Shown here: positions 1 to 64,000 of the stretch, piece after piece | How positions within the stretch are numbered: position 1 is the first letter of the stretch | How the letters are laid out: every line of letters begins with the position of its first letter | Sequence record: OP279344.1 | DNA length: 64,000 nt | Strand: one strand, 5' to 3' | Origin: Escherichia phage P1 | Made by a program: the position numbers and the translations under genes | The notes under the pieces: model-generated | The model's database searches: none | What the model was told of the DNA's origin: nothing | The model's input: only the letters and a program-made list of their open reading frames with translations

Positions 1-899
1 GCGAGAGTGCCCACCAGTCATCCCCGCAGGGGCAATGGTATCGCGCCCACCAGTGCGATTGAGCCGATCAATCTCCCCCTGCAAACGCTCATTCTCTTCA
101 TAAAGGGAATCCGCTTCCGATGCAACAGCGTTAATTTTCTGCTCCAGATCTGCCTTCTGCCCTTCTACCGCTGCCACCTGATCCGCGAGGTCGCTCATGG
201 CATCCTCTTTCTGGTCACTGTCAGCCTGTAGTTGGGTTATTTCATCAACAAGGGCTTTTTTCTTCTTCTGCGCACGCTGGAATTTTGCCGAGTTTTTCTC
301 TGCAAGGTTGGCAAGTTTCATGGTGACCTGCGCCAGCGTCATATCACGTCCACTCATCGGAGCAACTGTGTGAGTAACGTCTTTTTTATTCAGTAAGAAC
401 TGGAAAGCAACCAGCGTATCGCTATTGGTGATCCGGTTTTCCGCTGTCGGGCTATGAAACAGAATGCTGATAGTCTGACCATCACTGAGCGGAATAATGG
501 CTGGCAAGACCGGCAGCCCGTTAACGTTACGTGCCCGGCCAATTTCAGCGCCGCCGATCGCGCGCGCGCCGCTCTGGGCCACATCCCCCGTTTTATCACT
601 CCCCGCAGAGATTCCGGTACCATTCAGCTTCTGGTTCAATGCCCGGACAAATGCCTGCATGGTCCGGTGTAACTGCAAACGAGTAGAACTAATCGCCTCC
701 AGTAAATCCGTAGCACACCAGTGGATCGGCGTGTCATAGAAGAACGTAGCCTCGATTTCCTCCAGGGTGTTGGATTCCGTCATCAGATAGCGGTCCTCAC
801 CGGCCATTAATGCGCGATATTCATCATCAGTCACTGGCGGGGGAAGCACGTCAAGCCCAGGCTTGATCGTCATCCCTTTATTGATATTGAACTGTTCCA
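1..899 (-). CDS. DarA-like head-internal (antirestriction operon) protein, 5' part only; gene continues past the window start
   Basis: Open minus-strand frame from ATG at ~899 to the window edge (MEQFNINKGMTIKPG...); shares a KNSAKFQ-containing segment with the adjacent 203-aa ORF; sits left of the lysis genes and cin as the darA operon does in P1. Confidence 0.5.
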
Positions 900-901
900 T
901 G

Positions 902-1513
902 TTAATTTCCTGCTTTCAGTTGCTTAAGACGACGTTTGAGTTCGCCATTCCGTGCCTTTTCGTTATTGAGTCGGCCCGTCTCCTTATCCAGCTTCGCCCG
1001 CAAATCAGTGATCTGCTGTTGATTGAAAGACACCGAATTCTGCGCGGACTTATAAGCGGCAACCACCTGAGCATTCCGCTGTTTTGCTTCTTGCAGGCGC
1101 TGAAAGTTGGATTTAACTGCCGGTTTCTTGTCTACCGGATTGGCAACACGTTTCGCTTTGGCGATCAGTGATTTCTGGAATTTTGCGGAGTTTTTGCGGG
1201 CCGCTTGCCCCATGACGGTACCAAGCGTCTTGATATCCGGCGACTGAGCGTTAGGAATAGCTTTTCCATTCAGCTTCACAGACGATATATCGCCAGTATC
1301 GTTTACCTGTATGGCAAGAATTTGTCCGTCGCTAAGAACCAGCTTTGCGGTTTTAACTTTAACGCCATCTTTCGTTGTTGCGCGGTTGCTGGAGTCAACC
1401 TCAATTACCGTAACACCGGTTTTATTGATCGCCGTGATAAGGGATTTCAGCCCCTTTTCATTAACCTGGTCAAAATCGACCGTTGCATACTTATTTTTCG
1501 TCATCTGACACAT
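902..1513 (-). CDS. Hdf-like protein (paralogue of a DarA fragment), 203 aa
   Basis: ORF track; lysine-rich C-terminus; local similarity to the partial upstream DarA-like ORF. Confidence 0.45.
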   Translation of the reverse strand: MCQMTKNKYATVDFDQVNEKGLKSLITAINKTGVTVIEVDSSNRATTKDGVKVKTAKLVLSDGQILAIQVNDTGDISSVKLNGKAIPNAQSPDIKTLGTVMGQAARKNSAKFQKSLIAKAKRVANPVDKKPAVKSNFQRLQEAKQRNAQVVAAYKSAQNSVSFNQQQITDLRAKLDKETGRLNNEKARNGELKRRLKQLKAGN

Positions 1514-1934
1514 CCTGTGCGAGATTTATTACGTAACTGCTGCGGATTTGCTGAGTAACAGGGAAAATCCGATACAACGGGTTAATGAACGAGTCGCCAT
1601 GCGTAACCATGACGTTGAAATGCCACAGTCGCTCTCCTTTACCCATATATTCAGTGGGTATGTACAACCATTCACTGTTTTCGCCCTGTTCAGCCGACGC
1701 CAGACAACGTTGTTCGCCTTCAATCACTGTCGTCGGCTTCTGAACATCGCGGATCCAATATCTGACCGTTGCGCCGCGCAAAAACGGGAATTTAGACCGG
1801 TACTTGAACGGCACCCGGATGAAACCCGGTTTAATTTCCACATCACCAAGTTCTAAATGCGTGATGTCCTTGCGTTTTAGCAAATAGCGATCGGCTAAGG
1901 CTAACGCAAGAACGCATACACCCCAGCCAATCAT
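1491..1934 (-). CDS. LydB-like lysis-associated protein, 147 aa, N-terminal hydrophobic segment
   Basis: ORF track; start overlaps the holin-like gene stop; positional. Confidence 0.4.
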   Translation of the reverse strand: MIGWGVCVLALALADRYLLKRKDITHLELGDVEIKPGFIRVPFKYRSKFPFLRGATVRYWIRDVQKPTTVIEGEQRCLASAEQGENSEWLYIPTEYMGKGERLWHFNVMVTHGDSFINPLYRIFPVTQQIRSSYVINLAQDVSDDEK

Positions 1935-2260
1935 TTCCCGCCTCCCTTTTTCACCAAACTTGTAAGAACATTCAGAATGCTATCGATATTCACTCGTTTC
2001 ATCCCTGAAATCACCTCATGACCGTTATTGCTGGCTATCGTTACCATTAAGTACGTAATTGATAACTCCCAGCCCTCGTGTTGCCCCAATAGGTACGCCA
2101 CCGCGCCAGCTGTCACTGCAACAAAGATCTCCGTAACCAATCCCAACAAATTGCCAGACTGGCGACCGTCTCGGACATCCATCAGGAACGTGCCTATCCC
2201 ACCAATTACTGAAAGCAGGAGCGCAATAGCAACTGGAGCTAATTCCTGTGTGTCAAGCAC
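1931..2260 (-). CDS. Holin-like membrane protein (LydA-like), 109 aa
   Basis: Hydrophobic helices (VAIALLLSVIGGIGTFL; IFVAVTAGAVAYLL) and a charged C-terminus. Confidence 0.5.
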   Translation of the reverse strand: MLDTQELAPVAIALLLSVIGGIGTFLMDVRDGRQSGNLLGLVTEIFVAVTAGAVAYLLGQHEGWELSITYLMVTIASNNGHEVISGMKRVNIDSILNVLTSLVKKGGGK

Positions 2261-2327
2261 AAGTTCCCTCCTACGTTGTCAGGAGGTAATGGTATGCAAA
2301 GTAACTTCTCAACCGGTCATTTGTTGC

Positions 2328-2609
2328 TTAAGAGGCATTTCTATTGAGGTACGAATCAATAATCCTTTGTAACTTTTCAAGAATGAGCCTGTTATTGATG
2401 CTGCAAATAATAGTCACGCAATTCTGAAGACTTTCATCCATACCCTTATATTCCGCGAAATACATGCCTATAAAGCCTGCAAGTACGGCAGCAATACACT
2501 CGGCCATCAATTGCCTGCATGACGCTTCGTAACGTTTTTCACAAACCCCATTCAGAAACGAATGCACCCCGCCAAGGATGGAGAGGAGCATTATTGTGAA
2601 ATCACACAT
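2328..2609 (-). CDS. Small membrane protein, 93 aa
   Basis: ORF track; hydrophobic segments; AT-rich region upstream of cin. Confidence 0.3.
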   Translation of the reverse strand: MCDFTIMLLSILGGVHSFLNGVCEKRYEASCRQLMAECIAAVLAGFIGMYFAEYKGMDESLQNCVTIICSINNRLILEKLQRIIDSYLNRNAS

Positions 2610-2736
2610 AACTATTTCCTTAATAGTGAATTAAATATCATTGGGAAACGGTATGTACTTTGTGATTTCCACACATACTGGTTTTTGTTAATTAAAATCC
2701 GCAGCTTGCTATAAATAACGATAGTGAGCAGAAAAT

Positions 2737-3297
2737 ATGCTAATAGGCTATGTACGCGTATCAACAAATGAACAAAACACTGCTTTACAACGAAACGCTC
2801 TTGAAAGCGCAGGATGTGAGCTAATTTTTGAGGACAAGGCGAGCGGCAAAAAGGCTGAGCGCCCTGGGTTAAAAAAGGTACTCCGTATGCTTTCCAGAGG
2901 TGATACCCTGGTCGTATGGAAGTTAGACCGTCTTGGGCGCAGCATGCGTCACTTAGTTGTGCTGGTGGAAGAGCTGCGTGACAGAGGCATTAACTTCCGG
3001 AGTCTCACTGACTCCATCGACACCAGTACACCAATGGGGCGCTTTTTCTTTCACGTAATGGGGGCGCTGGCAGAAATGGAACGTGAGCTTATCGTTGAAC
3101 GTACACGCGCTGGACTTGATGCAGCTCGCGCAGAAGGTCGTATAGGTGGGCGTCGGCCTAAATACCAAGAAGAAACATGGCAGCAAATGCGGCGATTGCT
3201 GGAGAAGGGCATCCCCCGTAAGCAGGTTGCAATCATCTATGATGTGGCTGTTTCCACGCTTTATAAGAAGTTTCCGGCGTCATCATTTCAATCCTAA
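2737..3297 (+). CDS. cin: Cin site-specific DNA invertase (serine recombinase, Hin/Gin/Cin family), 186 aa
   Basis: N-terminal catalytic motif YVRVSTNEQ, resolvase core, C-terminal HTH; abuts the invertible segment. Confidence 0.95.
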   Translation: MLIGYVRVSTNEQNTALQRNALESAGCELIFEDKASGKKAERPGLKKVLRMLSRGDTLVVWKLDRLGRSMRHLVVLVEELRDRGINFRSLTDSIDTSTPMGRFFFHVMGALAEMERELIVERTRAGLDAARAEGRIGGRRPKYQEETWQQMRRLLEKGIPRKQVAIIYDVAVSTLYKKFPASSFQS

Positions 3298-3314
3298 ACC
3301 TTGGTTTAAGAGAA
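3289..3314. other. cixL-like crossover site (26 bp, imperfect dyad around AAACC-TT-GGTTT)
   Basis: caatcctaaacc tt ggtttaagagaa at the outer edge of the left inverted repeat, overlapping the cin stop; mirror of the site at 7543-7568. Confidence 0.6.
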
Positions 3315-3912
3315 CTCGGTACCAGCGGTGAAAAGATCCCCCTGTTGAGCACGGCTAACACATGGAGTGCACGCCAGACTTTCAACGGCGGGATCACCGG
3401 GGCGCTGACAGGGAACGCCGATACCGCAACGAAATTGAAAACAGCCAGAAACATTAATGGCGTCAGGTTCGATGGTTCTGGTGACATTAATATCAATACT
3501 CTGGTATCGCGCGGTCGCGTAACGGCCCTGGAGGCGAATGCACAGGGAACATCCGGGATTCAGCTGTATGAGGCATACAACAATGGCTACCCTTCCCCCT
3601 ATGGCAATGTGCTTCACCTTAAAGGTGCCACCGCTGCTGGCGAAGGTGAGTTATTCATTGGCTGGAGTGGCACGAGCGGTGCCCATGCGCCCGTACATAT
3701 CCGTTCGCGGCGGGATACTGATTCTGCCAACTGGTCTGAATGGGCGCAGGTCTATACGTCAAAAGATTCAATTCCCGGCGTCAATGCCAAAGGGGATCAG
3801 GATACCTCTGGTAATGCGGCTACAGCGACCAAGTTGCAGACAGCATGTACTATCAACGGTGTCTCGTTTGATGGTTCTAAAAATATTGAGCTAACGGCTG
3901 AAAATTTAAATC
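3303..3912. repeat. Left inverted repeat of the invertible C-segment (about 610 bp)
   Basis: Near-identical reverse complement of 6945-7554; the 504-aa and 1016-aa ORFs share the encoded [14 protein letters not shown]...SKNIELTAE block. Confidence 0.85.
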
Positions 3913-4859
3913 TTGAGCGAACAGTAGAATTAGCCGCTGGGTCATTGCAGAAAAATCAGAACGGCGCGGATATTCCTGGAAAAGATACCTTCACAAAAAA
4001 TATTGGTGCATGTCGCGCTTTTCACAGTTCTATTAGTACAGGTGCAGGGAACTGGACAACGGCACAATTGATTGAATGGCTGGATTCTCAAGGGGCATTC
4101 AATCACCCATACTGGATGTGCAAATGTTCATGGTCGTACGGCAATAATAAAATTATAACCGATACTGGCTGTGGAACTATTCATCTTGCAGGTTGCGTTA
4201 TTGAGGTTATGGGTAATAAAGGTGCCATGACCATCCGTGTAACAACACCAAGCACTTCCAGCGGTGGCGGAATCACTAACGCTCAATTCACTTATATTAA
4301 TCATGGTGATGCTTACGCTCCTGGCTGGCGACGAGACTACAACACGAAAAACCTGCAACCTGCATTTGCTTTAGGGCAGACAGGAAACAGGGTTGCAAAT
4401 GATAAAGCTGTTGGCTGGAACTGGAATAGCGGTGTTTATGATGCAGACCTAAAAGGCGCATCAACATTAATTCTTCATTTCAATATGAACGCGGGTAGCT
4501 GCCCGGCTGTACAATTACGCGTGAATTATAAGAACGGCGGTATTTATTATCGTTCAGCGCGTGATGGTTATGGATTTGAGGCTGACTGGTCAGAGTTTTA
4601 CACCACAACCCGCAAACCCTCTGCGGGGGATGTTGGTGCATATACGCAGGCAGAATGTAACTCAAGGTTTATTACAGGTATTCGCCTGGGCGGTCTGTCA
4701 TCTGTCCAGACATGGAATGGCCCCGGCTGGTCTGACAGGTCAGGTTATGTCGTTACGGGTTCAGTTAACGGGAACCGTGATGAATTAATTGATACAACAC
4801 AGGCAAGGCCAATTCAGTATTGCATTAATGGGACGTGGTATAACGCGGGGAGTATTTAA
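3345..4859 (+). CDS. Sv' alternative tail-fibre variable segment, promoterless in this orientation
   Basis: Frame is open from the cix site and has no start of its own; the N-terminal 190 aa duplicate the middle of S, then diverge into a different C-terminus. Confidence 0.75.
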   Translation: MSTANTWSARQTFNGGITGALTGNADTATKLKTARNINGVRFDGSGDININTLVSRGRVTALEANAQGTSGIQLYEAYNNGYPSPYGNVLHLKGATAAGEGELFIGWSGTSGAHAPVHIRSRRDTDSANWSEWAQVYTSKDSIPGVNAKGDQDTSGNAATATKLQTACTINGVSFDGSKNIELTAENLNLERTVELAAGSLQKNQNGADIPGKDTFTKNIGACRAFHSSISTGAGNWTTAQLIEWLDSQGAFNHPYWMCKCSWSYGNNKIITDTGCGTIHLAGCVIEVMGNKGAMTIRVTTPSTSSGGGITNAQFTYINHGDAYAPGWRRDYNTKNLQPAFALGQTGNRVANDKAVGWNWNSGVYDADLKGASTLILHFNMNAGSCPAVQLRVNYKNGGIYYRSARDGYGFEADWSEFYTTTRKPSAGDVGAYTQAECNSRFITGIRLGGLSSVQTWNGPGWSDRSGYVVTGSVNGNRDELIDTTQARPIQYCINGTWYNAGSI

Positions 4860-4861
4860 TT

Positions 4862-5395
4862 ATGATGCACTTAAGAAATATTACAGCTGGCAACCCTAAA
4901 ACAAAAGAGCAATACCAGCTAACGAAACAATTTAACATCAAATGGCTTTATACAGAGGATGGAAAAAACTGGTATGAGGAACAAAAGAATTTCCAGTATG
5001 ATACGTTGAAAATGGCCTATGACCACAACGGCGTTATTATTTGTATTGAAAAGGATGTTTCAGCAATTAATCCAGAAGGCGCAAGCGTCGTTGAATTACC
5101 TGATATTACAGCAAATCGCCGGGCTGATATTTCGGGTAAATGGATGTTCAAAGATGGCGTAGTGGTAAAGCGAACTTATACCGAGGAAGAGCAGAGGCAA
5201 CAAGCGGAAAATGAAAAGCAAAGTCTGCTACAGCTCGTCAGGGATAAAACCCAGCTATGGGACTCACAGCTACGGCTGGGTATCATTTCCGCCGAGAATA
5301 AGCAGAAATTAACCGAGTGGATGCTCTTTGCGCAGAAAGTCGAATCCACAGACACCTCCAGCCTACCAGTAACATTTCCCGAACAACCTGAATGA
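4862..5395 (+). CDS. U' alternative tail-fibre assembly chaperone, 177 aa
   Basis: Paralogue of the 175-aa minus-strand ORF (shared MMHL(K/R)NI...DITANRRAD...GKWMFKDG); follows Sv' directly. Confidence 0.75.
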   Translation: MMHLRNITAGNPKTKEQYQLTKQFNIKWLYTEDGKNWYEEQKNFQYDTLKMAYDHNGVIICIEKDVSAINPEGASVVELPDITANRRADISGKWMFKDGVVVKRTYTEEEQRQQAENEKQSLLQLVRDKTQLWDSQLRLGIISAENKQKLTEWMLFAQKVESTDTSSLPVTFPEQPE

Positions 5396-5423
5396 GACAA
5401 GGCCCGATAGCGGGCCTTAATTT

Positions 5424-5951
5424 TTATTCAGGCTTTTGTGGCCATTCAGGATTTGCCGTATCCACACGGCTGACCAGAACACTGTAGCGTTCCCATGCTT
5501 CCAGTCGTGTGCGTTCCTCGTCTGTTGCCATATTCAGCCTGACAGCGCGTTCCAGCGGCTGGATGACTGATTCAGCTTCGGAAAGCAATGCGGCCTTTTG
5601 TGATTCGGCTTGTTGTTGCTGTTCGTCTGCCGTATAAATCCGTTTAACTACAGCTCCATCCTTAAACATCCACTTTCCTGAGTCATCAGCGCGGCGGTTG
5701 GCTGTTATGTCGGGAACCTCAACGACGCTAAAACCTTCAGGGTTAAGCGTGGAGGCATCTTTGGTGATGGCGACAATAATATTATTTTCATCGTAAACAA
5801 TCTTTATGGTGTCTGGCTGAAAGTTTTTCACTTCCTCATACCAGTTTTTTTCGTCCTCAGAATAAAGCCAGATGACTCCGTGCTTCTTTGTTAACTCATA
5901 CTGCTCCAGTGTTTTAGCATTACCCGCTTGTATGTTCTTTAAGTGCATCAT
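5424..5951 (-). CDS. U: U tail-fibre assembly chaperone, 175 aa (expressed orientation)
   Basis: Follows S with a 1-nt gap; Tfa-like N-terminus. Confidence 0.8.
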
Positions 5952-5952
5952 A

Positions 5953-8916
5953 TTAAACGCTCGCTACATTATACCAGGTGCCATTGATGTATTTTTGTAT
6001 CGGCCTGAAGATAGCTTCATCATCGCCATCAACTTCACCAATAATCCTTAATCCGGTAATTGCGTGTCCGGCTATTTCATAACGCCCTCCACGCGCCATC
6101 AATTGAACAACACGTGCGCCAAGTCGGACATCTCTCACATAGCGTGAGTCAAAATTGCCATAATTTCCGGGAATAATTTGCGCACCGCAAAGCCAGTTAC
6201 CGTTATTGTCCATGTACGCCTGACCATCGGTGCCATCGGCTGTCCTTGAGTTATTAATCATGTAGATGCCAAATTGCTTGTTCCCCAGTCCACCTATCAT
6301 GAACTTTCGGTCGGCGTGATTCTGGCGAAGTAACGCCTGAGCGCTATCAGTGTTAACTATATTTTTCCCAAAGATAGCGTTGTTATCGCGCATCTGAATC
6401 CACATACCATTACTGCTGTTAATAGCAAAACGGTCTGAAAGTGTCTCCCCTGAAACATTAAGGCCACGCCCCATCGAAACAGCGCCAGTAGCGTTATTAA
6501 TCCATAATGGCCTTAATCCGTTATAAGTCCCCATGTTGTCACCGGAGTTTGTCAACATGAAGTATGTATTTGAACCATCATTACGAATAAAGAATCCGTA
6601 ATTACCATAAGCAATACGTAGGCCGTTTGCTGATTTTGATATGACTTCGCCATTTACAATGGCATTGACAAGAACATACAAAGCATCCCATTTAAGATTC
6701 ATCAGGTCTTTTGTTGTGGTACTTTGTTTGCTTCTCCATTTGAAATATTCATTGCCGTTGTCGCCTGTTTCAAACCACATGTATGAATCAGTATCGCTGT
6801 CGGCATCATTTTTAAAACCAATCTTCGCCCAGCCAGTATTCCGAATCCAGGCAAGGATTGAGTCGTTTTCAAAAGTAAGTCCACCGGACAAGGTATCGCC
6901 TGTCTTTTGAACCGCGTTATCAGCCTTGTTTACCGTTTCCTGTAGATTTAAATCTTCCGCCGTTAGCTCAATATTTTTAGAACCGTCAAACGAGACGCCG
7001 TTGATAGTACATGCTGTCTGCAACTTGGTCGCTGTAGCCGCATTACCAGAGGTATCCTGATCCCCTTTGGCATTGACGCCGGGAATTGAATCTTTTGACG
7101 TATAGACCTGCGCCCATTCAGACCAGTTGGCAGAATCAGTATCCCGCCGCGAACGGATATGTACGGGCGCATGGGCACCGCTCGTGCCACTCCAGCCAAT
7201 GAATAACTCACCTTCGCCAGCAGCGGTGGCACCTTTAAGGTGAAGCACATTGCCATAGGGGGAAGGGTAGCCATTGTTGTATGCCTCATACAGCTGAATC
7301 CCGGATGTTCCCTGTGCATTCGCCTCCAGGGCCGTTACGCGACCGCGCGATACCAGAGTATTGATATTAATGTCACCAGAACCATCGAACCTGACGCCAT
7401 TAATGTTTCTGGCTGTTTTCAATTTCGTTGCGGTATCGGCGTTCCCTGTCAGCGCCCCGGTGATCCCGCCGTTGAAAGTCTGGCGTGCACTCCATGTGTT
7501 AGCCGTGCTCAACAGGGGGATCTTTTCACCGCTGGTACCGAGTTCTCTTAAACCAAGGTATTGGATAACAGCAAGAATGCTTGTTTTGGCCAGAATATCG
7601 CGACCAACTGACGTTAAGTCAGTCTGAGAAACAGTGTCTGTACCGGTAAAGTACGGCAATTTATTTGCGCCTGTCGCAAGACCAGCAAGCGCGGTTAAAG
7701 TTGCATCAAGTGGCTGTTTCCCTGCCAGCGCATTTGTCATTGTTGTCGCAAAGTTCGGGTCATTGCCCAGTGCTGCTGCAAGCTCATACAGGGTATCAAG
7801 AGCTTCAGGTGATGAGCCGACCAATGCAGAGATAGCAGCCCGTACGTAAGCAGTCGTAGCGATCTGCGTATTGTTTGTGCCCTGTGCAGCCGTAGGCGCA
7901 GTAGGGACACCCGTTAATGCAGGGCTTGCCAAAGGCGCTTTGAGAGCCAAGGCATTGTTGATAGTTGTGCTGTAATTCGGGTCGTTATTGATCGCAGCCG
8001 CTATTTCTTTCAGCGTATCCAGTGTGCCAGGCGCACCGTTGATAAGTGCAGTTATAGCTGCCTTAACAAAGGCTGTATTTGCGATCTGCGTGCTGTTTGT
8101 ACCTTGCGCTGCCGTCGGCGCGGTTGGCGTTCCTGTCAGACTCGGGCTTTCTATTGGCGCTTTGGTATCAGCCAGATCTTTTATAGACTTAACAGCTTTA
8201 GGGGTAGCCGCCATTGTTTCGCTGTCGCTGTTAGTTGCGCTACTGAGCTGAACTAATCCCTTTTGCGTTGTGCTTGCATCCTGTGCCGTATACTTGCTTT
8301 TCGCCAGATCGTAGGCTTTTTTAACTGCCAGCGAACTTGCAGCAACATCACTTCTGGTACTGGTTACAGAGTCTGAAATATCAATGCCGATCGAGCGGTT
8401 GATACGCTCGGATGTATCAATCATCTCCTGGGTAATGGCAGATACACTAGCAGGGATATTCACCGTACAAACAAGCAGCTCCCCATCTCCTAACTGATAT
8501 GAATCGGTATAGGTTCTGGCAACAAATTCAGCCGCATGAATATGTGACGCGGTATTCACCTGGTAGGTATCTTCTCCAAGGAGGTATCTTCCCTTCAGCA
8601 CAATTGCATATTTCTTGCCTGCACTAAGTGCAAGAGAAATATCCTTACGTTGCTGAATAGTTACCTGGTAAAATTCACCAATATCCACCGACGCCGCGCC
8701 TGCGGTTTTATCACCATCCACTGAGGTAATTAACAGGTTCATCCCACCGCCAGGCTTAGGTAAGAAACCGGCATAAAATCCCGGGTCAACAATCCCCCTG
8801 AATTTTCGGTTTAGCGCGGCTGACAGATATGGTTCGTGGTATTGCACATCGGCCACCAGAGCCAACGACTCGGATGATGGGTAAGTAACCGATGTAACAA
8901 CTGTAACGTCATTCAT
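5953..8916 (-). CDS. S: S tail fibre (constant part + shared repeat block + Sv), about 988 aa
   Basis: Frame continuous across cixR; internal tandem repeats [21 protein letters not shown]; preferred start is ATG 8916 with AAGGA upstream, 11 nt after the R stop (ORF track extends to GTG 9003). Confidence 0.85.
6945..7554. repeat. Right inverted repeat of the C-segment
   Basis: Reverse complement of 3303-3912. Confidence 0.85.
7543..7568. other. cixR-like crossover site
   Basis: ttctcttaaacc aa ggtattggataa; hix/gix-like dyad inside the S reading frame. Confidence 0.6.
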
Positions 8917-8927
8917 CAAGCATATCC

Positions 8928-9362
8928 TTATGCTGTAGTCGTGTTTATGGCCATAACTGCGGTATATGTTTTGCCCACATACAGCGAGTCTTCCTGGACA
9001 CAAATAATGGCGATTGGCTTGTTCTCGTTATCCAGAACAACCAGAGTGTTGAATGGGTAGTTTTTCCCTTCCTGCAACTGGCTTTGATCAAGGTCCATTC
9101 GGACAGTAATTATCCCGCCTGAGTAGGTTGAGACGAGGTTGATGGTGCAAAATTGACTGGTCAGTTCTGCCAGTTCGAAAGCCTTTGGCAGTTCTCCAAT
9201 CTCATAAGTGCCATCTCCTTTCTTAGTAACCAGCGAACTGGTACCGAAAACGGCCTTGCTGATTAAAAATCGAGAGCCTTTGTTAATGGACGATTCAGCG
9301 CGCCGCTGATAGTAATAGTCCAACAACTGACTCTTATAGAGGTTTGTTGAGACGTCAGACAT
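8928..9362 (-). CDS. R: R protein (tail-fibre operon), 144 aa
   Basis: Directly upstream of S on the same strand; positional. Confidence 0.5.
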   Translation of the reverse strand: MSDVSTNLYKSQLLDYYYQRRAESSINKGSRFLISKAVFGTSSLVTKKGDGTYEIGELPKAFELAELTSQFCTINLVSTYSGGIITVRMDLDQSQLQEGKNYPFNTLVVLDNENKPIAIICVQEDSLYVGKTYTAVMAINTTTA

Positions 9363-9440
9363 GATTTTCCCTAATCAATGTTGTGAAGCCTCATTGTAAG
9401 ATAAGTAACTTGTCACCCCGCCCTGCGGACGGGGTGATTA

Positions 9441-10280
9441 TCAGGCATCACTATCCAGCAGCAAATCATCTGCGCGGGTGCGATCAAACGTAGGCGTTGC
9501 TTTCACAATAGTGCCGCCCGGCGTTGCAGTGATCGGAGCGCTAATCGACGTAACTCCAGTAAGCGAAGTTGTATCCGAAGTTTCAAACCAGCAGTACGCT
9601 TTTTCGGTATCAGAAATCTCGTTCAAAGTGATCATGTCGGCGTGTTCATTTACAACAACCGACAAATAGAGCGTAAGCCCATCAAACACTATATGCAGTG
9701 GCAGTAGAGGCTTTACGAACTGATTAAACTTTCTGAGAATTTCTTCTGTAATTGCGGACTGATCTATCGTGCCAGTAATACCCATTGTCCTGGCCAGGTC
9801 GTTTATGGGAATACTGATCATCCCTCTGGAAGTCAGAAACATCTCGCCGAATGTGCCGCCGGTAGTCTCCAGTGTGCTTTCTGGTATTAGAACCGTGCCA
9901 TAGGGATGACGCTCAAGGTCCACCGGTGCATATATCGGATCCCATAAAACAGAAATACCGTTAAATTCGCGGTAAATTGTCTGGTTTATAGGGCGTTCAG
10001 TCCCCTTAAAGTGAATCTCATCAAGACGCTGTTGTAACAACATCGGAACGGAAGATGAGTTCGACGTTCTGATAGTAAAGAACTGGCCAAGTTCATTTGT
10101 CCTGGTCTCCAGATCCTCCTTGCTCATGGAAAAAATAGACTTCCGGTTGGTAATTCGCTCCAACCATGGGTCAACAAAGGTATCCATCATTGACTGAACC
10201 AAATCAGCCAATGATTTATAGAGCAATGACTTTTGCTTAGCTGATGTAAGCCGGTGATTAAACCAGGAACGCTGCATCAC
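9441..10280 (-). CDS. Tail/baseplate structural protein, 279 aa
   Basis: ORF track; stop overlaps the next gene start (operon); positional in the tail module. Confidence 0.4.
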   Translation of the reverse strand: MMQRSWFNHRLTSAKQKSLLYKSLADLVQSMMDTFVDPWLERITNRKSIFSMSKEDLETRTNELGQFFTIRTSNSSSVPMLLQQRLDEIHFKGTERPINQTIYREFNGISVLWDPIYAPVDLERHPYGTVLIPESTLETTGGTFGEMFLTSRGMISIPINDLARTMGITGTIDQSAITEEILRKFNQFVKPLLPLHIVFDGLTLYLSVVVNEHADMITLNEISDTEKAYCWFETSDTTSLTGVTSISAPITATPGGTIVKATPTFDRTRADDLLLDSDA

Positions 10281-20970: not shown

Positions 20971-21771
20971 ATGCAACAAACATTCAATGCGGATATGAAT
21001 ATATCAAACCTTCATCAAAATGTCGATCCTTCAACCACTCTGCCCGTTATTTGTGGTGTTGAAATTACGACCGACCGCGCTGGCCGTTACAACCTTAATG
21101 CTCTACACAGAGCGAGCGGACTCGGTGCCCATAAAGCGCCAGCTCAATGGCTAAGAACGCTGTCAGCTAAACAGCTCATCGAAGAGCTTGAAAAAGAAAC
21201 TATGCAGAATTGCATAGTTTCGTTCGAAGGCCGTGGCGGCGGCACTTTTGCCCATGAATTGCTCGCTGTGGAGTACGCAGGCTGGATTTCTCCCGCGTTT
21301 CGGCTGAAGGTAAACCAGACATTTATCGACTATCGAACCGGAAGATTACAACCTGCTATTCCGCAGAGTCTCCCTGAAGCTCTCCGTTTGGCTGCCGACC
21401 TGGCAGAGCAAAAGCAACGGCTGGAGCAAAAAATGCTTATGGATGCACCTAAAGTCGAATTCGCTGAACGCGTTGCTACCGCCAGCGGGGTTCTAATCGG
21501 CAACTATGCCAAAGTGCTCGGCCTGGGCCAAAACTATCTCTTCACCTGGTTGCGTGATAACGGAATTCTGATCGCAACCGGTGAACGCAGGAACGTCCCC
21601 AAACAAGAATACATATCTCGTGGGTATTTCACCCTTAAAGAAACCGTGATCGATACAAGCAATGGAAGCAGGATTTCTTTCACGACTCGTATAACCGGCA
21701 AAGGTCAGCAGTGGCTGATGAAGCGATTGCTTGATGCTGGTGTGCTGGTACCTGTCGCGGCAACGCGCTAA
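20971..21771 (+). CDS. kilA: KilA (KilA-N domain + KilAC domain), 266 aa
   Basis: N-terminal KilA-N-like region; C-terminus paralogous to the Ant C-terminus; precedes repL. Confidence 0.8.
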   Translation: MQQTFNADMNISNLHQNVDPSTTLPVICGVEITTDRAGRYNLNALHRASGLGAHKAPAQWLRTLSAKQLIEELEKETMQNCIVSFEGRGGGTFAHELLAVEYAGWISPAFRLKVNQTFIDYRTGRLQPAIPQSLPEALRLAADLAEQKQRLEQKMLMDAPKVEFAERVATASGVLIGNYAKVLGLGQNYLFTWLRDNGILIATGERRNVPKQEYISRGYFTLKETVIDTSNGSRISFTTRITGKGQQWLMKRLLDAGVLVPVAATR

Positions 21772-21800
21772 CAGACGTAGTAAGAACCACCAGCATTGTA

Positions 21801-22646
21801 ATGCTGGCTAAAGTCACTTTCCTGAGCTGTATAACGATGAGCGATTTTACTTTTTCTGGCTATGAATTGGCCTGCTTTGTAACACACTCCGGTCTATCCC
21901 GTAGCGCCGGGCATATCCTGTCGCAATGTGCAAATCTCGCGGCAACAACCAGTGAATACTTCATTCACAAGCCTCACCGCCTGATCGCGGCAGAAACTGG
22001 TTATAGCCAATCAACCGTCGTTCGTGCATTCCGTGAAGCTGTAAACAAAGGAATTCTGTCTGTAGAGATTGTTATCGGCGATCACCGTGAACGTCGCGCT
22101 AACCTGTACCGGTTTACACCATCCTTTTTGGCCTTCGCACAACAAGCCAAAAATGCGCTGATAGAAAGCAAATTAAAGATCTCTTCAGCGGCAACCAAGG
22201 TTAAAGCTGTTCTCGCTAAGACATTGGCTTTATTTAATTTTTTATCCACACCCCCATGTCAAAATGATACCCCCTCCCCCTGTCAGGATGACGTGGCAAT
22301 AAAGAATAAGAAGTCACAAGTTAAAAAAACAAAAAGATCAGTTTCCGGCGGTGCCGGAACAACCAGCCTCAAAAAATTGACTTCATGGATCGCTAAGGCA
22401 AAAGCAAAGGCTGACAATCTGCGGTTATCCAAAAAACGCACTCAAAAACATGAGTTCAAGCAGAAAGTAGAGGCGGCTGCGCGGAAATATGCTTACCTGA
22501 AGAACAAGCGTTCGCCTGATATTGGCGGGATATCAAACTTCGATAACCTACCGCATTGCATGACGGTAAACGAAGCTCTTAATGCGGTTTTAGCCAAAAA
22601 TAAAGATAACGAACAATGGGGTATACCGGCAGGATTCAGAGGGTAA
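21801..22646 (+). CDS. repL: RepL lytic-replicon initiator, 281 aa (oriL expected within)
   Basis: Size and position after kilA under a C1 operator; basic C-terminal half. Confidence 0.7.
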   Translation: MLAKVTFLSCITMSDFTFSGYELACFVTHSGLSRSAGHILSQCANLAATTSEYFIHKPHRLIAAETGYSQSTVVRAFREAVNKGILSVEIVIGDHRERRANLYRFTPSFLAFAQQAKNALIESKLKISSAATKVKAVLAKTLALFNFLSTPPCQNDTPSPCQDDVAIKNKKSQVKKTKRSVSGGAGTTSLKKLTSWIAKAKAKADNLRLSKKRTQKHEFKQKVEAAARKYAYLKNKRSPDIGGISNFDNLPHCMTVNEALNAVLAKNKDNEQWGIPAGFRG

Positions 22647-22814
22647 TGAATTGCTCTAATTATAACCATGCATACTTTCAACACCTCTAGTTTGCCATGA
22701 GGCAAACTCATAGGTGTCCTGGTAAGAGGACACTGTTGCCAAAACTGGACGCCCCATTATTGCAATTAATAAACAACTAACGGACAATTCTACCTAACAA
22801 TAAGTGGAGTTAAC

Positions 22815-23519
22815 ATGTTGAACCGAAGAACATTTAATGTATTCTGCGATGAATCCTGTCACCTACTAAATGATCATAATAAAGTCATGGTATTGGGTGC
22901 GCTTTGGTGTCCCGGCACTATCACAAAAAAAATTGCTAGAGACATCAAGGAATTAAAATTAAAACACAATCTAAAACCTGATTTCGAAATCAAGTGGACT
23001 AAAGTATCTGCGTCCAAAGTTGAATTTTACTTAGATGTCGTAGATTACTTCTTCAGCAACCCTGCATTGCGCTTTAGAGGTGTTGTTGTTCCTGATAAAG
23101 AGCAACTGGACCATGCTCGATTCCATCAAGATCATAATACTTTCTATTATAAGATGTTTTTTTATGTCTTAAAAAACATAATAGAAAGTAACAACACATA
23201 CAATATCTACCTAGATATAAAAGATACTTTAGGTATTGAAAAAATTGAGAAATTAAGAGGGGTTCTTCACAATGATCGCTATGATTACAATCATGAGTCG
23301 ATAAACAGAATTCAACATATACGATCTCATGAAGTGCAGCAATTGCAGCTAACGGATCTTTTCATTGGCGCGTTAGGCTACGTTCATCGAGGAATGAATA
23401 GCAACGCGGGAAAAATCCAAGTCATAAACAGAATAAAATCACATACAAACAGGGAGTTACTAAAAAGTACTCTTCCAACAGAAAGTAAATTTAATATTTT
23501 CGTGTGGGAGGCTCGCTGA
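22815..23519 (+). CDS. DUF3800-type protein, 234 aa (rlfA position)
   Basis: N-terminal DES motif (FCDESCH) and C-terminal QxxD motif (QLTDLF), as I recall defining DUF3800; strongly AT-rich. Confidence 0.5.
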   Translation: MLNRRTFNVFCDESCHLLNDHNKVMVLGALWCPGTITKKIARDIKELKLKHNLKPDFEIKWTKVSASKVEFYLDVVDYFFSNPALRFRGVVVPDKEQLDHARFHQDHNTFYYKMFFYVLKNIIESNNTYNIYLDIKDTLGIEKIEKLRGVLHNDRYDYNHESINRIQHIRSHEVQQLQLTDLFIGALGYVHRGMNSNAGKIQVINRIKSHTNRELLKSTLPTESKFNIFVWEAR

Positions 23520-23983
23520 TGCTTCAAATGCCAGATTTATTGTACTTCAATGGAAGTTGGCAAGAGTATATAGACGATGTATATGATGTTGTTAGAGAAG
23601 ATATTTTAATATCTAATATAACGTTTAAGGGTCTCCCTGTTCGATTACGTTATTCACCGGAATATAATGGGAAAGAATTCGGATTTTGGCATTTAGTATC
23701 AGAGGGAAAAATAGAAGAAGAACGTATACCCGATCTTGAACGGTGCAAGCGAATTCGCTGGATCGCGCACATGATAAGGAATTATAACCATTGCGATATA
23801 TCATGTTGGTCTGAAAGACGAGGACCAACTGAAGAGTGGGTAATCTGGAATGAGTGTGAAAACTACGTTGTTGTGCTATCCGCACGTAGAGACTATTGGC
23901 TTCTCAAAACAGCCTATGTTGTAACCTATGACAGTAAAATCAGAACACTCAAACAAAGCAGAAAAAGAGCACTTGGGACATAA
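23519..23983 (+). CDS. Hypothetical partner protein, about 154 aa, translationally coupled to the DUF3800 gene (rlfB position)
   Basis: TGATG stop/start overlap at 23517-23521 (ORF track starts at 23504); AT-rich; no recognisable motif. Confidence 0.45.
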   Translation: MLQMPDLLYFNGSWQEYIDDVYDVVREDILISNITFKGLPVRLRYSPEYNGKEFGFWHLVSEGKIEEERIPDLERCKRIRWIAHMIRNYNHCDISCWSERRGPTEEWVIWNECENYVVVLSARRDYWLLKTAYVVTYDSKIRTLKQSRKRALGT

Positions 23984-24148
23984 AAAGCTGAACCCGACAC
24001 ATATTGCTATGTATCGGGTTCGATCGCTCTTTCTACACATGGTAGATGAGTAATGCAAATCTAACCGATCTACTTTAGCTTTTCAATAGCTAGCTATAAC
24101 TTTCCGCACATATTCTTCTGATAATTCCGGGAGAGCGGTTGGGTTTTT

Positions 24149-24445
24149 TCATGCTTTTCTGCGCAGAGAAGCACACTTATTCAGCAATAATAAGTGCAAT
24201 TCTTTGTTATCACTAAGTATTTCTACACACCAATATCGTAACGTGTTCACTTCAAGTGTAGCCAGCACCTTATGTCGAAAAGCCCCCTCCCCTACACATA
24301 ACGATGGCTGACATTCTGCTAAGGCACATAACCATGTATTGGCATCATAGAGAATCCAATAATGCTCCTCGGAAATAGTTTTGCATCCAATTATTTCGAA
24401 TCTTCGTTCTATCGTTTCAGGAGAGTATGAAAAATCAATTTCCAT
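24149..24445 (-). CDS. Hypothetical protein, 98 aa
   Basis: ORF track; AT-rich. Confidence 0.3.
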   Translation of the reverse strand: MEIDFSYSPETIERRFEIIGCKTISEEHYWILYDANTWLCALAECQPSLCVGEGAFRHKVLATLEVNTLRYWCVEILSDNKELHLLLLNKCASLRRKA

Positions 24446-24528
24446 AATATGCTCAAAATTTCGCTATATTGACATGATTTAAGCACAAAAAAGCTCCCGA
24501 AGGAGCTTTAAAATACAAGGGATGACTC

Positions 24529-25038
24529 TTAATCCCACTCAATCCAGTTGTAGACGATACGAAGTGACGGGCGCACAGCAGCAGTCACATCTTCGGTACT
24601 AAAGTCGATTGCATCACTGTAGATTTTGCAGTCCAACATTTCAATTGTTGTAGCAGCTTTTGTCACAGCGTTAACCCCGGAAGATTTGGATTCAGGGGTA
24701 GCAGCCATCGTGATATCAACATAGTCCTTCGCCGCAATGCGATCCTTGATGAACTGAAGAATATCGCCTTCGATAGTCTCCACGCACTGGACCTGGATTT
24801 CCCCAGAGTTTCGAATTGGTCCGTGCTGGTTGAACTTCACACCATTCGGACCATAGTCCTCCACATCCTCGCGGGTCATTTCAGGAATTTGCGACGTGCG
24901 AACCAGTACGCTGATATCTTCATGGCCTGCAAAAGTGAGCTGGAATTCAGAAGATACCAGTCGTTCGCCTTTGGCCGCGTTGGCAGTATAGCGGCCCTTA
25001 ATAAATTTACGGTTTCCCTTAGTGTTATTGTGCCCCAT
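24529..25038 (-). CDS. Tail structural protein, 169 aa (tube-like)
   Basis: ORF track; immediately downstream of the sheath-side gene cluster. Confidence 0.4.
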   Translation of the reverse strand: MGHNNTKGNRKFIKGRYTANAAKGERLVSSEFQLTFAGHEDISVLVRTSQIPEMTREDVEDYGPNGVKFNQHGPIRNSGEIQVQCVETIEGDILQFIKDRIAAKDYVDITMAATPESKSSGVNAVTKAATTIEMLDCKIYSDAIDFSTEDVTAAVRPSLRIVYNWIEWD

Positions 25039-25049
25039 ATAAAATCCTT

Positions 25050-25631
25050 TTACTGGAACGCCCGAACAATATCGGAGCTGTTATATATCGAAGAACCGGT
25101 CAACTGGAGGTTGACGGTGTTTTTCAGGAAATGTCCATTGCTGTCCCTGGGCGCATCGAGATCGAAACTTATGTCCTGGATAGCGACATCAATGATGTTG
25201 ATCCGGCGACCAATGTTTAGCGTCACACGCTCCGGGATTCGACCACCAATACTGGCATCTTTAAGTTCCGGGCTAATCATCGCTGACAATGCGGCGATAG
25301 CTCCTGAAACCTCCGTGAATGGGTCAAACAAAGCGATGAAAGTTACTGGCAGCGTGAAAGTCGGCGGTGTTCCCCCTTCCCAAACCATTAAGCTGTTCCA
25401 ACGGGCAACCGACGTTGTTTCAGTACCAACCTGCGCAAAACCACTGAAGGCACCAGCAACAGATCCCATGGACATACCGGTAAACGGCGCTTCCCAATTC
25501 TGGGCCATGTTCATTGCCGCTCCCTGGCTGATATATCCGGTAACCTGGTACTGAGAGTTCGTTAAAGTAACTTTCAGATATGGCGATACACCGTCAGCCT
25601 GGCTGTAAACCCCATAAGCTATAGGAGCCAT
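25050..25631 (-). CDS. Tail/virion structural protein, 193 aa
   Basis: ORF track; positional. Confidence 0.35.
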   Translation of the reverse strand: MAPIAYGVYSQADGVSPYLKVTLTNSQYQVTGYISQGAAMNMAQNWEAPFTGMSMGSVAGAFSGFAQVGTETTSVARWNSLMVWEGGTPPTFTLPVTFIALFDPFTEVSGAIAALSAMISPELKDASIGGRIPERVTLNIGRRINIIDVAIQDISFDLDAPRDSNGHFLKNTVNLQLTGSSIYNSSDIVRAFQ

Positions 25632-25666
25632 TCAAGTTAAAGGCCGGAGTTCCCCGGCCTCCTCCT

Positions 25667-26482
25667 TTAGCCAAGGCGCTTACGGCGCAGTTTCATTGAC
25701 TTTTTGCGGGCAAGTTTTGCCGCGCCAGTCTGGGCTTTTCGACGCGCTTTTTTTAGCGCCGATTTTTGAGCCGCAGTCAGACGTTTTTTACGCAGGCGTT
25801 TACGGATGAGTTTGATCTCACCGTTACGAACAACCTTCTTAAATGCTTCAGTCAGCATTTCATCAGAAGTGCCAGCAACAACAAACGCCGCTTCCAGTTC
25901 GTCGCGGTCGTCGCTATCTAAACTAGCGATAGAGGCACCAACATCAGCAGCAGCGTCATCGTCTTCATCGTCAGCCAGTGCTTCGATCAGGTCATCATCT
26001 ACACCGCATGCTGCGAGGAAGTCAGCAACATTTGCCCATGCTTCGTTATAGGCATCGTCCTGTTCTTCTGTAACTTCGGAGTCGTCGTCGTCAGAGATAC
26101 CAGCGATAGCTTGAACGAAACCATCAAGGGAGTCGAAAGTCAGATCACCGCTATCAGCCCAGGCGAAAACGGCGTCGGCCGCATCACTCAACGCATTCTG
26201 CATAGCACTTCGATTTGCAGCTTCCAGAATCATCTGGTGCGCCTGTTCGACGGTCCATTCTTTACCTTCTTTCCCTTCCAGGATTTGCTCAGGAGCCTGG
26301 TCAGGTGGAACGTTCTCGTTAATCTGTGCCGCCGGTTCCGGATTATTATTAATAACTGGATCTGTTGGCGGTTGTGCGCTTGCTCGGGCAGACTCCATCA
26401 GCTGCACAGGATCAGAGTTCAAAGCGAAACGGGACAGTCCATTCCCCAAAAATGCCCCGGATTGAAAAAAGTTTTTGCTCAT
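25667..26482 (-). CDS. Acidic virion protein with highly basic C-terminal tail, 271 aa
   Basis: Asp/Glu-rich body; C-terminal RKRLRKKRL...KLRRKRLG. Confidence 0.4.
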   Translation of the reverse strand: MSKNFFQSGAFLGNGLSRFALNSDPVQLMESARASAQPPTDPVINNNPEPAAQINENVPPDQAPEQILEGKEGKEWTVEQAHQMILEAANRSAMQNALSDAADAVFAWADSGDLTFDSLDGFVQAIAGISDDDDSEVTEEQDDAYNEAWANVADFLAACGVDDDLIEALADDEDDDAAADVGASIASLDSDDRDELEAAFVVAGTSDEMLTEAFKKVVRNGEIKLIRKRLRKKRLTAAQKSALKKARRKAQTGAAKLARKKSMKLRRKRLG

Positions 26483-26491
26483 TGTATTCCC

Positions 26492-28081
26492 TTACTTAAT
26501 AAGCAGCGGTACGCCCTGGATACGACGGGCTACGCCAGTCGGGCAGCAGGCCCAGACTACTTCCCATTTATCGAATTCCGCCTGCGTAACTTTCAGCACA
26601 TACGGTTCTGTACCGTCAGCATCAGGATCACGAGGAGCCACCAGAGCGCCGGAGGCGACAAAGCGATCTAAAAGTTTGGTCATCCCTTTAGTCAGGCCAG
26701 CCGCAGTAATACCGTCCGGGCTATGCTTCATCTGTCGGGCTAACTGGACAAAGAAACGGCTGATTGCATTCATCAGGGATGGGACGTGCTGGAAGTGCAG
26801 ATAGTTATCCTGCGTGCAGCAAGTTAAAGCATCGTCGATGATCATCTGGCCAGAGGTGCCAACAGATACTTTATTGAGACGGCCCTTGACCATTGCTTCT
26901 TCGTCCGGGGTATCTTCCGGATACAGCGGTTGAATTGACGCACGAGCAATGACGGCACGTTCTTCACCAGCCGGTGAGTAATGCCAACCACCGACATCAG
27001 AGTTTTTCTTGACGCCACGAGCTTTCGCCGCATACGCCACGCCAGACAGACCAAAGACCACACGGGATTGGGTCCATTTGTCTTTGCAGGAGAACGGGTA
27101 GTGATAGACAGAACAGCTTACATAATCGGTACCAAGTAAACCGGTATCCTCAACAGCTGGTAGTGCTTCTGCGTACGTTAATGTCGGTTTGACATCAAAG
27201 AAGCCATCAATCAGGCGATCTGCACAGATTTTACCTAATGCGGTGATAGCCGCATTGTCATAGCAGCCCAGGCCAAGAACAGCGGTGTACATGTACGGCG
27301 CATTGTTCAGCACTTTCACCGCACGCAGGTACGCAGCGGTTGAGATTTTCGACTGATCGCCGTTGGTACCACCAGTGAACGCCAACGATTTTTTATTTGT
27401 TACTTTCGCCGTCGAAATCAGCTCTTCATTAACAACCGCGCGCAGATATTTAGAACGGGCTTCCAGAGCCGTAGGCAGATAACACAAGCGGCCCATGTCA
27501 TCTTTCGCTTCTTCCGCCAAAGACACAGTGTGTGTCTCCAGGGTCGTTACCACACCGAGCGAAGTCGTCTGGGTCAGTTTTAAGAGGAAGCGTTCATTAC
27601 CCGCGCTGTCCGCTGTTGCCGTTTCGATGGTTAACTCACGGGTAGGTGAAATACACGGATCACCATCATCAACGTAGATAGCAAAGGCTTCGCCACTATC
27701 AAGTTCAATTTCAGAACCGTATGGCAACGCACTGTAAGCCGGTTCGCCTGATTCATCGAACATAATAATCGGGAACTTCGCATCATCCGGAACAGCGCGA
27801 ACAACATAACCAGACGTTTGCTGAATAGCTTCGTATACATGGCGAATTGGTTCGAACTGTGAGCCGGAAGACGGCTTCAGCGGTTCGCCGAGAACATCTT
27901 CGTAATTGGACTCAGTAACCGCAAGAACAGTAAACGGCTTGCCACGCGCAAATACGCCAATACCAGCCCATAAGCTGCTATTTAATGCAACACCGGTAGA
28001 TAACGTCGCATCGGCATTGATCGGGCTAACCGCGACGCCGGATGCATTACCTAATGACTGTTGAATTGAATATTGAGACAT
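26492..28081 (-). CDS. Contractile tail sheath protein, 529 aa
   Basis: Size and conserved sheath-like C-terminus (...CCPTGVARRIQGVPLLIK). Confidence 0.7.
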   Translation of the reverse strand: MSQYSIQQSLGNASGVAVSPINADATLSTGVALNSSLWAGIGVFARGKPFTVLAVTESNYEDVLGEPLKPSSGSQFEPIRHVYEAIQQTSGYVVRAVPDDAKFPIIMFDESGEPAYSALPYGSEIELDSGEAFAIYVDDGDPCISPTRELTIETATADSAGNERFLLKLTQTTSLGVVTTLETHTVSLAEEAKDDMGRLCYLPTALEARSKYLRAVVNEELISTAKVTNKKSLAFTGGTNGDQSKISTAAYLRAVKVLNNAPYMYTAVLGLGCYDNAAITALGKICADRLIDGFFDVKPTLTYAEALPAVEDTGLLGTDYVSCSVYHYPFSCKDKWTQSRVVFGLSGVAYAAKARGVKKNSDVGGWHYSPAGEERAVIARASIQPLYPEDTPDEEAMVKGRLNKVSVGTSGQMIIDDALTCCTQDNYLHFQHVPSLMNAISRFFVQLARQMKHSPDGITAAGLTKGMTKLLDRFVASGALVAPRDPDADGTEPYVLKVTQAEFDKWEVVWACCPTGVARRIQGVPLLIK

Positions 28082-28141
28082 AACTTTCCCTGTTATGCGC
28101 CCCGCACGGGGGCGCTATGTTAAACGGAGAACTTCCCCTGA

Positions 28142-29869
28142 TTACTCAGAGTCACCGGCATCAATCGTGTCGCCGCTAATGAAGTTAAGCCCGCCTTTTT
28201 TGGCCATTGTCAGCGTTACACGAGTGAAGTAATCAGCGCCGTTGCGTGGGTGCATATCGTTGATAGCCGAACCCCACAGCGTGGTACGGTTGACCAGCGC
28301 CGGAGTGGTCGGATGCTGGAACGGGATGGCCGGGACAGCATCACCAGTCACGAAGCCTGCTTTACCCGGATTTTCATCACGGACGTAGCACAGCACATCC
28401 ATCGAGCTGAACTGAATGTTCTCTGTCGTTAAGTTCTTACAAATACCAGCAGGTACTTCGTACACTTTCACGTTACCGAACAGGGTACCGATGTAGTGAA
28501 CATACGGAGTCTGGATATAGTCTTCGGCTGGCTGGAAGAAATCCTTCGGCAACTGTTTGAAGAAAGATGCTGCATCAGCACCAGCAAACATCCCCATCGC
28601 ACCAGAAGATTTAACGCGCTCAATAATGTCGCGATATACAGTCTGGAATTTGCCACGAATGATGGTTGCCCATACATCAAAGGACTGGTTAACCGGCAGA
28701 GCGATGTCAAAGGTGTCGGTCGCAAGAGTACGCCAGATCATGATGCGAAGACGCAGCATATCCTGTTCATGAGACAGGTATTCCTTCAGGGTGCGGAACT
28801 GTAGGGAACCCAGGTCCAGACCAAATTCACGCTGTGCTTCATACGCCGCCTGTACCGTGTGCTCAGCCGCGATAACGAACTGGCTTGGGAACAGGGTGTA
28901 TTTCTTCATTTCGTGGTTGATCAGCGGGATCAGCTCAGGAGCGGCTTCAATATTGATTTCCGTCTCAATTGCGATCTCAGTGCCTTTATCCGGCGCTTTG
29001 GAGAACGACAGGGCAATCTGACCAATGTTGTAGTTCAGAGAGCAGGTAACAGTGATTTGCTCACCAGCAGCATTAGTAAACGAGTGAAGTAGGCTGCCGG
29101 AACCGTTATCAACAACAGACTTAATACGGTTAACGTAGATATTAGTGCGACCTTTTCGGATTGGTACATTCTGGCCTTCGAAGTCTTCCATCTTGAAGGT
29201 TGCGGTTTTGCTGGTGCCATCGGAGCTTGCCACCAGCACATAGCGGCGGCGTAACTGGCTGTACACACCGACGGATTGCATGTCCAGAACATCACCAGCA
29301 GCATAAGAACCAAAAGAGGAACCTGCCACGTTAAAGACTTCATAGATGTCGGACTGGTCACGCGTAACCGGAATGAAGGTACACGCATCAGCGGTAGCTG
29401 CCCCCAACTGAACAGGCAGGATCATCGCGAGGAATAAAGGCAGACGCATAACACCGTCAGAAACGCTCATCATCTCTGCTGCGACGGATTCCAGCATCGC
29501 TTTATTAGTGGCATCCATGCTATTGCGGGTGGACTCAATCAGGCAGTTTTCCAGCGTCTGGTGGCAGGAGGCCAGAATTTCCGGACGCGGCATAGATTTA
29601 TGTGCTGCGGCGTAGTCAGCCAGTGCACTTGCCCACGCTGTAGCGATTTGAGCGGTGGCATTATCAGAGATACCCGCAAAAACCGGGTCTTTACGTGCAG
29701 CTTCAAGGATAGATGCGGCACGCGCGGCATCATCTTTAATGAATTGGTTATCAGTACCGAACTGCGCAGTGCTTGCCCAGCCAAGCACAGCTTTAGAGCG
29801 TTTTGCGATATCTGCAATACGATTCTGGTATTCGCGTAAGTTACTCAATTTACTCTTCCTTAAACACAA
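28142..29869 (-). CDS. Major head (capsid) protein candidate, about 568-575 aa
   Basis: Large late-gene ORF next to parS; possible TTG start at ~29848 with AAGGAAGAG RBS. Confidence 0.5.
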   Translation of the reverse strand: MCLRKSKLSNLREYQNRIADIAKRSKAVLGWASTAQFGTDNQFIKDDAARAASILEAARKDPVFAGISDNATAQIATAWASALADYAAAHKSMPRPEILASCHQTLENCLIESTRNSMDATNKAMLESVAAEMMSVSDGVMRLPLFLAMILPVQLGAATADACTFIPVTRDQSDIYEVFNVAGSSFGSYAAGDVLDMQSVGVYSQLRRRYVLVASSDGTSKTATFKMEDFEGQNVPIRKGRTNIYVNRIKSVVDNGSGSLLHSFTNAAGEQITVTCSLNYNIGQIALSFSKAPDKGTEIAIETEINIEAAPELIPLINHEMKKYTLFPSQFVIAAEHTVQAAYEAQREFGLDLGSLQFRTLKEYLSHEQDMLRLRIMIWRTLATDTFDIALPVNQSFDVWATIIRGKFQTVYRDIIERVKSSGAMGMFAGADAASFFKQLPKDFFQPAEDYIQTPYVHYIGTLFGNVKVYEVPAGICKNLTTENIQFSSMDVLCYVRDENPGKAGFVTGDAVPAIPFQHPTTPALVNRTTLWGSAINDMHPRNGADYFTRVTLTMAKKGGLNFISGDTIDAGDSE

Positions 29870-29914
29870 GGCACTTGTGTGAATCCCTTTTCGGAAGAGA
29901 TTTTATTGAAAGTC

Positions 29915-30020
29915 ACTTGTTGACTTTCTCGCTAAAAGTAATTTTTTAAATTTTTTGTGCGGGGGAGGGGGGCAAGTAAAACAGGCGTGAAATCGTGGGA
30001 ATTTCAGTCTGAAATTTTCC
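29915..30020. other. parS partition site region
   Basis: Downstream of parB; GTGAAAT/ATTTCAG heptamers, GAAAGTCA/TGACTTTC dyad, AT-rich candidate IHF site. Confidence 0.5.
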
Positions 30021-30114
30021 ATGAATATCTATATATATCATATATTTATACATGAAATAGGCGCGGGACATTTTAGACAGGGGAGGGGGCTAAAGCCGCC
30101 TCCCACCAGCGGGA

Positions 30115-31080
30115 TTATTCCCCAGCAGACATTTTCCCAATGATTTTTTTTATTGCTTCGTCAATTTCAGTTTGCACTTCAGACGGGAGTCTGGAGAACT
30201 CGTAGGCGACAACCCGTTTTTTCGGATCGGACTTCTTTCGGGCATATTGGCGACGGTCAGAGAAGTCTCGCAGCTTCTCAACCACCACAGATTTAACCGG
30301 CGCGGGCTTCAGGCTTTTGCTTTCCGCTTTGAAGATAGCCAGTATCTTCGCTTTATCCTCTTTCGCGCCCTCAGTCTCTGCAATTCGTTCGCGCACCGTA
30401 TCAACCAGCTCTTCAATCGGCACGCTTTTAGCGTTAGCATCCTCGGCGATCTGGAGCAGTAACTGGTAATCTGGAAGGGCGAGATCGCTGGCTACGGGGA
30501 AGACAGCAATCATCTCATCCGGCACCGCGGCAGCCTGGAAAGCTCGCGTCACTTTTGCCTTTGAGATGTTCTCAGCTCGGGCGATCTCTTCTTTGGTCAT
30601 ATTCTTACCGTACATAACCTCGAAGCGTTTACCCAGCTCGCGCAGAGTGTGTTCGCGGGCTGTCTGGATATCAATGGCCAGCTGGCGGGCATCCGCCAGG
30701 CTGATCTCATCTTTCGTCACCAGAATCTCAAATTTCGTTTCATTGAAGATACACGCAGCGCGGCGACGCGATCCGTCCAATACCTCAATGCGCTCCCCAA
30801 CCATACGACCGATAGCCGGGAAGAACTGTTGCAATTTAATGGTGCGGGAAATATCGCTTACCGACTCAGGGGTGAGCAGAGACTGATCGCGGCCGTTAAC
30901 TGCCGGGTCAACGAACGTGCGCGACTCAATCTCACCACTCAGCACGACGGTAAGCAAGAATTTAGCCTGGCGGCCAGATTTTAGGGTAAAGGTTTTGGTG
31001 CCTTCACTGCCTTCAAGCATGCGAGCAAACTCGGAGCTATTCTTGCCCAGCACTCGTCCACGGGAAACTATTTTTTTCAT
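30115..31080 (-). CDS. parB: ParB partition protein, 321 aa
   Basis: ParB-like HTH region; stop/start coupled to parA. Confidence 0.8.
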   Translation of the reverse strand: MKKIVSRGRVLGKNSSEFARMLEGSEGTKTFTLKSGRQAKFLLTVVLSGEIESRTFVDPAVNGRDQSLLTPESVSDISRTIKLQQFFPAIGRMVGERIEVLDGSRRRAACIFNETKFEILVTKDEISLADARQLAIDIQTAREHTLRELGKRFEVMYGKNMTKEEIARAENISKAKVTRAFQAAAVPDEMIAVFPVASDLALPDYQLLLQIAEDANAKSVPIEELVDTVRERIAETEGAKEDKAKILAIFKAESKSLKPAPVKSVVVEKLRDFSDRRQYARKKSDPKKRVVAYEFSRLPSEVQTEIDEAIKKIIGKMSAGE

Positions 31081-32288
31081 GCCGCCTCACCCCTAACAAA
31101 CTCAATTCGATCAAACACAGCCTTAGTGAAACGCTCGGCCTCGGTTCGTGCCTTCTTCAGCGCCTCTGCACTGCCTGGATACGATTGCGGGTTGGCACTG
31201 ATTACGGTGTCGAAAGACTCGCCGCATCGCTCAAAGCCATCCAGACGAGGCAGAGAAGAGTCCAGAATGTTGCTGGCGTAAACCTCACGCGCAAGGCTGT
31301 GTGATGTCTCGTGATCGCGCTTGCCGGTCATCTTCGACATAAAACCAATGCTGGCGCTCAAACGCGGTTCTACGCCTTCCTCCTCCAGTTGCTCCAGCAT
31401 TTCTGGCAGACGGGTGAGATATTTCAGTGTTGAGTGGAAGTCAACCTGGGCTGGTGGGGTAGGGGTAAGCAGCAAATCGCTGGCCGCCAGACCGTTGAGC
31501 AGGAACGGATCCAGGTGTGGACCGGTATCAATAAAGATAAAGTCATAATCATCCGCAACACGATCAATGATATTGCGTCGAAGGATTTCGTACTGATTTT
31601 GTCCGGGAAGATGCTCTTCAACCAGCTCTTTCCATTGGCTGGCAACAAAGCCATCGTCGATAGAGGCTGGAATCACGTCTACGCCAGGAACGATGGTCGG
31701 ACGAATCACCTCTTTGCGTAGCGTCTCCGCGTCCAGGTCGTTCAGCATCGCCTGCGCGGCGGTTTCCAGGATGGAACCAATACTGTGAGTATGGTCGAGG
31801 AACATTGTGCTGGATGCCTGAGGGTCAAGGTCAATTACCAGAATGCGCAGATCGTGACGCAGTAAATCCTGATGCACACGCAGAGCGTGCGCCAACGTGA
31901 CTGTGGAAACCGTTTTGGATACGCCACCCTTCAGGTTTACGACAAAAATAACGTAAGGCGATTTGTGAATGTCGCGATATTTGGGGATCTTACGGTGGGC
32001 ATAGATATCAATGACGTTCTGGATGGTCAGCGCGTACTGTTCAACGTTACCGACCTGTTTCTTGTTGAACTGGTACCCATCATCTTCCATCTCTTTGATG
32101 GCCTGCTCCACAATACGGCGGCTCAGCTTCGGCAACTTTGCCACAGCGTTACGAGTGAACGTCTGATAATACTCGGTCTGATTGAACTCTTTGCGCTGAT
32201 CTTCAATATCCTGACTCATGGCCTTAAGTAATGCGCTTGCACGAAGAGCTATGGTGCCGACACCGCCGTAATCGCGTTTCATCATCAT
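31077..32288 (-). CDS. parA: ParA partition ATPase, about 400 aa
   Basis: Deviant Walker A NLKGGVSKT, ParA signature VIDLDPQ, long N-terminal DNA-binding extension. Confidence 0.9.
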   Translation of the reverse strand: MMMKRDYGGVGTIALRASALLKAMSQDIEDQRKEFNQTEYYQTFTRNAVAKLPKLSRRIVEQAIKEMEDDGYQFNKKQVGNVEQYALTIQNVIDIYAHRKIPKYRDIHKSPYVIFVVNLKGGVSKTVSTVTLAHALRVHQDLLRHDLRILVIDLDPQASSTMFLDHTHSIGSILETAAQAMLNDLDAETLRKEVIRPTIVPGVDVIPASIDDGFVASQWKELVEEHLPGQNQYEILRRNIIDRVADDYDFIFIDTGPHLDPFLLNGLAASDLLLTPTPPAQVDFHSTLKYLTRLPEMLEQLEEEGVEPRLSASIGFMSKMTGKRDHETSHSLAREVYASNILDSSLPRLDGFERCGESFDTVISANPQSYPGSAEALKKARTEAERFTKAVFDRIEFVRGEAA

Positions 32289-32397
32289 CTCCTTATCATT
32301 TCGTATGAGTGAATTGTACGTTTGATTCTGCTACGTGCAACTTTTTTTGATTCGTGCGTCAATTATTGCACGTAAAGAAATGGCGATGTGGCTATTA

Positions 32398-32681
32398 GAT
32401 GTGTGCTGGAGGGATGATGCAGGACCAGAATGTGCGATAGAGGGAAGTCGCATTAAATTATGTGCTGTGGAGGGATCGCTGGTATCAAATATGTGTGCTG
32501 GAGGGAAAGGCAGAGAATTACATGTGCACTGGAGGGAAAAACGGATGGACAGATGTGTGCTGGAGGGAAAGTCTGGGCAAACTGCGGGGCGTCCCCCTCC
32601 AGCGCACATCAAAAACAGGAAATTAGACAAGCCTTCCCGGCAGCACACATTTTTTTAATGCAGCTTCCCTCCAGCACACAC
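32398..32681. repeat. incA iteron array (9 copies of a 19-bp RepA-binding repeat, both orientations)
   Basis: Repeats of GATGTGTGCTGGAGGGAAA and its complement, immediately downstream of repA. Confidence 0.85.
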
Positions 32682-33542
32682 TTATTCTGGGAGTTTCAGC
32701 TTTGGATTGCGAGAATGGACGATTACAAAACTTTCCCGGCCTTTCTTCTCAATTGAACAGTCGAGATAGCCGATTGTTTTAAGCTGTTCTATCGCTTTCT
32801 TAATGATACGGTTTTGCTCGCCAACAGCTGACTGCAAAGCCAGGCGCTCACGGATTCGGGCGAAAGATAGCGGCAACGGATTCTGCGGAAGGCTTTCGAT
32901 GAAAGTGTAAATGGCTTGTGCAGCTTCTTTCTTCGGAAGGGCACGCAAGGCGTGGTGTTGCAACAGAACGCGATAATCAAGCTGGAACAGCTCCCACAGC
33001 TTCGAATCAGCCTCCAGCTCTATCAGATCAAGGTCAGCATCAAAACGACCGACCTTTAGCAGACCAGTCTGATAGCCGCCTTTAGCATCTTTTCCGCGCT
33101 TAAAAGCGATACCCTTGTTACGTAAGCGTCCAAGTGATTCATGAATGGTTAAACGCAGTTTCGCATCCAGACGTTTTGAGGGGAAACCACAGGCTTTAGC
33201 GAATTCCTGAAACGATAACTGGATGGTGTTTGAGGACAAGCCGTATTTGCTGAACGCGTAGATGACACCGATCCACGTTTTGAAATCAGTATCCATATCG
33301 AGTCGAGGACCGGTGATTTTAATATCATCGTAACCCTCGGCTTTAGCTATCTCCAGCTGGGAAAACGCTTTGGTGGCATCAATCTCTTTACTTTCTCCTT
33401 TGCTCTTTGATGGCTTCGGAACGAATACCCCCAAGCGCATCAATGCTACAGGCTGGACAGTGTTGTTTGAATTAACTGTTAGTTCTTTTGCCTTACTTTC
33501 AATGTCTGCGTAAAGAATATCGGAGATAAATGATTGATTCAT
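32682..33542 (-). CDS. repA: RepA plasmid replication initiator, 286 aa
   Basis: Flanked by iteron arrays on both sides; size. Confidence 0.9.
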   Translation of the reverse strand: MNQSFISDILYADIESKAKELTVNSNNTVQPVALMRLGVFVPKPSKSKGESKEIDATKAFSQLEIAKAEGYDDIKITGPRLDMDTDFKTWIGVIYAFSKYGLSSNTIQLSFQEFAKACGFPSKRLDAKLRLTIHESLGRLRNKGIAFKRGKDAKGGYQTGLLKVGRFDADLDLIELEADSKLWELFQLDYRVLLQHHALRALPKKEAAQAIYTFIESLPQNPLPLSFARIRERLALQSAVGEQNRIIKKAIEQLKTIGYLDCSIEKKGRESFVIVHSRNPKLKLPE

Positions 33543-33597
33543 ATTACTTTTTCCGAATTGTGTGGATAGTTTTTATAAGTGGTGATAACTACCCAGG

Positions 33598-33825
33598 CTT
33601 TCCCGTCAGCACACATCCTATATCCCGCCAGCACACATTAGCAACCCGTCAGCACACATTTTTATCCCTCCAGCACACATCGTTTTCCCTCCAGCACACA
33701 TCGCGATACACTTCTAAGCCAGACGTGGCGCGGCCTGCAACGATCAGGGATCTATATGGATCTAATTGGGATCTGTATGGACCTAATTATTGGATCTACC
33801 CAGTGGATAATGTGGATAAGTGAAA
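33598..33825. repeat. incC iterons (5 copies) plus oriR elements (five GATC heptamers, tandem DnaA boxes)
   Basis: Five TCCCTCCAGCACACATC-type repeats at 33598-33702; GATC at 33742, 33749, 33759, 33770, 33793; tggataatgtggataag. Confidence 0.8.
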
Positions 33826-33859
33826 AACCGGCCAACATAGCCGGTTGGAAGGAAGGGTA

Positions 33860-34252
33860 TTATTCTACGCTTTCGATAAGAAGACCATGTTCATAGCATT
33901 TAAGCTCATCGCCTTCATACAGGAACTGGTATCCAATACCACCATATTCAGGCACATTAGGGAATAACTCATCACTTACCGAAGAACAAATCACACCAAT
34001 GCAGCGATCAACGCCTTCTCGTTCTTCAGTGCTGAAAAAATCCTCTTCGGTAAGAACATGAGTGCATTGCTCATCAGCATAGGTCGGAAATACATGCTCG
34101 ATGCAATCCGGGTGTTTTAAACCAAGCTGATCGGCAAGCTCGAAAGCATGACGGTATTGTTCAGATCCTGGCTTGCCAACAGTGATTTGCTCAATTTTGT
34201 AGATTGAAGTCGCTTTGTTGATAGTTTGCTTTACTGTTACTTTATCAGACAT
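33860..34252 (-). CDS. Hypothetical protein, 130 aa
   Basis: ORF track. Confidence 0.3.
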   Translation of the reverse strand: MSDKVTVKQTINKATSIYKIEQITVGKPGSEQYRHAFELADQLGLKHPDCIEHVFPTYADEQCTHVLTEEDFFSTEEREGVDRCIGVICSSVSDELFPNVPEYGGIGYQFLYEGDELKCYEHGLLIESVE

Positions 34253-34263
34253 AAAAATCCCTT

Positions 34264-34596
34264 TTAGTTACCACTGATAGCGTGGTTGTAATCATTAACG
34301 TTGCGATTCTTCCTGTTAATCCCCATCAGCATCGTTTCTGTATCAAGGATATAGGCTGGCAGATCATCAAAATATTCACTGCTAAACTCTGGCATCCTGC
34401 ACATAAACGCACTTTTGGGGGCAGGGTGATTAACCTTTGTCGGCGTCGGCGTTAAATTCGCTGATCGACTCCCGGAGCAACCGCTGAGTGTCAACAGGAA
34501 TGCGCTGGCGAACACTACCCGACGCAACCAGTTGTTTCTGAACTTCAGCTTTTCGTTCCATTTGCCTGTCAGCATATTTGGCTTGTTCTGATTCAT
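34264..34596 (-). CDS. Outer-membrane lipoprotein, candidate o-spanin (Rz1-like), overlapped architecture
   Basis: Signal peptide with lipobox LTLSG-C; Pro/Thr-rich mature part; starts inside the upstream gene in another frame. Confidence 0.55.
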   Translation of the reverse strand: MNQNKPNMLTGKWNEKLKFRNNWLRRVVFASAFLLTLSGCSGSRSANLTPTPTKVNHPAPKSAFMCRMPEFSSEYFDDLPAYILDTETMLMGINRKNRNVNDYNHAISGN

Positions 34597-34879
34597 TTTT
34601 CACTTCCTGGCTGTGAAAATGTTGCTCTGCTTTGTTCATCGTCTCAATGGTCTGGTTAAGATCCATTATTGACTTATCACGTTCCTTAACAGCCTGATCA
34701 AGACTGCCAATTTTCTCCATGGCTTGCTTTAGCTGATGACGTTCCCATGCAAACCCAGCACCAACAAGTGCGCAAATCAGAACAAGAACACCAGTAGCAG
34801 CAAGTTTCTCCTTCAAAGACAAAGCTGTTTTTAACGTAGAAAAGAATGACATGTCTTCCTCCTGAAGAAAAATTATCAA
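34430..34879 (-). CDS. Candidate i-spanin (Rz-like): N-terminal transmembrane helix + periplasmic coiled coil
   Basis: Transmembrane segment LAATGVLVLICALVGAGFAW followed by a charged coiled-coil region; 3' end overlaps the lipoprotein gene. Confidence 0.5.
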   Translation of the reverse strand: MIIFLQEEDMSFFSTLKTALSLKEKLAATGVLVLICALVGAGFAWERHQLKQAMEKIGSLDQAVKERDKSIMDLNQTIETMNKAEQHFHSQEVKNESEQAKYADRQMERKAEVQKQLVASGSVRQRIPVDTQRLLRESISEFNADADKG

Positions 34880-34891
34880 TGAAGTCCTTTG

Positions 34892-35680
34892 TTACTGTGC
34901 CGCTTTGTTTAATTCATCAAGAACAGAATCAGGAACCAAAGCGGCAACTGCGCTGGCTGTGCTGGCCTTATTTGCTGATGCTTCCGCAAGCGCGGTACCG
35001 ATAGCATGGTTATAAGCAGTTATGGCTACGTTGGCGCTTTCATTCGCTCGTTCATACTGCTGTTGTAACGCAGTTGTGGGCGCTGTTGTCTGGTTGAAAA
35101 CAACCCCAAACTGTTCAGTTGCTACTTTCAGAGATTCAATTTGCTCTTCTGTTAGTGCTGGTGGGGGAGTGGCAGTGCCGCCGCCTGAACCAGAGCCTGA
35201 CGAGCTTCCTGAGCCAGTGTTAAGGGTCTGGTTAATCTCCCCCATAGCAGCAACTAAACTTGATGTATTAAGCGCGTTTACAGCGTCCTCAAGCGATTTA
35301 GTAATAGTCACATCACCAATGGCAATAGAGATCGGCAGTTCTGAAACTTCTCGCTCATTAGCACGGCAGTAAACATCCCAACCAATATCGAGTTGAAGCA
35401 GCATTGACAGATCTGCATAACCAGCCAACAGGTCCGCGTGCTTAGTTGCCAGTTCGACAATGTTCGTTAAGCCTGTTGTGGTTGTTCTGATCGTTGAAAC
35501 ATAACTGGTAATAGTGTCGGGATAGACAATTGTATCCAAAATTAATCCGATCAATTCTTCTGCAAGCTGTTTTGCCGTGTTAGCACTGTTTCGTGCCGAT
35601 GTTATGGCACCAAGTGTTTTCATCCCACCGGCTGCGGCCAATTTTTTATATGCGGATAACTGGTAGTCTTTTTCCAGCAT
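34892..35680 (-). CDS. Hypothetical protein with Gly/Ser-rich linker, about 262 aa
   Basis: Preferred start ATG 35680 with AGGAG RBS (ORF track extends to 35737). Confidence 0.35.
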   Translation of the reverse strand: MLEKDYQLSAYKKLAAAGGMKTLGAITSARNSANTAKQLAEELIGLILDTIVYPDTITSYVSTIRTTTTGLTNIVELATKHADLLAGYADLSMLLQLDIGWDVYCRANEREVSELPISIAIGDVTITKSLEDAVNALNTSSLVAAMGEINQTLNTGSGSSSGSGSGGGTATPPPALTEEQIESLKVATEQFGVVFNQTTAPTTALQQQYERANESANVAITAYNHAIGTALAEASANKASTASAVAALVPDSVLDELNKAAQ

Positions 35681-35688
35681 GATATCTC

Positions 35689-35973
35689 CTAACTTACCTG
35701 AACTAGGCCGTCTCCGGACGCTACGGTAGATCCGCATGAAACAGGGTCACCAACGCATACGATCCCTTTACCATTGACGGTAAACCATGCCCTGGTTGAT
35801 ATAGCTTGCCCACCGTGCGTACTGTTTCCATCGGTATGCTGTGCATATTGCTTACCATCAACTAACACTTCGACTCCGTTGACTTTAAGTAGTGGTTCAC
35901 TCTCTACAGGAGGCCTGGATGGGAATCCTCCGTGCCCCGAACAAATGCTGTCTTTTGTTGCAATACTTGCCAC
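35689..35973 (-). CDS. PAAR-like small Gly/Cys-rich protein, 94 aa
   Basis: Repeated HGG and VNG-x-GD-x-C-GS spacing resembling PAAR/spike-tip folds. Confidence 0.4.
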   Translation of the reverse strand: MASIATKDSICSGHGGFPSRPPVESEPLLKVNGVEVLVDGKQYAQHTDGNSTHGGQAISTRAWFTVNGKGIVCVGDPVSCGSTVASGDGLVQVS

Positions 35974-36054
35974 GTCGTCACCAATGATTTGCTCTGATTT
36001 TCGTTATTTTAACTTAGGTTATTTGTGGTCTGTATGGCGTTTACTTATTACAAA

Positions 36055-36071
36055 ATTGCTCTAATAAATAT
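36055..36071 (+). promoter_or_regulatory. C1 operator upstream of the uhr-hrdC-dmt operon
   Basis: ATTGCTCTAATAAATAT, 16/17. Confidence 0.6.
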
Positions 36072-36427
36072 TGTTTTTTATATCGTGTTTTCGGTACCAT
36101 TCAGCCATCGCCCTTCAATGGGCATTTGTTTGGAGTCGTCAGATGCAGATGGAGCTAATAAGCCGCAAGGAGTTCGATAGCCGTGTAACCAGCGGTGAAC
36201 TCGACAACTTGCAGGCTATCAAGGTGAAAGAAGGCTTTTGCCTCATTGGGAATCAGAGCGGAACAAATCGCGTTTTTATGCTTCGCCGTACGGATTTGAA
36301 GCCATTTGTCTGGAAGAACGAAATTGGTCCCAGCTCATACGCTCAAACGAGGGGGTGCCACAACTTGGCCTTTTTCTACAAAGACGAGCTTTCTGTGGTT
36401 GATATTCAAGGGTTACAACATGTTTAA
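36071..36427 (+). CDS. Small protein upstream of hrdC; start uncertain
   Basis: ORF track; first in the operon after the operator. Confidence 0.3.
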
Positions 36428-37325
36428 GCACTGGAAAAATATTACTATTTATAAACTTTCTCGTGAGGCGGATCTGACCGACTTAGAAGATAAAAAGAAA
36501 ATGATCCTTTTCACGCCATGCGGTAGTCAGGATATGGCCAAGTTCGGTTTTGTATCGCCATTTGGTGATAATTCCGAAGTTATCGCTATGCATGGAAATG
36601 GTTTTATCCTTGTTGAAGCAAAGCGCGAAACAAAAATTCTTCCCCCGCCGGTTATCCAGCGAGCTATTCAAGAAAAAATTGAAAAACTTGAGCAAGAACA
36701 AGCGCGTAAACTGAAGAAAACAGAGAAGGACTCCCTGAAAGACGAAGTTCTGCATTCTCTTCTGCCACGGGCTTTTTCAAAGTTTTCTGTTATCCAGGCG
36801 ATCTACGACGGTTCAACTAAACGTATCTATATCAATGCCAGCGCGCGGCAGGCAGAGGATATGCTCGCGCTTATGCGTAAGTCTCTGGGTTCTCTTCCTG
36901 TTGTGCCACTAAGTGTTGAAAATCCCATTGAGTTAACGCTGACCGACTGGGTACGTGATGCTAGTGCTCCACAGGGATTTCAAATGGGGGATGCGGCAGA
37001 ACTTAAGGCAGTGCTTGAGGATGGCGGTATCGCCCGAGTGAAAAAGCAGGATTTGGGAAGCGATGAAATTTCCACACACCTGGAAGCTGGCAAGCTCGTC
37101 ACTAAGTTGGCACTCGACTGGCAGAACCGCATTAAATTTACACTGGACCATAACTTCAGCATTACCAGCGTCAATTTTGCGGATGAATTGCTTGAGCAGA
37201 ACTCTGATATTGATAGTGAAGATGTTGCGCAGCGACTGGACGCAGATTTCTTCCTATTGACCAGTGAAATTTCGTGCCTGGTTGATGCTCTGGTAAATGC
37301 CCTTGGTGGAGAGGCTAAGCAGTGA
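36420..37325 (+). CDS. hrdC: RdgC-like recombination-associated protein, about 301 aa
   Basis: N-terminus [16 protein letters not shown] resembles the RdgC start (MLWFKNLMVYRLSR); start taken at the internal Met. Confidence 0.7.
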
Positions 37326-40300
37326 AAGAGCTGTGCTATGGATCTGTTTGCAGTGGAATTGAAGCCGCGAGTATTGCCTGGGAACCGTTGGGTATGCGTC
37401 CGGTTTGGTTTGCTGAAATCGAGCCTTTTCCATCGGCCGTTCTTGCGCTCCGCTGGCCCCATGTCGCCAACCTTGGCGACATGACAAAACTTGCCAAAAA
37501 AGTCTTGGCTGGGGAAATCGAATCCCCTGACGTGCTCGTCGGGGGAACACCATGTTTTACCGCGGGGCATATGGTTCTTTGTAAAAATGGTTATAAACCA
37601 ATAGAAGATGTTTGCCCTGGCGATTACGTAGTCAGTCATCTCGGGCGGTTACAACAAGTAAAAAGAGTTGGTTCAAAAATAGCTAATACGGGGTTACTTA
37701 ATGCCGTTGGGCAGCCTTTAGGTATAAGAACAACCAATGACCATCCCTTCCTGGCTGTTCGGTGGAAAGCCCAAAACACCCGGAAAAATGGCACATATTT
37801 TAAGAGAGAGTTGTTGTCTGAACCGGAATGGCGAGCAGCATGTGATATGCCGGGATATCAATGGTGCGCTCTAACTAATTTCAATATTGCATCTCCAGAT
37901 ATTTGTTCTCGGTTCTTGTCTGAAGAACAGGCTATGTATCTTGCGGGCGCTTATGTTGGCGATGGATATATTAGGAGATGGAGAGGTAAATCTAAGAAGG
38001 CGGTTGTTTTTGGCATAAATTGCCAGAAATTGAGAAAGTTTCATTGCCGCATACCAGAAAACATATTTTCCGTGGCAAGCGAAATCCGAGGGAGCATCAA
38101 AGTAACCTTGAATGATACGTGTTATGCCAATTGGCTTAATGAACATTTTGGCGAGTTAAGCCATGCTAAGCGTATCCCTGCATGGGTGATGTCGCATCCA
38201 TTGCGTCATGTGTTTTTACAAGGCTATCTTGATACTGATGGGACACCAAGTGGTAAAGCGGGATTTAGAATTAATAGTGTTAGTCCTGCGCTTGCTTGGG
38301 GCGTTGCGGGGTTGTCACAGACTTGTGGTTATGTTTCTTCGGTCAGCTTTATTGAAGTTGAGCCCAAAAAAGTGATCGAGGATCGCGTGGTAAATCAACG
38401 GAATTATTATCAGGTAACAATCTGCCCGCAGAAATTGTCACGTAAATCAAGATTGGCTCATGGAATGCTTTTACGAACAGTCAAAGAGTTTAAATCGGTA
38501 GGCCTAGATACTGTATACAACATAGAAGTCGAAGGTGATCATTCCTATATCCTCAATGGTGCGGTGGTCCATAACTGTCAGGCATTCAGTATCGCGGGAT
38601 TACGTGGTGGGCTTGATGATGAGCGTGGCGCGCTAACTTTAAAGTATGTGGAGCTTGCAAATGCAATTGACGACAAACGGGCTGAGTCATTTCTCAAACC
38701 AGCCGTTATTGTCTGGGAAAATGTCCCAGGAGTCTTGTCATCGGCAGATAACGCCTTCGGATGTTTCCTTGCCGGATTGGCTGGAGAAGATGCGCCATTT
38801 GAACCAGGTGATCGACCTGAATCAGGAAAAAGTAACGCGTTCTGGCGGTGGGATGGCAAAACCGGTTGCCATGCTCCAAAGTGGCCGCAGTGTGGTTGTA
38901 TTTATGGGCCGCAGCGAAAGGTGGCCTGGAGAATCCTTGATGCCCAATACTTCGGAGTGGCACAACGACGCCGACGCGTGTTTGTTGTCGCAAGTGCTCG
39001 AACAGACCTCGATCCCGCAACGGTACTTTTTGAGTTCGAAGGCGTGCGCCGGGATATTGCGCCGAGCAGAGGCGAGGGGAAGGAAACTACCAGATATACT
39101 TCAAACATCGCTATCAGATCTTGCGATGATACAAACATAGTTGCCATGGCACATGGGCAAGGAGGGGCTGAGATAAAAACCGATAATTCGGCACCAACTT
39201 TAACATGTAACCATGAAGCACCAATTGTATTGCTCGGCGACGGTAGAATACGCCGTCTTACCCCTGTCGAATGTGAAAGGCTGCAAGGTTTTCCTGATGG
39301 GCATACGTTGATCCCTACGGAAAAGCGTAAAAAAGTTTCTTCAGATGAACTGGCATACCTTCGCAATAACTATCCTGATTTAAGCGAAGAAGAGGCCGCG
39401 ATGCTTGCAGCTGACGGACCGCGTTACAAAGCGATCGGCAATAGTATGGCAATACCAGTAATGCGCTGGATTGGCGATCGGATTACTAAGGCCGTATGTC
39501 GGCAGAAAGAAGGAAGTGAAACAAAAGAGCGAAAAGTTAAACCAGCGGCAGAATTCGAACGGTCCATATTCAAATGGGCTGGTGGAAAATTTGGTGTTCT
39601 GGAACAAATCTTTCGCTATTTGCCAGAAGGGAAGCGCCTGATTGAACCTTTCGTTGGTGGCGGAGCTGTCTTCATGAATGCCGGATACCAGGAAAATCTG
39701 CTAAATGATGTGAATGCTGACCTGATTAACTTTTACAAGACTCTGCAACGCGAGGCGCATTCACTTATCACTCTGGCACATCGTTTCTTCCAGGACTACA
39801 ACACACAGGAAGGATACCTGGCAGTACGGAATGCGTTTAACAAACAAGTCTATGATGATTTACATCGCGCAGCGGCGTTTTTGTTCCTGAACCGACATTG
39901 TTTTAACGGATTGACGCGTTACAACCAGGCCGGTGAGTTCAATGTCGGTTATGGGAAGTATAAAACTCCGTATTTCCCATTACAGGAGATGGAAGCCTTC
40001 CTCGGTGCGGAAGGGCGGTCTGAGTTTGTATGCGGTGATTTTGCAGCGGTGATTGAAGCTGCCGGAGAAGGAGATGTCATCTTTTGCGATCCGCCGTATG
40101 AACCGCTTCCAAATACAGAGGGATTCACGAACTATTCCGGTCATGACTTTAAGTTTGAAGAGCAAAAACGCCTGGTGTCTCTGTTGACGGATGCTCATCG
40201 TCGAGGTGCAAAGGTTCTCATTACTAACAGTGGCGCGCCAAACATCAGAGAGCTTTATCATGACAGTGGCTTCAGAGTGGAACCTCTTTTTGCCAGACGT

Positions 40301-40363
40301 TCTGTGTCTTGTAAGGGGGACACTCGAGGTGTAGCTCATGACGTTTTGGGTATATTGCTCTAA
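37322..40363 (+). CDS. dmt: Dmt bifunctional DNA methyltransferase: N-terminal C5-cytosine MTase interrupted by an intein + C-terminal Dam-like N6-adenine MTase
   Basis: C5 motifs I ([11 protein letters not shown]), IV (GGTPC...QAFSIAG, split), VI (ENVPG), VIII (QRRRRVF), [15 protein letters not shown]; Dam motifs [20 protein letters not shown]; GTG start overlapping the hrdC stop. Confidence 0.9.
37553..38575 (+). mobile_element. Intein (341 aa) with LAGLIDADG homing-endonuclease domain inside dmt
   Basis: Block A CFTAGHMV, block [15 protein letters not shown] and LQGYLDTDG, block G VVHN followed by Cys; excision rebuilds [12 protein letters not shown]. Confidence 0.85.
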
Positions 40364-40370
40364 TAAATTT
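40354..40370 (+). promoter_or_regulatory. Consensus C1 operator overlapping the dmt stop, with an overlapping inverted partial copy
   Basis: ATTGCTCTAATAAATTT, 17/17; followed by TTATTAGTG. Confidence 0.7.
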
Positions 40371-40544
40371 ATTAGTGTAATATCGCCTCAATGAATCGTG
40401 ATTTATAGAGCGATTTAGCTGTTAGCCGCGACAGGCGCGGCGGTAAGCATGGCTGGGCCTAGTCCTCCCAGACAAACCACCGAGTTGCCAGGTTGACCAT
40501 GCGCCTAAGTGGCAACGCCGAAGTGCGTTACGAGCTTCCAGTTT

Positions 40545-40570
40545 GCCCATCTTCGGGTGGGCGTTTTTTT
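40545..40570 (+). terminator. Intrinsic terminator (7-bp stem, UUCG tetraloop, T8)
   Basis: gcccatc-ttcg-ggtgggc followed by gttttttt. Confidence 0.6.
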
Positions 40571-41035
40571 CAGGGTTTTCGTCATGGTTAGCGACTTTGC
40601 GGCGGTTTAGAAACTGACCATTAAAGTAAATGCAAACGATGATCTTATGATGGTAGCGGCCTAAGAAGCCAGATGCCACGGGGTATGAGTCGTCCCCCGT
40701 CAAAAAATCGACCGCAGAGTGTCCCCGTCTGTGTATTAGGGAACGGGGAGGCACAACAGGTAAGGGCGCTGGTGTGATTAACCAGATGAACGAGAAGGGG
40801 CCATCTGTTGGTCAGCGTCCTTTCCTGTTGCGTTTTCTTTTCAGCGTAACAGCGGTGCTTAACAGCACTTTGGGTACAGTTCCACGAATTTACGGGTATA
40901 TCCCGTCATGCTGAAGGCGCTAATCACGCTGGAAGCCAGGGTTGTGCATCCCCTGTTACCGAATTGCAGCTAGGGCGAGGTGCGCCGAAAAGCATACGGA
41001 GGTGGAAGCCCTCGCCGGAGACGTACCCGGCAAGT

Positions 41036-53350: not shown

Positions 53351-54048
53351 AGATTGCTTTAGTTCTTCGCTCTGGTGGTGACTATAACGCTTCCGATGTG
53401 CAGTGGCTGGTTAATCAACTGCCAAAAGACTATGAAATTATTTGCCTGACAGACCTGAAGTGTTTACATGTACCTGGCGTCAAAGTTATCCCATTGATCA
53501 ACCAGTGGCAAAAGTGCCGTGGCTGGTGGGCGAAAATCGAGTTGTTCCGACCGGATATAACCGATGATCTGTTCTATCTGGATTTGGACACGGTTATTGC
53601 CGGTGATATACGCCCAATCCTTGAGAATCCACCAACCAGCTTCACCATGCTTAGGGATTTTTACCATCCACAATATCGTGGTAGCGGTGCCCTGTGGATA
53701 CCAAATAGTGTTAAAGCGCATATCTGGAGTTCATTCTGGCAAGATCCGGAAGGTTGGATTTCTCGTTGTGTCACTACTGAGTGCTGGGGTGACCAGGGGT
53801 TCTTACGAAAGGTTATGGGCGATGATACACCAGCATTTCAGGATCTGTATCCAGGATGGTTTGTAAGTTACAAGGCCGATGTTGTGGAACCTGGTTCAAA
53901 ATATGCGAGCGCGCGTTACTCCAGGGGGAATGGGGCATTACCAAAAGACTGCCGAATAATCTTTTTCCACGGCAAACCGCGACCTCGCGAAGTGTCAGAG
54001 GATTGGCTTCCCCTTATCAGCTCATTTTTTGAGCGAGAATCAGAATAA
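53347..54048 (+). CDS. GT8-like glycosyltransferase, 233 aa
   Basis: YLDLDTV (DxD) and C-terminal FHGKPRP resembling the GT8 HxxGxxKPW motif; coupled to the phosphatase stop. Confidence 0.45.
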
Positions 54049-54049
54049 T

Positions 54050-54115
54050 ATTGCTCTAATAATTCCATATTTTTAAAACGTGATGTACACTCATCACGTT
54101 TTTTATTAGAGCAAT
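54050..54115. terminator. Bidirectional intrinsic terminator flanked by two inverted C1 operator copies
   Basis: ATTGCTCTAATAATTCC ... aaaacgtgatg-tacact-catcacgtttt ... TTTTATTAGAGCAAT. Confidence 0.6.
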
Positions 54116-54349
54116 CTACAAGGTGCACTATGTGGCCATTCCGACGGAAATATCACTACTGGCTGATCGCCTTTGTTACGCCGACCGGCGGTATCAGGCA
54201 TGTCATCACCAGGTATCGCAACAAGAGACTCACCTTAGCCAGAATTTTACAGGCTGCCATAGGTGAGGGACTGGATACAAATTGCGTAGTCCTTCCTCCT
54301 TCATACTTAGGAAAAATGACCGAAGCACAAGCTAATACGGAACTTTGAA

Positions 54350-55612
54350 ATGATCACTTCAGCACAAAACCAATCAATCGAAAATGTATCTATCCCGGAT
54401 GTCCTGAATGCCGGTATCCCGGCCATTATCCAGAACATCCGGGCCGCGCAACGCCGCGTTAGTTGTGATGACCTCACAGCACGTTTTTTTGATAATGCGG
54501 TTCAGTCAGCGGAGATGCTTCACGCACAGCTTATTGATGTTTATAACGCAGAAGCTGATAGCCATAACTCCCTGGTAGATGCAGCTGAAAATATGCAGTT
54601 GGATCTCGGTCTGAAGGGTAAAGAAATTGAAGAGCTTCAGCTGCAAATTGAACATTTGAAACGCCAGCAACAGGACGCGATCGACGATGCGACGCATGAT
54701 GCCAACCAGCGTGCTGATAATGCCGAACGTATAAGCATTGAGCTGGAAACAAAACTCAATGAAATGACCGCGATGGTTGAACTGCGGAACTCACAGATTT
54801 CAACGCTAAAATCTCAATATAAAGAGATCATGAAACTTGATCCTTTTAACCTTGAGAAACGCTATAACAAAGCTAAAAGCGAGCGACAGGAACTGCGTAA
54901 ACAGGTCGCCGACCTTAACCAACAGCTCAAAAAAACTATTAAAGATGCAAGCGAAGCGCGCGTGGCATTTGCTAATAAAAAAGCAGAGGTTACCGCGCTG
55001 GTTAATGAGAATGCCAAATTTGCGACGCTCAAGAAGGAAATGTATGGCATTACTGAGCGCCGTTTCCCTGCAAGCAAACTTCATCCGACGTTAGGGCAAA
55101 TCTCCTTCTTCCCGCGCCTCCTGGCTTATGGGATCTCATCGCCTAAAGAGTTCAATAACGAGCGTCCTTATATCGTTTCTAAGCTGGACTTTGCTTATCA
55201 GTTCTGCTGCGACATGGGCTATGCCATTGATATCCGAATCAACGAATGGTTGATGCCAAACTTCCAGCCGTTGGCAATTTTCCGCGAGTTCCAGCCGGAA
55301 GGTTGGGTAGAGTTCTTCCATGAATTGATCTGTAAAGAGATGGAAAGCCGCCGCCCGGAATTGGTCCGTCGAGTTGAGTGGGCGCAAGAGGTTATGTTGG
55401 CAGATGCAGAGCTGCCGTTCGAACCGGAATTCATTGATGATCTGGCAACTAAAGGGTTGCATACCCTGTTTGATGTGGTTACCCGCCGTCATGAGCAGTT
55501 GGTTGTCGAATTGGGTTTAGAGGAAACAGCGGCAAGAAGACTTCTCGATGTTTGTTATGCACGTAGCGATGCATGGGAAAAAGAGAACGGCGGCACTATT
55601 TACGTTCGCTGA
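54350..55612 (+). CDS. Coiled-coil protein, 420 aa (the 72-aa ORF at 54130-54348 precedes it)
   Basis: ORF track; heptad-rich central region. Confidence 0.35.
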   Translation: MITSAQNQSIENVSIPDVLNAGIPAIIQNIRAAQRRVSCDDLTARFFDNAVQSAEMLHAQLIDVYNAEADSHNSLVDAAENMQLDLGLKGKEIEELQLQIEHLKRQQQDAIDDATHDANQRADNAERISIELETKLNEMTAMVELRNSQISTLKSQYKEIMKLDPFNLEKRYNKAKSERQELRKQVADLNQQLKKTIKDASEARVAFANKKAEVTALVNENAKFATLKKEMYGITERRFPASKLHPTLGQISFFPRLLAYGISSPKEFNNERPYIVSKLDFAYQFCCDMGYAIDIRINEWLMPNFQPLAIFREFQPEGWVEFFHELICKEMESRRPELVRRVEWAQEVMLADAELPFEPEFIDDLATKGLHTLFDVVTRRHEQLVVELGLEETAARRLLDVCYARSDAWEKENGGTIYVR

Positions 55613-55684
55613 TAGTTACAGTGTCACTTTTAATGCTGGTGGAGTGCGCCCACCAGCATTTTTTTCGTCCAATGAGGAGGGCAT

Positions 55685-56191
55685 TTGAGTATTTTCAATA
55701 AACACGCACACCCGGAACGTCCGTACATCGTCATAGTAGATATTGATGGGACGATATCAGAGGCAACGGAAGACAGGCTGCATTTACTTCCACCACCTGG
55801 CAAAGGTGCATTAACAGAGCACTGGAACGAGTTTAACCTTGCCTGTGACACCGATACTCCCATCACTCCAGTTATTGATATGGTGCGCCAGTTATTTAAC
55901 GTTTACACGGTCTGGTTTGTAACCGGGCGCTGTGAGATCGCAAGGGATAAAACACGAGCCTGGCTGCGGAAGTACGTAACAAACGGGGCTGAGCCTTTGC
56001 TATCTATGCGTCCTGCCACCGATGACAGAAATGACGGCCCAGCAAAGATTGATCTCCTTAAGAAAATTGGTCTAAGTAAAATCGCGTTCGCGCTGGAAGA
56101 TAAGATTGAAGTGGCGCGTGTTTTCAGGAGGCACGGCGTGCTTACGTTAATGGTCAGGGAGTATGAAAATGCGCTTCTTCATCAACAATAA
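55685..56191 (+). CDS. HAD-superfamily phosphatase, 168 aa
   Basis: Motif I IVIVDIDGTIS (DxDGT). Confidence 0.6.
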   Translation: MSIFNKHAHPERPYIVIVDIDGTISEATEDRLHLLPPPGKGALTEHWNEFNLACDTDTPITPVIDMVRQLFNVYTVWFVTGRCEIARDKTRAWLRKYVTNGAEPLLSMRPATDDRNDGPAKIDLLKKIGLSKIAFALEDKIEVARVFRRHGVLTLMVREYENALLHQQ

Positions 56192-56207
56192 TTGCTCTAA
56201 TAAATCT
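56191..56207 (+). promoter_or_regulatory. C1 operator abutting the HAD phosphatase stop
   Basis: ATTGCTCTAATAAATCT, 16/17. Confidence 0.6.
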
Positions 56208-56385
56208 TGATTTTTAAAACAGAGAAAGTGAAAATAAAAACATGCCGCAAGGCGCGGCATGTTTCCAATCAATCACAGGAGCTGAAAATATGAACACGGC
56301 ATTCAAAATCATTATGGCCGCGATCTATTTCTGGCTGTTCTCTATCACTTTTGGCGGCATCGTCGCGCATGGGTAAGGGGGATGC

Positions 56386-57174
56386 ATGAAAGGCGAAGTG
56401 AAAGAGCGCGGCATGATTTTCAACGATGAGATGGTCCGGGCCATCCTCGAAGGAAGGAAAACGCAGACGCGGCGGATAATGAAAAATCAGCCTGCGGAAG
56501 TTGGTCCAGAAGCACCAGTGATGGTTAGAAAAATTGGTGCAGGTTTTCAGTGGTACGGGGCTGATGGTGTAAGCAGTGTTTTCAATTGCCCATTTGGTAT
56601 CGTCGGCGATCGAATTTGGGTTCGTGAAACATGGGCGATATTAGGCAATGAGGATGGTTGCAGTGTGGACTGGAACGACAACCTTTGTCGTGGCGATGAG
56701 AAGAACGCAGCAAGGATTTATCGGGCCAGTTGCGAGCAAAAACCTGGTGATTACGGCTTATGGTCGATACCCGATGATGCCGACTGGAAACCTCACACTG
56801 TGAATGAAAAGTTTGATGGTGGGTGGCGTCCATCAATTCACATGCCGCGATGGGCATCACGCATTCTGTTGGAAATTACCAACGTGCGCGTTGAACGGTT
56901 GAACGATATCAGCGAATGCGATGCAAGGGATGAGGGCGTTCCGCCTGCTGGAAGTTTGCTTCCTGATCACCCGGGAACATTCCTTACTCCCAAGGGGGAT
57001 TTCGCAATGGCCAAGGTTGCGTTCCAGCACCTGGAGGATTTAAGCACCGGGAAGAAAGAGGCGTTACCAGTAGATGACGATGGTTACACGTGTAGTAATG
57101 CTGTTTTTGGTGTGATCACTCATGTCATCAATGATGCCCGGAGTGGAGAGTTTGATGATTGTCCGGTCATTTAA
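56386..57174 (+). CDS. Hypothetical protein with N-terminal GRKTQTRR motif, 262 aa
   Basis: ORF track; MIFNDEMVRAILEGRKTQTRR. Confidence 0.3.
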   Translation: MKGEVKERGMIFNDEMVRAILEGRKTQTRRIMKNQPAEVGPEAPVMVRKIGAGFQWYGADGVSSVFNCPFGIVGDRIWVRETWAILGNEDGCSVDWNDNLCRGDEKNAARIYRASCEQKPGDYGLWSIPDDADWKPHTVNEKFDGGWRPSIHMPRWASRILLEITNVRVERLNDISECDARDEGVPPAGSLLPDHPGTFLTPKGDFAMAKVAFQHLEDLSTGKKEALPVDDDGYTCSNAVFGVITHVINDARSGEFDDCPVI

Positions 57175-57246
57175 GCTGCAAAGTGCTGGTGCTTTATGCC
57201 TGTGAAGTTTATAATTGTGTACACATAACGAGTACACGAGGTGTTT

Positions 57247-57468
57247 ATGCAATCCATTAACTTCCGTACCGCGCGCGGCAACCTTTCTGAAGTGCTCAAC
57301 AATGTTGAAGCCGGGGAAGAGGTTGAAATCACCCGCAGAGGCCGTGAGCCAGCAGTAATTGTCAGCAAGGCTACTTTCGAAGCCTACAAAAAAGCGGCGC
57401 TGGATGCTGAATTTGCATCCCTGTTTGACACCCTGGACTCCACCAACAAGGAACTGGTTAACCGATAA
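57247..57468 (+). CDS. phd: Phd antitoxin, 73 aa
   Basis: [39 protein letters not shown]... recognised as P1 Phd; overlaps doc start. Confidence 0.95.
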
Positions 57469-57848
57469 TGAGGCATATATCACCGGAAGAACTTATTGCG
57501 CTTCATGATGCGAATATAAGCCGCTACGGCGGCCTGCCGGGAATGTCTGATCCGGGTAGGGCAGAGGCCATTATCGGGAGAGTTCAGGCCAGAGTTGCCT
57601 ACGAAGAGATCACCGACCTTTTCGAAGTCTCCGCCACCTACCTGGTGGCTACAGCGAGAGGGCATATATTCAATGATGCCAATAAGCGTACCGCGCTAAA
57701 CAGTGCGCTGCTATTTCTACGCCGTAACGGGGTGCAGGTATTTGATTCACCTGAACTGGCAGACCTTACTGTAGGAGCTGCGACTGGCGAGATATCTGTA
57801 TCTTCTGTCGCCGACACGTTACGTAGATTGTATGGTTCTGCGGAGTAG
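57468..57848 (+). CDS. doc: Doc toxin (Fic-fold kinase), 126 aa
   Basis: [13 protein letters not shown] Fic-type motif; TAATG coupling to phd. Confidence 0.95.
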
Positions 57849-58059
57849 ATTAATGGCACGCAAATACAACAAATTGTCCCGTGAAGCGTTAAAGATGCTT
57901 CTTGATGGCGTGAGTCGCCGCAAGGTAAAGCAATACCTGGTTGGTAAGCAAATTGGTGCCAGGACCGCTATTGCTGTGTTATGCCGTCAGGAAATGGTTG
58001 TGCTTAAACAGAGAATGCCGGGCAGCAGATAAAGCCCAATCAGTGATTAAAGGTGTGAT

Positions 58060-59103
58060 GTGAAAGCCATAATTACTCCCTTTGTACAGAAAGAGCTTGG
58101 CCTCGCCACGTTCAAAGTGGATCAGGAGGTCAGAAAGCTGGTGGAGGCTGGCCGTAAATTTATTATGGAGCCGGTGCCGCGTGAGTTAATCGAGCACATG
58201 GAAGACGGCCTCGTTGTTACCGAGCAAACCATGGCAACAAATGAGGCATTGCAGCCGTTTTTTAACAGCGATGAACTGTTTCGCCGTATTGGTGGAATTG
58301 ACGCGCTGGTGGCGTGGTTGCGTAGGAAAGAGGGTCAATGCCAGGCCGCAGATCGTAGTTGGTGTGACAACCATATTGTCCACGCTGAACGAGACAATAG
58401 CGCGGTGTTGTTGTGCTGGCATCACGATAACCATTACCGGATGCGTGGTTTTAATGAGCTGAAAGAAACGCTGCACAATAATCGCGTTAACTGGATACTG
58501 GATGTCGCCCGTCAGGAAATGGGCCTTTCAAATAGCCATGATTTAAGTATTCAGGAGCTGTGCTGGTGGGCTTTCATGCGCAACATGATGCACCTGATGC
58601 CGGAAGAAGTCTGCCGCATATCAATAAATAAGATGAAGGCTACTCCGCAGGATAGCGGACCTCTGAAAGAGGCGGATATTCGCCCGTATGACGATCGCGC
58701 TACAGCATATGTTCAGATGATGGAAGAACGCTCCGCGCCGATGCGTGCAAAAGTATGCCCTGTGGATGTTGACTCCGACCCAGGTATGGCGCATTTCAAA
58801 ATACCAAAACTTCAATCGCTAAAATTACCTGAGTACATGGACTTTGTTGCTTCCCGTCCATGCTGTGGGTGTGGAGCTGCGGGAGCTGGCGCTCACATTA
58901 CGCCTTATATCGTTCGTCATAGTCGATTATGCGCGCATGACATTTACGCAATTCCTCTGTGCCAGTCATGCCAGCGTGATATTGAGCGTGACCGCTATAA
59001 TTGGGAGAAGACGCACGGTAGGTTGGCGATGCATCAACGATTGTTCTTTGATTACGCGCTTGGAGTGGGCGTTATCACAAGTCATTCGTCGAGTGTTAGA
59101 TAA
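58060..59103 (+). CDS. Hypothetical Cys-rich protein downstream of doc, 347 aa
   Basis: ORF track; the 66-aa ORF 57832-58032 precedes it. Confidence 0.35.
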
Positions 59104-59104
59104 A

Positions 59105-59121
59105 ATTGCTCTAATGTATTG
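59105..59121 (+). promoter_or_regulatory. Degenerate C1 operator-like site upstream of lpa
   Basis: ATTGCTCTAATGTATTG, 14/17. Confidence 0.4.
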
Positions 59122-59191
59122 CTATTTCTTTAATCGAGGGTATTATATTCCACGTTGATTAGTTGACATGGGCTAATCAGTAGGTGACAGG

Positions 59192-59644
59192 ATGTTACTT
59201 AACTGGCAGGGACGCCACTTCATGGAAATAAATCACTCACGAATAACATCGTACGAGATTGCGGATTACATGATCCGCACTAAATCTCTTCTATCAGCGA
59301 AAGAACTCGCAGCAATTCTTGAAAAGGAATACCCGCATCTGGATGTCGATAAGCGCGATGTTTATCTGCGCTTAAAGGCTATCGCTGTGTCTAAGTATTC
59401 GTCTGTTTTGATAGATGACAGTACACGCCCACGTAGATTTCAGATCCACTCTCTGAATCCTGAATTCTTTCGCCGTAGCCGCGCTCCGCGCCGGTTTGAT
59501 GAAAAACTCCAGAACGAACTCTATATGACGCAGGACGAAAAGGAACGCCGGGAGCACCAGCCTTGGGTAATGGCGCGTCAACTTTTCAATAAGGTGGCCC
59601 GTCAGCACCGTCATTACGGTAATGCCACATCCGCACGTATCTGA
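59192..59644 (+). CDS. lpa: Late-promoter activator candidate, 150 aa
   Basis: Small basic protein immediately upstream of pacA; positional. Confidence 0.5.
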   Translation: MLLNWQGRHFMEINHSRITSYEIADYMIRTKSLLSAKELAAILEKEYPHLDVDKRDVYLRLKAIAVSKYSSVLIDDSTRPRRFQIHSLNPEFFRRSRAPRRFDEKLQNELYMTQDEKERREHQPWVMARQLFNKVARQHRHYGNATSARI

Positions 59645-59729
59645 TTGATTGCTTGCCCGTTCCGGGCCTTTTGACATGTGACTTTCGTTACCCTCGCGTC
59701 AAAAAGAGTTTTTACGAAAGGAAGCATAA

Positions 59730-60923
59730 GTGACCTGGGACGATCACAAGAAGAATTTTGCTCGCCTGGCGCGAGATGGTGGTTACACCATCGCACAGTA
59801 TGCCGCCGAGTTTAATCTTAACCCTAATACCGCACGTCGTTATCTCCGTGCCTTCAAAGAAGACACCAGGACTACGGACAGCCGCAAGCCAAATAAGCCA
59901 GTCAGGAAGCCACTAAAAAGCATGATCATTGATCACTCTAATGATCAACATGCAGGTGATCACATTGCGGCTGAAATAGCGGAAAAACAAAGAGTTAATG
60001 CCGTTGTCAGTGCCGCAGTCGAGAATGCGAAGCGCCAAAATAAGCGCATAAATGATCGTTCAGATGATCATGACGTGATCACCCGCGCCCACCGGACCTT
60101 ACGTGATCGCCTGGAACGCGACACCCTGGATGATGATGGTGAACGCTTTGAATTCGAAGTTGGCGATTACCTGATAGATAACGTTGAAGCGCGGAAGGCC
60201 GCGCGCGCTATGTTGCGTCGGTCCGGGGCCGATGTTCTGGAAACCACTCTTCTGGAAAAGTCTCTTTCTCATCTCCTTATGCTGGAGAACGCCAGGGATA
60301 CGTGTATTCGCCTGGTGCAGGAAATGCGCGATCAGCAAAAAGACGATGATGAAGGTACTCCGCCTGAATACCGTATCGCGAGCATGCTAAACAGCTGTTC
60401 CGCGCAGATAAGCAGCCTGATCAACACCATTTACAGCATCCGGAATAACTATCGAAAAGAAAGCCGGGAGGCGGAAAAGCACGCTTTGTCTATGGGGCAA
60501 GCTGGCATTGTTAAGCTGGCATACGAACGAAAGCGTGAAAATAACTGGTCAGTGCTGGAAGCGGCTGAATTCATCGAGGCGCATGGAGGAAAAGTGCCGC
60601 CCCTGATGCTGGAGCAAATCAAAGCCGATCTGCGTGCTCCTAAGACCAATACCGATGATGAGGAAAACCAAACAGCATCTGGCGCTCCATCACTTGAAGA
60701 TCTGGATAAAATCGCGCGAGAACGGGCCGCCAGCCGCCGCGCTGATGCCGCATTGTGGATTGAGCATCGTAGAGAAGAAATTGCCGATATCGTCGATACA
60801 GGTGGTTATGGTGATGTCGATGCGGAAGGCATATCAAACGAAGCATGGCTTGAACAGGATCTGGACGAAGACGAGGAGGAAGACGAAGAAGTTACCCGCA
60901 AACTGTACGGGGATGATGATTAA
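59730..60923 (+). CDS. pacA: PacA terminase small subunit, 397 aa
   Basis: Contains the pac site; acidic C-terminus; coupled to pacB. Confidence 0.85.
59923..60081. other. pac packaging site: 4 + 3 TGATC(A/G) hexamers flanking a ~90-bp core
   Basis: Hexamers at 59923, 59930, 59942, 59957 and 60053, 60065, 60076; each contains a GATC Dam site. Confidence 0.8.
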
Positions 60924-62407
60924 TGGCCAGAAGTTGCGTAACGGACCCACGTTGGCGCGAGCTTGTGGCGCTATATCGTTATGACTGGATTGCGGCCGCT
61001 GATGTGTTGTTTGGGAAGACACCAACCTGGCAGCAGGATGAGATCATTGAGTCCACGCAGCAGGACGGCAGTTGGACAAGTGTGACCTCCGGCCATGGTA
61101 CTGGTAAATCGGATATGACGAGTATCATTGCAATACTCTTCATCATGTTTTTCCCCGGCGCTCGCGTCATTCTGGTCGCTAACAAAAGACAGCAAGTCCT
61201 TGATGGTATTTTCAAATACATAAAGAGCAATTGGGCTACTGCTGTTAGCAGATTCCCGTGGTTGTCGAAGTATTTCATTCTTACAGAAACGTCTTTTTTT
61301 GAGGTGACTGGCAAGGGTGTTTGGACAATATTGATAAAGTCCTGTCGTCCCGGAAATGAGGAGGCGTTGGCTGGTGAACACGCCGATCATCTCTTGTATA
61401 TCATCGACGAAGCGTCGGGTGTGAGTGATAAAGCATTCAGTGTGATAACAGGTGCGCTGACCGGTAAGGATAACCGTATTCTGCTTCTTTCCCAGCCTAC
61501 GCGACCTTCAGGCTATTTCTACGATTCACACCACAGACTAGCTATTCGCCCGGGAAATCCTGATGGATTGTTTACTGCGATAATACTGAATAGTGAAGAA
61601 TCTCCGCTTGTAGATGCAAAATTTATACGAGCAAAACTTGCGGAGTATGGCGGTCGTGATAACCCCATGTACATGATCAAAGTACGTGGTGAATTTCCCA
61701 AATCTCAAGATGGCTTTCTTCTTGGTCGTGATGAGGTTGAGCGGGCGACGCGGCGAAAGGTCAAGATTGCCAAAGGATGGGGCTGGGTTGCATGTGTTGA
61801 CGTTGCTGGTGGCACAGGACGAGATAAGTCCGTTATTAATATCATGATGGTGTCCGGCCAGCGAAATAAACGCCGTGTAATCAACTATCGTATGCTGGAA
61901 TACACAGACGTTACAGAAACGCAGTTAGCCGCCAAGATTTTCGCAGAATGTAACCCAGAACGGTTCCCGAACATAACCATAGCTATTGATGGCGATGGCT
62001 TGGGGAAATCGACGGCTGATCTAATGTACGAACGCTATGGCATTACCGTCCAGCGTATCCGCTGGGGTAAAAAGATGCACAGCCGTGAAGATAAAAGCCT
62101 TTATTTCGATATGCGCGCTTTCGCGAATATTCAGGCGGCAGAAGCTGTAAAATCAGGGCGTATGAGGCTTGATAAGGGGGCTGCGACTATAGAGGAAGCA
62201 TCAAAGATACCGGTAGGGATAAATTCCGCAGGTCAATGGAAGGTGATGTCAAAGGAAGATATGAAGAAAAAACTCAACCTGCACTCACCGGACCATTGGG
62301 ATACATATTGTTTCGCTATGTTGGCGAACTATGTTCCCCAAGATGAAGTGCTTAGCGTCGAAGACGAAGCGCAGGTTGATGAAGCTCTGGCATGGCTTAA
62401 TGAATAA
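60923..62407 (+). CDS. pacB: PacB terminase large subunit, 494 aa
   Basis: Size, position, TAATG coupling to pacA. Confidence 0.8.
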
Positions 62408-62431
62408 CTCATTAACCATGCCGGATGGAAA

Positions 62432-63319
62432 CTATTGCGCGCTTTCGGGGTTGTCGTTTACTGGCTGCCCCTTCTTAGTTTTGCGGCTGCGCGTAACTGA
62501 TGCGGCTGATTTGACCTTTTTCTCTTCGCGAGTGATGGCAATTTGTTTTTTTACATTTTCAATATCTGCCAGGCGATATATTTTTGCCTGCGGCCAGCGG
62601 TCGCAGATGATCGGTTCTATAGAGTCATAAAGGCTAAATTTTGCTTTCTCAAATTCACCGTTGATGATGATTCCATCTCGGAGAGTTTCATCGCAGATAA
62701 ACACGCCACATAGCGGCACATGGTAACTAACTGATTTGCCATCATTGTAGTTAGGGCTACTGGAAATGTAATGGACGCGCAGCATTGTTTCGCTAAAGCC
62801 GTGTACGCGCATACGGAATTTTTCATCCTCCGGGTACTGCTTCATTAGCTCTTTTGTTGCTTCCAGGTTCTCTATGTATTTCGCACTGTGCTCATTGATC
62901 CCCGCGCTTTTTTGGATGCGAATGTCCTTATCAATCAGATGAATAATGCGGCCAGCGGTCATATTGACGCTGTTCACTGCTTCTGTCTGATAAGTCGTAA
63001 CCTTACGCACACCGCGAAGGATGTTAGGTACAGGATATAAAATAGTCTTTGGGATATTGAGATCTGGGTACTGCTCCAGTTCCCGCGCCATTAATGTCCA
63101 TTTATCAATTTCAGCCTGAATGCTGTCCGTTTCTTTGAACGGCAGAACGACAACCGGGCGAACAGGACGACCGTCGCTGGCGGCATCAACGTGTTGGGCG
63201 CGTGCAACAGCTTTTTTTAGAAAGAGATCCCTGAAGCTGACGAACTCCTGGTACAGTGTTCGCCGTAGACATAATTTATCATTGATCCTCCTCCAGAATT
63301 GACATGGCCAACAACTCAC
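62432..63319 (-). CDS. c1: C1 repressor of lysogeny; annotated frame begins at GTG 63319, but the SD-preceded ATG at ~63282 is out of frame (see findings)
   Basis: Body LYQEFVSFRDLFLKKAVARAQHVDAASDGRPVR... recognised as P1-family C1; C1 operators upstream. Confidence 0.8.
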   Translation of the reverse strand: MSCWPCQFWRRINDKLCLRRTLYQEFVSFRDLFLKKAVARAQHVDAASDGRPVRPVVVLPFKETDSIQAEIDKWTLMARELEQYPDLNIPKTILYPVPNILRGVRKVTTYQTEAVNSVNMTAGRIIHLIDKDIRIQKSAGINEHSAKYIENLEATKELMKQYPEDEKFRMRVHGFSETMLRVHYISSSPNYNDGKSVSYHVPLCGVFICDETLRDGIIINGEFEKAKFSLYDSIEPIICDRWPQAKIYRLADIENVKKQIAITREEKKVKSAASVTRSRKTKKGQPVNDNPESAQ

Positions 63320-63376
63320 AGCGGATTACACTGGGAGTTGTTGGCCACCATTATAGAAGGATCCAACGAAAATAAT

Positions 63377-63393
63377 AGATTTATTAGTGCATT
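63377..63393 (-). promoter_or_regulatory. C1 operator-like site between coi and c1
   Basis: Minus strand AATGCACTAATAAATCT, 14/17. Confidence 0.5.
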
Positions 63394-63602
63394 TATTGTG
63401 AGTCTGGCTGGTTAGTGGCCATGAGATATTCGATTGTGTCAGTGAGATCATCCAGGTCGTCTTGGGTGATGCGGTACTCCTGATTGGATATCTTTGAGTA
63501 GTGTTCAGCAATGGCGCGGGCAGCGTCGGTTTCGGCGGGGTCTACAGATAAAGCGTTAGAGCAATGTCTAACGTCGTCGATGGTTGGTGGAATGAAAGCC
63601 AT
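63393..63602 (-). CDS. coi: Coi (C1 inactivator), 69 aa
   Basis: 69-codon acidic ORF immediately upstream of c1 on the same strand; positional. Confidence 0.55.
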   Translation of the reverse strand: MAFIPPTIDDVRHCSNALSVDPAETDAARAIAEHYSKISNQEYRITQDDLDDLTDTIEYLMATNQPDSQ

Positions 63603-63840
63603 AATTATGCCTCACTGTATTGACAACACAGAGCCTGAAGCTCTGACCTACTGTTTCACCCATGATCCATGCTGGGGTAATCTAACAACATTGCGCTGTG
63701 TGTAAGATGAGCAATGTATAGCTGTAATGCCGTTGTATAAGGTTTCCCTGTTTGCTCATTTCCTTCTGAGCCGCTCTACAACGCTGAAGACACATTAAAT
63801 AGTGAATCCAAAGTCGTATTACGAAACGGCGGCAAAACTA

Positions 63841-63857
63841 TAATTTATTAGAGCAAT
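63841..63857 (-). promoter_or_regulatory. C1 operator upstream of coi-c1
   Basis: Minus strand ATTGCTCTAATAAATTA, 16/17. Confidence 0.65.
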
Positions 63858-63923
63858 TGTCAAACAACTATGAAAAACAATCCAGTTTTTGGCTGGTGGA
63901 GTGGGATTTTTCTCTCAAAATTT

Positions 63924-63940
63924 ATTGCTCTAATAATTCT
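63924..63940 (+). promoter_or_regulatory. C1 operator upstream of coi-c1
   Basis: ATTGCTCTAATAATTCT, 15/17. Confidence 0.6.
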
Positions 63941-63983
63941 TGATTTTTATGCGCAGCTGGACGTAAACTCCTCTTCAGACCTA

Positions 63984-64000
63984 ATAACTTCGTATAGCAT
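63984..64000. other. loxP, left arm and start of spacer (site truncated by the window end)
   Basis: ATAACTTCGTATA + GCAT matches the 13-bp loxP arm and the first 4 nt of the spacer. Confidence 0.7.

What the first reader, a model, noticed from the sequence alone, without database searches (positions are those of the whole stretch)
22815..23983. AT-rich DUF3800-type gene translationally coupled to an unknown partner, immediately downstream of repL
This interval (continuing AT-rich through the 98-aa ORF to ~24500) is visibly more AT-rich than the flanking phage backbone. Gene 1 (234 aa) carries the two motifs I recall as defining DUF3800, DES (FCDESCH) near the N-terminus and QxxD (QLTDLF) near the C-terminus. 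Gene 2 (~154 aa) starts at the TGATG stop/start overlap and has no recognisable motif. A compact, coupled, compositionally foreign two-gene unit in the early (repL) operon looks like an accessory module, possibly exclusion/abortive-infection or anti-defence; the function is open.
Basis: partly seen in the sequence, partly recalled or inferred. Interest (0 to 1): 0.6.

Follow-up and report, generated by a model that had tools for sequence, protein, structure and literature searches.

The report
P1 rlfAB nuclease pair plus sRNA
The AT-rich gene pair is phage P1's known but uncharacterised rlfA-rlfB, a widely travelling candidate anti-phage module, and it always comes with a previously unannotated, highly conserved small RNA gene that many phages also carry on its own.

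Summary
The window is phage P1 (100% identity). Gene 1 is rlfA (DUF3800; its model looks like RNase HII and keeps the acidic residues). Gene 2 is rlfB, starting at the TGATG overlap. The region has 36% GC against 47.5% for the window. Both genes are dispensable for P1 plaques and lie in a known variable cargo slot, present in about 17% of P1-like elements in E. coli. They match PADLOC's untested candidate defence system PDC-M04. In 80 of 80 bacterial loci with an RlfA relative, spanning more than ten phyla, an RlfB relative follows, usually with overlapping stop and start codons. The pair often sits between the modification/specificity genes and the restriction gene of type I or III restriction-modification operons. 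The RlfB model weakly resembles RelE/colicin D-type RNase toxins.

The new result is a third part. A roughly 70-nt small RNA gene (window 24051 to 23982, minus strand) has its own sigma-70 promoter, a near-invariant 24-nt hairpin and an intrinsic terminator. It lies convergent to rlfB in 79 of 79 loci and shows strong covariation. It is absent from Rfam and from the annotations checked. Copies without RlfAB occur in many phages (SPbeta family, tRNA arrays) and in E. coli islands. My best reading, which is inferred, is an RNA-controlled toxin/abortive-infection module, with phage-borne RNA copies acting as decoys.

The parts
22650..22666 (+). C1 repressor operator Orlf (formerly Op55) in the repL-rlfA spacer
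   Evidence: P1 record annotation at 51575-51591, converted to window coordinates. The left 11 nt match the operator consensus ATTGCTCTAAT. The whole 17-mer has more than 3 mismatches, so the consensus scan did not list it.
22760..22788 (+). Predicted weak sigma-70 promoter PrlfA (annotation only)
   Evidence: P1 record annotation at 51685-51713. It falls below the threshold of the consensus scan.
22815..23519 (+). rlfA: a 234-aa DUF3800 protein with an RNase HII-like fold and conserved acidic residues D12, E13, D134 and D181
23519..23983 (+). rlfB: a 154-aa partner protein with no Pfam family. Its start overlaps the rlfA stop by one base. The conserved residues are F56, W57, H58, R69, R75, W81 and W97.
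23982..24051 (-). Predicted ~70-nt small RNA gene convergent to rlfB. It consists of a 5' hairpin, a linker, a terminator hairpin and a U tract that overlaps the rlfB stop codon.
   Evidence: The covariance model gives its only hit in the 64-kb window here: 24056-23969 (-), 64.8 bits, E 2.6e-15. The same element is present in 79 of 79 homologous loci. Covariation is strong. The single-sequence fold is -29.7 kcal/mol with z -6.3.
24027..24050 (-). Near-invariant 24-nt 5' hairpin of the RNA (CUCAUCUACCAUGUGUAGAAAGAG in P1)
   Evidence: Compensatory changes occur in 5 of its 8 pairs. G-U pairs occur only on this strand.
23990..24021 (-). Terminator hairpin of the small RNA, followed by AGCUUUUU. 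pmgF transcripts also run into it.
   Evidence: Terminator scan. Nine of its 10 modelled pairs show compensatory changes.
24058..24086 (-). Sigma-70-type promoter of the small RNA: -35 TTGAAA at 24086-24081, a 17-nt spacer, and -10 TAGATT at 24063-24058
   Evidence: Promoter scan. The TTGAC and TAtaaT signals are positionally conserved, and 120 of 138 dereplicated homologous loci have at least 8 of 12 matches at the same distance.
24149..24445 (-). pmgF: a 98-aa protein of unknown function. It travels with rlfAB in P1-like elements but is not part of the conserved module.
   Evidence: It is found in the same number of E. coli genomes as rlfAB, 121. It has no homologue in the 80 non-P1 loci. 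It matches no Pfam or PADLOC family.

Best explanation
rlfA, rlfB and an unannotated convergent small RNA form one three-part mobile cassette, which P1 carries as cargo between repL and the tail genes.

Shown:
- The three parts are linked in every locus examined.
- The cassette moves between restriction-modification operons, prophages, integrative elements and P1-like phage-plasmids.
- It is dispensable for P1 lytic growth.
- RlfA is modelled as an RNase HII-like enzyme with conserved acidic residues.
- The RNA has its own promoter, terminator and covarying structure.

Inferred:
- The cassette is a toxin-antitoxin-like abortive-infection or defence module. RlfA, possibly together with the RelE/colicin D-like RlfB, is a nuclease effector acting on RNA or RNA-DNA hybrids.
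- The constitutively made small RNA is the controlling partner, either a protein-bound RNA antitoxin or cofactor in the manner of type III systems, or a cis-antisense regulator.
- When a phage shuts off host transcription or displaces the RNA, the nuclease is released.
- RNA copies in phages that lack RlfAB would then be decoys that keep such systems switched off.
For: Identity of the genes:
- The window is P1 and the genes are rlfA and rlfB.
- They match PADLOC PDC-M04A and PDC-M04B at E 1e-95 and 3.5e-52. PDC systems were derived from genes embedded in defence operons and are untested.

Linkage of the two proteins:
- In 80 of 80 loci found through RlfA, RlfB lies directly downstream.
- In 90 of 93 loci found through RlfB, an intact RlfA lies upstream.
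- Stop and start codons overlap in 64 of 77 junctions.
- The pairwise distances of A and B correlate (r 0.45, Mantel p <= 0.001), and B evolves faster (mean identity 0.40 against 0.59).

Genomic context:
- The nearest upstream ORF is HsdS in 16 of 72 loci; others are HsdM or a type III Mod.
- The nearest downstream ORF is a restriction subunit in about 11 of 72 loci. GmrSD, MmeI, Eco57I, KwaB and AIPR also appear among the neighbours.
- The pair lies next to integrases of prophages and integrative elements and in the nin region of a lambdoid prophage.

Status in P1:
- The genes are non-essential.
- They lie in a variable slot and are present in 121 of 708 P1-like backbones.

Folds:

The RNA:
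- One model hit per locus in 79 of 79 loci, always on the opposite strand just after B.
- 97.1% of cells are paired, against 84% after shuffling and 37-49% after sliding the partners. There are 262 double-change cells against 55 expected, and 0 of 500 shuffles reach this.
- The promoter is conserved.

Orphan copies:
- 91 of 120 viral contigs with the RNA core lack RlfAB, and all 54 tested match the full model.
- 22 of these 54 loci carry tRNA genes, and the RNA often lies inside a tRNA array.
- Copies occur in SPbeta-family phages.
- 53 E. coli chromosomes carry copies; the two examined have no RlfAB.
Against: - No experiment shows anti-phage activity, toxicity or expression of the RNA.
- PDC-M04 is only a candidate system.
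- In P1 the genes lie behind a C1 operator and are reported to behave as early lytic genes. That is not the usual pattern for a defence gene protecting a lysogen.
- Intact RlfA with a broken RlfB and the reverse are about equally rare, so the decay pattern gives no clue as to which protein is the toxin.
- No conserved base-pairing target of the RNA was found in the rlfAB mRNA.
- The RNA is a single copy downstream of the genes, unlike type III antitoxin repeats.
- Orphan RNA copies could have a function unrelated to RlfAB.
Confidence: 0.5

Rival explanations
1. Selfish addiction module. The three parts form a toxin-antitoxin cassette whose only role is to stabilise whatever carries it (the P1 plasmid, restriction-modification operons, genomic islands), with no anti-phage function.
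For: The layout resembles a toxin-antitoxin system: tightly coupled genes plus a separately transcribed small RNA. It occurs on many mobile elements. Orphan RNA copies could serve as anti-addiction elements.
Against: P1 already carries phd-doc for this purpose. The strong preference for positions inside restriction-modification and other defence operons and the RNA copies inside the tRNA arrays of large phages point to phage-host conflict. Many toxin-antitoxin modules are also abortive-infection systems, so this rival overlaps with the main model.
Confidence: 0.15
2. A phage-serving early function. In P1 the pair acts for the phage during lytic growth, for example by host takeover, exclusion of competitors during the lytic cycle, or anti-defence such as degrading RNA-DNA hybrid molecules like retron msDNA.
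For: The genes lie directly after repL with no plus-strand terminator in between. A C1 operator is annotated in the spacer. A transcriptome preprint treats rlfA and rlfB as early genes induced together with repL.
Against: Most homologues are chromosomal and embedded in bacterial restriction-modification operons, which is hard to reconcile with an anti-defence role. 83% of P1-like elements do without the pair. Knock-down has no effect on plaque formation.
Confidence: 0.12
3. Replication-linked function, as the gene names suggest. RlfA would be an RNase H that processes the transcript or R-loop at the lytic origin oriL inside repL.
For: RlfA has an RNase HII-like fold, sits next to repL/oriL, and was historically named for this position. 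PHROGs labels RlfB a 'replication protein'.
Against: The names rest on position only. The genes are non-essential and absent from most P1-like elements that keep repL. Homologues elsewhere lie next to restriction-modification genes and integrases. Only one lies near replication genes, and it is on the opposite strand.
Confidence: 0.05
4. The conserved downstream element is not a functional partner. It would be only a bidirectional terminator or insulator, or a cis-antisense regulator of rlfAB mRNA stability.
For: Its terminator abuts the rlfB stop codon. The convergent geometry with overlapping 3' ends matches known antisense regulators.
Against: A terminator does not need its own positioned promoter, nor a 24-nt hairpin that is nearly invariant across phyla. 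A purely cis-antisense RNA has no reason to keep its primary sequence. The same RNA also exists as stand-alone copies far from any RlfAB gene.
Confidence: 0.1

Closest known systems
PADLOC phage defence candidate PDC-M04 (from guilt-by-embedding, Payne et al. preprint 10.1101/2024.01.29.577857)
   Same: RlfA and RlfB match its two protein models (E 1e-95 and 3.5e-52). My own neighbourhood survey recovers the embedding in type I restriction-modification operons and adds type III.
   Different: PDC-M04 is defined as two proteins and is untested. I found no paper that mentions the RNA component, or that equates PDC-M04 with P1 rlfAB.
PrrC and RloC anticodon nucleases embedded in type I restriction-modification loci
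   Same: They occupy the same genomic niche, between the specificity/modification genes and the restriction gene, and may likewise be latent RNases serving as a second line of defence. This comparison rests on established knowledge of PrrC; the niche itself was seen.
   Different: There is no sequence or fold relation. PrrC is one ABC-ATPase-type protein held in check by the restriction enzyme, whereas here there are two small proteins and an RNA. The P1 copy is not embedded in any restriction-modification operon.
Type III toxin-antitoxin abortive-infection systems (ToxIN, AbiQ/antiQ)
   Same: They combine a protein nuclease with a separately structured small RNA made from a strong promoter, and phages can escape by carrying look-alike RNA. 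This comparison rests on established knowledge; orphan copies in phages were seen.
   Different: Type III antitoxins are tandem repeats upstream of the toxin gene on the same strand, and they are processed by a ToxN-fold toxin. Here there is a single hairpin RNA, convergent and downstream, with two proteins of other folds.
DUF3800-associated RNA motifs DUF3800-I to -XI (Weinberg et al. 2017, PMC5737381)
   Same: DUF3800 genes are known to sit beside conserved structured RNAs, on either strand, several of which have intrinsic terminators and whose function is unknown.
   Different: No Rfam 15 family matches this RNA in P1 or in homologous loci, even at permissive thresholds. Rfam does hold DUF3800-I and DUF3800-IX. 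This RNA also occurs far from any DUF3800 gene.
RNase HII / RNase H2 catalytic subunit
   Different: There is no detectable sequence relation. RlfA has extra invariant residues (S14, C15, H16, C32, E58, K60, W61) and an obligatory partner protein and RNA. Its substrate is unknown.
Retron type VII and Cas12a2/Cas12a3-associated TPR-DUF3800 proteins
   Same: These are other cases in which a DUF3800 domain accompanies an RNA-based immune system.
   Different: RlfA has no reverse transcriptase, Cas or TPR partner, and the PADLOC scan returned only PDC-M04A and a weak PDC-S51 match for it.

Membership tests
DUF3800 (Pfam PF12686) | Match to the Pfam model above its gathering score | tested here: met
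   54.2 bits against a cut-off of 21, E 3.5e-14, covering residues 8-189 and profile positions 1-148 of 149.
DUF3800 (Pfam PF12686) | N-terminal DE motif and C-terminal QxxD motif | tested here: met
   D12-E13 lie in FCDESCH and Q178-D181 in QLTDLF. All four are invariant in 116 homologues.
RNase H-like superfamily, RNase HII type | RNase H fold with closest similarity to type 2 RNases H | tested here: met
RNase H-like superfamily, RNase HII type | Four catalytic carboxylates in the canonical positions, and metal-dependent cleavage | tested here: inconclusive
   D12/E13 (end of strand 1), D134 (end of strand 4) and D181 (helix) are invariant and lie in the expected secondary-structure elements. 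No 3D superposition of side chains and no enzyme assay was possible.
PADLOC candidate system PDC-M04 | Both protein models matched by adjacent genes | tested here: met
   PDC-M04A scores E 1e-95 and PDC-M04B scores E 3.5e-52, and the genes overlap by one base.
PADLOC candidate system PDC-M04 | Anti-phage activity | not testable with these tools
   The 145 PDC systems are described as untested and mostly still unvalidated in 2026.
RelE/ParE and BECR-fold RNase toxins (for RlfB) | Significant structural similarity to family members | tested here: inconclusive
RelE/ParE and BECR-fold RNase toxins (for RlfB) | Sequence or profile similarity to the family | tested here: not met
   None of 121 homologues matches a Pfam toxin family. 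hhalign against RelE and YoeB gives probability below 1%. A profile search of PDB sequences gives nothing.
Type III toxin-antitoxin systems | Tandem-repeat RNA antitoxin upstream of the toxin gene on the same strand | tested here: not met
   There is a single copy, downstream, on the opposite strand in 79 of 79 loci. Tandem two-hairpin versions exist only in some orphan phage copies.
Type I toxin-antitoxin systems | Antisense RNA that overlaps the mRNA of a small hydrophobic toxin peptide | tested here: not met
   The geometry is convergent with overlapping 3' ends. However, the proteins are soluble-looking folds of 234 and 154 aa, and the RNA has no conserved pairing site in the mRNA.
Rfam families, including DUF3800-I and DUF3800-IX | Covariance-model match at or near the gathering score | tested here: not met
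   No such match in the window or in 11 loci at the gathering score. Only noise of at most 15 bits appears at E up to 10.
Independent small RNA gene | Own promoter, conserved structure with covariation, intrinsic terminator, and evidence for which strand is transcribed | tested here: met
   Promoter logo and 120 of 138 loci with a positioned match. 14 of 18 pairs show compensatory changes and 0 of 500 shuffles do as well. A hairpin plus U tract is present. About 10% of cells are G-U pairs, which would be A-C mismatches on the other strand. Whether the RNA is transcribed was not testable.

The most novel reading that the evidence does not exclude
The ~70-nt RNA is the antitoxin or immunity factor of a widespread defence system built from a DUF3800 nuclease and an RlfB partner. 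Phages, including the SPbeta family and large phages that place it inside their tRNA arrays, carry stand-alone copies as RNA decoys to disarm that system. This would give the first function for a DUF3800 protein and its long-puzzling RNA partners, testable directly in P1 and E. coli.
Probability: 0.25. Interest if true: 0.85.

Novelty: new variant of a known kind. Interest (0 to 1): 0.62.

Why it matters
DUF3800 proteins turn up next to retrons, Cas12a2/a3 systems and eleven unrelated RNA motifs, yet no function is known for any of them. This cassette puts a DUF3800 enzyme, an obligatory partner protein and a sharply defined small RNA into phage P1 and E. coli, which is an easy genetic system to work in. 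Relatives lie inside restriction-modification operons in more than ten phyla, and RNA-only copies sit in model phages such as SPbeta. If the RNA controls the nucleases, this would be a new kind of RNA-controlled abortive-infection system, together with a ready-made example of phage counter-defence by RNA mimicry. Even if that model is wrong, the RNA is a widespread, well-supported and unannotated non-coding gene in P1, SPbeta and many E. coli genomes.

Tried and rejected
- **Known RNA family.** Rfam searches of the window, of 11 loci and of two short stretches at permissive thresholds gave only noise.
- **RNA pairing with rlfAB mRNA.** The best duplex energy equals that of shuffled RNA (-23.3 against -23.7 kcal/mol), and the sites are scattered. 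A 7-nt match to some rlfB start sites is not general and is absent in P1.
- **The loop AUG starting a small ORF.** This was rejected. About a quarter of sequences have ACG, AGG or AAG instead, there are 1-nt indels just after it, the changes are paired rather than codon-like, and there is no stop codon before the terminator.
- **pmgF as a fourth part.** It occurs in the same number of E. coli genomes as rlfAB but has no homologue in the 80 other loci.
- **A structured RNA in the repL-rlfA spacer.** It folds well (z -3.5), but it is conserved only in P1-like elements. Elsewhere rlfA abuts the upstream gene.
- **Using gene decay to tell toxin from antitoxin.** Broken B with intact A (3 of 80) and broken or absent A with intact B (3 of 93) are equally rare.
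- **Sequence searches of solved structures.** Both proteins and both profiles gave nothing.
- **Profile comparison of RlfB with RelE and YoeB.** Nothing.
- **Fusion proteins as evidence of interaction.** Among the 150 best of 1,857 RlfB representatives, almost all are stand-alone proteins of about 150-190 aa (a few fragments, a few up to 255 aa).
- **Other cargo in the same P1 slot.** Small ORFs with no PADLOC hit and only sub-threshold GNAT matches, plus an IS605 insertion.
- **The four large genes beside an E. coli orphan RNA.** No PADLOC hit.
- **Not available or not held.** The P1 genome paper and one 2026 preprint could not be read. The supplement describing the DUF3800 RNA motifs is not held.
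Full report
**1.

Window 22600-24600 is 100% identical to phage P1 (AF234172 / NC_005856, record positions 51525-53525) and 97% identical to P7. The two genes are annotated there as rlfA and rlfB ('replication-linked function'; rapA and rapB in P7).

- rlfA is 22815-23519 (234 aa). It carries FCDESCH at residues 10-16 and QLTDLF at 178-183. It matches Pfam DUF3800 well above the cut-off (54.2 bits against 21).
- rlfB starts at ATG 23519, which shares its A with the rlfA stop codon (TGATG), and ends at 23983 (154 aa). The annotation and the N-termini of homologues support this start rather than the upstream GTG at 23504.
- GC is 36.4% for the finding, against a window mean of 47.5% (sd 3.4%). 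Only 1.8% of equal-sized windows are as low.

**2. Status in P1**

CRISPRi knock-down of rlfA, rlfB and pmgF does not reduce plaque formation (PMC10695390). Comparative papers list rlfA-rlfB-pmgF as one of eight variable, low-GC regions of P1-like phage-plasmids, often replaced by other ORFs (PMC6906374 and PMC9603915). I saw the same in phage records, where the slot holds small unknown ORFs or an IS605 element.

Among 5,426 complete E. coli genomes, the neighbouring backbone genes bplB-pmgG occur in 708, rlfAB in 121 and pmgF in 121. The cassette is therefore cargo, present in about 17% of P1-like elements.

A C1 operator (Orlf/Op55) is annotated 4 nt after the repL stop. No plus-strand terminator separates repL from rlfA. 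A transcriptome preprint treats rlfA and rlfB as early genes. The regulation is otherwise unknown.

**3. The two proteins**

Both match PADLOC's candidate system PDC-M04 (A: E 1e-95; B: E 3.5e-52) and no validated system. PDC systems are 145 untested candidates found because they are embedded in BREX, DISARM or type I restriction-modification operons (preprint 10.1101/2024.01.29.577857). They are still described as mostly unvalidated in 2026.

**4. The pair elsewhere**

The best 80 are 48-74% identical and come from more than ten phyla.

- All 80 have an RlfB relative directly downstream on the same strand; three of these are frameshifted.
- In 64 of 77 junctions the stop and start codons overlap, most often as ATGA or TGATG/TAATG, and the rest are within 14 nt.
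- Starting instead from RlfB, 90 of 93 loci with enough upstream sequence have an intact RlfA.
- The two proteins' pairwise distances correlate (r 0.45, Mantel p <= 0.001). RlfB evolves faster (mean identity 0.40 against 0.59).
- The RlfB family has 1,857 representatives at 50% clustering, almost all stand-alone proteins of about 150-190 aa.

**5. Neighbourhoods**

- The nearest upstream ORF is an HsdS specificity subunit in 16 of 72 loci. In others it is HsdM, a type III Mod methylase, or an MmeI- or Eco57I-type enzyme.
- The nearest downstream ORF is a type I or III restriction subunit in about 11 of 72 loci.
- GmrSD, KwaB, AIPR and integrases also occur.
- In many loci rlfA starts within a few bases of the upstream gene's stop.
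- In Enterobacteriaceae the pair lies next to the integrase of a Rac-like prophage and of an integrative mobilisable element, in the nin region of a lambdoid prophage, and alone beside symE in Klebsiella.

This is the distribution of a defence or accessory cassette. It is the same niche as the anticodon nuclease PrrC (established knowledge).

**6. The third component**

The 67 nt after the rlfB stop are conserved at the DNA level far beyond P1: 91% in Klebsiella and Biostraticola, where RlfB is only about 65% identical. A 24-nt core is 92-100% identical in loci from distant phyla.

An alignment of 126 distinct copies shows, on the strand opposite to rlfAB, the following layout:

- a 24-nt hairpin, CUCAUCUACCAUGUGUAGAAGGAG;
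- a short linker;
- a GC-rich hairpin;
- the sequence AGCUUUUU.

The evidence for a structured RNA is as follows.

- RNAalifold predicts both hairpins, and 14 of 18 pairs keep pairing through double changes.
- 97.1% of cells are paired, against 83.8% after shuffling and 37-49% with slid partners. There are 262 double-change cells against 55 expected, and 0 of 500 shuffles do as well.
- About a tenth of the cells are G-U pairs, which would be A-C mismatches on the rlfAB strand. The RNA is therefore read from the opposite strand.
- Upstream, in the RNA's sense, TTGAC lies at -37 to -33 and TAtaaT at -14 to -9 relative to the hairpin, mostly with 17-nt spacing. Of 138 dereplicated loci, 120 have at least 8 of 12 matches. 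Transcription would then start one or two bases before the hairpin.
- A covariance model finds exactly one copy per locus, always just after gene B on the opposite strand, in 79 of the 80 RlfA-seeded loci. The eightieth locus is cut off at that point. There are no other hits in 773 kb.

In the window the only hit is 24056-23969 (-), 64.8 bits. The P1 details are:

- promoter: TTGAAA at 24086-24081 and TAGATT at 24063-24058;
- predicted RNA: about 24051 to 23982;
- fold: -29.7 kcal/mol, z -6.3;
- the U tract overlaps the rlfB stop codon.

Nothing is annotated there in the P1, SPbeta or RefSeq E. coli records. No Rfam 15 family matches, although Rfam holds DUF3800-I and DUF3800-IX. No paper in the library contains the core sequence. 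One caveat applies: the alignment seed was chosen by fuzzy matching to the core, so its 85% mean identity is biased upward. The model search that found it in all loci was not biased in this way.

**7. The RNA also exists alone**

- An exact search for the core in IMG/VR returned at least 120 viral contigs. Only 24 have RlfA and RlfB beside it (one more has RlfB but is cut short before RlfA), and 91 have neither.
- All 54 orphan loci tested match the whole model at 27-74 bits.
- 22 of these 54 carry tRNA genes. The RNA often lies inside a tRNA array on the same strand, repeatedly between tRNA-Ser(GCT) and tRNA-Gly(TCC).
- Neighbouring ORFs show no DUF3800 and no recurrent family.
- Named carriers are the Bacillus SPbeta/phi3T family, which has a tandem two-hairpin version in the unannotated yonK-yonN gap, and two Vibrio phages.
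- In E. coli, 174 genomes carry the RNA: 121 P1-like copies and 53 chromosomal copies at 80-90% identity. The two chromosomal copies I examined have no trace of RlfA or RlfB. They lie at the end of an island, after four large hypothetical genes that have no PADLOC hit.

**8. How it most likely works**

*Shown:* a three-part cassette that is strictly linked, mobile, dispensable for P1, and preferentially embedded in defence operons. The RNA has the marks of an independent gene.

*Inferred:* it is an RNA-controlled toxin or abortive-infection module.

- RlfA, the best-conserved protein with intact acidic residues, is probably the nuclease.
- RlfB, which evolves faster and has a weak RelE/colicin D-like fold, may be a second RNase or the regulatory or sensor subunit.
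- The near-invariant primary sequence of the RNA's loop and bulge argues for recognition by a conserved protein rather than simple antisense pairing. No conserved mRNA target was found.
- A constitutively made RNA that restrains a nuclease until a phage stops host transcription is the logic of type III systems such as ToxIN (established knowledge). RNA-only copies in phages would then be decoys.

I put about 0.9 on the three-part cassette being real, about 0.55 on a defence role, and about 0.3 on the RNA-antitoxin mechanism.

The main objection for P1 itself is that rlfAB seem to be early lytic genes behind a C1 operator. Their role in a lysogen is therefore unclear. The rival readings are:

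- an addiction module with no defence role;
- a phage-serving early function;
- a replication-linked RNase H;
- an RNA that is only a terminator or antisense element.

These are weighed in the rival section. The replication idea is the weakest, because most P1-like elements keep repL without rlfAB.

**9. Comparison and novelty**

The two genes are already known as P1 genes and as PADLOC's PDC-M04. DUF3800 is known to be RNase H-like and to associate with structured RNAs.

As far as these tools and libraries show, the following are not reported:

- that the candidate system is P1 rlfAB;
- its strict three-part make-up with this particular RNA;
- the type III restriction-modification embedding;
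- the RelE/colicin D-like lead for RlfB;
- the wide stand-alone distribution of the RNA in phages.

I file it as a new variant of a known kind: a nuclease module with an RNA partner.

Noticed in passing
window 24149-24445 (-): pmgF (98 aa, no known family) is found in the same number of E. coli genomes as rlfAB (121) and is swapped out together with them in P1-like elements. It has no homologue in the 80 non-P1 loci. It lies directly upstream of the small RNA promoter on the same strand, so its transcripts would run into the RNA.
   Followed up: partly
L329 1221-1359 (Bacillus phage SPBc2, record about 59520-59658): SPbeta-family phages carry a tandem two-hairpin version of the RNA in the 1.7-kb unannotated gap between yonK and yonN, with no RlfA or RlfB nearby (hmmsearch of the 3-kb stretch).
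   Followed up: partly
L330 2501-2568, L331 2501-2568, L332 1631-9292 (E. coli chromosomes): 53 E. coli chromosomes hold an RNA copy 80-90% identical to P1's. In the two examined there are no rlfAB genes. The copy sits at the end of an island after four consecutive hypothetical genes (843, 686, 918 and 104 aa) that match nothing in PADLOC, and the island is inserted at different chromosomal sites (near ghoT and near dinD).
   Followed up: partly
L234, L247, L249, L250, L255, L274, L276 (IMG/VR contigs): In large phages the stand-alone RNA lies inside tRNA arrays of up to 31 tRNAs, on the same strand. In one group it lies repeatedly between tRNA-Ser(GCT) and tRNA-Gly(TCC).
   Followed up: partly
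L013, L043, L045, L056, L064, L111, L166, L198: Some copies of the RNA have a 12-40-nt extra hairpin inserted in the loop of the conserved 5' hairpin, after ...CCAAC/CCAGC. This kind of variable insertion is typical of structured RNAs.
   Followed up: no
window 22647-22814 (+): The repL-rlfA spacer folds unusually well (-42.4 kcal/mol, z -3.5) and has two hairpins, but it is conserved only among P1-like elements. It contains the annotated C1 operator Orlf.
   Followed up: partly
window 17251-19770: This is the only other low-GC island of the window (at most 40% GC). It covers the sim region, another published variable region of P1-like elements.
   Followed up: no
window 19763-20806 and 20971-21771 (+): Ant1 and KilA share a closely similar C-terminal half (PQ.LPEALRLAA.LAEQK ... 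GKGQQWL ... LLDAG.L.PVA), visible in the translations.
   Followed up: no
L085-L089 7300-9309 (Klebsiella chromosomes): A very common Klebsiella chromosomal copy of the pair (the RlfB homologue is indexed in 1,680 blocks of the collection) stands alone next to a SymE-family toxin gene, with the RNA 91% identical to P1's over 67 nt.
   Followed up: no
protein annotations of RlfB homologues (P0002, P0007, P0156; phrog_16230): Public names for RlfB relatives, 'oxidoreductase' in NCBI and 'replication protein' in PHROGs, are not supported by any domain, profile or fold search done here and look like propagated labels.
   Followed up: yes
window 24490-24509: A strong hairpin with T runs on both sides lies between bplB and pmgF. 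It is flagged as a terminator on the minus strand, so pmgF may not be part of the tail-gene transcript.
   Followed up: no

Follow-up and report, generated by a model that had tools for sequence, protein, structure and literature searches.

A predicted overlapped spanin gene pair next to the replicon of a P1-like phage-plasmid, orthologous to ppfA and mlp of phage P1

Introduction

In the stretch of DNA analyzed here (the window, 64 kb in full), two genes that overlap in different reading frames lie beside a plasmid replicon and about 32 kb from the holin genes. The initial annotation had read their products as the inner- and outer-membrane subunits (i-spanin and o-spanin) of a two-component spanin, which raises the questions of whether both frames are real genes, whether the proteins have the features expected of spanin subunits, and whether a position so far from other lysis genes speaks against such a role. 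The comparisons below indicate that the pair very probably represents the two-component spanin of a P1-like phage-plasmid, orthologous to ppfA and mlp of phage P1, for which a spanin assignment is already known.

Results

Locus and gene content

Nucleotide comparison of approximately 2.3 kb around the pair revealed matches to P1-like phages at 94.5–97.8% DNA identity, including 95.5% identity to phage P1 itself (NC_005856, record positions 62889-65190). The gene order repA-oriR-upfA-mlp-ppfA-upfB-upfC-(C1 operator)-uhr-hrdC is common to the window and the P1 record. Because both DNA identity and gene order agree with P1, we assign the window to a P1-type phage-plasmid. The genes and other elements considered at this locus and among the lysis genes are as follows.

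34430..34852, minus strand: ppfA, predicted i-spanin, 140 aa from ATG, type II inner-membrane protein (ORF, P1 orthology, phrog_89)
34264..34596, minus strand: mlp, predicted o-spanin, 110-aa precursor from ATG, 71-aa mature outer-membrane lipoprotein (ORF, P1 orthology, PHROGs, BLASTP, codon phase)
33860..34252, minus strand: upfA, downstream neighbor (ORF and P1 record)
34892..35737, minus strand: upfB, upstream neighbor (ORF and P1 record; baseplate according to PMC12810830)
35689..35973, minus strand: upfC, PAAR-like spike tip, upstream neighbor (ORF and P1 record; baseplate according to PMC12810830)
33826..33846, minus strand: terminator-like hairpin, 9-bp stem followed by a T-run, just 3′ of upfA and before oriR (consensus scan only)
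1491..1934: lydB (position in the window)
1931..2260: lydA (position in the window)
2328..2609: lydC (position in the window)
2307..2289: LPdar-type late promoter (pattern scan)

A repA gene of P1 type was identified as the ORF at 32682..33542, whose product starts MNQSFISDILYADIESK and whose position corresponds to that of P1 repA, so the pair does adjoin the plasmid replicon, as initially described. The pair was also correctly placed far from the holin genes: its distance from lydA/lydB, approximately 32 kb, is the same as in P1. The genes lyz, lydD, and lydE were not found within the 64-kb window; those of P1 are located at 20.0-20.9 kb and would lie upstream of the window start if the two genomes are collinear. 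Placement in a lysis cassette is usual for spanin genes and does not define them, and ppfA/mlp stand outside such a cassette here, as they do in P1. The phage-plasmid of the window would carry the full P1-type lysis tool-kit, scattered as is known for P1.

Start and topology of PpfA

Three features bear on the start and membrane topology of the ppfA product.

34430..34879, minus strand: ORF of 149 aa from TTG (ORF list)
34858..34863, minus strand: ppfA ribosome-binding site AGGAGG, about 5-6 nt before the ATG (sequence; same site for P1 in Kongari 2018 Table S1)
34748..34804, minus strand: single transmembrane helix of PpfA, residues 17-35, LAATGVLVLICALVGAGFA (Kyte-Doolittle maximum 2.35; helical in AlphaFold2)

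The product was originally described as 149 aa long, and an ORF of that length does exist from the TTG at 34879, but translation likely begins at the ATG at 34852, shortening the protein to 140 aa. This ATG, from which the product begins MSFFSTLK, is most likely the start of ppfA because it is preceded by AGGAGG and because the same start is given in the P1 record and in Kongari 2018 Table S1.

Residues 17-35 form the sole strongly hydrophobic segment of PpfA (Kyte-Doolittle 19-residue mean 2.35, with no mean above 1.6 elsewhere), which bears out the single N-terminal transmembrane helix noted at the outset. The 104 residues that follow are 36% charged and contain one Pro and no Cys. In an AlphaFold2 model (mean pLDDT 71, 17 homologues), PpfA is helical from residue 13 to 110 and again from 120 to 137, with a break over 111-119 between the two helices, and a crude heptad count placed hydrophobic residues at 10 of 13 a/d positions over residues 37-80. 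The long helical part of the model agrees with the coiled-coil periplasmic domain that had been proposed, and at this mean pLDDT the model gives moderate support to a periplasmic part that is helical or forms a coiled coil. Two of the features by which Kongari 2018 recognizes i-spanins are therefore present in PpfA, namely a single N-terminal transmembrane domain, here of presumed orientation, and a mostly alpha-helical or coiled-coil periplasmic domain with a break, as judged from the AlphaFold2 model and the heptad count.

Lipoprotein features of Mlp and the gene overlap

The mlp gene begins at nucleotide 257 of ppfA in the +1 frame, resulting in an overlap of 167 nt. An overlapping lipoprotein gene in another frame had been postulated for this position, and it is found as described.

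34603..34608, minus strand: mlp ribosome-binding site AGGAAG, inside ppfA (sequence, alignment, Kongari 2018 Table S1)
34477..34488, minus strand: lipobox L-S-G-C, Mlp residues 37-40 (sequence; conservation; LipoP for P1 in Kongari 2018 Table S1)
34430..34596, minus strand: two-frame region of 167 nt, comprising the last 55 codons of ppfA and the first 55 of mlp (alignment)

Mlp has a basic N-terminal region and a lipobox LTLSG|C, with the Cys at residue 40 and a Ser at the +2 position. Its mature part of 71 aa begins Pro/Thr-rich (TPTPT...HPAP) and contains one further Cys (Cys66). The 110-aa product thus shows all the elements originally listed for it: the LTLSG-C lipobox and the Pro/Thr-rich mature part with Cys. 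Cys40 is predicted to be the site of lipid attachment, and Ser at +2 is predicted to direct sorting to the outer membrane. The signal peptide is unusually long at 39 aa; for P1 Mlp, LipoP likewise gives a cleavage position of 39, with the remark "Too long signal sequence" (Kongari 2018 Table S1, PMC6139136).

The remaining spanin features were found in Mlp or in the pair as a whole. Mlp has the small size, the lipobox, and the lack of Asp at +2 expected of an o-spanin lipoprotein, and the two genes are adjacent in one of the accepted arrangements (embedded, overlapped, or separated), being overlapped. At least one periplasmic Cys in either subunit is also expected; Mlp provides it, and PpfA has none outside the transmembrane helix. 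Such a Cys, which would allow covalent homodimerization, occurs in either subunit of 507 of 528 spanin systems (Kongari 2018).

Orthology to the P1 spanin genes

PpfA and Mlp share 97.1 and 96.4% amino acid identity with P1 PpfA (gp064) and P1 Mlp (gp063), respectively, and both identity and gene order place the pair in the P1 PpfA/Mlp orthologue group. The P1 genes have the same 167-nt overlap in the +1 frame, the same ribosome-binding sites, the same lipobox, and the same neighbors as those in the window; the homologues in P7 are Upf62.7 and Upf62.4. PpfA differs from its P1 counterpart by five substitutions (M45I, S111A, S113N, V120A, and a fifth) and Mlp by four (N7S, V28M, A32V, and H105R), all of which leave the core of the transmembrane helix, the lipobox, and the cysteines untouched.

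In Kongari 2018 (PMC6139136), the Table S1 entry for P1 (NC_005856) carries the code "ovl", assigns the i-spanin to gp064 and the o-spanin to gp063, and files P1 under its own family label. The P1 starts, ribosome-binding sites, and lipobox given there match those in the window, and the table counts a single periplasmic Cys for the o-spanin and none for the i-spanin. Bednarek 2022 describes ppfA and mlp as the P1 spanin genes "in yet another unlinked operon", credits Summer 2007 with identifying the P1 spanin genes, and swaps the o- and i- labels of ppfA and mlp relative to their sequence features. The RefSeq label for mlp is "Rz-like spanin", and several GenBank records use Rz/Rz1 for the pair. 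The spanin assignment of ppfA/mlp is therefore already known for P1, and the pair in the window consists of orthologues of these genes.

A genome-wide CRISPRi screen of P1 (PMC10695390) found ppfA and mlp to be non-essential for plaquing, with efficiencies of 1.3/1.2 and 0.24/0.19. Since spanins are dispensable for lysis in shaken laboratory cultures (Bednarek 2022), this result represents weak counter-evidence to a spanin role. Neither gene is mentioned in the main text of the P1vir RNA-seq paper.

Expression and the tail-tip neighbors

The genes ppfA and mlp are the third and fourth of a same-strand string, upfC-upfB-ppfA-mlp-upfA. According to cryo-EM of P1 (PMC12810830), the spike tip is UpfC, and UpfB forms a "tripod" at the end of the tail; both belong to the baseplate. 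Because the first two genes encode baseplate parts, the string is probably expressed late, and late expression of the whole string is plausible. The transcription unit probably ends at the hairpin at 33826..33846. A crude pattern for Lpa-type late promoters, built on LPlyz and LPdar as the only examples, gave no match at 34880-36140; the pattern recovered LPdar at 2307..2289 and is too crude to prove absence. The only promoters in the P1 record are predicted sigma-70 promoters inside upfB, and in our sigma-70 scan, sites were no more numerous than in shuffled sequence.

More distant P1-like plasmids retain the string, and their downstream region is without the Rep3_N or ParA/ParB-type matches seen in P1-like loci. 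Because the string persists where the downstream genes differ, the closeness of ppfA/mlp to oriR and repA appears to be incidental, as the gene order in these relatives suggests.

These neighbors also bear on a reading in which PpfA and Mlp serve the envelope outside lysis, either in lysogenic conversion or superinfection exclusion from the prophage-plasmid or as accessories to the membrane-piercing tail tip of UpfC and UpfB. The pair shows no linkage to the holin and endolysin genes and adjoins the plasmid replicon, its same-strand neighbors upfC and upfB encode parts of the tail-tip apparatus, the predicted promoters in the P1 record are of sigma-70 type with no late-promoter motif found, and both genes are dispensable for plaquing. 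However, spanins are defined by just this combination of a transmembrane-anchored helical protein and an overlapped outer-membrane lipoprotein, P2 LysB and LysC were found separately as the nearest characterized families of the two proteins, and the P1 virion papers searched name neither PpfA nor Mlp as a virion component in their main text. On balance, we consider a non-lysis role improbable. A second or different envelope function of the pair, such as in entry, in exclusion, or through a regulated, delayed maturation of the lipoprotein, may be envisaged because the genes form a string with tail-tip genes, show no recognizable Lpa promoter, are dispensable for plaquing, and encode a lipoprotein with a long basic signal peptide of 39 residues and a large mature domain of 71 residues; we give this idea little credence.

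A role in lysis timing

An older reading regards such genes as encoding "lysis regulatory proteins", so that the pair would modulate the timing of lysis rather than disrupt the outer membrane. In its favor, the note on mlp in the P1 record reads "possibly involved in regulation of lysis (by homology)", and lysB and lysC carry the comment "nonessential; affects timing of lysis" in the P2 record. However, the delayed lysis of Rz-class mutants is now attributed to a block at outer-membrane disruption, as Berry in 2012 and Rajaure in 2015 are said to have reported, and the reading of LysB/LysC as lysis timing regulators has been superseded. P1 also possesses unusually many holin and antiholin genes (Bednarek 2022), which would fit a timing function, but LysB/LysC are taken as a paradigm spanin system in Kongari 2018. 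A timing role for PpfA/Mlp therefore seems very unlikely to us.

Coding potential of the two frames

An open frame in the overlap is weak evidence for a gene when taken alone, because 73% of synonymous-codon permutations of the window ppfA also left the +1 frame open. We therefore compared the locus with those of P1 itself, Cronobacter phage JK004, Salmonella- and Klebsiella-type P1-like plasmids (PpfA 57-62% identical), and two more distant elements (PpfA ~30%), so that PpfA identity across the five further lineages ranged from 97% (P1) down to ~30%. For the two lineages farthest from the window, just 14 and 0.7% of permutations left the frame open by chance.

The mlp ATG, a GGAGG-type ribosome-binding site, the lipobox, the cysteine of the FMC(R/T)MP motif, and the INRKN.NVN.YN tail are kept in all five further lineages. 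Over the six lineages the lipobox varies only among LTLS[GA]C, LTLN[GA]C, and LSLSSC, the FMC(R/T)MP motif occurs in every Mlp, and the mlp ribosome-binding site of the divergent relatives reads GGAGGTG. Variability follows the codon phase of each gene. In the mlp-only part, 41 of 56 columns at mlp codon position 3 are variable vs. 17 of 55 and 13 of 55 at positions 1 and 2, and in the ppfA-only part, the corresponding counts are 68 of 85 at ppfA position 3 vs. 34 of 86 and 32 of 85. The 167-nt overlap is the most conserved stretch, with 75-78% nucleotide identity to the distant relatives compared with 60-62% (ppfA-only) and 72-73% in the flanks. The codon-phase variability, the extra conservation of the overlap, and the retention in relatives together indicate that both frames are real coding genes under purifying selection.

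That only ppfA is real, with an mlp frame open by chance and a fortuitous lipobox, draws on the 73% figure and on the frequent omission or shortening of mlp by gene callers in related contigs, but it has next to no probability given that about half of mlp lies beyond ppfA with a clear third-position bias there, that its ribosome-binding site, ATG, lipobox, second Cys, and C-terminal motif are kept in six lineages, and that Mlp is significantly similar to P2 LysC. In P1-like contigs, overlapped o-spanin genes are routinely overlooked or shortened by gene callers, which is a known problem, and the significance of the present pair extends little beyond its correct annotation.

Family assignments and remote relatives

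In a PHROG scan, PpfA matched phrog_89 over nearly its full length (E 1.8e-24), a match that may be partly circular if P1 PpfA is a member of that family. Mlp matched phrog_30284 (E 6e-76) and phrog_456 (E 6.4e-5), and all three families are labeled Rz-like spanin. P2 LysB falls in phrog_89 as well (E 5.8e-61), and P2 LysC falls in phrog_456 (E 1.7e-31) with a cross-match to phrog_30284 (E 5.4e-4). Known spanins scanned in the same way showed that lambda Rz/Rz1 and T7 18.5/18.7 belong to other PHROGs.

Pairwise and model-based comparisons point in the same direction to different degrees. BLASTP aligned Mlp with P2 LysC at 37% identity over 68 aa (E 3e-8), with a C-x-M-P motif in common, and detected no pairwise similarity between PpfA and LysB (E 59), for which hhalign with our own shallow alignments gave a probability of 25% over 41 columns. 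The best NCBIfam match of PpfA is TIGR03495 (LysB) at 20.1 bits (E 6.2e-4), which does not reach the cut-off of 92.75 that P2 LysB exceeds with 174.5, and the only NCBIfam match of Mlp is NF038368 (LysC) at 14.3 bits (E 0.033), below the cut-off of 27. By these scores, PpfA and Mlp stand outside the curated LysB/LysC equivalog families. A Pfam scan returned coiled-coil noise below threshold for PpfA and no match for Mlp, and it contained no lambda-Rz-type family at E<=1.

Searches with PpfA and Mlp by tblastn against phages and by protein homologue search recovered P1-like elements only. An exhaustive profile search with the PpfA alignment added three more full-length relatives (P0102, P0107, and P0120); no PpfA relative was found in a classical lysis cassette, the two loci from the profile search that were inspected (L006-L009) being P1-like or too short. 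Other matches of the PpfA profile were rejected as compositional, being fragments or long coiled-coil proteins that matched in many stretches. On the basis of the family and pairwise matches, the pair appears to be a distant relative of the overlapped spanin pair of P2, a link that is clear for Mlp and LysC and tentative for PpfA and LysB.

Discussion

Proposed mode of action

The topology signals, the overlapped genes, their conservation, and the LysB/LysC matches all support the i-spanin/o-spanin overlapped architecture put forward in the initial annotation. The term spanin is a well-founded prediction for ppfA/mlp, from whose sequences we infer the topology, complex formation, membrane fusion, and expression timing. 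The spanin mechanism of lambda Rz/Rz1 serves as the model for the following steps, the details of which are given by analogy.

PpfA would insert into the inner membrane via its N-terminal helix, with the N-terminus inside and the C-terminus outside, and reach into the periplasm as a long helical rod of two helices separated by a short break. After export and attachment of lipid to Cys40, Mlp would be directed to the outer membrane and reside in its inner leaflet, since the +2 residue of Mlp is Ser and not Asp. Through the peptidoglycan mesh, the periplasmic domains of the two proteins may bind each other, and Mlp would probably form a homodimer via its single conserved periplasmic cysteine, in line with the requirement of spanins for one or more intermolecular disulfides. 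After triggering by the holin LydA, removal of the peptidoglycan by the SAR-endolysin Lyz would free the PpfA/Mlp complexes, whose collapse might then fuse the inner and outer membranes and complete lysis.

Comparison with known spanin systems

After the P1 orthologues, the overlapped LysB/LysC pair of P2 is the nearest characterized family for PpfA and for Mlp separately. The two systems are alike in layout, with an i-spanin of ~140 aa and an o-spanin of ~100 aa whose gene overlaps the 3′ end of the first, and Mlp aligns with P2 LysC through the signal peptide, the Pro/Thr stretch, and the C-x-M-P motif. They differ in their cysteines, as P2 LysB has two conserved periplasmic Cys (C120 and C126) and PpfA has none. 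They also differ in genomic setting: P2 lysB/lysC are located in a lysis cassette after the endolysin gene K and lysA, whereas the P1-type pair is unlinked to other lysis genes.

The lambda Rz/Rz1 pair is more remote. Neither PpfA nor Mlp matches its families (phrog_13 and phrog_3198) in the PHROG scan, and Rz/Rz1 directly follow S and R. Lambda Rz1 is wholly embedded in Rz, whereas mlp overlaps just the 3′ end of ppfA, and the entire Rz1 precursor is 60 aa long in contrast to the 110 aa of Mlp, of which the mature part alone comprises 71 aa. Different from these traits, the predicted topology and mechanism of the two systems are the same, and the lambda o-spanin, like Mlp, is encoded in the +1 frame relative to its partner and carries a periplasmic Cys.

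The signal peptide of mlp and its annotation

Mlp, the predicted o-spanin, carries an unusually long signal peptide (residues 1-39, window 34480-34596), in which the N-terminal region comprises 26 residues, seven of them Lys or Arg. Its sequence is variable and its length constant across all lineages compared, and a previous survey remarked on Mlp as having a "Too long signal sequence" (Kongari, 2018, Table S1; PMC6139136). The region coding for this signal peptide lies wholly inside the overlap with ppfA, the gene of the predicted i-spanin, and the long signal peptide may persist because it is encoded entirely there.

Gene callers have overlooked or shortened mlp in the records of P1-like relatives (L002 3260-3592, L003, L004, and L005), while a complete lipoprotein ORF of 109-110 aa was found in each of these four loci. 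The calls include:

Cronobacter phage JK004: 44-aa fragment only (gene_24)
L003: 52 aa
L004 and L005: no call

The sequence of window 34264-34879 places a transmembrane helix in PpfA and a lipobox in Mlp, features that are opposite to the i- and o-spanin labels given to these proteins previously (Bednarek, 2022; PMC9025707). In several GenBank records PpfA still goes under a legacy misnomer, either "endopeptidase Rz" or "outer membrane lytic protein".

Genes flanking the predicted spanin pair

The gene 3' of mlp matches Phage_gp49_66 (PF13876) in some P1-like relatives (L003 3600-3953 and L006 6864-7226); UpfA, encoded at this position in the window, has no Pfam match at E<=1. A database protein annotated as "Gp49 family" (P0079) matches Mlp across 70% of its length, which probably represents a mis-called fusion.

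Two genes precede the pair on the same strand:

Window 34892-35973, minus strand: upfC and upfB, with 49 nt shared between upfC and the beginning of upfB

UpfC is PAAR-like, with a Pfam match narrowly below the cut-off (E 8.5e-6), and UpfB contains a Gly/Ser run, GSGSSSGSGSGGG. Cryo-EM of the P1 baseplate tip has identified UpfC as the spike tip and UpfB as the "tripod" (PMC12810830).

Control sequences and other landmarks

No Lpa-type late promoter was found upstream of ppfA, upfB, or upfC (window 34880-36140, minus strand) using a crude pattern, AAGTNANTT-N4-TANNNT with <=1 mismatch; the identical pattern detected LPdar at 2307..2289. A candidate operator lies in the same region:

Window 36055-36072: ATTGCTCTAATAAATATT, in the upfC/uhr intergenic region, its position matching the P1 C1 operator Odmt (Op68)

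At this position, ATTGCTCTAATAAATATT faces the rightward dmt promoter. A repetitive stretch at window 33530-33823 corresponds to the location of the oriR/incC RepA iterons in the P1 record; translated, it yields a spurious ORF in which "QHT..." units recur. Two further genes were located near the start of the window:

Window 2328-2609: lydC, second holin-like gene, 93 aa
Window 2737-3297: cin invertase

As in P1, lydC and cin adjoin the holin genes lydA and lydB.

Follow-up and report, generated by a model that had tools for sequence, protein, structure and literature searches.

What is the 1023-nt segment that interrupts the catalytic loop of the DNA methyltransferase gene dmt in a P1-like phage-plasmid, would its removal rebuild the enzyme, and does it move among related dmt alleles? 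We analysed a stretch of 64,000 nucleotides from Escherichia phage P1 (record OP279344.1; hereafter the window), in which the dmt open reading frame (37322-40363, plus strand) encodes a P1-family Dmt of 1013 aa, with a C5-cytosine methyltransferase (MTase) at the N-terminus and Dam at the C-terminus. A preliminary description of this locus had proposed a homing-endonuclease intein. Very probably, this dmt gene of a P1-like phage-plasmid houses a class-1 intein of the canonical type, whose homing endonuclease belongs to the monomeric LAGLIDADG group with two motifs. The gene and its control region are organized as follows.

36055-36071, plus strand: Odmt, operator for the C1 repressor, identical to the annotated Odmt of P1 AF234172 (attgctctaataaatat)
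36071-36100, plus strand: Pdmt, sigma-70 promoter, differing in one base from P1 AF234172
37322-37552, plus strand: N-extein of Dmt, 77 aa, from C5-MTase motif I (CSGIEAAS) to the GGTP of motif IV
37553-38575, plus strand: predicted class-1 intein (Cys1 ... His340-Asn341), 341 aa, 38.3 kDa, pI 9.3
38576-38578, plus strand: +1 Cys codon TGT, aligned with catalytic Cys81 of M.HhaI and invariant in 10 of 10 aligned inteins
38576-40363, plus strand: C-extein with the remaining C5-MTase (motifs IV-X), then Dam, then the stop codon

The C1 operator and the promoter upstream are conserved, and the operon that they drive comprises uhr (36143), hrdC/rdgC (36420) and dmt. The N-extein was aligned to residues 18-80 of M.HhaI. 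Within the C-extein, the C5-MTase part has a target-recognition region of the short type and ends at ~39550 (Pfam PF00145), followed by a Dam-type N6-adenine MTase at ~39563-40342 (Pfam PF02086; TIGR00571 dam, 249 bits). DPPY and the remaining MTase motifs are all present.

Translation of the reading frame confirmed that the insert occupies Dmt residues 78-418, after Pro77 and between GGTP and CQAFSIAG. When Dmt was aligned with the intein-free alleles of P1 AF234172 (754 aa) and MH422554 (672 aa), the gap covered exactly these residues, and in silico excision gave a junction sequence identical to that of both alleles, rebuilding the PCQ motif as had been claimed. The insert is thus an in-frame insertion in a conserved protein that is missing from orthologues and whose removal restores the host sequence. 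At the DNA level its boundary is ambiguous by 3 nt, because the codons for Cys1 and Cys+1 are both TGT. The intein-free Dmt of P1 (AF234172), P7 and MH422554 is encoded by the same gene in the same operon under the same C1 control, and the exteins are 92-97% identical to it at the protein level; these alleles differ in lacking the 1023-nt insert and in encoding Pro77 by CCT, not CCA. In motif IV, the laboratory reference of P1 has G74W, a change found in no other allele.

The preliminary description had also equated the +1 Cys with the catalytic Cys of the MTase, and this residue does align with Cys81 of M.HhaI (aligned stretch AGFPCQAFSISG). The +1 Cys would accordingly serve twice, as the C-extein nucleophile in splicing and as the catalytic residue of motif IV (PCQ). 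Masses of ~74 and ~39 kDa had been predicted for the spliced protein and the free endonuclease; we computed 74.5 kDa for spliced Dmt and 38.3 kDa for the intein, with 112.7 kDa for the precursor. The GC content is 0.430 in the intein, 0.545 in the N-extein and 0.501 in the C5 part of the C-extein, and both GC and GC3 drop within the intein. From its reading frame, homology and boundaries, origin of the insert from a transposon or IS element was judged unlikely: the segment is in frame, without a stop codon and homologous to inteins over its whole length, and its boundaries fall at the Cys1 and Cys+1 codons.

The following parts of the insert were recognized.

37553-37744, plus strand: N-terminal splicing region, block A to block B, with C1, T61 and H64 invariant in 10 inteins
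37553-37576, plus strand: block A, CFTAGHMV
37730-37744, plus strand: block B, TTNDH, with Thr61 and His64
37940-38242, plus strand: LAGLIDADG endonuclease core, above the cut-off of Pfam LAGLIDADG_3, with conserved D137, K206 and D229
37940-37966, plus strand: motif 1, LAGAYVGDG, with Asp137
38168-38170, plus strand: Lys206, inside AKRIPAW (38165-38185)
38216-38242, plus strand: motif 2, LQGYLDTDG, with Asp229
38513-38575, plus strand: C-terminal splicing region, block F (Asp329) and block G, above the cut-off of TIGR01443
38555-38575, plus strand: block G, NGAVVHN

All motifs quoted in the preliminary description (block A, block B, the two LAGLIDADG motifs and the terminal VVHN) are found where it had placed them. 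In an alignment of 10 inteins sharing 23-52% identity, C1, T61, H64, K206, N341 and C+1 are invariant, D137 and D229 are conserved in at least 90% and D329 and H340 in ~90%. The assignment to inteins and homing endonucleases also held in profile searches, in which the insert exceeded the cut-offs of Pfam LAGLIDADG_3 (35.1 bits versus 22.5), NCBIfam intein_Cterm TIGR01443 (25.9-28.9 bits versus 15.6) and, barely at the threshold, Pfam Hint_2 (28.5 bits versus 28.4); its score for Pfam Intein_splicing was below the cut-off. A profile built from the insert and its relatives matched PI-SceI/VMA1 and PI-PkoII with E ~3e-13. This combination of intein motifs and profile matches lies far beyond chance.

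The AF2 model of the intein (pLDDT 91.8, pTM 0.89) contains helices at residues 124-137 and 218-229. Its top Foldseek matches were PI-SceI (E 4e-17), the TliVMA intein (TMq 0.63), PI-PfuI and PI-PkoII, with E values from 1e-17 to 1e-11 for PI-SceI, TliVMA and PI-PfuI; mini-inteins matched too, and I-SceI, I-AniI and I-OnuI were also found. The model and these matches point to a Hint fold, and the acidic residue in each motif together with the predicted helix/strand pattern fits a two-motif LAGLIDADG (DOD) endonuclease with a pseudo-dimeric alpha/beta core. Both by structure and by profile, the closest matches overall are PI-SceI (from Saccharomyces cerevisiae VMA1), archaeal VMA inteins, PI-PfuI and PI-PkoII. 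They share with the Dmt intein a Hint domain that is interrupted by a LAGLIDADG endonuclease with two motifs, as well as Cys1, TxxH, HN and the +1 Cys, but are only 11-17% identical to it and come from different host proteins and organisms. The Dmt intein is also shorter (341 aa versus 454 in the matched PI-SceI chains), and its activity is a prediction.

Cys1 and TxxH, together with blocks F and G whose terminal His-Asn precedes the +1 Cys, mark a class-1 intein. Class-3 inteins have no nucleophile at the N-terminus but a Cys within block F and a WCT triplet; this class was rejected, as Cys1 is invariant, block B (TTNDH) has no Trp and block F has no Cys. Could the insert be another Hint-family module, such as a bacterial intein-like (BIL) domain, or an inserted domain that is retained in the mature protein? 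The N-terminal 70 residues do match the BIL domain structure 2lwy (E 9.5e-11). BIL domains, however, have neither an endonuclease nor the canonical C-terminal Asn and downstream nucleophile, and they occur in variable, non-conserved proteins. The Dmt insert has an endonuclease, a C-terminal HN and a +1 Cys, it matches inteins of the PI-SceI type over its whole length, and its host site is a conserved catalytic loop; we therefore rejected a BIL domain. A retained domain would split the PCQ catalytic loop, and the orthologues precisely lack the insert. We consider both forms of this explanation extremely improbable.

The preliminary description had called an intein in a phage DNA methyltransferase unusual, a view that did not survive comparison. 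Actinophage methylases of the N6/N4 and C-5 types have been reported to contain inteins (PMC5050341, PMC9957025, bioRxiv 10.1101/2025.01.02.630785), and the last of these, a survey of actinophage inteins, names N-6/N-4 and C-5 methylases as hosts. The actinobacteriophage methylase inteins described in Kelley et al. 2016 and Gosselin et al. 2023 are likewise LAGLIDADG inteins in orphan phage DNA methyltransferases. The intein of mycobacteriophage cluster F is 26.8% identical to the Dmt intein and differs in lying at another site, in a methylase of the N6/N4 type (QMHV^C...KN^CPLQFD, with carets at the junctions).

Many phages carry an intein at the very site occupied in Dmt. Of the 148 representative proteins closest to it, at least 87 have a homologous intein at the same PC^Q site, and so, without annotation of the intein, do Mannheimia phage vB_MhS_587AP2 and Mannheimia haemolytica prophages (47.7% identity), Propionibacterium phage B22 gp50 (30.6%), gene 120 of the Escherichia coli jumbo phage A4 (27.5%) and Lactobacillus phage Nyseid (27.3%). 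They share the junction (G/S/F)P^C...HN^CQxxS and are 27-52% identical to the Dmt intein. Given homologous inteins at an identical position in homologous C5-MTases, the same-site inteins and that of Dmt form, by alignment, one PC^Q motif-IV insertion-site family. The MTases of these relatives are single-domain proteins without a Dam fusion, whereas the Dmt host combines C5 and Dam.

The reading as an intact intein has to be weighed against decay. The insert might no longer splice, leaving the C5-MTase permanently broken and the protein kept for its Dam activity, which P1 needs for pac cleavage. The function documented for P1 dmt is that of Dam rather than of C5 (PMC12707154), and the P1 annotation credits Dmt with C5 activity only with a 'perhaps'. 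Degenerate relatives also exist: in the Mannheimia prophage copy the C-extein is frameshifted and followed by an HNH endonuclease gene, and among further copies L005 has a nonsense codon and L071 a frameshift. On the other hand, every splicing residue is intact, as are the remaining C5 motifs of the intein-carrying alleles, and the length is fixed at 1023 nt, whereas a non-splicing insert would be free to gain indels. The 10 P1-family intein haplotypes contain no stop codon and no change at any key residue, and their segregating sites (11 non-synonymous and 13 synonymous) give a pN/pS of 0.24, which indicates purifying selection on a basis of 24 sites only. Comparison with the distant relatives (Mannheimia, P0012) gave no usable dN/dS because dS was saturated. 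We regard decay as improbable.

If the Dmt intein is intact, how did it come to its present distribution? Of 492 complete E. coli genomes with dmt, 152 carried it and 339 had an uninterrupted dmt; among PLSDB plasmids it was found in 133 of 492. It thus occupies 27-31% of dmt genes, leaving about 70% of the alleles intein-free, and occurs in 2.8% of complete E. coli genomes. All full-length copies examined measured 1023 nt, with identities of 99% or more. The nucleotide diversity of the intein was 0.0038, four to five times lower than in the distal exteins of the same alleles (0.015-0.018), and it was found in extein backgrounds of 672, 754 and 807 aa, that is, in at least three target-recognition backgrounds. 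The distribution among close relatives is sporadic, and the history of the intein is discordant with that of the host gene.

We distinguished two intein lineages, each with a distinct immediate N-flank. All four C-flank haplotypes of intein-free alleles also occur beside the intein, from which it follows that breakpoints lie between 24 nt or less and more than 120 nt from the junctions; in several alleles they are within 24 nt. The three or more target-recognition backgrounds and the variable breakpoints point to recent horizontal spread, and the intein is apparently still spreading among P1-like plasmids. All intein-carrying alleles that were read base by base have A231 (Pro77 CCA) as the -1 base, and all 58 intein-free alleles lack it. 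T128, T184 and C210 separated 13 of 13 intein-carrying from 58 of 58 intein-free alleles within the phage and IMG/VR set only; as fixed extein markers they fail in plasmids of E. albertii, E. fergusonii and Salmonella, and A231 alone is universal. For 7 of the 58 intein-free alleles, the -1 base is all that distinguishes the 54-bp site from the lineage-A flanks. Among the five intein-free site variants distinguished, the common GGTACGCCT^TGT variant was never found adjoining the intein. The chromosomal copy of strain 06-00048 (L077) was rejected as an independent homing event, since it has the same intein and flanking extein haplotype as the plasmid copy L071, apart from the frameshift of the latter.

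We infer that the endonuclease drives this spread. A different account, which we hold possible though rather unlikely, is that the intein splices while its endonuclease is inactive or irrelevant, the intein being a passenger of general homologous recombination and clonal plasmid spread. The dmt gene is a hot-spot of recombination in which target-recognition modules are shuffled, so ordinary homologous recombination could give the same mosaic; this shuffling is independent of the intein (extein lengths 672, 754, 807 and 862 aa), and beyond about 120 nt from the junctions polymorphisms are common to intein-carrying and intein-free alleles. Moreover, the intein is not fixed despite intein-free alleles with apparently identical or near-identical sites, which may mean that the endonuclease has little or no activity, or that opportunities for homing seldom arise. 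Against a passive passenger, both catalytic Asp residues and Lys206 are kept across the inteins of 23-52% identity and in 10 of 10 P1-family haplotypes, breakpoints cluster close to the junctions, and the diversity of the intein is reduced relative to the distal exteins. Nor did the 339 intein-free genomes include an allele resembling a precise loss of the intein; the best candidate had 4 mismatches in 220 positions.

For an active intein we propose the following course, with a splicing pathway taken from established intein chemistry. Transcription of dmt would start from the C1-repressed Pdmt, and the 112.7-kDa precursor would thus be made when the prophage is derepressed. An N-S acyl shift at Cys1 would be followed by attack of the +1 Cys on the thioester, and cyclization of Asn341, assisted by His340, would free the 38.3-kDa intein and leave the 74.5-kDa Dmt with a rebuilt GGTPCQAFS active site. 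Such autocatalytic splicing, like the endonuclease activity, is predicted from the conserved residues. As the active site would be rebuilt only by excision, C5 methylation would require splicing. In the preliminary description this dependence had been extended to methylase activity as a whole; it probably holds for C5, the domain split by the intein, and not for Dam, which lies wholly within the C-extein and may work without splicing. Intein-free dmt would then be cut, by the intein once released or by the precursor, at a site spanning ...GGAACACCT^TGTCAGGCATTCAGTATCGC..., and repair off the intein-carrying copy would transfer the intein and, to a varying extent, the extein sequence beside it.

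A more far-reaching version would make the intein a live homing element sweeping the P1-family phage-plasmids of Escherichia and Salmonella, with splicing as a post-translational switch, which we think doubtful. If it were true, Cys1 and the catalytic +1 Cys, which lie on either side of the splice site, could be trapped, for instance by a disulfide or another condition-dependent block, and C5 (anti-restriction) would be uncoupled from Dam (packaging), being turned on only in particular lytic conditions.

A full-text literature search on inteins, P1-like phages and DNA methylases found no description of an intein in P1 dmt. Methylases are not mentioned in Novikova et al. 2016 (PMC4760082), and the passages searched in PMC5050341, PMC9957025 and bioRxiv 10.1101/2025.01.02.630785 contain no mention of P1, dmt or Enterobacteria. 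Judged by its sequence, the P1 dmt intein is genuine but ordinary in kind, as same-site homologues are widespread, and it is of practical more than conceptual value. As a polymorphic intein occurring naturally in E. coli, in two lineages, with intein-free targets, variable co-conversion tracts and a genetically tractable phage, it offers a convenient natural system for studying splicing, the frequency of homing, the length of co-conversion tracts and the resistance of target sites. E. coli is usually regarded as lacking native inteins. In public records, hundreds of proteins of 1013-1148 aa are named only 'Dam family methyltransferase', and for some phage methylases with an intein, similarity through the intein is apparently the source of the wrong names 'anaerobic ribonucleoside reductase' or 'helicase'.

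Window positions 37322-40363 were identified by DNA similarity as dmt of P1-family phage-plasmids, and the whole window corresponds to a P1-like plasmid (top PLSDB match NZ_CP016549.1, 98.9% identity across 25 kb). Translation fully confirmed that dmt contains the insert which a preliminary description had read as a homing-endonuclease intein at the PCQ motif of the Dmt C5-methyltransferase:

37322-40363, + strand: dmt, a single uninterrupted ORF of 1013 aa
37553-38575, + strand: insert of 341 residues, between ...DVLVGGTP and CQAFSIAG...

The N-terminal part of Dmt matched C-5 cytosine DNA methylase profiles (Pfam PF00145, NCBIfam TIGR00675) and the C-terminal part matched Dam (PF02086; TIGR00571 at 249 bits). 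We aligned Dmt with the intein-free proteins of P1 AF234172 (754 aa) and MH422554 (672 aa) and also with the Dmt of phage RCS47 (1095 aa). The gap relative to the intein-free homologues comprised exactly the 341 insert residues, and their removal restored the junction as [12 protein letters not shown]. When the in-silico spliced C5 domain was aligned with M.HhaI, the +1 Cys fell on the PCQ cysteine Cys81, bearing out the proposal that it occupies the catalytic position. The PCQ cysteine is the catalytic nucleophile of C5-methyltransferases. Motifs I, VI, VIII, IX and X of the C5 domain are intact.

Within the insert, LAGLIDADG_3 and Hint_2 (Pfam) and intein_Cterm (NCBIfam) all reached curated cut-offs, Hint_2 barely. 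Protein searches recovered related inteins in other proteobacterial (47-52% identity) and actinobacterial (29-32%) C5-methyltransferases. Ten aligned inteins showed no or almost no variation at the residues for splicing (Cys1; Thr61 and His64 in TTNDH of block B; Asp329 of block F; His340-Asn341; Cys+1) or at Lys206 and the LAGLIDADG acidic residues Asp137 and Asp229; a profile built from this alignment matched PI-SceI/VMA1 and PI-PkoII (E ~3e-13). A confident AlphaFold2 model of the insert (pLDDT 91.8, pTM 0.89) had PI-SceI (E 4e-17), the TliVMA intein (TMq 0.63), PI-PfuI and PI-PkoII as its top PDB matches, followed by free-standing LAGLIDADG enzymes. Taken together, the family matches, conserved residues, predicted fold and position of Cys+1 support the preliminary reading and identify the insert as a class-1 intein, placed at the catalytic cysteine and carrying a LAGLIDADG endonuclease of the two-motif type. 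Splicing, cleavage and endonuclease-driven homing are its predicted functions; from a precursor with a calculated mass of 112.7 kDa, splicing would yield a 74.5-kDa Dmt and a 38.3-kDa intein. Base composition was 0.430 GC (GC3 0.37) in the intein, 0.545 (GC3 0.52) in the N-extein and 0.501 in the C5 part of the C-extein, with a GC3 of 0.43 for the whole C-extein.

The intein was found in four collections.

Occurrence of dmt and its intein
Complete E. coli genomes (5426 in total): dmt in 492, intein in 152 (31%), uninterrupted junction in 339
PLSDB plasmids: dmt in 492, intein in 133 (27%)
IMG/VR P1-like loci: dmt in 67, intein in 12
Phage records: dmt in 17, intein in 4 (RCS47 and vB_EcoM-Ro157c2YLVW, two records apiece)

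Its location in E. coli was near-universally on plasmids, and the intein-bearing PLSDB plasmids came from Escherichia (118 records, E. albertii and E. fergusonii included), Salmonella (14) and Shigella (1). All full-length copies were exactly 1023 nt in length, with at least 99% identity. A shorter copy in E. fergusonii (NZ_CP099329.1; locus L072, 3501-4002) was considered as a mini-intein and rejected, as dmt is truncated there at intein nt 502 and is followed by tail-fibre assembly genes, indicating a rearrangement. Another locus (IMGVR_UViG_2721755710_000007) has an intact intein, but its dmt is a pseudogene because codon 62, which precedes the intein, is the nonsense codon TAG. In public annotation, intein-bearing Dmt proteins are just 'Dam family methyltransferase', and PGAP applies the name 'LAGLIDADG family homing endonuclease' to the insert solely in frameshifted dmt copies. 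A full-text literature search found no paper describing an intein in P1 or dmt. The P1 dmt intein thus is apparently undescribed so far, while its kind is known and widespread; as a natural polymorphism of E. coli phage-plasmids, it is a tractable intein system.

At least three dmt backgrounds differing in the target-recognition region (exteins of 672, 754 and 807 aa) host the intein. Nine full-length alleles with the intein gave a nucleotide diversity of 0.0038 within it, versus 0.015-0.018 in exteins more than ~120 nt away. Two lineages were distinguished by their immediate N-flanks: A (the window, RCS47 and others) in all three backgrounds, and B (E. albertii, E. fergusonii and one Salmonella plasmid) in those of 672 and 754 aa. 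The lineage-B flank bases G216, G219 and A222 were absent from all 58 intein-free alleles. Intein-free alleles show four haplotypes in the 30 nt on the C side of the junction, and each of these was also found beside the intein, so some breakpoints lie within 24 nt of the junction; others lie more than 120 nt away. The sole extein base always linked to the intein was A231 at position -1 (Pro77 CCA; CCT in 58/58 intein-free alleles). None of the 339 E. coli genomes with intein-free dmt showed precise intein loss; the best match to a lineage-A junction excised in silico had 4/220 mismatches. The ten P1-family intein haplotypes had 11 non-synonymous and 13 synonymous segregating sites (pN/pS 0.24), indicating purifying selection, and contained no stop codons or key-residue changes. 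Together with the lower GC content of the intein, these features point to recent horizontal movement and are what an invading intein would leave behind if its co-conversion tracts varied in length. It does not prove that the endonuclease drives the spread, because dmt recombines readily anyway.

The region between C5 motifs VIII and IX (window 39070-39260) is modular across P1-like elements (loci L001-L070). Intein-free exteins measure 672, 754, 807 or 862 aa, with 744 aa implied by a chromosomal copy (strain 06-00048), and the target-recognition blocks are unrelated in sequence to one another, a pattern suggesting that recombination exchanges one C5 target specificity for another among these elements.

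A tblastn search of annotated phages, followed by translation of matches, showed PC|Q to be the insertion point of homologous inteins also in Mannheimia phage 587AP2 (47.7% identity to the Dmt intein), Propionibacterium phage B22 (30.6%), E. coli jumbo phage A4 (27.5%) and Lactobacillus phage Nyseid (27.3%). The mycobacteriophage cluster-F intein (26.8%) lies in another methylase and at another site. When 1.84 billion representative proteins were searched with a profile, at least 87 of the 148 closest matches had the intein at motif IV of a C5-methyltransferase. Four C5-methyltransferases among the representative proteins (P0034, P0040, P0085 and P0102) carry inteins at a second site, motif VI (..WENV|C...HN|C/GAxS), and P0034 has both. 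In the Mannheimia haemolytica prophage and phage vB_MhS_587AP2 (L073-L075, 6001-8321; L088, 1264-3584), which carry the same-site intein (47%), a frameshift splits off the C-extein as a 177-aa ORF of its own, directly followed by an HNH_3 homing-endonuclease gene and the integrase; in the contig collection, 859 indexed blocks contain the same 439-aa Mannheimia protein. Some of phage records H150-H168 give intein-bearing mycobacteriophage methylases the name 'anaerobic ribonucleoside reductase large subunit' or 'DNA helicase', and the best PHROG match of the Dmt intein, phrog_26446, has the reductase name as well. These labels look like annotation transfer via the intein, not via the host protein.

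Upstream of uhr, hrdC/rdgC and dmt, the window retains at 36055-36100 the C1 operator Odmt and the promoter Pdmt of the P1 annotation; therefore the precursor, including its endonuclease, should be made on derepression. Endonuclease production would then coincide with replication and recombination of the phage genomes. The Dam activity of P1 dmt is required for pac cleavage in dam-negative hosts (PMC12707154). Because the Dam domain lies entirely inside the C-extein, only the C5 activity of Dmt would necessarily require splicing. The P1 laboratory reference (AF234172; L003 position 3542, dmt nt 220) carries a unique G74W substitution adjoining the catalytic Cys (GGTPCQ to WGTPCQ), seen in none of ~70 other dmt alleles, which might inactivate its C5 domain. 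Standard P1 features of the window, at 19292-19497, 41036-41189 and 42831-42906, comprise the C4 antisense RNA and its a1/b1 targets (Rfam RF01695, RF03163) and tRNAs (tRNA-Asn, tRNA-Thr and a CAT-anticodon tRNA).

Follow-up and report, generated by a model that had tools for sequence, protein, structure and literature searches.

P1 is a textbook phage, and DicF was among the first bacterial small RNAs (sRNAs) to be described. The closest described counterpart of the locus analyzed here is the control region of the P1 ban operon. The P1 annotation (NC_005856 / AF234172) places the operators Op72a/b (= Oban) over the promoters P1ban and P2ban, states that this site "controls expression of ban," and has trnA and trnT downstream. 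The P1 record also has a "dicF-like region," and the region of P7 is annotated likewise. In the dicBF operon of Qin (ydfC-dicF-dicB), RNase E releases DicF from a longer precursor (PMC5069750, PMC9438474). The put RNAs of phage HK022 are RNA-only processive antiterminators (PMC9378689). StxS-type sRNAs result from early termination of an antitermination-controlled phage transcript (PMC7547250).

We analyzed a 64,000-nucleotide stretch of the Escherichia phage P1 record OP279344.1 (hereafter the window; all coordinates are positions in it), which is 99% identical to P1 and RCS47 and is a P1-like phage-plasmid. The interval between dmt and tRNA-Asn (40371-41035) had previously been described from the letters and open reading frames (ORFs) alone. 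This sequence-only reading saw about 650 bp of ORF-free, structured DNA and suggested a C1-repressed sRNA and/or a regulated leader for the tRNA operon.

Results

The ban operon leader

Judged by sequence and position, the interval up to tRNA-Asn is the already annotated C1-repressed, untranslated leader of the ban/tRNA operon. It matches the P1 ban control region in locus, features, and relative coordinates; dmt in the window carries an intein, whereas P1 dmt does not. The first downstream products of this leader are tRNA-Asn (41036-41111) and tRNA-Thr (41114-41189), both on the plus strand.

P1 C1 operators are 17-bp asymmetric sites matching ATTGCTCTAATAAATTT, and a scan of the window allowing up to three mismatches found 14 such sites against 0.30 expected, far above chance. 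The perfect operator previously noticed over the dmt stop codon was confirmed. This site, Op72a (Oban-a; 40354-40370, plus strand), matches ATTGCTCTAATAAATTT at 17/17 positions with 0 mismatches, is annotated in P1 at the equivalent site (L001 3055-3071), and overlaps both the stop codon (40361-40363) and the -35 element of P1ban. It had been taken for a single operator, but a second, inverted copy, Op72b (Oban-b; 40365-40381, minus strand; 15/17, 2 mismatches), which is likewise in the P1 annotation, forms a palindrome with it, and the two constitute a bivalent operator. The plus-strand promoters P2ban (-35 at 40338-43, -10 at 40364-69) and P1ban (-35 at 40355-60, -10 at 40378-83) were transferred from NC_005856; a generic consensus promoter scan flagged neither of them. 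The overlap of Op72 with P1ban/P2ban and the presumed repression by C1 are taken from the P1 annotation, and on the same basis transcription from Pban would start near 40390.

Since the P1 record annotates the ban control region, the idea of a C1-repressed RNA or tRNA leader restates known annotation. It agrees with that annotation in outline, but the interval is not one sRNA plus spacer. The P1 ban annotation stops at the "dicF-like region," which is equivalent to ~40478-40579 of the window and ends at the terminator at 40545-40570. It does not include the limits of the pseudoknotted RNA (E1), the tmRNA-like element (E2), the complete long hairpin (E3), or the segment before tRNA-Asn (E4) that are described below. 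As read from sequence comparisons, the new feature of the leader is that it is a chain of conserved RNA modules, namely E1, a hairpin at the DicF position, E2, E3, and E4. The proposed sRNA of 150-200 nt is compatible with the predicted RNA of ~180 nt from the start at ~40390 to 40570, but at least two independently conserved modules had gone unrecognized. An Rfam scan, suggested earlier as a check, was run at E<=5 over 39800-43200 and at E<=10 over 40520-41040, and it returned only tRNAs, weak tmRNA-family and weak STnc100 matches, and spurious matches of miRNAs and sRNAs to hairpins.

E1, a pseudoknotted RNA upstream of DicF-position hairpins

E1 is a conserved pseudoknotted RNA of ~93 nt (40425-40517, plus strand) recognized by its homologs and by covariation. 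It is composed of hairpin H1 (40426-30/40436-40), hairpin H2 with an outer stem (40441-44/40479-82) and an inner stem (40453-57/40467-71), hairpin H3 (40484-90/40510-16), and a loop-loop pseudoknot that pairs GCAUGG (40447-52) with CCAUGC (40497-502). Of the 5426 complete E. coli genomes, 4421 carried a copy of ~77-80% identity between ydfC and dicF, just upstream of DicF. Further copies were found in lambdoid phages and in E. albertii, Citrobacter, Serratia symbiotica, Trabulsiella, Erwinia, and Izhakiella. The 64-kb window contained no second copy, and E1 is not in Rfam.

In the alignment of E1 copies, 96.8% of cells were paired. Double-sided changes affected 11 pairs; shuffles gave 3.7 +/- 1.3 (0/500), and slid controls gave 0-3. 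The inner stem of H2 occurred as more than eight different stems among the copies, and the pseudoknot was 100% paired, with UA, CG, and UG variants. The invariance of E1, like that of E2, was partly imposed by the search patterns used for collecting copies. The earlier description of the interval as structured thus holds by covariation and not by folding energy, because 40388-40575 folded alone was not more stable than shuffled sequences (z = -0.93).

In outline, E1 resembles the put RNAs. Both are structured RNAs of 70-95 nt, presumably cis-acting in the case of E1, that occur in early phage operons ahead of terminators and lack a recognizable N-type protein in their vicinity. The two adjacent stem-loops of put may have a counterpart in H2 and H3 of E1, which follow each other directly and come before the first terminator; the additional 5' hairpin and the loop-loop pseudoknot distinguish E1 from put. 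Suppression of termination by put takes place without protein factors and is blocked by mutations in the zinc-binding domain of rpoC. In Qin and mEp460, the small ORFs that precede E1 all belong to PHROGs of unknown function, and no N-type antiterminator was found among them; no terminator-like site was found on the plus strand of Qin from the operon start to E1. Homology of E1 to HK022 putL/putR was considered and rejected at the level of covariance models: there was no match in HK022 with default filters, and the best match with filters off scored 4.9 bits (E 0.35). E1 thus differs from put in lacking any sequence or covariance-model similarity to it and in being always coupled to one terminator-ended hairpin.

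The DicF-position hairpin and terminator

The segment following E1 (40518-40570, plus strand) comprises ~27 single-stranded nt, a hairpin with a UUCG loop (40545-40562), G, and U7, and it is predicted to be an intrinsic terminator and a candidate 3' sRNA. The G+C-rich hairpin gcccatc-ttcg-ggtgggc that had been noticed here was found as described, with 7-8 pairs, but the T8 tail given for it is a T7 tail (40564-40570, after a g); close relatives have T6 or T8. A hairpin followed by a U-tract lies 37-129 nt 3' of E1 in 108/108 distinct copies and is of at least 10 sequence types. The position relative to E1 is therefore kept at all 108 loci while the hairpin sequence is free to vary, being DicF in Qin and another hairpin in P1. 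The possibility that the P1 hairpin is itself DicF was rejected, as RF00039 (cut-off 48 bits) had no match in the window at E<=5 or E<=10 and scored 76.7 bits on the Qin control. DicF itself binds Hfq and acts as an antisense RNA on ftsZ mRNA.

In dicBF, the homolog of E1 is the stretch of ~95 nt that immediately precedes DicF, and in both operons a terminator-ended hairpin is in the same place with protein-coding genes beyond it. The dicB-leader-like (STnc100) sequence of Qin recurs upstream of P1 tciA. P1, unlike Qin, has a C1-controlled promoter 35 nt upstream that would drive the E1-hairpin module, and it has E2, hairpins, and tRNAs inserted behind that module. With StxS, the P1 leader may share by analogy the concept of a promoter-proximal terminator giving an sRNA and read-through giving the operon, but phage, promoter, sequence, and antitermination system (Q protein) differ.

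E2, a tmRNA-like RNA

E2 is a tmRNA-like RNA of ~175 nt (40575-40749, plus strand) that lies wholly downstream of the terminator and was recognized by homologs, a tag frame, and covariation. A 5' domain (40575-40631) is followed by the tag frame GCA...TAA (40632-40664), whose 10 codons read ANDDLMMVAA*, by a pseudoknot with stems S1 (40678-83/40695-700) and S2 (40689-92/40709-12), and by a 3' hairpin (40722-28/40743-49). Matches were found in 333 phage records, ~312 of them outside the P1 group, including Ackermannviridae, Schitoviridae, Drexlerviridae, and others; they typically lie unannotated in tRNA clusters. In ~300 unrelated phages, the identity over 40575-40749 is 70-83%. The window contained no second copy of E2.

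The tag has exactly 10 sense codons before the stop in 92/92 distinct sequences and occurs in 17 variants ending L/M-A/M/V-A/V-A, the first 2.7 codons having been fixed by the collecting pattern. S1 was 99.6% paired, and three of its pairs had two-sided changes (7-18 sequences); S2 occurred as GUCG/CGAC, CCGA/UCGG, CCAG/CUGG, and CCAA/UUGG. In tmRNA, the loop of helix 5 presents the stop codon; in most E2 sequences a small hairpin of the GGC/GCC type can be seen around the stop, but only 65% of cells pair in the counted register. The conserved motifs of E2 are GUUUUCGU and GCGACUUUGCGG.

These features resemble those of tmRNA (SsrA), which is alanylated, binds SmpB, and tags stalled proteins. 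E2 has an A-rich stretch before the GCA at 40632, and its 10-codon tag, with a hydrophobic and alanine end and a stop codon, is like ANDENYALAA. As in two-piece and permuted tmRNAs, an H-type pseudoknot, in which both stems covary, follows the tag, with loop pairing after an A-rich linker. Two Rfam families, tmRNA_permuted (RF04321) and beta_tmRNA (RF01850), align the resume region, tag, and pseudoknot of E2 (26-33 bits, E 2e-5 to 2e-3). With tmRNA_permuted, whose gathering score is 47, the window reached 26.3 bits and three other phages 27-33 bits; beta_tmRNA scored ~15 bits against a gathering score of 84. The 5' domain was examined by eye only for an equivalent of PK1 upstream of the tag, and none was established.

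Unlike tmRNA, E2 has only ~175 nt, and it occurs within the tRNA clusters of phages instead of being a host ssrA gene. A tRNA-like domain (acceptor stem with G3-U70, T arm, 3' CCA) was not found for E2, and a regex for the acceptor 3' strand (CGAAAAC-type partner) found no partner strand near E2 at 129 loci. ARAGORN detected no tmRNA with default settings and gave inconsistent tRNA-like domains and flanks with relaxed thresholds. One such candidate, an acceptor stem formed by CGGUAAG of E1 and UUACCG at 40954-59 (ARAGORN -ps80), was rejected because E1 and E2 occur independently in different phages. An antisense motif search found no complement of GCGACTTTGCGG in the window above chance. Complements to the conserved 5' motifs of E2 were found neither near E2 in other phages nor in the window, which weighs against decoding of the tag frame. 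Our literature search found no description of E1, the P1 tmRNA-like RNA, or six tag peptides; an earlier one may exist in Lobocka 2004, Faubladier & Bouche 1994, or King 2011.

E3, E4, and open reading frames

The extra copy of a repeat 5' arm reported near 40754 does belong to the hairpin-repeat family that occurs again at 41190-41965, but it is part of a complete long hairpin, E3 (40752-40832, plus strand; arms 40752-71 and 40813-32). P7 and D6 have E3 in conserved form, and Serratia phage phiMAM1 has a similar hairpin. E4 (40833-41035, plus strand) comprises a variable hairpin (~40853-40870) and then ~140 nt running into tRNA-Asn. This last part is nearly invariant in P1, P7, D6, and relatives, and E4 had no homologs outside the P1 group. 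Neither a stable fold nor a tRNA was accepted for E4, given a z-score of -1.5, a long-range helix in the minimum-free-energy structure that is not conserved in D6, and no tRNA call.

The interval is not ORF-free and has more than the single 15-codon ORF listed earlier: a 110-aa GTG ORF lies on the minus strand (40422-40754), and plus-strand ORFs of 21-46 aa are present. None of them looks coding, in agreement with the sense of the earlier statement. The 110-aa ORF has no Pfam match and spans both the T6/T7/T8 length polymorphism and the indels of P7, and the stop of the 21-aa ORF (40908-40973) is not conserved. Protein-coding readings of the region were rejected.

Discussion

We assign a probability of about 0.5 to the reading that the leader is a string of RNA modules combining a C1-relieved start, partial termination, read-through promoted by E1, and a trans-translation-type template in E2. 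With C1 off Op72, RNA polymerase would start near 40390. Part of the transcripts would end at 40570 as a DicF-type RNA of ~180 nt, which may be trimmed to an Hfq-type sRNA of ~50 nt carrying the U7 terminator end. In the rest, folded E1 would influence the elongating polymerase as put does, through RNA alone, and let transcription continue into E2, the tRNAs, tciABC, and ban. The long hairpins may serve as punctuation for processing. E2, presumably selected as a trans-translation-type template, would most likely function together with trans-translation factors of the host or with a tRNA-like partner that is a separate molecule. E2 begins 4 nt past the U-tract, and expression of E2 and the tRNAs from Pban would require read-through because there is no room for a promoter between the two. 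It weighs against this reading that D6 keeps the terminator, E2, and the tRNAs without E1, and that E2 falls below every Rfam tmRNA gathering threshold.

E1 could, alternatively, be the structured 5' domain of DicF-type sRNA precursors and not an antiterminator. Read-through would then be leakage, and the role of E1 would be to steer processing by RNase E, to shield the precursor, or to bind a protein of the host. This is possible, if somewhat unlikely. Each E1 is accompanied, strictly one to one, by a terminator-ended hairpin 37-129 nt downstream, a coupling foreign to put that fits a role in sRNA precursors equally well. The release of DicF from its longer precursor by RNase E (PMC5069750, PMC9438474), the absence of detectable E1 likeness to put, and the fact that D6 manages without E1 also speak for this role. 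However, a 93-nt pseudoknot with near-invariant loops probably exceeds the needs of known RNase E substrates, and the terminator has to be passed for essential or toxic genes downstream to be expressed, in P1 as well as in Qin.

The proposal closest to the sequence-only reading, a single C1-repressed sRNA of ~180 nt (40390-40570) followed by a tRNA precursor leader without its own function (40571-41035), is in our view unlikely. The geometry of operator, promoter, and terminator fits it, E1 and the hairpin are kept as a unit, and a U7 tail suits an Hfq-type sRNA. It does not accommodate the segment 40575-40749, which is conserved in ~300 unrelated phages with a tag of fixed length and a covarying pseudoknot, nor E3 and E4, which are conserved within the P1 group. 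Given the conservation of E2, E3, and E4, the part downstream of the terminator is therefore not neutral spacer.

We consider it quite improbable that E2 is what remains of a captured tmRNA gene, a decaying pseudogene riding in tRNA clusters with no present function. In favor of this, E2 lacks a tRNA-like domain and scores below Rfam thresholds, and the P1-like contig L106 shows that the zone recombines easily. The 10 codons and stop are nevertheless kept in 92/92 distinct copies from several phage families, and compensatory changes preserve the two stems of the pseudoknot as well as the 3' hairpin; this retained frame and these changes are a signature of purifying selection.

Very doubtful, too, is a role of E1 as a ligand- or factor-sensing leader, a riboswitch-like attenuator choosing between termination and read-through. 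A pseudoknotted domain followed by an intrinsic terminator is an aptamer-like layout, but no Rfam riboswitch class matched at either of the thresholds and ranges searched, the terminators vary in sequence and distance, and inspection of P1, Qin, and Stx2c phages revealed no conserved alternative pairing between E1 and the 5' half of the terminator. That the region codes for protein, for example through the minus-strand ORF at 40422-40754, can be dismissed even though the ORF exists and the JL22 and SJ46 records carry a "hypothetical protein" here, since it has no Pfam match and spans the length polymorphism and the P7 indels, and conservation tracks the RNA helices and the plus-strand tag frame instead.

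Even if E1 and E2 were non-functional, it would hold that the interval noted earlier is the known leader of the ban operon and that some phage records list probably spurious "hypothetical proteins" at this place. Rfam and the annotation examined contain neither the DicF-adjacent pseudoknotted RNA nor the tmRNA-like RNA of the P1 leader. The joint claim that E2 is a new class of trans-translation RNA in P1 and several hundred phages and that E1 is a third family of RNA-only antiterminators is rather unlikely to hold. If it did, E2 would be the coding piece of a tmRNA without a tRNA-like domain, present in unrelated enterobacterial phages. It would cooperate with a separate tRNA-like partner from phage or host, or else hijack or jam the SmpB-tmRNA of the host; stalled proteins would thereby receive a phage-specified degron, or rescue would be blocked. 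E1, for its part, would balance DicF-type sRNAs against the toxic genes that follow them, in ~80% of E. coli genomes. Control of read-through by E1 would explain how the dicBF and ban genes are expressed behind a strong terminator and would provide a second example of put-like, protein-free antitermination. A functional E2 would mean that phages of at least four families interfere with ribosome rescue through an RNA missed by current tmRNA finders.

The leader of the ban operon

Around the interval between dmt and tRNA-Asn, a stretch of about 1 kb is 99% identical to P1 and to P1-like phage-plasmids (RCS47, JL22, and others). At the equivalent positions, the P1 reference record annotates the end of dmt, a bivalent C1 operator ("Obanab, former Op72ab, controls expression of ban"), the sigma-70 promoter P1ban, the predicted promoter P2ban, and a misc_feature named "dicF-like region", followed downstream by trnA (Asn), trnT (Thr), tciA-C, trnI, and ban. 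The P7 record carries the same annotated features. Based on this match, we identify the stretch as the ban-operon leader with its control region, both already known. The sequence-only reading of a C1-repressed small RNA and/or a regulated leader of the tRNA operon was to this extent correct but not new, since the operator, promoter, and "dicF-like" leader were already in the P1 annotation. The C1 operator 17-mer ATTGCTCTAATAAATTT was found without mismatch at 40354-40370, overlapping the dmt stop codon as had been described, and another copy, inverted and with two mismatches, occupies 40365-40381. The window has 14 C1-operator-like sites (0.3 expected); the 12 others, with 1-3 mismatches (19215, 20885, 36055, 50426, 54050-54115, 56191, 59105, 61619, and 63377-63940), are consistent with the known multi-operator C1 regulon. 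The proposed terminator was also recovered as a sequence feature, namely a hairpin at 40545-40562 with a UUCG loop, followed by G and T7. Folding energy of the putative 188-nt RNA was ordinary (z = -0.93), and claims about structure must therefore stand on comparative evidence.

The interval had been called ORF-free, which is not literally the case: it contains a minus-strand ORF of 110 aa (40422-40754) and several plus-strand ORFs of 21-46 aa. The 110-aa ORF had no Pfam match, and it crosses a T6/T7/T8 length polymorphism among near-identical relatives as well as indels in P7. The stop codon of the 21-aa ORF is not kept among relatives. Upstream, dmt (37322-40363, plus strand) encodes 1013 aa, compared with 754 aa in P1, with an insert at approximately aa 77-418. 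Hint_2, LAGLIDADG_3, and Intein_splicing domains were assigned by Pfam inside the C5-methylase half of the product, suggesting that this P1-type Dmt methyltransferase carries an intein that includes a homing endonuclease.

A predicted pseudoknotted RNA upstream of DicF-type hairpins

The first module of the leader, E1 (40425-40517), was matched in 4421 of 5426 complete E. coli genomes by distant BLAST (query 40384-40600). Outside P1-type plasmids, the matches had 75-80% identity and were restricted to 40426-40520. In K-12, the match lies in the Qin prophage between ydfC and dicB, its 3' end about 20 nt upstream of DicF. E1 is also present in lambdoid phages (mEp460, 2H10, cdtI, and Stx2c phages), and pattern scans found it in viral contigs, E. 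albertii, Citrobacter, Serratia symbiotica, Trabulsiella, Erwinia tracheiphila, and Izhakiella. No Rfam family was reported for E1 in scans of the window or of Qin.

RNAalifold and inspection agreed on a fold with a 5' hairpin (H1), a stem (H2) around a variable hairpin, and a stem-loop (H3) that directly abuts H2 and has a nearly invariant 19-nt loop; GCAUGG in the H2 internal loop pairs with CCAUGC in the H3 loop to form a pseudoknot. Among 28 diverse copies, 96.8% of cells were paired in a model-based alignment; the nested helices had been placed by that model, and the collecting patterns had kept two conserved segments constant. Two-sided changes occurred at eleven pairs; column shuffling gave 3.7 +/- 1.3 (0/500), and sliding the partners gave 0-3. 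Three consecutive pairs differ in the Izhakiella H3, each compensated, and the inner H2 hairpin has at least eight stem versions. The pseudoknot, which lies outside the model, was paired in 100% of cells (variants UA, CG, and UG). H1 was the weakest helix, with one-sided changes only. The "dicF-like" similarity is in fact a covarying pseudoknotted RNA in its own right, which precedes DicF-type hairpins and is found in about four-fifths of E. coli genomes. This seems to be unrecorded in the literature searched, although an earlier description is possible.

All 108 distinct copies of E1 are followed, 37-129 nt downstream, by a stable hairpin with a U-tract, and this hairpin exists in at least 10 sequence versions. 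These include DicF and its variants, a GGCGGUACCAG-type hairpin, long hairpins with an internal GGAG...AUG, and, in the P1 group, GCCCAUC-UUCG-GGUGGGC. In prophages of Serratia symbiotica, Trabulsiella, Erwinia, and Izhakiella (L135, L145, L147, and L148), the hairpin is 60-70 nt long and lies 60-130 nt after E1. The internal GGAG...AUG of the long hairpins might be a mini-ORF or mark a different sRNA class. The P1 hairpin was rejected as a DicF, the Rfam DicF model RF00039 being silent on the window at E<=10 versus 76.7 bits in Qin.

A tmRNA-like module in phage tRNA clusters

The second module, E2 (40575-40749), unexpectedly matched 333 phage records when 40571-41035 was compared with a phage collection by distant BLAST. 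About 312 of these were outside the P1 group, with 70-88% identity over approximately 40574-40750. Carriers include Ackermannviridae (Det7 and phiMAM1), N4-like Gamaleyavirus, Drexlerviridae, Klebsiella siphoviruses, and a Vibrio phage. The three loci inspected were all in unannotated DNA, two of them inside tRNA clusters.

All E2 copies share UAAAU-GCA-AAC-GA(U/A), which opens a frame of exactly 10 codons followed by a stop. The tag is ANDDLMMVAA* in P1 and ANDDVVLMAA, ANDEQFLAVA, ANEEMYLAVA, ANDNAYLMVA, and further ones elsewhere. In a second pattern scan, codon 11 was the stop in 92/92 distinct sequences, with 17 tag variants; the collecting pattern fixed the first 2.7 codons and left the frame length, stop, and hydrophobic-Ala C-terminus free. 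After a conserved upstream UAG, no AUG, GUG, or UUG occurs in the tag frame, and an overlapping AUG frame varies in length (6-9 codons), so the tag frame is not an ordinary small ORF. Past the stop, a hairpin whose loop pairs with a segment beyond an A-rich linker forms an H-type pseudoknot. Its first stem, S1, was paired in 99.6% of cells, three pairs having changed on both sides in 7-18 sequences, and its second, S2, occurs as GUCG/CGAC, CCGA/UCGG, CCAG/CUGG, and CCAA/UUGG. Covariation extends to a 3' hairpin (95% paired), whose GUGU(G)AUUA loop is conserved.

The Rfam model tmRNA_permuted aligned the pre-resume region and tag of E2 (26.3 bits in the window and 27-33 bits in three other phages), and beta_tmRNA aligned the tag and pseudoknot, both below the gathering score. 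At default thresholds, ARAGORN called no tmRNA, either for the window or for ten further loci with E2; at 80-90% thresholds it reported the E2 tag with different, inconsistent flanks taken as "tRNA domains". The one assigned in the window was rejected, since it is built from part of E1, and E1 and E2 occur independently of each other. Two conserved 5' motifs of E2, GUUUUCGU and GCGACUUUGCGG, look like the 5' strand of the tmRNA tRNA-like domain, yet no complementary acceptor strand was present near E2 in 129 loci, and the whole 64-kb window had no complement above chance. With no tRNA-like domain, acceptor strand, or gathering-score match found, E2 does not qualify as a tmRNA, yet it clearly derives from, or converges on, the mRNA-like half of tmRNA.

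Our best guess is a two-piece arrangement with a putative tRNA-like partner. Non-canonical tRNA-like genes or T-arm-bearing hairpins nearly always adjoin E2. Alternatively, E2 may interfere with host SmpB-tmRNA. Both the length of the frame and three helices are under selection, which speaks against E2 being a dead fragment. A further tag-like frame, AGTNYQLHE(I/M)A*, was reported by ARAGORN at relaxed thresholds in two N4-like phage contigs, L149 (~1815-2007) and L230 (~5446-5866). It lies downstream of the first tmRNA-like element by a few hundred bases and may represent another tmRNA-like RNA of a different kind. Neither the six E2 tag peptides searched nor a tmRNA-like RNA in P1 was found mentioned in the literature searched. 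Published surveys of phage tmRNAs used ARAGORN (PMC9004378), a program that misses E2. A tmRNA-like RNA that lacks a tRNA-like domain and is widespread in phage tRNA clusters seems to be unrecorded in the literature searched, although an earlier description is possible.

Hairpin repeats and the tRNA-proximal segment

An extra 5' arm of the hairpin repeats had been noted at about 40754. The repeat sequence is indeed present, not as a lone arm but within a complete long hairpin, E3 (40752-40832; arms 40752-71 and 40813-32), of the same family as those at 41190-41280, 41405-41475, 41610-41709, and 41892-41965. Members have the form CACAACAGGTAAGGG ... CCCTTACCGTTGTG, and some enclose the T-arm-like GGGTTCGAATCCC. 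The 3' arms have a boxA-like TGCTCTT(T/A)CC motif, whose exact matches in the window (3/3) are all within the family, two on the plus strand in 3' arms. Many virulent phages have such hairpins on the flanks of E2, and in Stx2c phages they come after the DicF-position RNA. We read them as probable punctuation or processing signals; processing sites, degenerate tRNAs, and Nus-factor (boxA) sites that shield a long untranslated operon from Rho are the candidate roles. In an IMG/VR P1-like contig (L106), the 5' arm of the post-E2 hairpin is joined directly to the hairpin at ~41405, and relative to 40765-41404 the contig has lost E4 and both tRNAs (Asn and Thr), the hairpin repeats having apparently recombined. 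In the P1 relative D6, the hairpin-repeat zone contains an unusual tRNA-Ser(UGA) of 87 nt (L006 3607-3693).

E4 (40833-41035) consists of a small hairpin and about 140 nearly invariant bases up to tRNA-Asn. The hairpin differs in sequence and keeps its shape among P1, D6, and E. albertii plasmids. E4 had no homolog outside the P1 group in the phage collection (distant BLAST of 40571-41035), no Rfam match, and no significant fold (z = -1.5).

Possible function of E1

In P1, E2 starts four bases past the U-tract, and expression of E2 and the tRNAs from Pban (P1ban/P2ban) therefore needs read-through. Upstream of E1 in the Qin operon, no plus-strand terminator-like site was found. In Qin and mEp460, the repressor gene and E1 are separated by small ORFs assigned to PHROGs of unknown function, none annotated as an N-type antiterminator. 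Because of these observations and the coupling to a hairpin, we prefer, at a probability of roughly 0.35-0.4, the reading that E1 is a cis-acting RNA: it would modify the polymerase that transcribed it and give read-through, in the manner of the put RNA of HK022 (PMC9378689). Membership in the put family itself was rejected, as the E1 covariance model had no significant match in the HK022 PL/PR region. Tight coupling to one terminator-ended hairpin fits equally well with a rival reading, in which E1 forms the 5' domain of precursors to DicF-type sRNAs; trimming of such precursors by RNase E is known (PMC5069750, PMC9438474). We hold this rival to be somewhat less likely than the preferred reading. 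D6 keeps the terminator and everything downstream without E1. There (L006 1760-2500), about 750 nt of different, ORF-poor sequence replaces E1, with its own terminator-like hairpin just ahead of the shared terminator.

Further downstream, the Rfam family STnc100 had a sub-threshold match (33.9 bits) at 41964-42084 (plus strand), upstream of tciA (42122), and it also matches the dicB leader directly after DicF in Qin. The Pban-tciA segment of P1 and the lambdoid dicBF segment therefore have at least two RNA modules in common, arranged in the same order.

Follow-up and report, generated by a model that had tools for sequence, protein, structure and literature searches.

The stretch of DNA analysed here (the window) comprises 64,000 nt of Escherichia phage P1 (sequence record OP279344.1). 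Its region 53300-55700 is 100% identical to the Escherichia phage P1 records AF234172, AF234173 and NC_005856, and ~99% identical to P7, SJ46, RCS47 and other P1-like phages. The plus strand of this region carries pmgQ (53347-54048), a glycosyltransferase-like gene that is the last one of the upstream pmgN-pmgQ unit, followed by pmgR (54130-54348) and pmgS (54350-55612). The pmgR gene is essential for production of infectious virions; its deletion results in unjoined heads and tails (PMC9024508). According to the annotation of AF234172, the upstream unit has a C1-controlled promoter, PpmgN, and, further upstream, a late promoter, LPpmgL; C1 control of this operon is exerted via Oppp/Op83.

The 81 nt between pmgQ and pmgR, which separate two plus-strand gene blocks as a preliminary description of this DNA had said, are fully occupied. 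The pmgQ stop codon is followed by an operator that overlaps a −35 hexamer, by a T-rich spacer and by a hairpin with a candidate −10 hexamer in its loop; then come a U-run (which coincides with the 3′ end of a second operator and with the predicted start region), the rest of this operator, a Shine-Dalgarno sequence and the pmgR start codon.

The two operators are inverted copies of a binding site for the phage repressor C1, and they lie where the preliminary description had placed them: operator a (ATTGCTCTAATAATTCC) at 54050-54066 on the plus strand, with the pmgQ stop codon TAA (54046-54048) located 1 nt 5′ of it, and operator b (ATTGCTCTAATAAAAAA) at 54099-54115 on the minus strand. With an offset of +28102 both map to sites annotated in AF234172 as binding sites of 'phage repressor C1', namely OpmgRa (former Op86a, plus strand), which 'controls expression of pmgR and pmgS', and OpmgRb (former Op86b, minus strand). 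The P7 record (AF503408) holds both sites as well, under the names Op(sht a/b). When compared with the 17-bp asymmetric consensus ATTGCTCTAATAAATTT, which we used as the test for C1 operators, each of the two sites matches at 14 of 17 positions; the first 13 nt of operators a and b are perfect reverse complements. Matches to the consensus with at most three mismatches occur 14 times in the window vs 0.30 expected, and none of 100 shuffled sequences reached this number. By the annotation of the record and by the consensus match, OpmgRa and OpmgRb are C1 operators. No pertinent papers came up when the literature was searched for 'Op86'. The gap between the operators is 32 bp, and their centres are 49 bp (~4.7 helical turns) apart, a spacing that would leave them facing different sides of the helix.

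Between the operators AF234172 has a predicted sigma-70 promoter, PpmgR, with −35 TTGCTC (54051-54056) and −10 TAAAAC (54074-54079). This promoter, absent from the preliminary description, is the obvious reason for the flanking operators. An alternative −35 hexamer at 54063-54068, overlapping the 3′ end of operator a, reads TTCCAT in P1 and TTTACT, TTTTAA or TTGATT in relatives. The same interval contains the hairpin with an 11-bp stem that had been described earlier; it consists of the 5′ arm AAAACGTGATG (54075-54085, with the G+C core CGTGATG at 54079-54085), the loop TACACT (54086-54091), which we propose as the −10 hexamer of PpmgR, and the 3′ arm CATCACGTTTT (54092-54102). T-runs are present on both sides, T5 at 54070-54074 and T6 at 54099-54104; the latter, the putative U-tract of a plus-strand terminator, lies wholly within operator b. 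The whole element had been presented as a palindrome of ~66 bp: the length of 66 bp holds, while the palindrome is imperfect, with 12 nt (54063-54074) having no partner. Operator b, which would span positions ~+1 to +18 of the proposed transcript, is separated from pmgR by a short spacer (54116-54119) and by the Shine-Dalgarno sequence AAGGTG (54120-54125), all within 54116-54129.

The window as a whole is not colinear with AF234172: record positions exceed window positions by 28925 at 23960, by 28102 at 53300 and by 30799 at 57301. Exact matches to probes taken at 85.6, 86.4, 87.3 and 87.7 kb of the reference are missing from the window. The shifts in offset, together with the missing probes, indicate that the window is a mosaic or variant P1 genome. 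For the segment 40340-40620 the 100% matches listed were other P1 isolates (MH422554 and MH445380). Several sampled plasmid matches start at window position 53871, inside pmgQ (query position 172; 689 matching records), which suggests a recombination breakpoint inside pmgQ shared by a subset of P1-like plasmids.

To follow the element in evolution we compared orthologous intergenic regions from ~80 P1-clade contigs, Cronobacter phage JK004 (71% DNA identity to P1), Salmonella plasmids and metagenomic or SRA contigs whose PmgS proteins are 53-71% identical to that of P1. With both operators included, the module is exactly 66 nt long in 20 of 21 distinct versions; the remaining version has one additional T. 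Both the operators and this geometry are directly observed, and the operators are kept in all relatives, down to 53% PmgS identity. Across the ~80 loci of the P1 clade (near-identical loci from an IMG/VR scan, showing micro-variation only) a single operator change was seen; a scan of genome contigs gave two near-identical loci. Beside the invariant operators, 4-5 nt at 54116-54119 are hypervariable across the P1-clade contigs, where they read CTAC, CTAT, ATAC, CCAA, TTAC, CCAT, CTGC, CAAA or TCAT. Given this hypervariability of the adjoining nucleotides, conservation of the operators has to be attributed to selection and not to a short divergence time.

The syntenic OpmgT site of the loci designated L087 and L095 likewise carries an operator of this type, and locus L096 has a C1-family repressor gene (PF27008). 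A tblastn search of plasmids with the diverged PmgS of L087 detected no close relatives of that lineage. In L098, whose PmgS is 27% identical and which was left out of the covariation set, the same intergenic position (2701-2753) holds an 18-bp inverted repeat of different sequence (CAAAAGATACTAATTTAT, 17 nt, ATAAATTAGTATCTTATG) without an inner hairpin; this repeat probably represents the operators of a diverged C1-type repressor.

The P1 hairpin, with its 11-bp stem and 6-nt loop, has an RNA folding energy of −13.4 kcal/mol (z = −5.0), and none of 200 shuffled sequences folded as well. The core of the stem, with four G-C pairs, contributes −8.5 kcal/mol, the A-U extension bringing the value to −13.4. 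The sequence of the stem varies by lineage and its pairing is retained: the arms are AAAACGTGATG / CATCACGTTTT in P1, AAAACATGGTG / CACCATGTTTT in Salmonella, GAAGCATGGTG / CGCCATGTTTT in JK004, GGGCATGGTG / CACCATGCTT in L095 and AAGGTGTGGTG / CGCCACATCTT in L087, while L092 pairs in a shifted register (CGGCATG... / ...CATGCCG). In the structure-registered alignment 94.7% of cells are paired; when the partners are slid by one to three columns, pairing falls to 35-67%. Compensatory double changes are seen in 5 of the 11 pairs, and the observed covariation score was reached by none of 500 shuffles. The support for covariation comes from about six independent lineages. A search against Rfam gave no family match, the best hit being a chance miRNA (19.6 bits vs a gathering score of 211, E = 0.31).

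The non-Watson-Crick cells are biased in a strand-specific manner. Overall, 19 of them are G·U vs 5 A·C, and in the diverged set the counts are 15 vs 2. The predicted folds are asymmetric in the same direction: −14.0 kcal/mol on the plus strand vs −5.8 on the minus strand in JK004, −16.3 vs −7.7 in L087, −19.1 vs −7.9 in L089 and −16.5 vs −11.0 in L092. Since G·U cells can pair in plus-strand RNA only, the hairpin acts as plus-strand RNA; the G·U bias, together with the asymmetry of folding, argues both against a palindrome that works at the DNA level (as a protein site or a cruciform) and against a function on the minus strand. One could still suppose that the inner palindrome acts as DNA, either by binding a dimeric protein or by forming a cruciform in which the −10 is single-stranded, given that it is centred on a −10-like hexamer and has A+T-rich flanks. 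We consider this extremely improbable, as the stem sequence changes with compensation and is not conserved, the G·T / A·C asymmetry means that the opposite strand would contain C·A mismatches, and the pairing register of L092 is shifted.

A role of this plus-strand hairpin in termination is suggested by its position and by its tail. It starts 27 nt after the pmgQ stop codon, and a T5-T6 run follows the stem directly on the 3′ side in five of six lineages. The d'Aubenton-Carafa discriminant (combined here with modern energy parameters, which makes its values no more than indicative) is positive on the plus strand in P1 (+10.7), JK004 (+11.6), Salmonella (+13.6), L092 (+28.4) and L095 (+15.9); it is −25.6 in L087, where the U-run has decayed. 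A standard terminator scan of the window did not call the hairpin because the stem extends into A/T pairs and the tail has too few T's; our own hairpin scan with the discriminant was used in its place. The three mismatches of operator b to the consensus (AAAAAA in place of AAATTT) arise from its overlap with the T6 run, which suggests that the same bases are constrained by both terminator and operator functions. On these features of the sequence, the plus-strand hairpin resembles a common terminator that serves the upstream genes and works in one direction.

The preliminary description had gone further and seen in the element a bidirectional terminator tuned by C1 bound at the flanking operators, possibly with DNA looping. 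In P1 the hairpin is indeed perfectly palindromic, with A4 preceding and T6 following it, both operators abut it, and C1 is capable of DNA looping at the c1 locus. The data on the minus strand do not bear out the bidirectional part of this reading. There the discriminant is negative in all six lineages (−18 to −75). The minus-strand tail of P1 (UUUUAAAAA) has UUUU and then A's, so that the T5 run at 54070-54074, though present as described, is not what termination on the minus strand needs; the minus-strand U-run is missing from four lineages (JK004, L092, L094 and L095). The G·U bias fits the plus strand only, and no minus-strand gene converges on the element. As for tuning by C1, the upstream operon is, by the annotation, itself repressed by C1, and C1 bound at operator a would stall the polymerase before it reaches the hairpin; with little upstream transcription left to modulate when C1 is present, this claim found no support, and any modulation of termination by C1 is unlikely to be of importance. 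The spacing of 49 bp, moreover, would put the two sites on different faces of the helix. Altogether, we regard a bidirectional, C1-tuned terminator as very unlikely.

Another function that the plus-strand hairpin might have is to stabilise the 3′ end of the pmgQ message or to provide a site for its processing by RNase. The L087/L089 lineage is a case in point, since its 11-bp hairpin is retained (−16 to −19 kcal/mol) and the U-run is gone (AUCUUGAUUAG), an indication that the conserved role of the hairpin may go beyond termination. Gene-level RNA-seq at 30 min is compatible with this possibility: the log fold changes are 11.66 for pmgQ, 10.81 for pmgR and 11.70 for pmgS, with no clear drop across the element (PMC8201110, Table S1), and such data neither prove nor exclude termination at the element. 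Against stabilisation or processing as the chief role is the T5-T6 run, kept in five of six lineages despite the three mismatches to the consensus that accompany it in operator b. Besides, a stem-loop at a 3′ end normally arises by termination. We therefore judge this alternative improbable, and a one-way terminator for pmgN-pmgQ is the function that we predict for the hairpin.

Three other terminator-like structures were noted in the window. A hairpin in the gap between pmgS and pap (55634-55658, plus strand; UGCUGGUGG...CCACCAGCA, −15.6 to −18.1 kcal/mol) is followed by T7 and is not annotated in AF234172; at 10 min the log fold change falls from 9.99 for pmgS to 8.45 for pap (PMC8201110). 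A G+C-rich palindromic hairpin (CATGCCGCAAGGCGCGGCATG, 56241-56261), located ~35 nt downstream of OpmgT (56191-56207), has a good T-run on the minus strand, where no gene is annotated; the record describes this region as resembling the flanks of E. coli hsd loci. The most stable terminator-like structure in the window is a hairpin with a perfect 14-bp stem within the rlfB coding region (23990-24021, minus strand; −21.6 kcal/mol), followed by CTTTTTAT.

Activity of a promoter at the pmgQ/pmgR boundary is directly visible in published RNA-seq data on P1vir infection, given as log fold changes (PMC8201110, Table S1). At 10 min in the wild-type host the values are 6.9-7.4 for pmgO-pmgQ, 9.0 for pmgR and 10.0 for pmgS; in the dksA host they are 6.1-6.6, 9.0 and 9.1, respectively (PMC8201110). 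At gene level, then, expression steps up at least 4-fold exactly at the pmgQ/pmgR boundary in both hosts at this time (PMC8201110). This step indicates early activity of a promoter located at the element, which is what control by C1 would lead one to expect in the absence of C1. CRISPRi roadblocks placed in pmgO-pmgQ were non-lethal even though pmgR is essential by deletion; this evidence is weak because the knock-down of pmgR itself was also missed. The genes pmgR and pmgS (54130-55612) and pmgT-pmgV (56386 onward) are labelled 'putative morphogenetic'. At 10 min their log fold changes of 9-10 are among the highest of all P1 genes, comparable with those of ant1 and cre, while true late genes have values of 3-5 (PMC8201110).

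To locate the core promoter we scanned nine sequences with a sigma-70 matrix (a simple PWM). In all nine, the best call has its −10 in the hairpin loop, the distance between its hexamers being within 16-18 bp. The score of this promoter is 7.0 in P1, whose version (TTCCAT/TACACT) is the weakest, and 9.6-11.0 in the relatives. The loop hexamer, TACACT in P1, is TATCAT or TATTAT in relatives, the pattern T-A-n-n-n-T being invariant. A likeness to the late-promoter box TTTTACTTT seen in relatives is absent in P1 and lies 15 nt, not 4-9 nt, from the −10; an Lpa-dependent late promoter was rejected upon comparison with the −22 boxes of LP26, LPpmgL, LPhot and LPpac.

The assignment in GenBank may of course be correct as it stands, with −35 TTGCTC and −10 TAAAAC, in which case the hairpin would be a by-product or a terminator only and its loop would have no role in the promoter. 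PpmgR is so annotated in AF234172; a −35 within the operator and a −10 at index 25 are found at most other P1 operators, OpmgT having the identical TAAAAC; and TAAAAC is kept in the Salmonella relatives. In JK004, L092 and L094, however, this hexamer is destroyed (TGAAGC / TGCGGC) while the operators and the loop hexamer are intact. TAAAAC also lacks the conserved final T. The geometry TTGCTC-17-TAAAAC is not among the four best calls in P1, and the identical combination scores 5.1 at OpmgT vs 7.0-11.0 for promoters with the loop hexamer. On balance, we think it unlikely that the GenBank assignment holds unchanged, and re-assignment of the PpmgR −10 to the loop hexamer TACACT is probable. P1 itself may nonetheless use the GenBank geometry, which is common to most P1 operators, or both. 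Transcription is predicted to start at ~54097-54099 from the loop hexamer and at ~54085-54088 from the GenBank promoter. Under either model the start would fall in or after the loop, so that pmgR mRNA would lack the 5′ arm and could not form the terminator.

Taken together, the observations are probably best explained by a C1-controlled promoter-operator of pmgR-pmgS(-pap) with an intrinsic plus-strand terminator of pmgN-pmgQ nested in it. In the prophage, one C1 monomer would occupy Op86a over the −35 region and a second one the inverted Op86b over ~+1 to +18, the two monomers clamping the core promoter from either side. Upon inactivation of C1, RNA polymerase with sigma-70 would start at or just after the hairpin, and the pmgR mRNA would escape termination; PpmgR would thus fire early in lytic growth. 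Transcripts arriving from pmgQ would contain both arms and could form the hairpin of 7-11 bp followed by U6, which would lead to a stop or to a protective stem-loop end. Such termination or capping inside the promoter would insulate the upstream and the pmgR units from each other.

The nesting might also have a function in its own right. We find it doubtful, though, that read-through from pmgQ and initiation at PpmgR are mechanically coupled through the position of the −10 in the terminator loop. If they are, termination inside the promoter could, for example, keep PpmgR from being occluded by (late) transcription that comes from upstream; another possibility is that C1 at operator b serves as a roadblock, i.e. 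as a second lock on read-through. A coupling of this kind would make the element a reusable design, an insulated and doubly clamped promoter, conserved across P1-like phage-plasmids.

P1 is a workhorse among phages, and its phage-plasmid relatives of the P1-like type contribute to the spread of resistance genes; the gene that the element serves first is one essential for infectious particles. The comparison presented here offers a cheap, testable correction to the transcription map of P1. The element is also a compact natural example of a terminator placed in a repressible promoter, which could aid annotation of P1-like genomes or serve as a part in synthetic biology. What we add is incremental. 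The Op86a/b operators on the pmgR promoter are already known and annotated; the additions are the nested, plus-strand-specific hairpin, the re-assignment of the −10 and the invariant length of 66 bp, and the 2004 P1 genome paper may already mention the hairpin.

The closest known counterpart is OpmgRa/OpmgRb with PpmgR as annotated in AF234172/NC_005856, which is the same DNA: both inverted 17-bp sites coincide, as do the genes that they control. In these records and in that of P7, however, the hairpin is not annotated as a terminator, and the −10 is placed at TAAAAC and not in the loop. The register of the element is shared with Olpa/Plpa (former Op94/P94; lpa, gene 10), where the operator occupies index 1-17, the −35 15-20 and, after a 16-nt spacer, the −10 (TATTAT) 37-42, with a score of 10.8; Plpa is the only promoter of its region listed in the record without the word 'predicted'. 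Unlike the element, Plpa has a single operator, with neither an inverted downstream operator nor a hairpin around the −10. The P1 bivalent operator (40354-40381 in the window) resembles the element in having two convergent C1 sites that form an incomplete palindrome over a promoter, but its sites overlap by 6 bp with centres 11 bp apart, whereas those of the element are 32 bp apart with centres separated by 49 bp. With intrinsic terminators the element shares a G+C-containing stem of 7-11 bp, a 6-nt loop, U6 and covariation of the stem; in contrast to the canonical ones, its stem is modest, it overlaps a promoter and an operator, and its U-run has been lost in one lineage.

Follow-up and report, generated by a model that had tools for sequence, protein, structure and literature searches.

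Can the c1 locus of this close relative of Escherichia phage P1 still provide the primary immunity repressor, C1? The stretch of DNA analysed here (64,000 nt; hereafter, the window) comprises the 64 kb next to lox in a very close P1 relative and is base-for-base P1 (NC_005856) over roughly 40 kb. The initial annotation of this DNA noted that the Shine-Dalgarno-preceded ATG of c1 is one nucleotide out of frame with the body of the repressor, and it offered three origins for this arrangement: a genuine lesion, a sequencing error in a short A run, or an unusual start codon. Our analysis favors the first, largely but not absolutely excludes the second, and rejects the third. Specifically, we assign a probability of about 80% to the reading that the locus carries a genuine, recent c1 null allele in a viable, lytic-only P1 variant.

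Since the window is mostly base-for-base identical to P1, the P1 annotation could be transferred directly to immC. The order there is loxP half-site, Oc1e, P1coi/Oc1d, imcA, imcB, coi, Oc1ab/Pc1, c1, and the convergent pacB. The surroundings are those of a P1-type c1, with imcA, imcB and coi upstream, Pc1 with its Oc1ab operator in front, pacB convergent downstream and lox nearby. An operator scan also returned a match at 63377-63393, in the Pc1/Oc1ab region. The coordinates of the main features are collected in Table 1.

Table 1. Features of the c1 locus and of the private fusion gene, in window coordinates
Feature	Position	Strand	Evidence
c1, primary immunity repressor C1, broken by a 1-nt deletion	62432..63282	minus	alignment, ORF table, NCBIfam match
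Shine-Dalgarno sequence GGAGGAGG, 4-nt spacer (ATCA) to the native ATG	63287..63294	minus	sequence; anti-SD duplex -12.1 kcal/mol
Residual ORF from the native ATG, MINYVYGEHCTRSSSASGISF: 8 authentic C1 codons, 13 out-of-frame codons, TAA	63217..63282	minus	ORF table
Lesion site, codon 9: CAA (Gln) in relatives, CA/C in the window	63256..63258	minus	alignments, indel list
C1 residues 10-283 and stop, shifted into the -1 frame from the ATG; 100% identity to wild-type C1	62432..63256	minus	tblastn, repaired translation
GTG opening the artefactual 295-aa ORF (ORF 62432-63319)	63317..63319	minus	ORF table
Pc1 promoter (-10 TATAAT, 63355-63350) and bivalent operator Oc1ab, identical to P1	63350..63393	minus	P1 annotation transferred at 100% identity
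coi (C1 inactivator), intact, P1-identical	63393..63602	minus	ORF table, P1 comparison
A7 run, c1 codons 22-24, length kept in the window	63212..63218	minus	comparison with public contigs
In-frame pmgT'-'humD fusion, 262 aa	56386..57174	plus	private 2.7-kb deletion versus P1 85136-87822

On the minus strand, the native c1 ATG occupies 63282-63280. CTGGAGGAGGATCA lies directly 5' of it, and the frame continues ATA AAT TAT GTC TAC GGC GAA CAC TGT ACC AGG and so on to TTC TAA. The ORF table and the sequence agree with the earlier description of this frame, which opens MINYVYGEH and stops after 21 codons in place of an uninterrupted 283-codon ORF; the spacer to the Shine-Dalgarno sequence, previously put at five nucleotides, is one nucleotide shorter. 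The 274-residue C1 body, beginning LYQEFVSFRDLFLKK, lies in another frame. As had been claimed, and as the ORF table and tblastn bear out, this frame is reached from the GTG at 63319; the first 21 residues of the resulting 295-aa ORF, MSCWPCQFWRRINDKLCLRRT, are unrelated to C1, and the remaining 274 correspond to C1 residues 10-283.

Homology searches divide the protein at the same place. By tblastn, C1 residues 1-9 (8/9 identical) and 10-283 (100% identical) were found in two adjacent frames. Residues 21-295 of the GTG ORF matched positions 9-283 of the 283 positions in the NCBIfam profile NF041318 (phage_rep_C1) with 590 bits against a cutoff of 500, and profile positions 1-8 are encoded in the adjacent frame. 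No model in the Pfam copy that we searched, and no chain in the PDB, matched C1. A second c1 copy was not found by tblastn in the 64-kb window of this genome of roughly 92 kb. By descent, the locus is a member of the P1-type C1 family, but a disrupted (pseudogene) copy. It shares with wild-type c1 (NC_005856 93231-94082, encoding C1.100; WP_000611656.1; NF041318, Pfam PF27008) the immC location, coi upstream and pacB convergent downstream, together with identical Pc1, Oc1ab operators and Shine-Dalgarno sequence. In contrast to wild-type c1, it lacks one A of codon 9.

The lesion itself is a single nucleotide. Positions 63180-63420 were aligned with P1 NC_005856 and with pSA20094620.3, a Salmonella P1-like plasmid used as c1 comparison; the alignment has one gap, and the remaining 240 nt are identical. 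Exactly one A is missing, which confirms the deletion previously suspected in GAACA(A)CTG near codon 9. The missing base is one A of GAACAACTG, between window positions 63257 and 63256 (P1 position 94056); the deleted allele reads GAACACTG, and GAA-CAA-CTG has become GAA-CAC-TG. Re-insertion of the A gave a 283-aa protein identical to the wild-type C1 of pSA20094620.3 (WP_000611656.1), so that the length given for P1 C1 in the initial annotation fits the repaired frame. Against the P1 reference protein, the repaired product has a single difference, at residue 193, which is Gly in the window and Cys in the temperature-sensitive C1.100. Correspondingly, the 852-nt P1 reference c1 differs from the window at two nucleotides, the 1-nt gap and the c1-100 site, and the allele of pSA20094620.3 differs by the gap only.

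Loss of one nucleotide in the tandem AAC-AAC context is what spontaneous slippage gives. Apart from the missing A, the c1 body matches an intact wild-type allele throughout; the deletion is therefore evolutionarily very recent, with no pseudogene decay. As a separate observation, the c1-100 site (window 62707) has the wild-type codon for Gly193 and P1 reference genomes carry Cys193; the lineage is therefore not derived from P1 c1-100.

The deleted allele was looked for in other sequences. Among the matches listed (20 phage, 703 plasmid and 720 E. coli records), all span 1252 nt against the 1251-nt query, and therefore the relatives carry the extra base. The 47-mer across the deletion had 0 matches in these phage, plasmid and E. 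coli records, in IMG/VR and in GTDB genomes, and a 29-mer across it had 0 matches in JGI metagenomes; the wild-type 48-mer matches at least 120 IMG/VR contigs. In the collections searched, the deleted allele is thus absent outside the same strain, and they hold no reference c1 allele with the identical sequence, a finding that the initial annotation had named as one that would speak against a lesion. An exact look-up of the 295-aa GTG product gave no match on record, and our literature search found no description of a P1, P1vir or P1-like strain with a c1 frameshift.

An allele that occurs nowhere else in thousands of P1-like sequences, and that amounts to a single-base indel in a short AA run, would also be expected if one base had been dropped in the consensus and the real DNA had GAACAACTG and an intact c1. 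It is unlikely, however, that the base was lost in the consensus or during assembly, because the deletion is present in an independent assembly and the window is free of indel noise. Looking up the private pmgT'-'humD fusion protein identified the Logan assemblies of two SRA runs, SRR21091647 and SRR21091449. The run prefix SRR21091 occurs in none of the papers searched. Contig L132, which an independent assembler built from SRR21091647, is 100% identical to window 53386-64000 (10,615 nt), deletion included. The SRR21091449 assembly is 100% identical to the window over 7,987 nt and carries the pmgT'-'humD lineage marker; of the contigs from the two runs, the one reaching c1 has the identical deletion. 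These runs may be the same data as the deposited record, and the agreement would then test the assembly and not the DNA. In other words, the agreement would in that case exclude an assembler or polishing artefact but, strictly, not a systematic read error.

The composition of the window bears on read error as well. In the 51 kb aligned to P1 at ≥99.5% identity, 238 homopolymer runs of at least 5 nt match P1 in length, and the only two exceptions are both at divergent-patch borders. None of the 238 is miscalled in P1-identical DNA, the A7 run 40 nt downstream of the lesion included. The lesion lies in a run of merely 2 nt, which is not a typical error context. Furthermore, c1 has the sole isolated 1-nt indel in conserved coding DNA relative to P1; the other 1-nt indels are non-coding or at the edges of divergent patches.

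Other public assemblies do have c1 frameshifts that resemble homopolymer errors (A6 or A8 in place of A7), often beside other split genes. These A7-run frameshifts (for example, Logan SRR14366213, GCA_900448525.1 and GCA_974498845.1) also disrupt the N-terminal part of c1, and a 219-aa product is called from Met65; this truncated C1 is listed in 86 index blocks. Six contigs with a truncated C1 were examined (L126-L131), of which three have A6, two have A8 and one has a scaffold gap, and several contain other split genes. In the window, by contrast, A7 has its usual length and the break lies in the 2-nt run, 40 nt further upstream. The A7 breaks suggest either sequencing errors or a slippage hot spot, possibly for spontaneous clear mutants. 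In L127 (SRR14366213), which has A8 at this run, the other genes of the contig are intact. Considering all these observations, we hold an artefact in the window to be improbable, albeit the least improbable of the alternatives to a genuine null allele.

With a genuine deletion, ribosomes recruited by the strong Shine-Dalgarno sequence would initiate translation at the native ATG and release a peptide of 21 residues. The -1 frameshift falls at codon 9 and the frame of the body has no Shine-Dalgarno-preceded start; no plausible start codon would reach the C1 body together with the conserved N-terminus, and c1 would be null. In the absence of C1, the C1-controlled operators still present genome-wide would stay unrepressed. 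Using a 17-bp asymmetric consensus (ATTGCTCTAATAAATTT) as the operator query, we found 14 C1-operator-like sites with at most 3 mismatches in the window, against 0.3 expected by chance, which is the dispersed-operator arrangement of a P1-type C1 system. Unable to establish or maintain a plasmid prophage, the phage would be confined to lytic growth and form clear plaques. Judged from the sequence, loss of repressor activity with a lytic-only phenotype is the most likely outcome. C1 is necessary for lysogeny (PMC8198154), and CRISPRi in P1 has shown c1 to be non-essential for plaque formation (PMC10695390).

Neither coi nor immI (c4, icd, ant) shows any difference from P1, and the other P1 ORFs in the window are all intact, a 2.7-kb deletion aside. 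Because immI is unchanged, the phage should stay sensitive to the immunity of a resident P1 and should not plate on P1 lysogens. Users of the strain should expect a strictly lytic, clear-plaque P1 variant whose lytic behaviour comes from immC and not from immI changes of the P1vir type. For annotation, the locus is best marked as a frameshifted c1, and the 295-aa GTG ORF should not be called a repressor.

If the source were a plasmid in a growing bacterial isolate and not a phage stock, it would be difficult to see how the host survives with c1 null. Moreover, a second repressor copy or a suppressor could lie outside the visible 64 kb of the roughly 92-kb genome, and a low level of initiation from the GTG, like rare -1 slippage, could escape a reading of the sequence alone.

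The requirement of C1 for lysogeny belongs to classical P1 genetics, and loss-of-function c1 alleles have been known for more than 50 years. Classical P1 c1 mutants form no lysogens, give clear plaques and are still sensitive to the immunity of P1 lysogens. Clear-plaque c1 mutants of P1, including amber alleles such as c1.55, reportedly go back to Scott (about 1968-1970). Their phenotype is the one predicted for the window, whose allele is a -1 frameshift at codon 9. The lesion is a new allele of this long-known null class; it brings no new principle or mechanism, as it is an unremarkable inactivating mutation of a gene that is already very well known.

P1vir is also a lytic-only P1 derivative, as predicted for the window. 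Its virulence has been attributed to immI, and according to Cech et al. (PMC8198154) its c4-ant/PkilA region carries three substitutions compared with NC_005856. In contrast, immI/PkilA of the window (19100-21100) has 0 differences from NC_005856, and the defect lies in immC. The lack of immI changes rules out identity with the P1vir of Cech et al.

The lesion could instead have been engineered or selected in the laboratory, as a c1 knockout providing a strictly lytic P1 for transduction or delivery. Such a history would bear on how the allele arose rather than on how it acts, and it overlaps with the null allele that we favor. Most of the window, about 40 kb, shows 0 differences per kb from laboratory P1, and none of the natural plasmids listed comes as close; the genome also has two private lesions, both tolerated in lytic growth. 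Against this, the site shows neither a scar nor a marker nor any designed sequence, the par/rep/dmt patches are distinct from those of P1 and P7 alike and point to a natural mosaic, and no description of such a strain was found in the literature. A laboratory allele is consequently a rather remote prospect, slightly behind that of an artefact.

Another possibility is that a working repressor is made, from the GTG at 63319 (295 aa) or by rare -1 slippage in the 13-codon overlap, the element being temperate or plasmid-borne. The GTG falls inside the inferred Pc1 transcript, about 24 nt downstream of its inferred start (the position of Pc1 being taken from the P1 annotation), and shares its frame with residues 10-283. 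The genes for plasmid maintenance, repA, parAB and phd/doc, are intact. Furthermore, as far as the sequence goes, UCU-UUC-UAA would let tRNA-Phe re-pair in the -1 frame (P-site UUC to UUU).

Several findings argue against production of C1 by either route. Pairing with the anti-Shine-Dalgarno sequence amounts to -12.1 kcal/mol for the native ATG, -3.0 for the first in-frame internal ATG (Met65) and 0.0 for the GTG, in agreement with the earlier statement that this GTG has no Shine-Dalgarno sequence. All relatives carry the extra base, so that in none of them does the GTG frame lead into the C1 body, and therefore the 295-aa product is no native form. The N-terminus of C1 homologues follows the pattern M-(V/I)-(N/D)-Y-x-x-G-E/A-x-L-Y, and across 13 homologues, with identities as low as 54%, Y4 and G7 never vary; in the window, Y4 and G7 are out of frame with the body, and the GTG product would lack them along with the start of the predicted N-terminal helix.

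This helix spans residues 4-28 in an AlphaFold2 model built from a 13-sequence alignment. The model is weak overall (mean pLDDT 58.5), with a pLDDT of about 84 for residues 1-20, and only the confident N-terminal helix was used, as a soft argument: according to the model, the lesion would decapitate it. Lacking a Shine-Dalgarno sequence, being out of frame in relatives and missing the conserved N-terminus (Y4, G7), the GTG-initiated 295-aa repressor was rejected as a frameshift artefact.

Frameshifting fares no better. A direct reading of the overlap found no slippery heptamer of the X_XXY_YYZ type between codon 9 and the TAA, and A_AAA_AAG starts within the stop codon. A programmed frameshift or recoded gene was rejected, as the relatives have one continuous ORF and the 47-mer or 29-mer across the deletion has 0 matches in six collections. 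Transcriptional slippage in the A7 run was likewise rejected as a rescue: the TAA consists of a T and the first two As of the run, and an extra A therefore leaves the 0-frame TAA in place. It is unlikely that C1 is still made from the deleted allele, and we give a working repressor very little credence. Least probable of all is a stable plasmid prophage that obtains enough repressor through the SD-independent GTG 63319 or through tRNA-Phe -1 slippage at the TAA; were it true, the allele would be a leaky c1, and either the conserved C1 N-terminus would be dispensable or recoding could rescue it.

Outside immC, the window diverges from P1 in patches at about 5-6 kb, at about 25 kb and at 29-42.6 kb. 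The first (5900-6000), at the U'/U junction in the invertible C segment, has about 46 differences and small indels, and the second (25000-26000) has about 42 differences in the bplB/pmgG region; both clusters are short and surrounded by P1-identical DNA. The par/rep patch is of the P7 type: parS/parB/parA is 97.3% identical to P7, and ParB and ParA are 43% and 58% identical to P1. From repA to upfC, identity is about 97% to both P1 and P7, and tciA is replaced by a P7-like terB homologue at 42119-42553. A P1 × P7 laboratory hybrid is ruled out by the identity of the par/rep patch to P7, at only 97.3%. Since the DNA flanking 29000-42600 is P1-identical, the genome is best read as a P1 backbone with a recombinant maintenance region in that interval.

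The second private lesion is the 2.7-kb deletion that fuses pmgT to humD. It lies between imperfect 10-bp repeats, and its junction (57024-57033) falls within this microhomology, CCAGC(A/G)CCTG. Lost are pmgU, pmgV, upfM/N/O, hot and lxr in their entirety, together with the 3' part of pmgT and the 5' part of humD. Neither IMG/VR nor a set of 474 plasmid records contains the junction; the Logan assemblies of SRR21091647 and SRR21091449 both have it. According to CRISPRi data, pmgT, pmgU, pmgV, upfN, upfO, hot, lxr and humD are non-essential for P1 plaques, upfM not being among the genes tested (PMC10695390). The deletion is a lineage marker linked to the c1 lesion and removes dispensable genes.

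The homologue of dmt, the bifunctional DNA methyltransferase gene (37322-40363, plus strand), encodes 1013 aa compared with 754 aa in P1. The extra segment of about 1 kb (37555-38576) is absent from P1 and P7 and has Pfam Hint_2 and LAGLIDADG_3 matches inside the C5-cytosine methylase part; it looks like an intein with a homing endonuclease. Lastly, the end of the window (63984-64000) is exactly the left half of loxP, following the coordinate convention of the P1 reference. Positions 10616-11789 of L132 run on through lox into cre, and the genome is therefore contiguous there.
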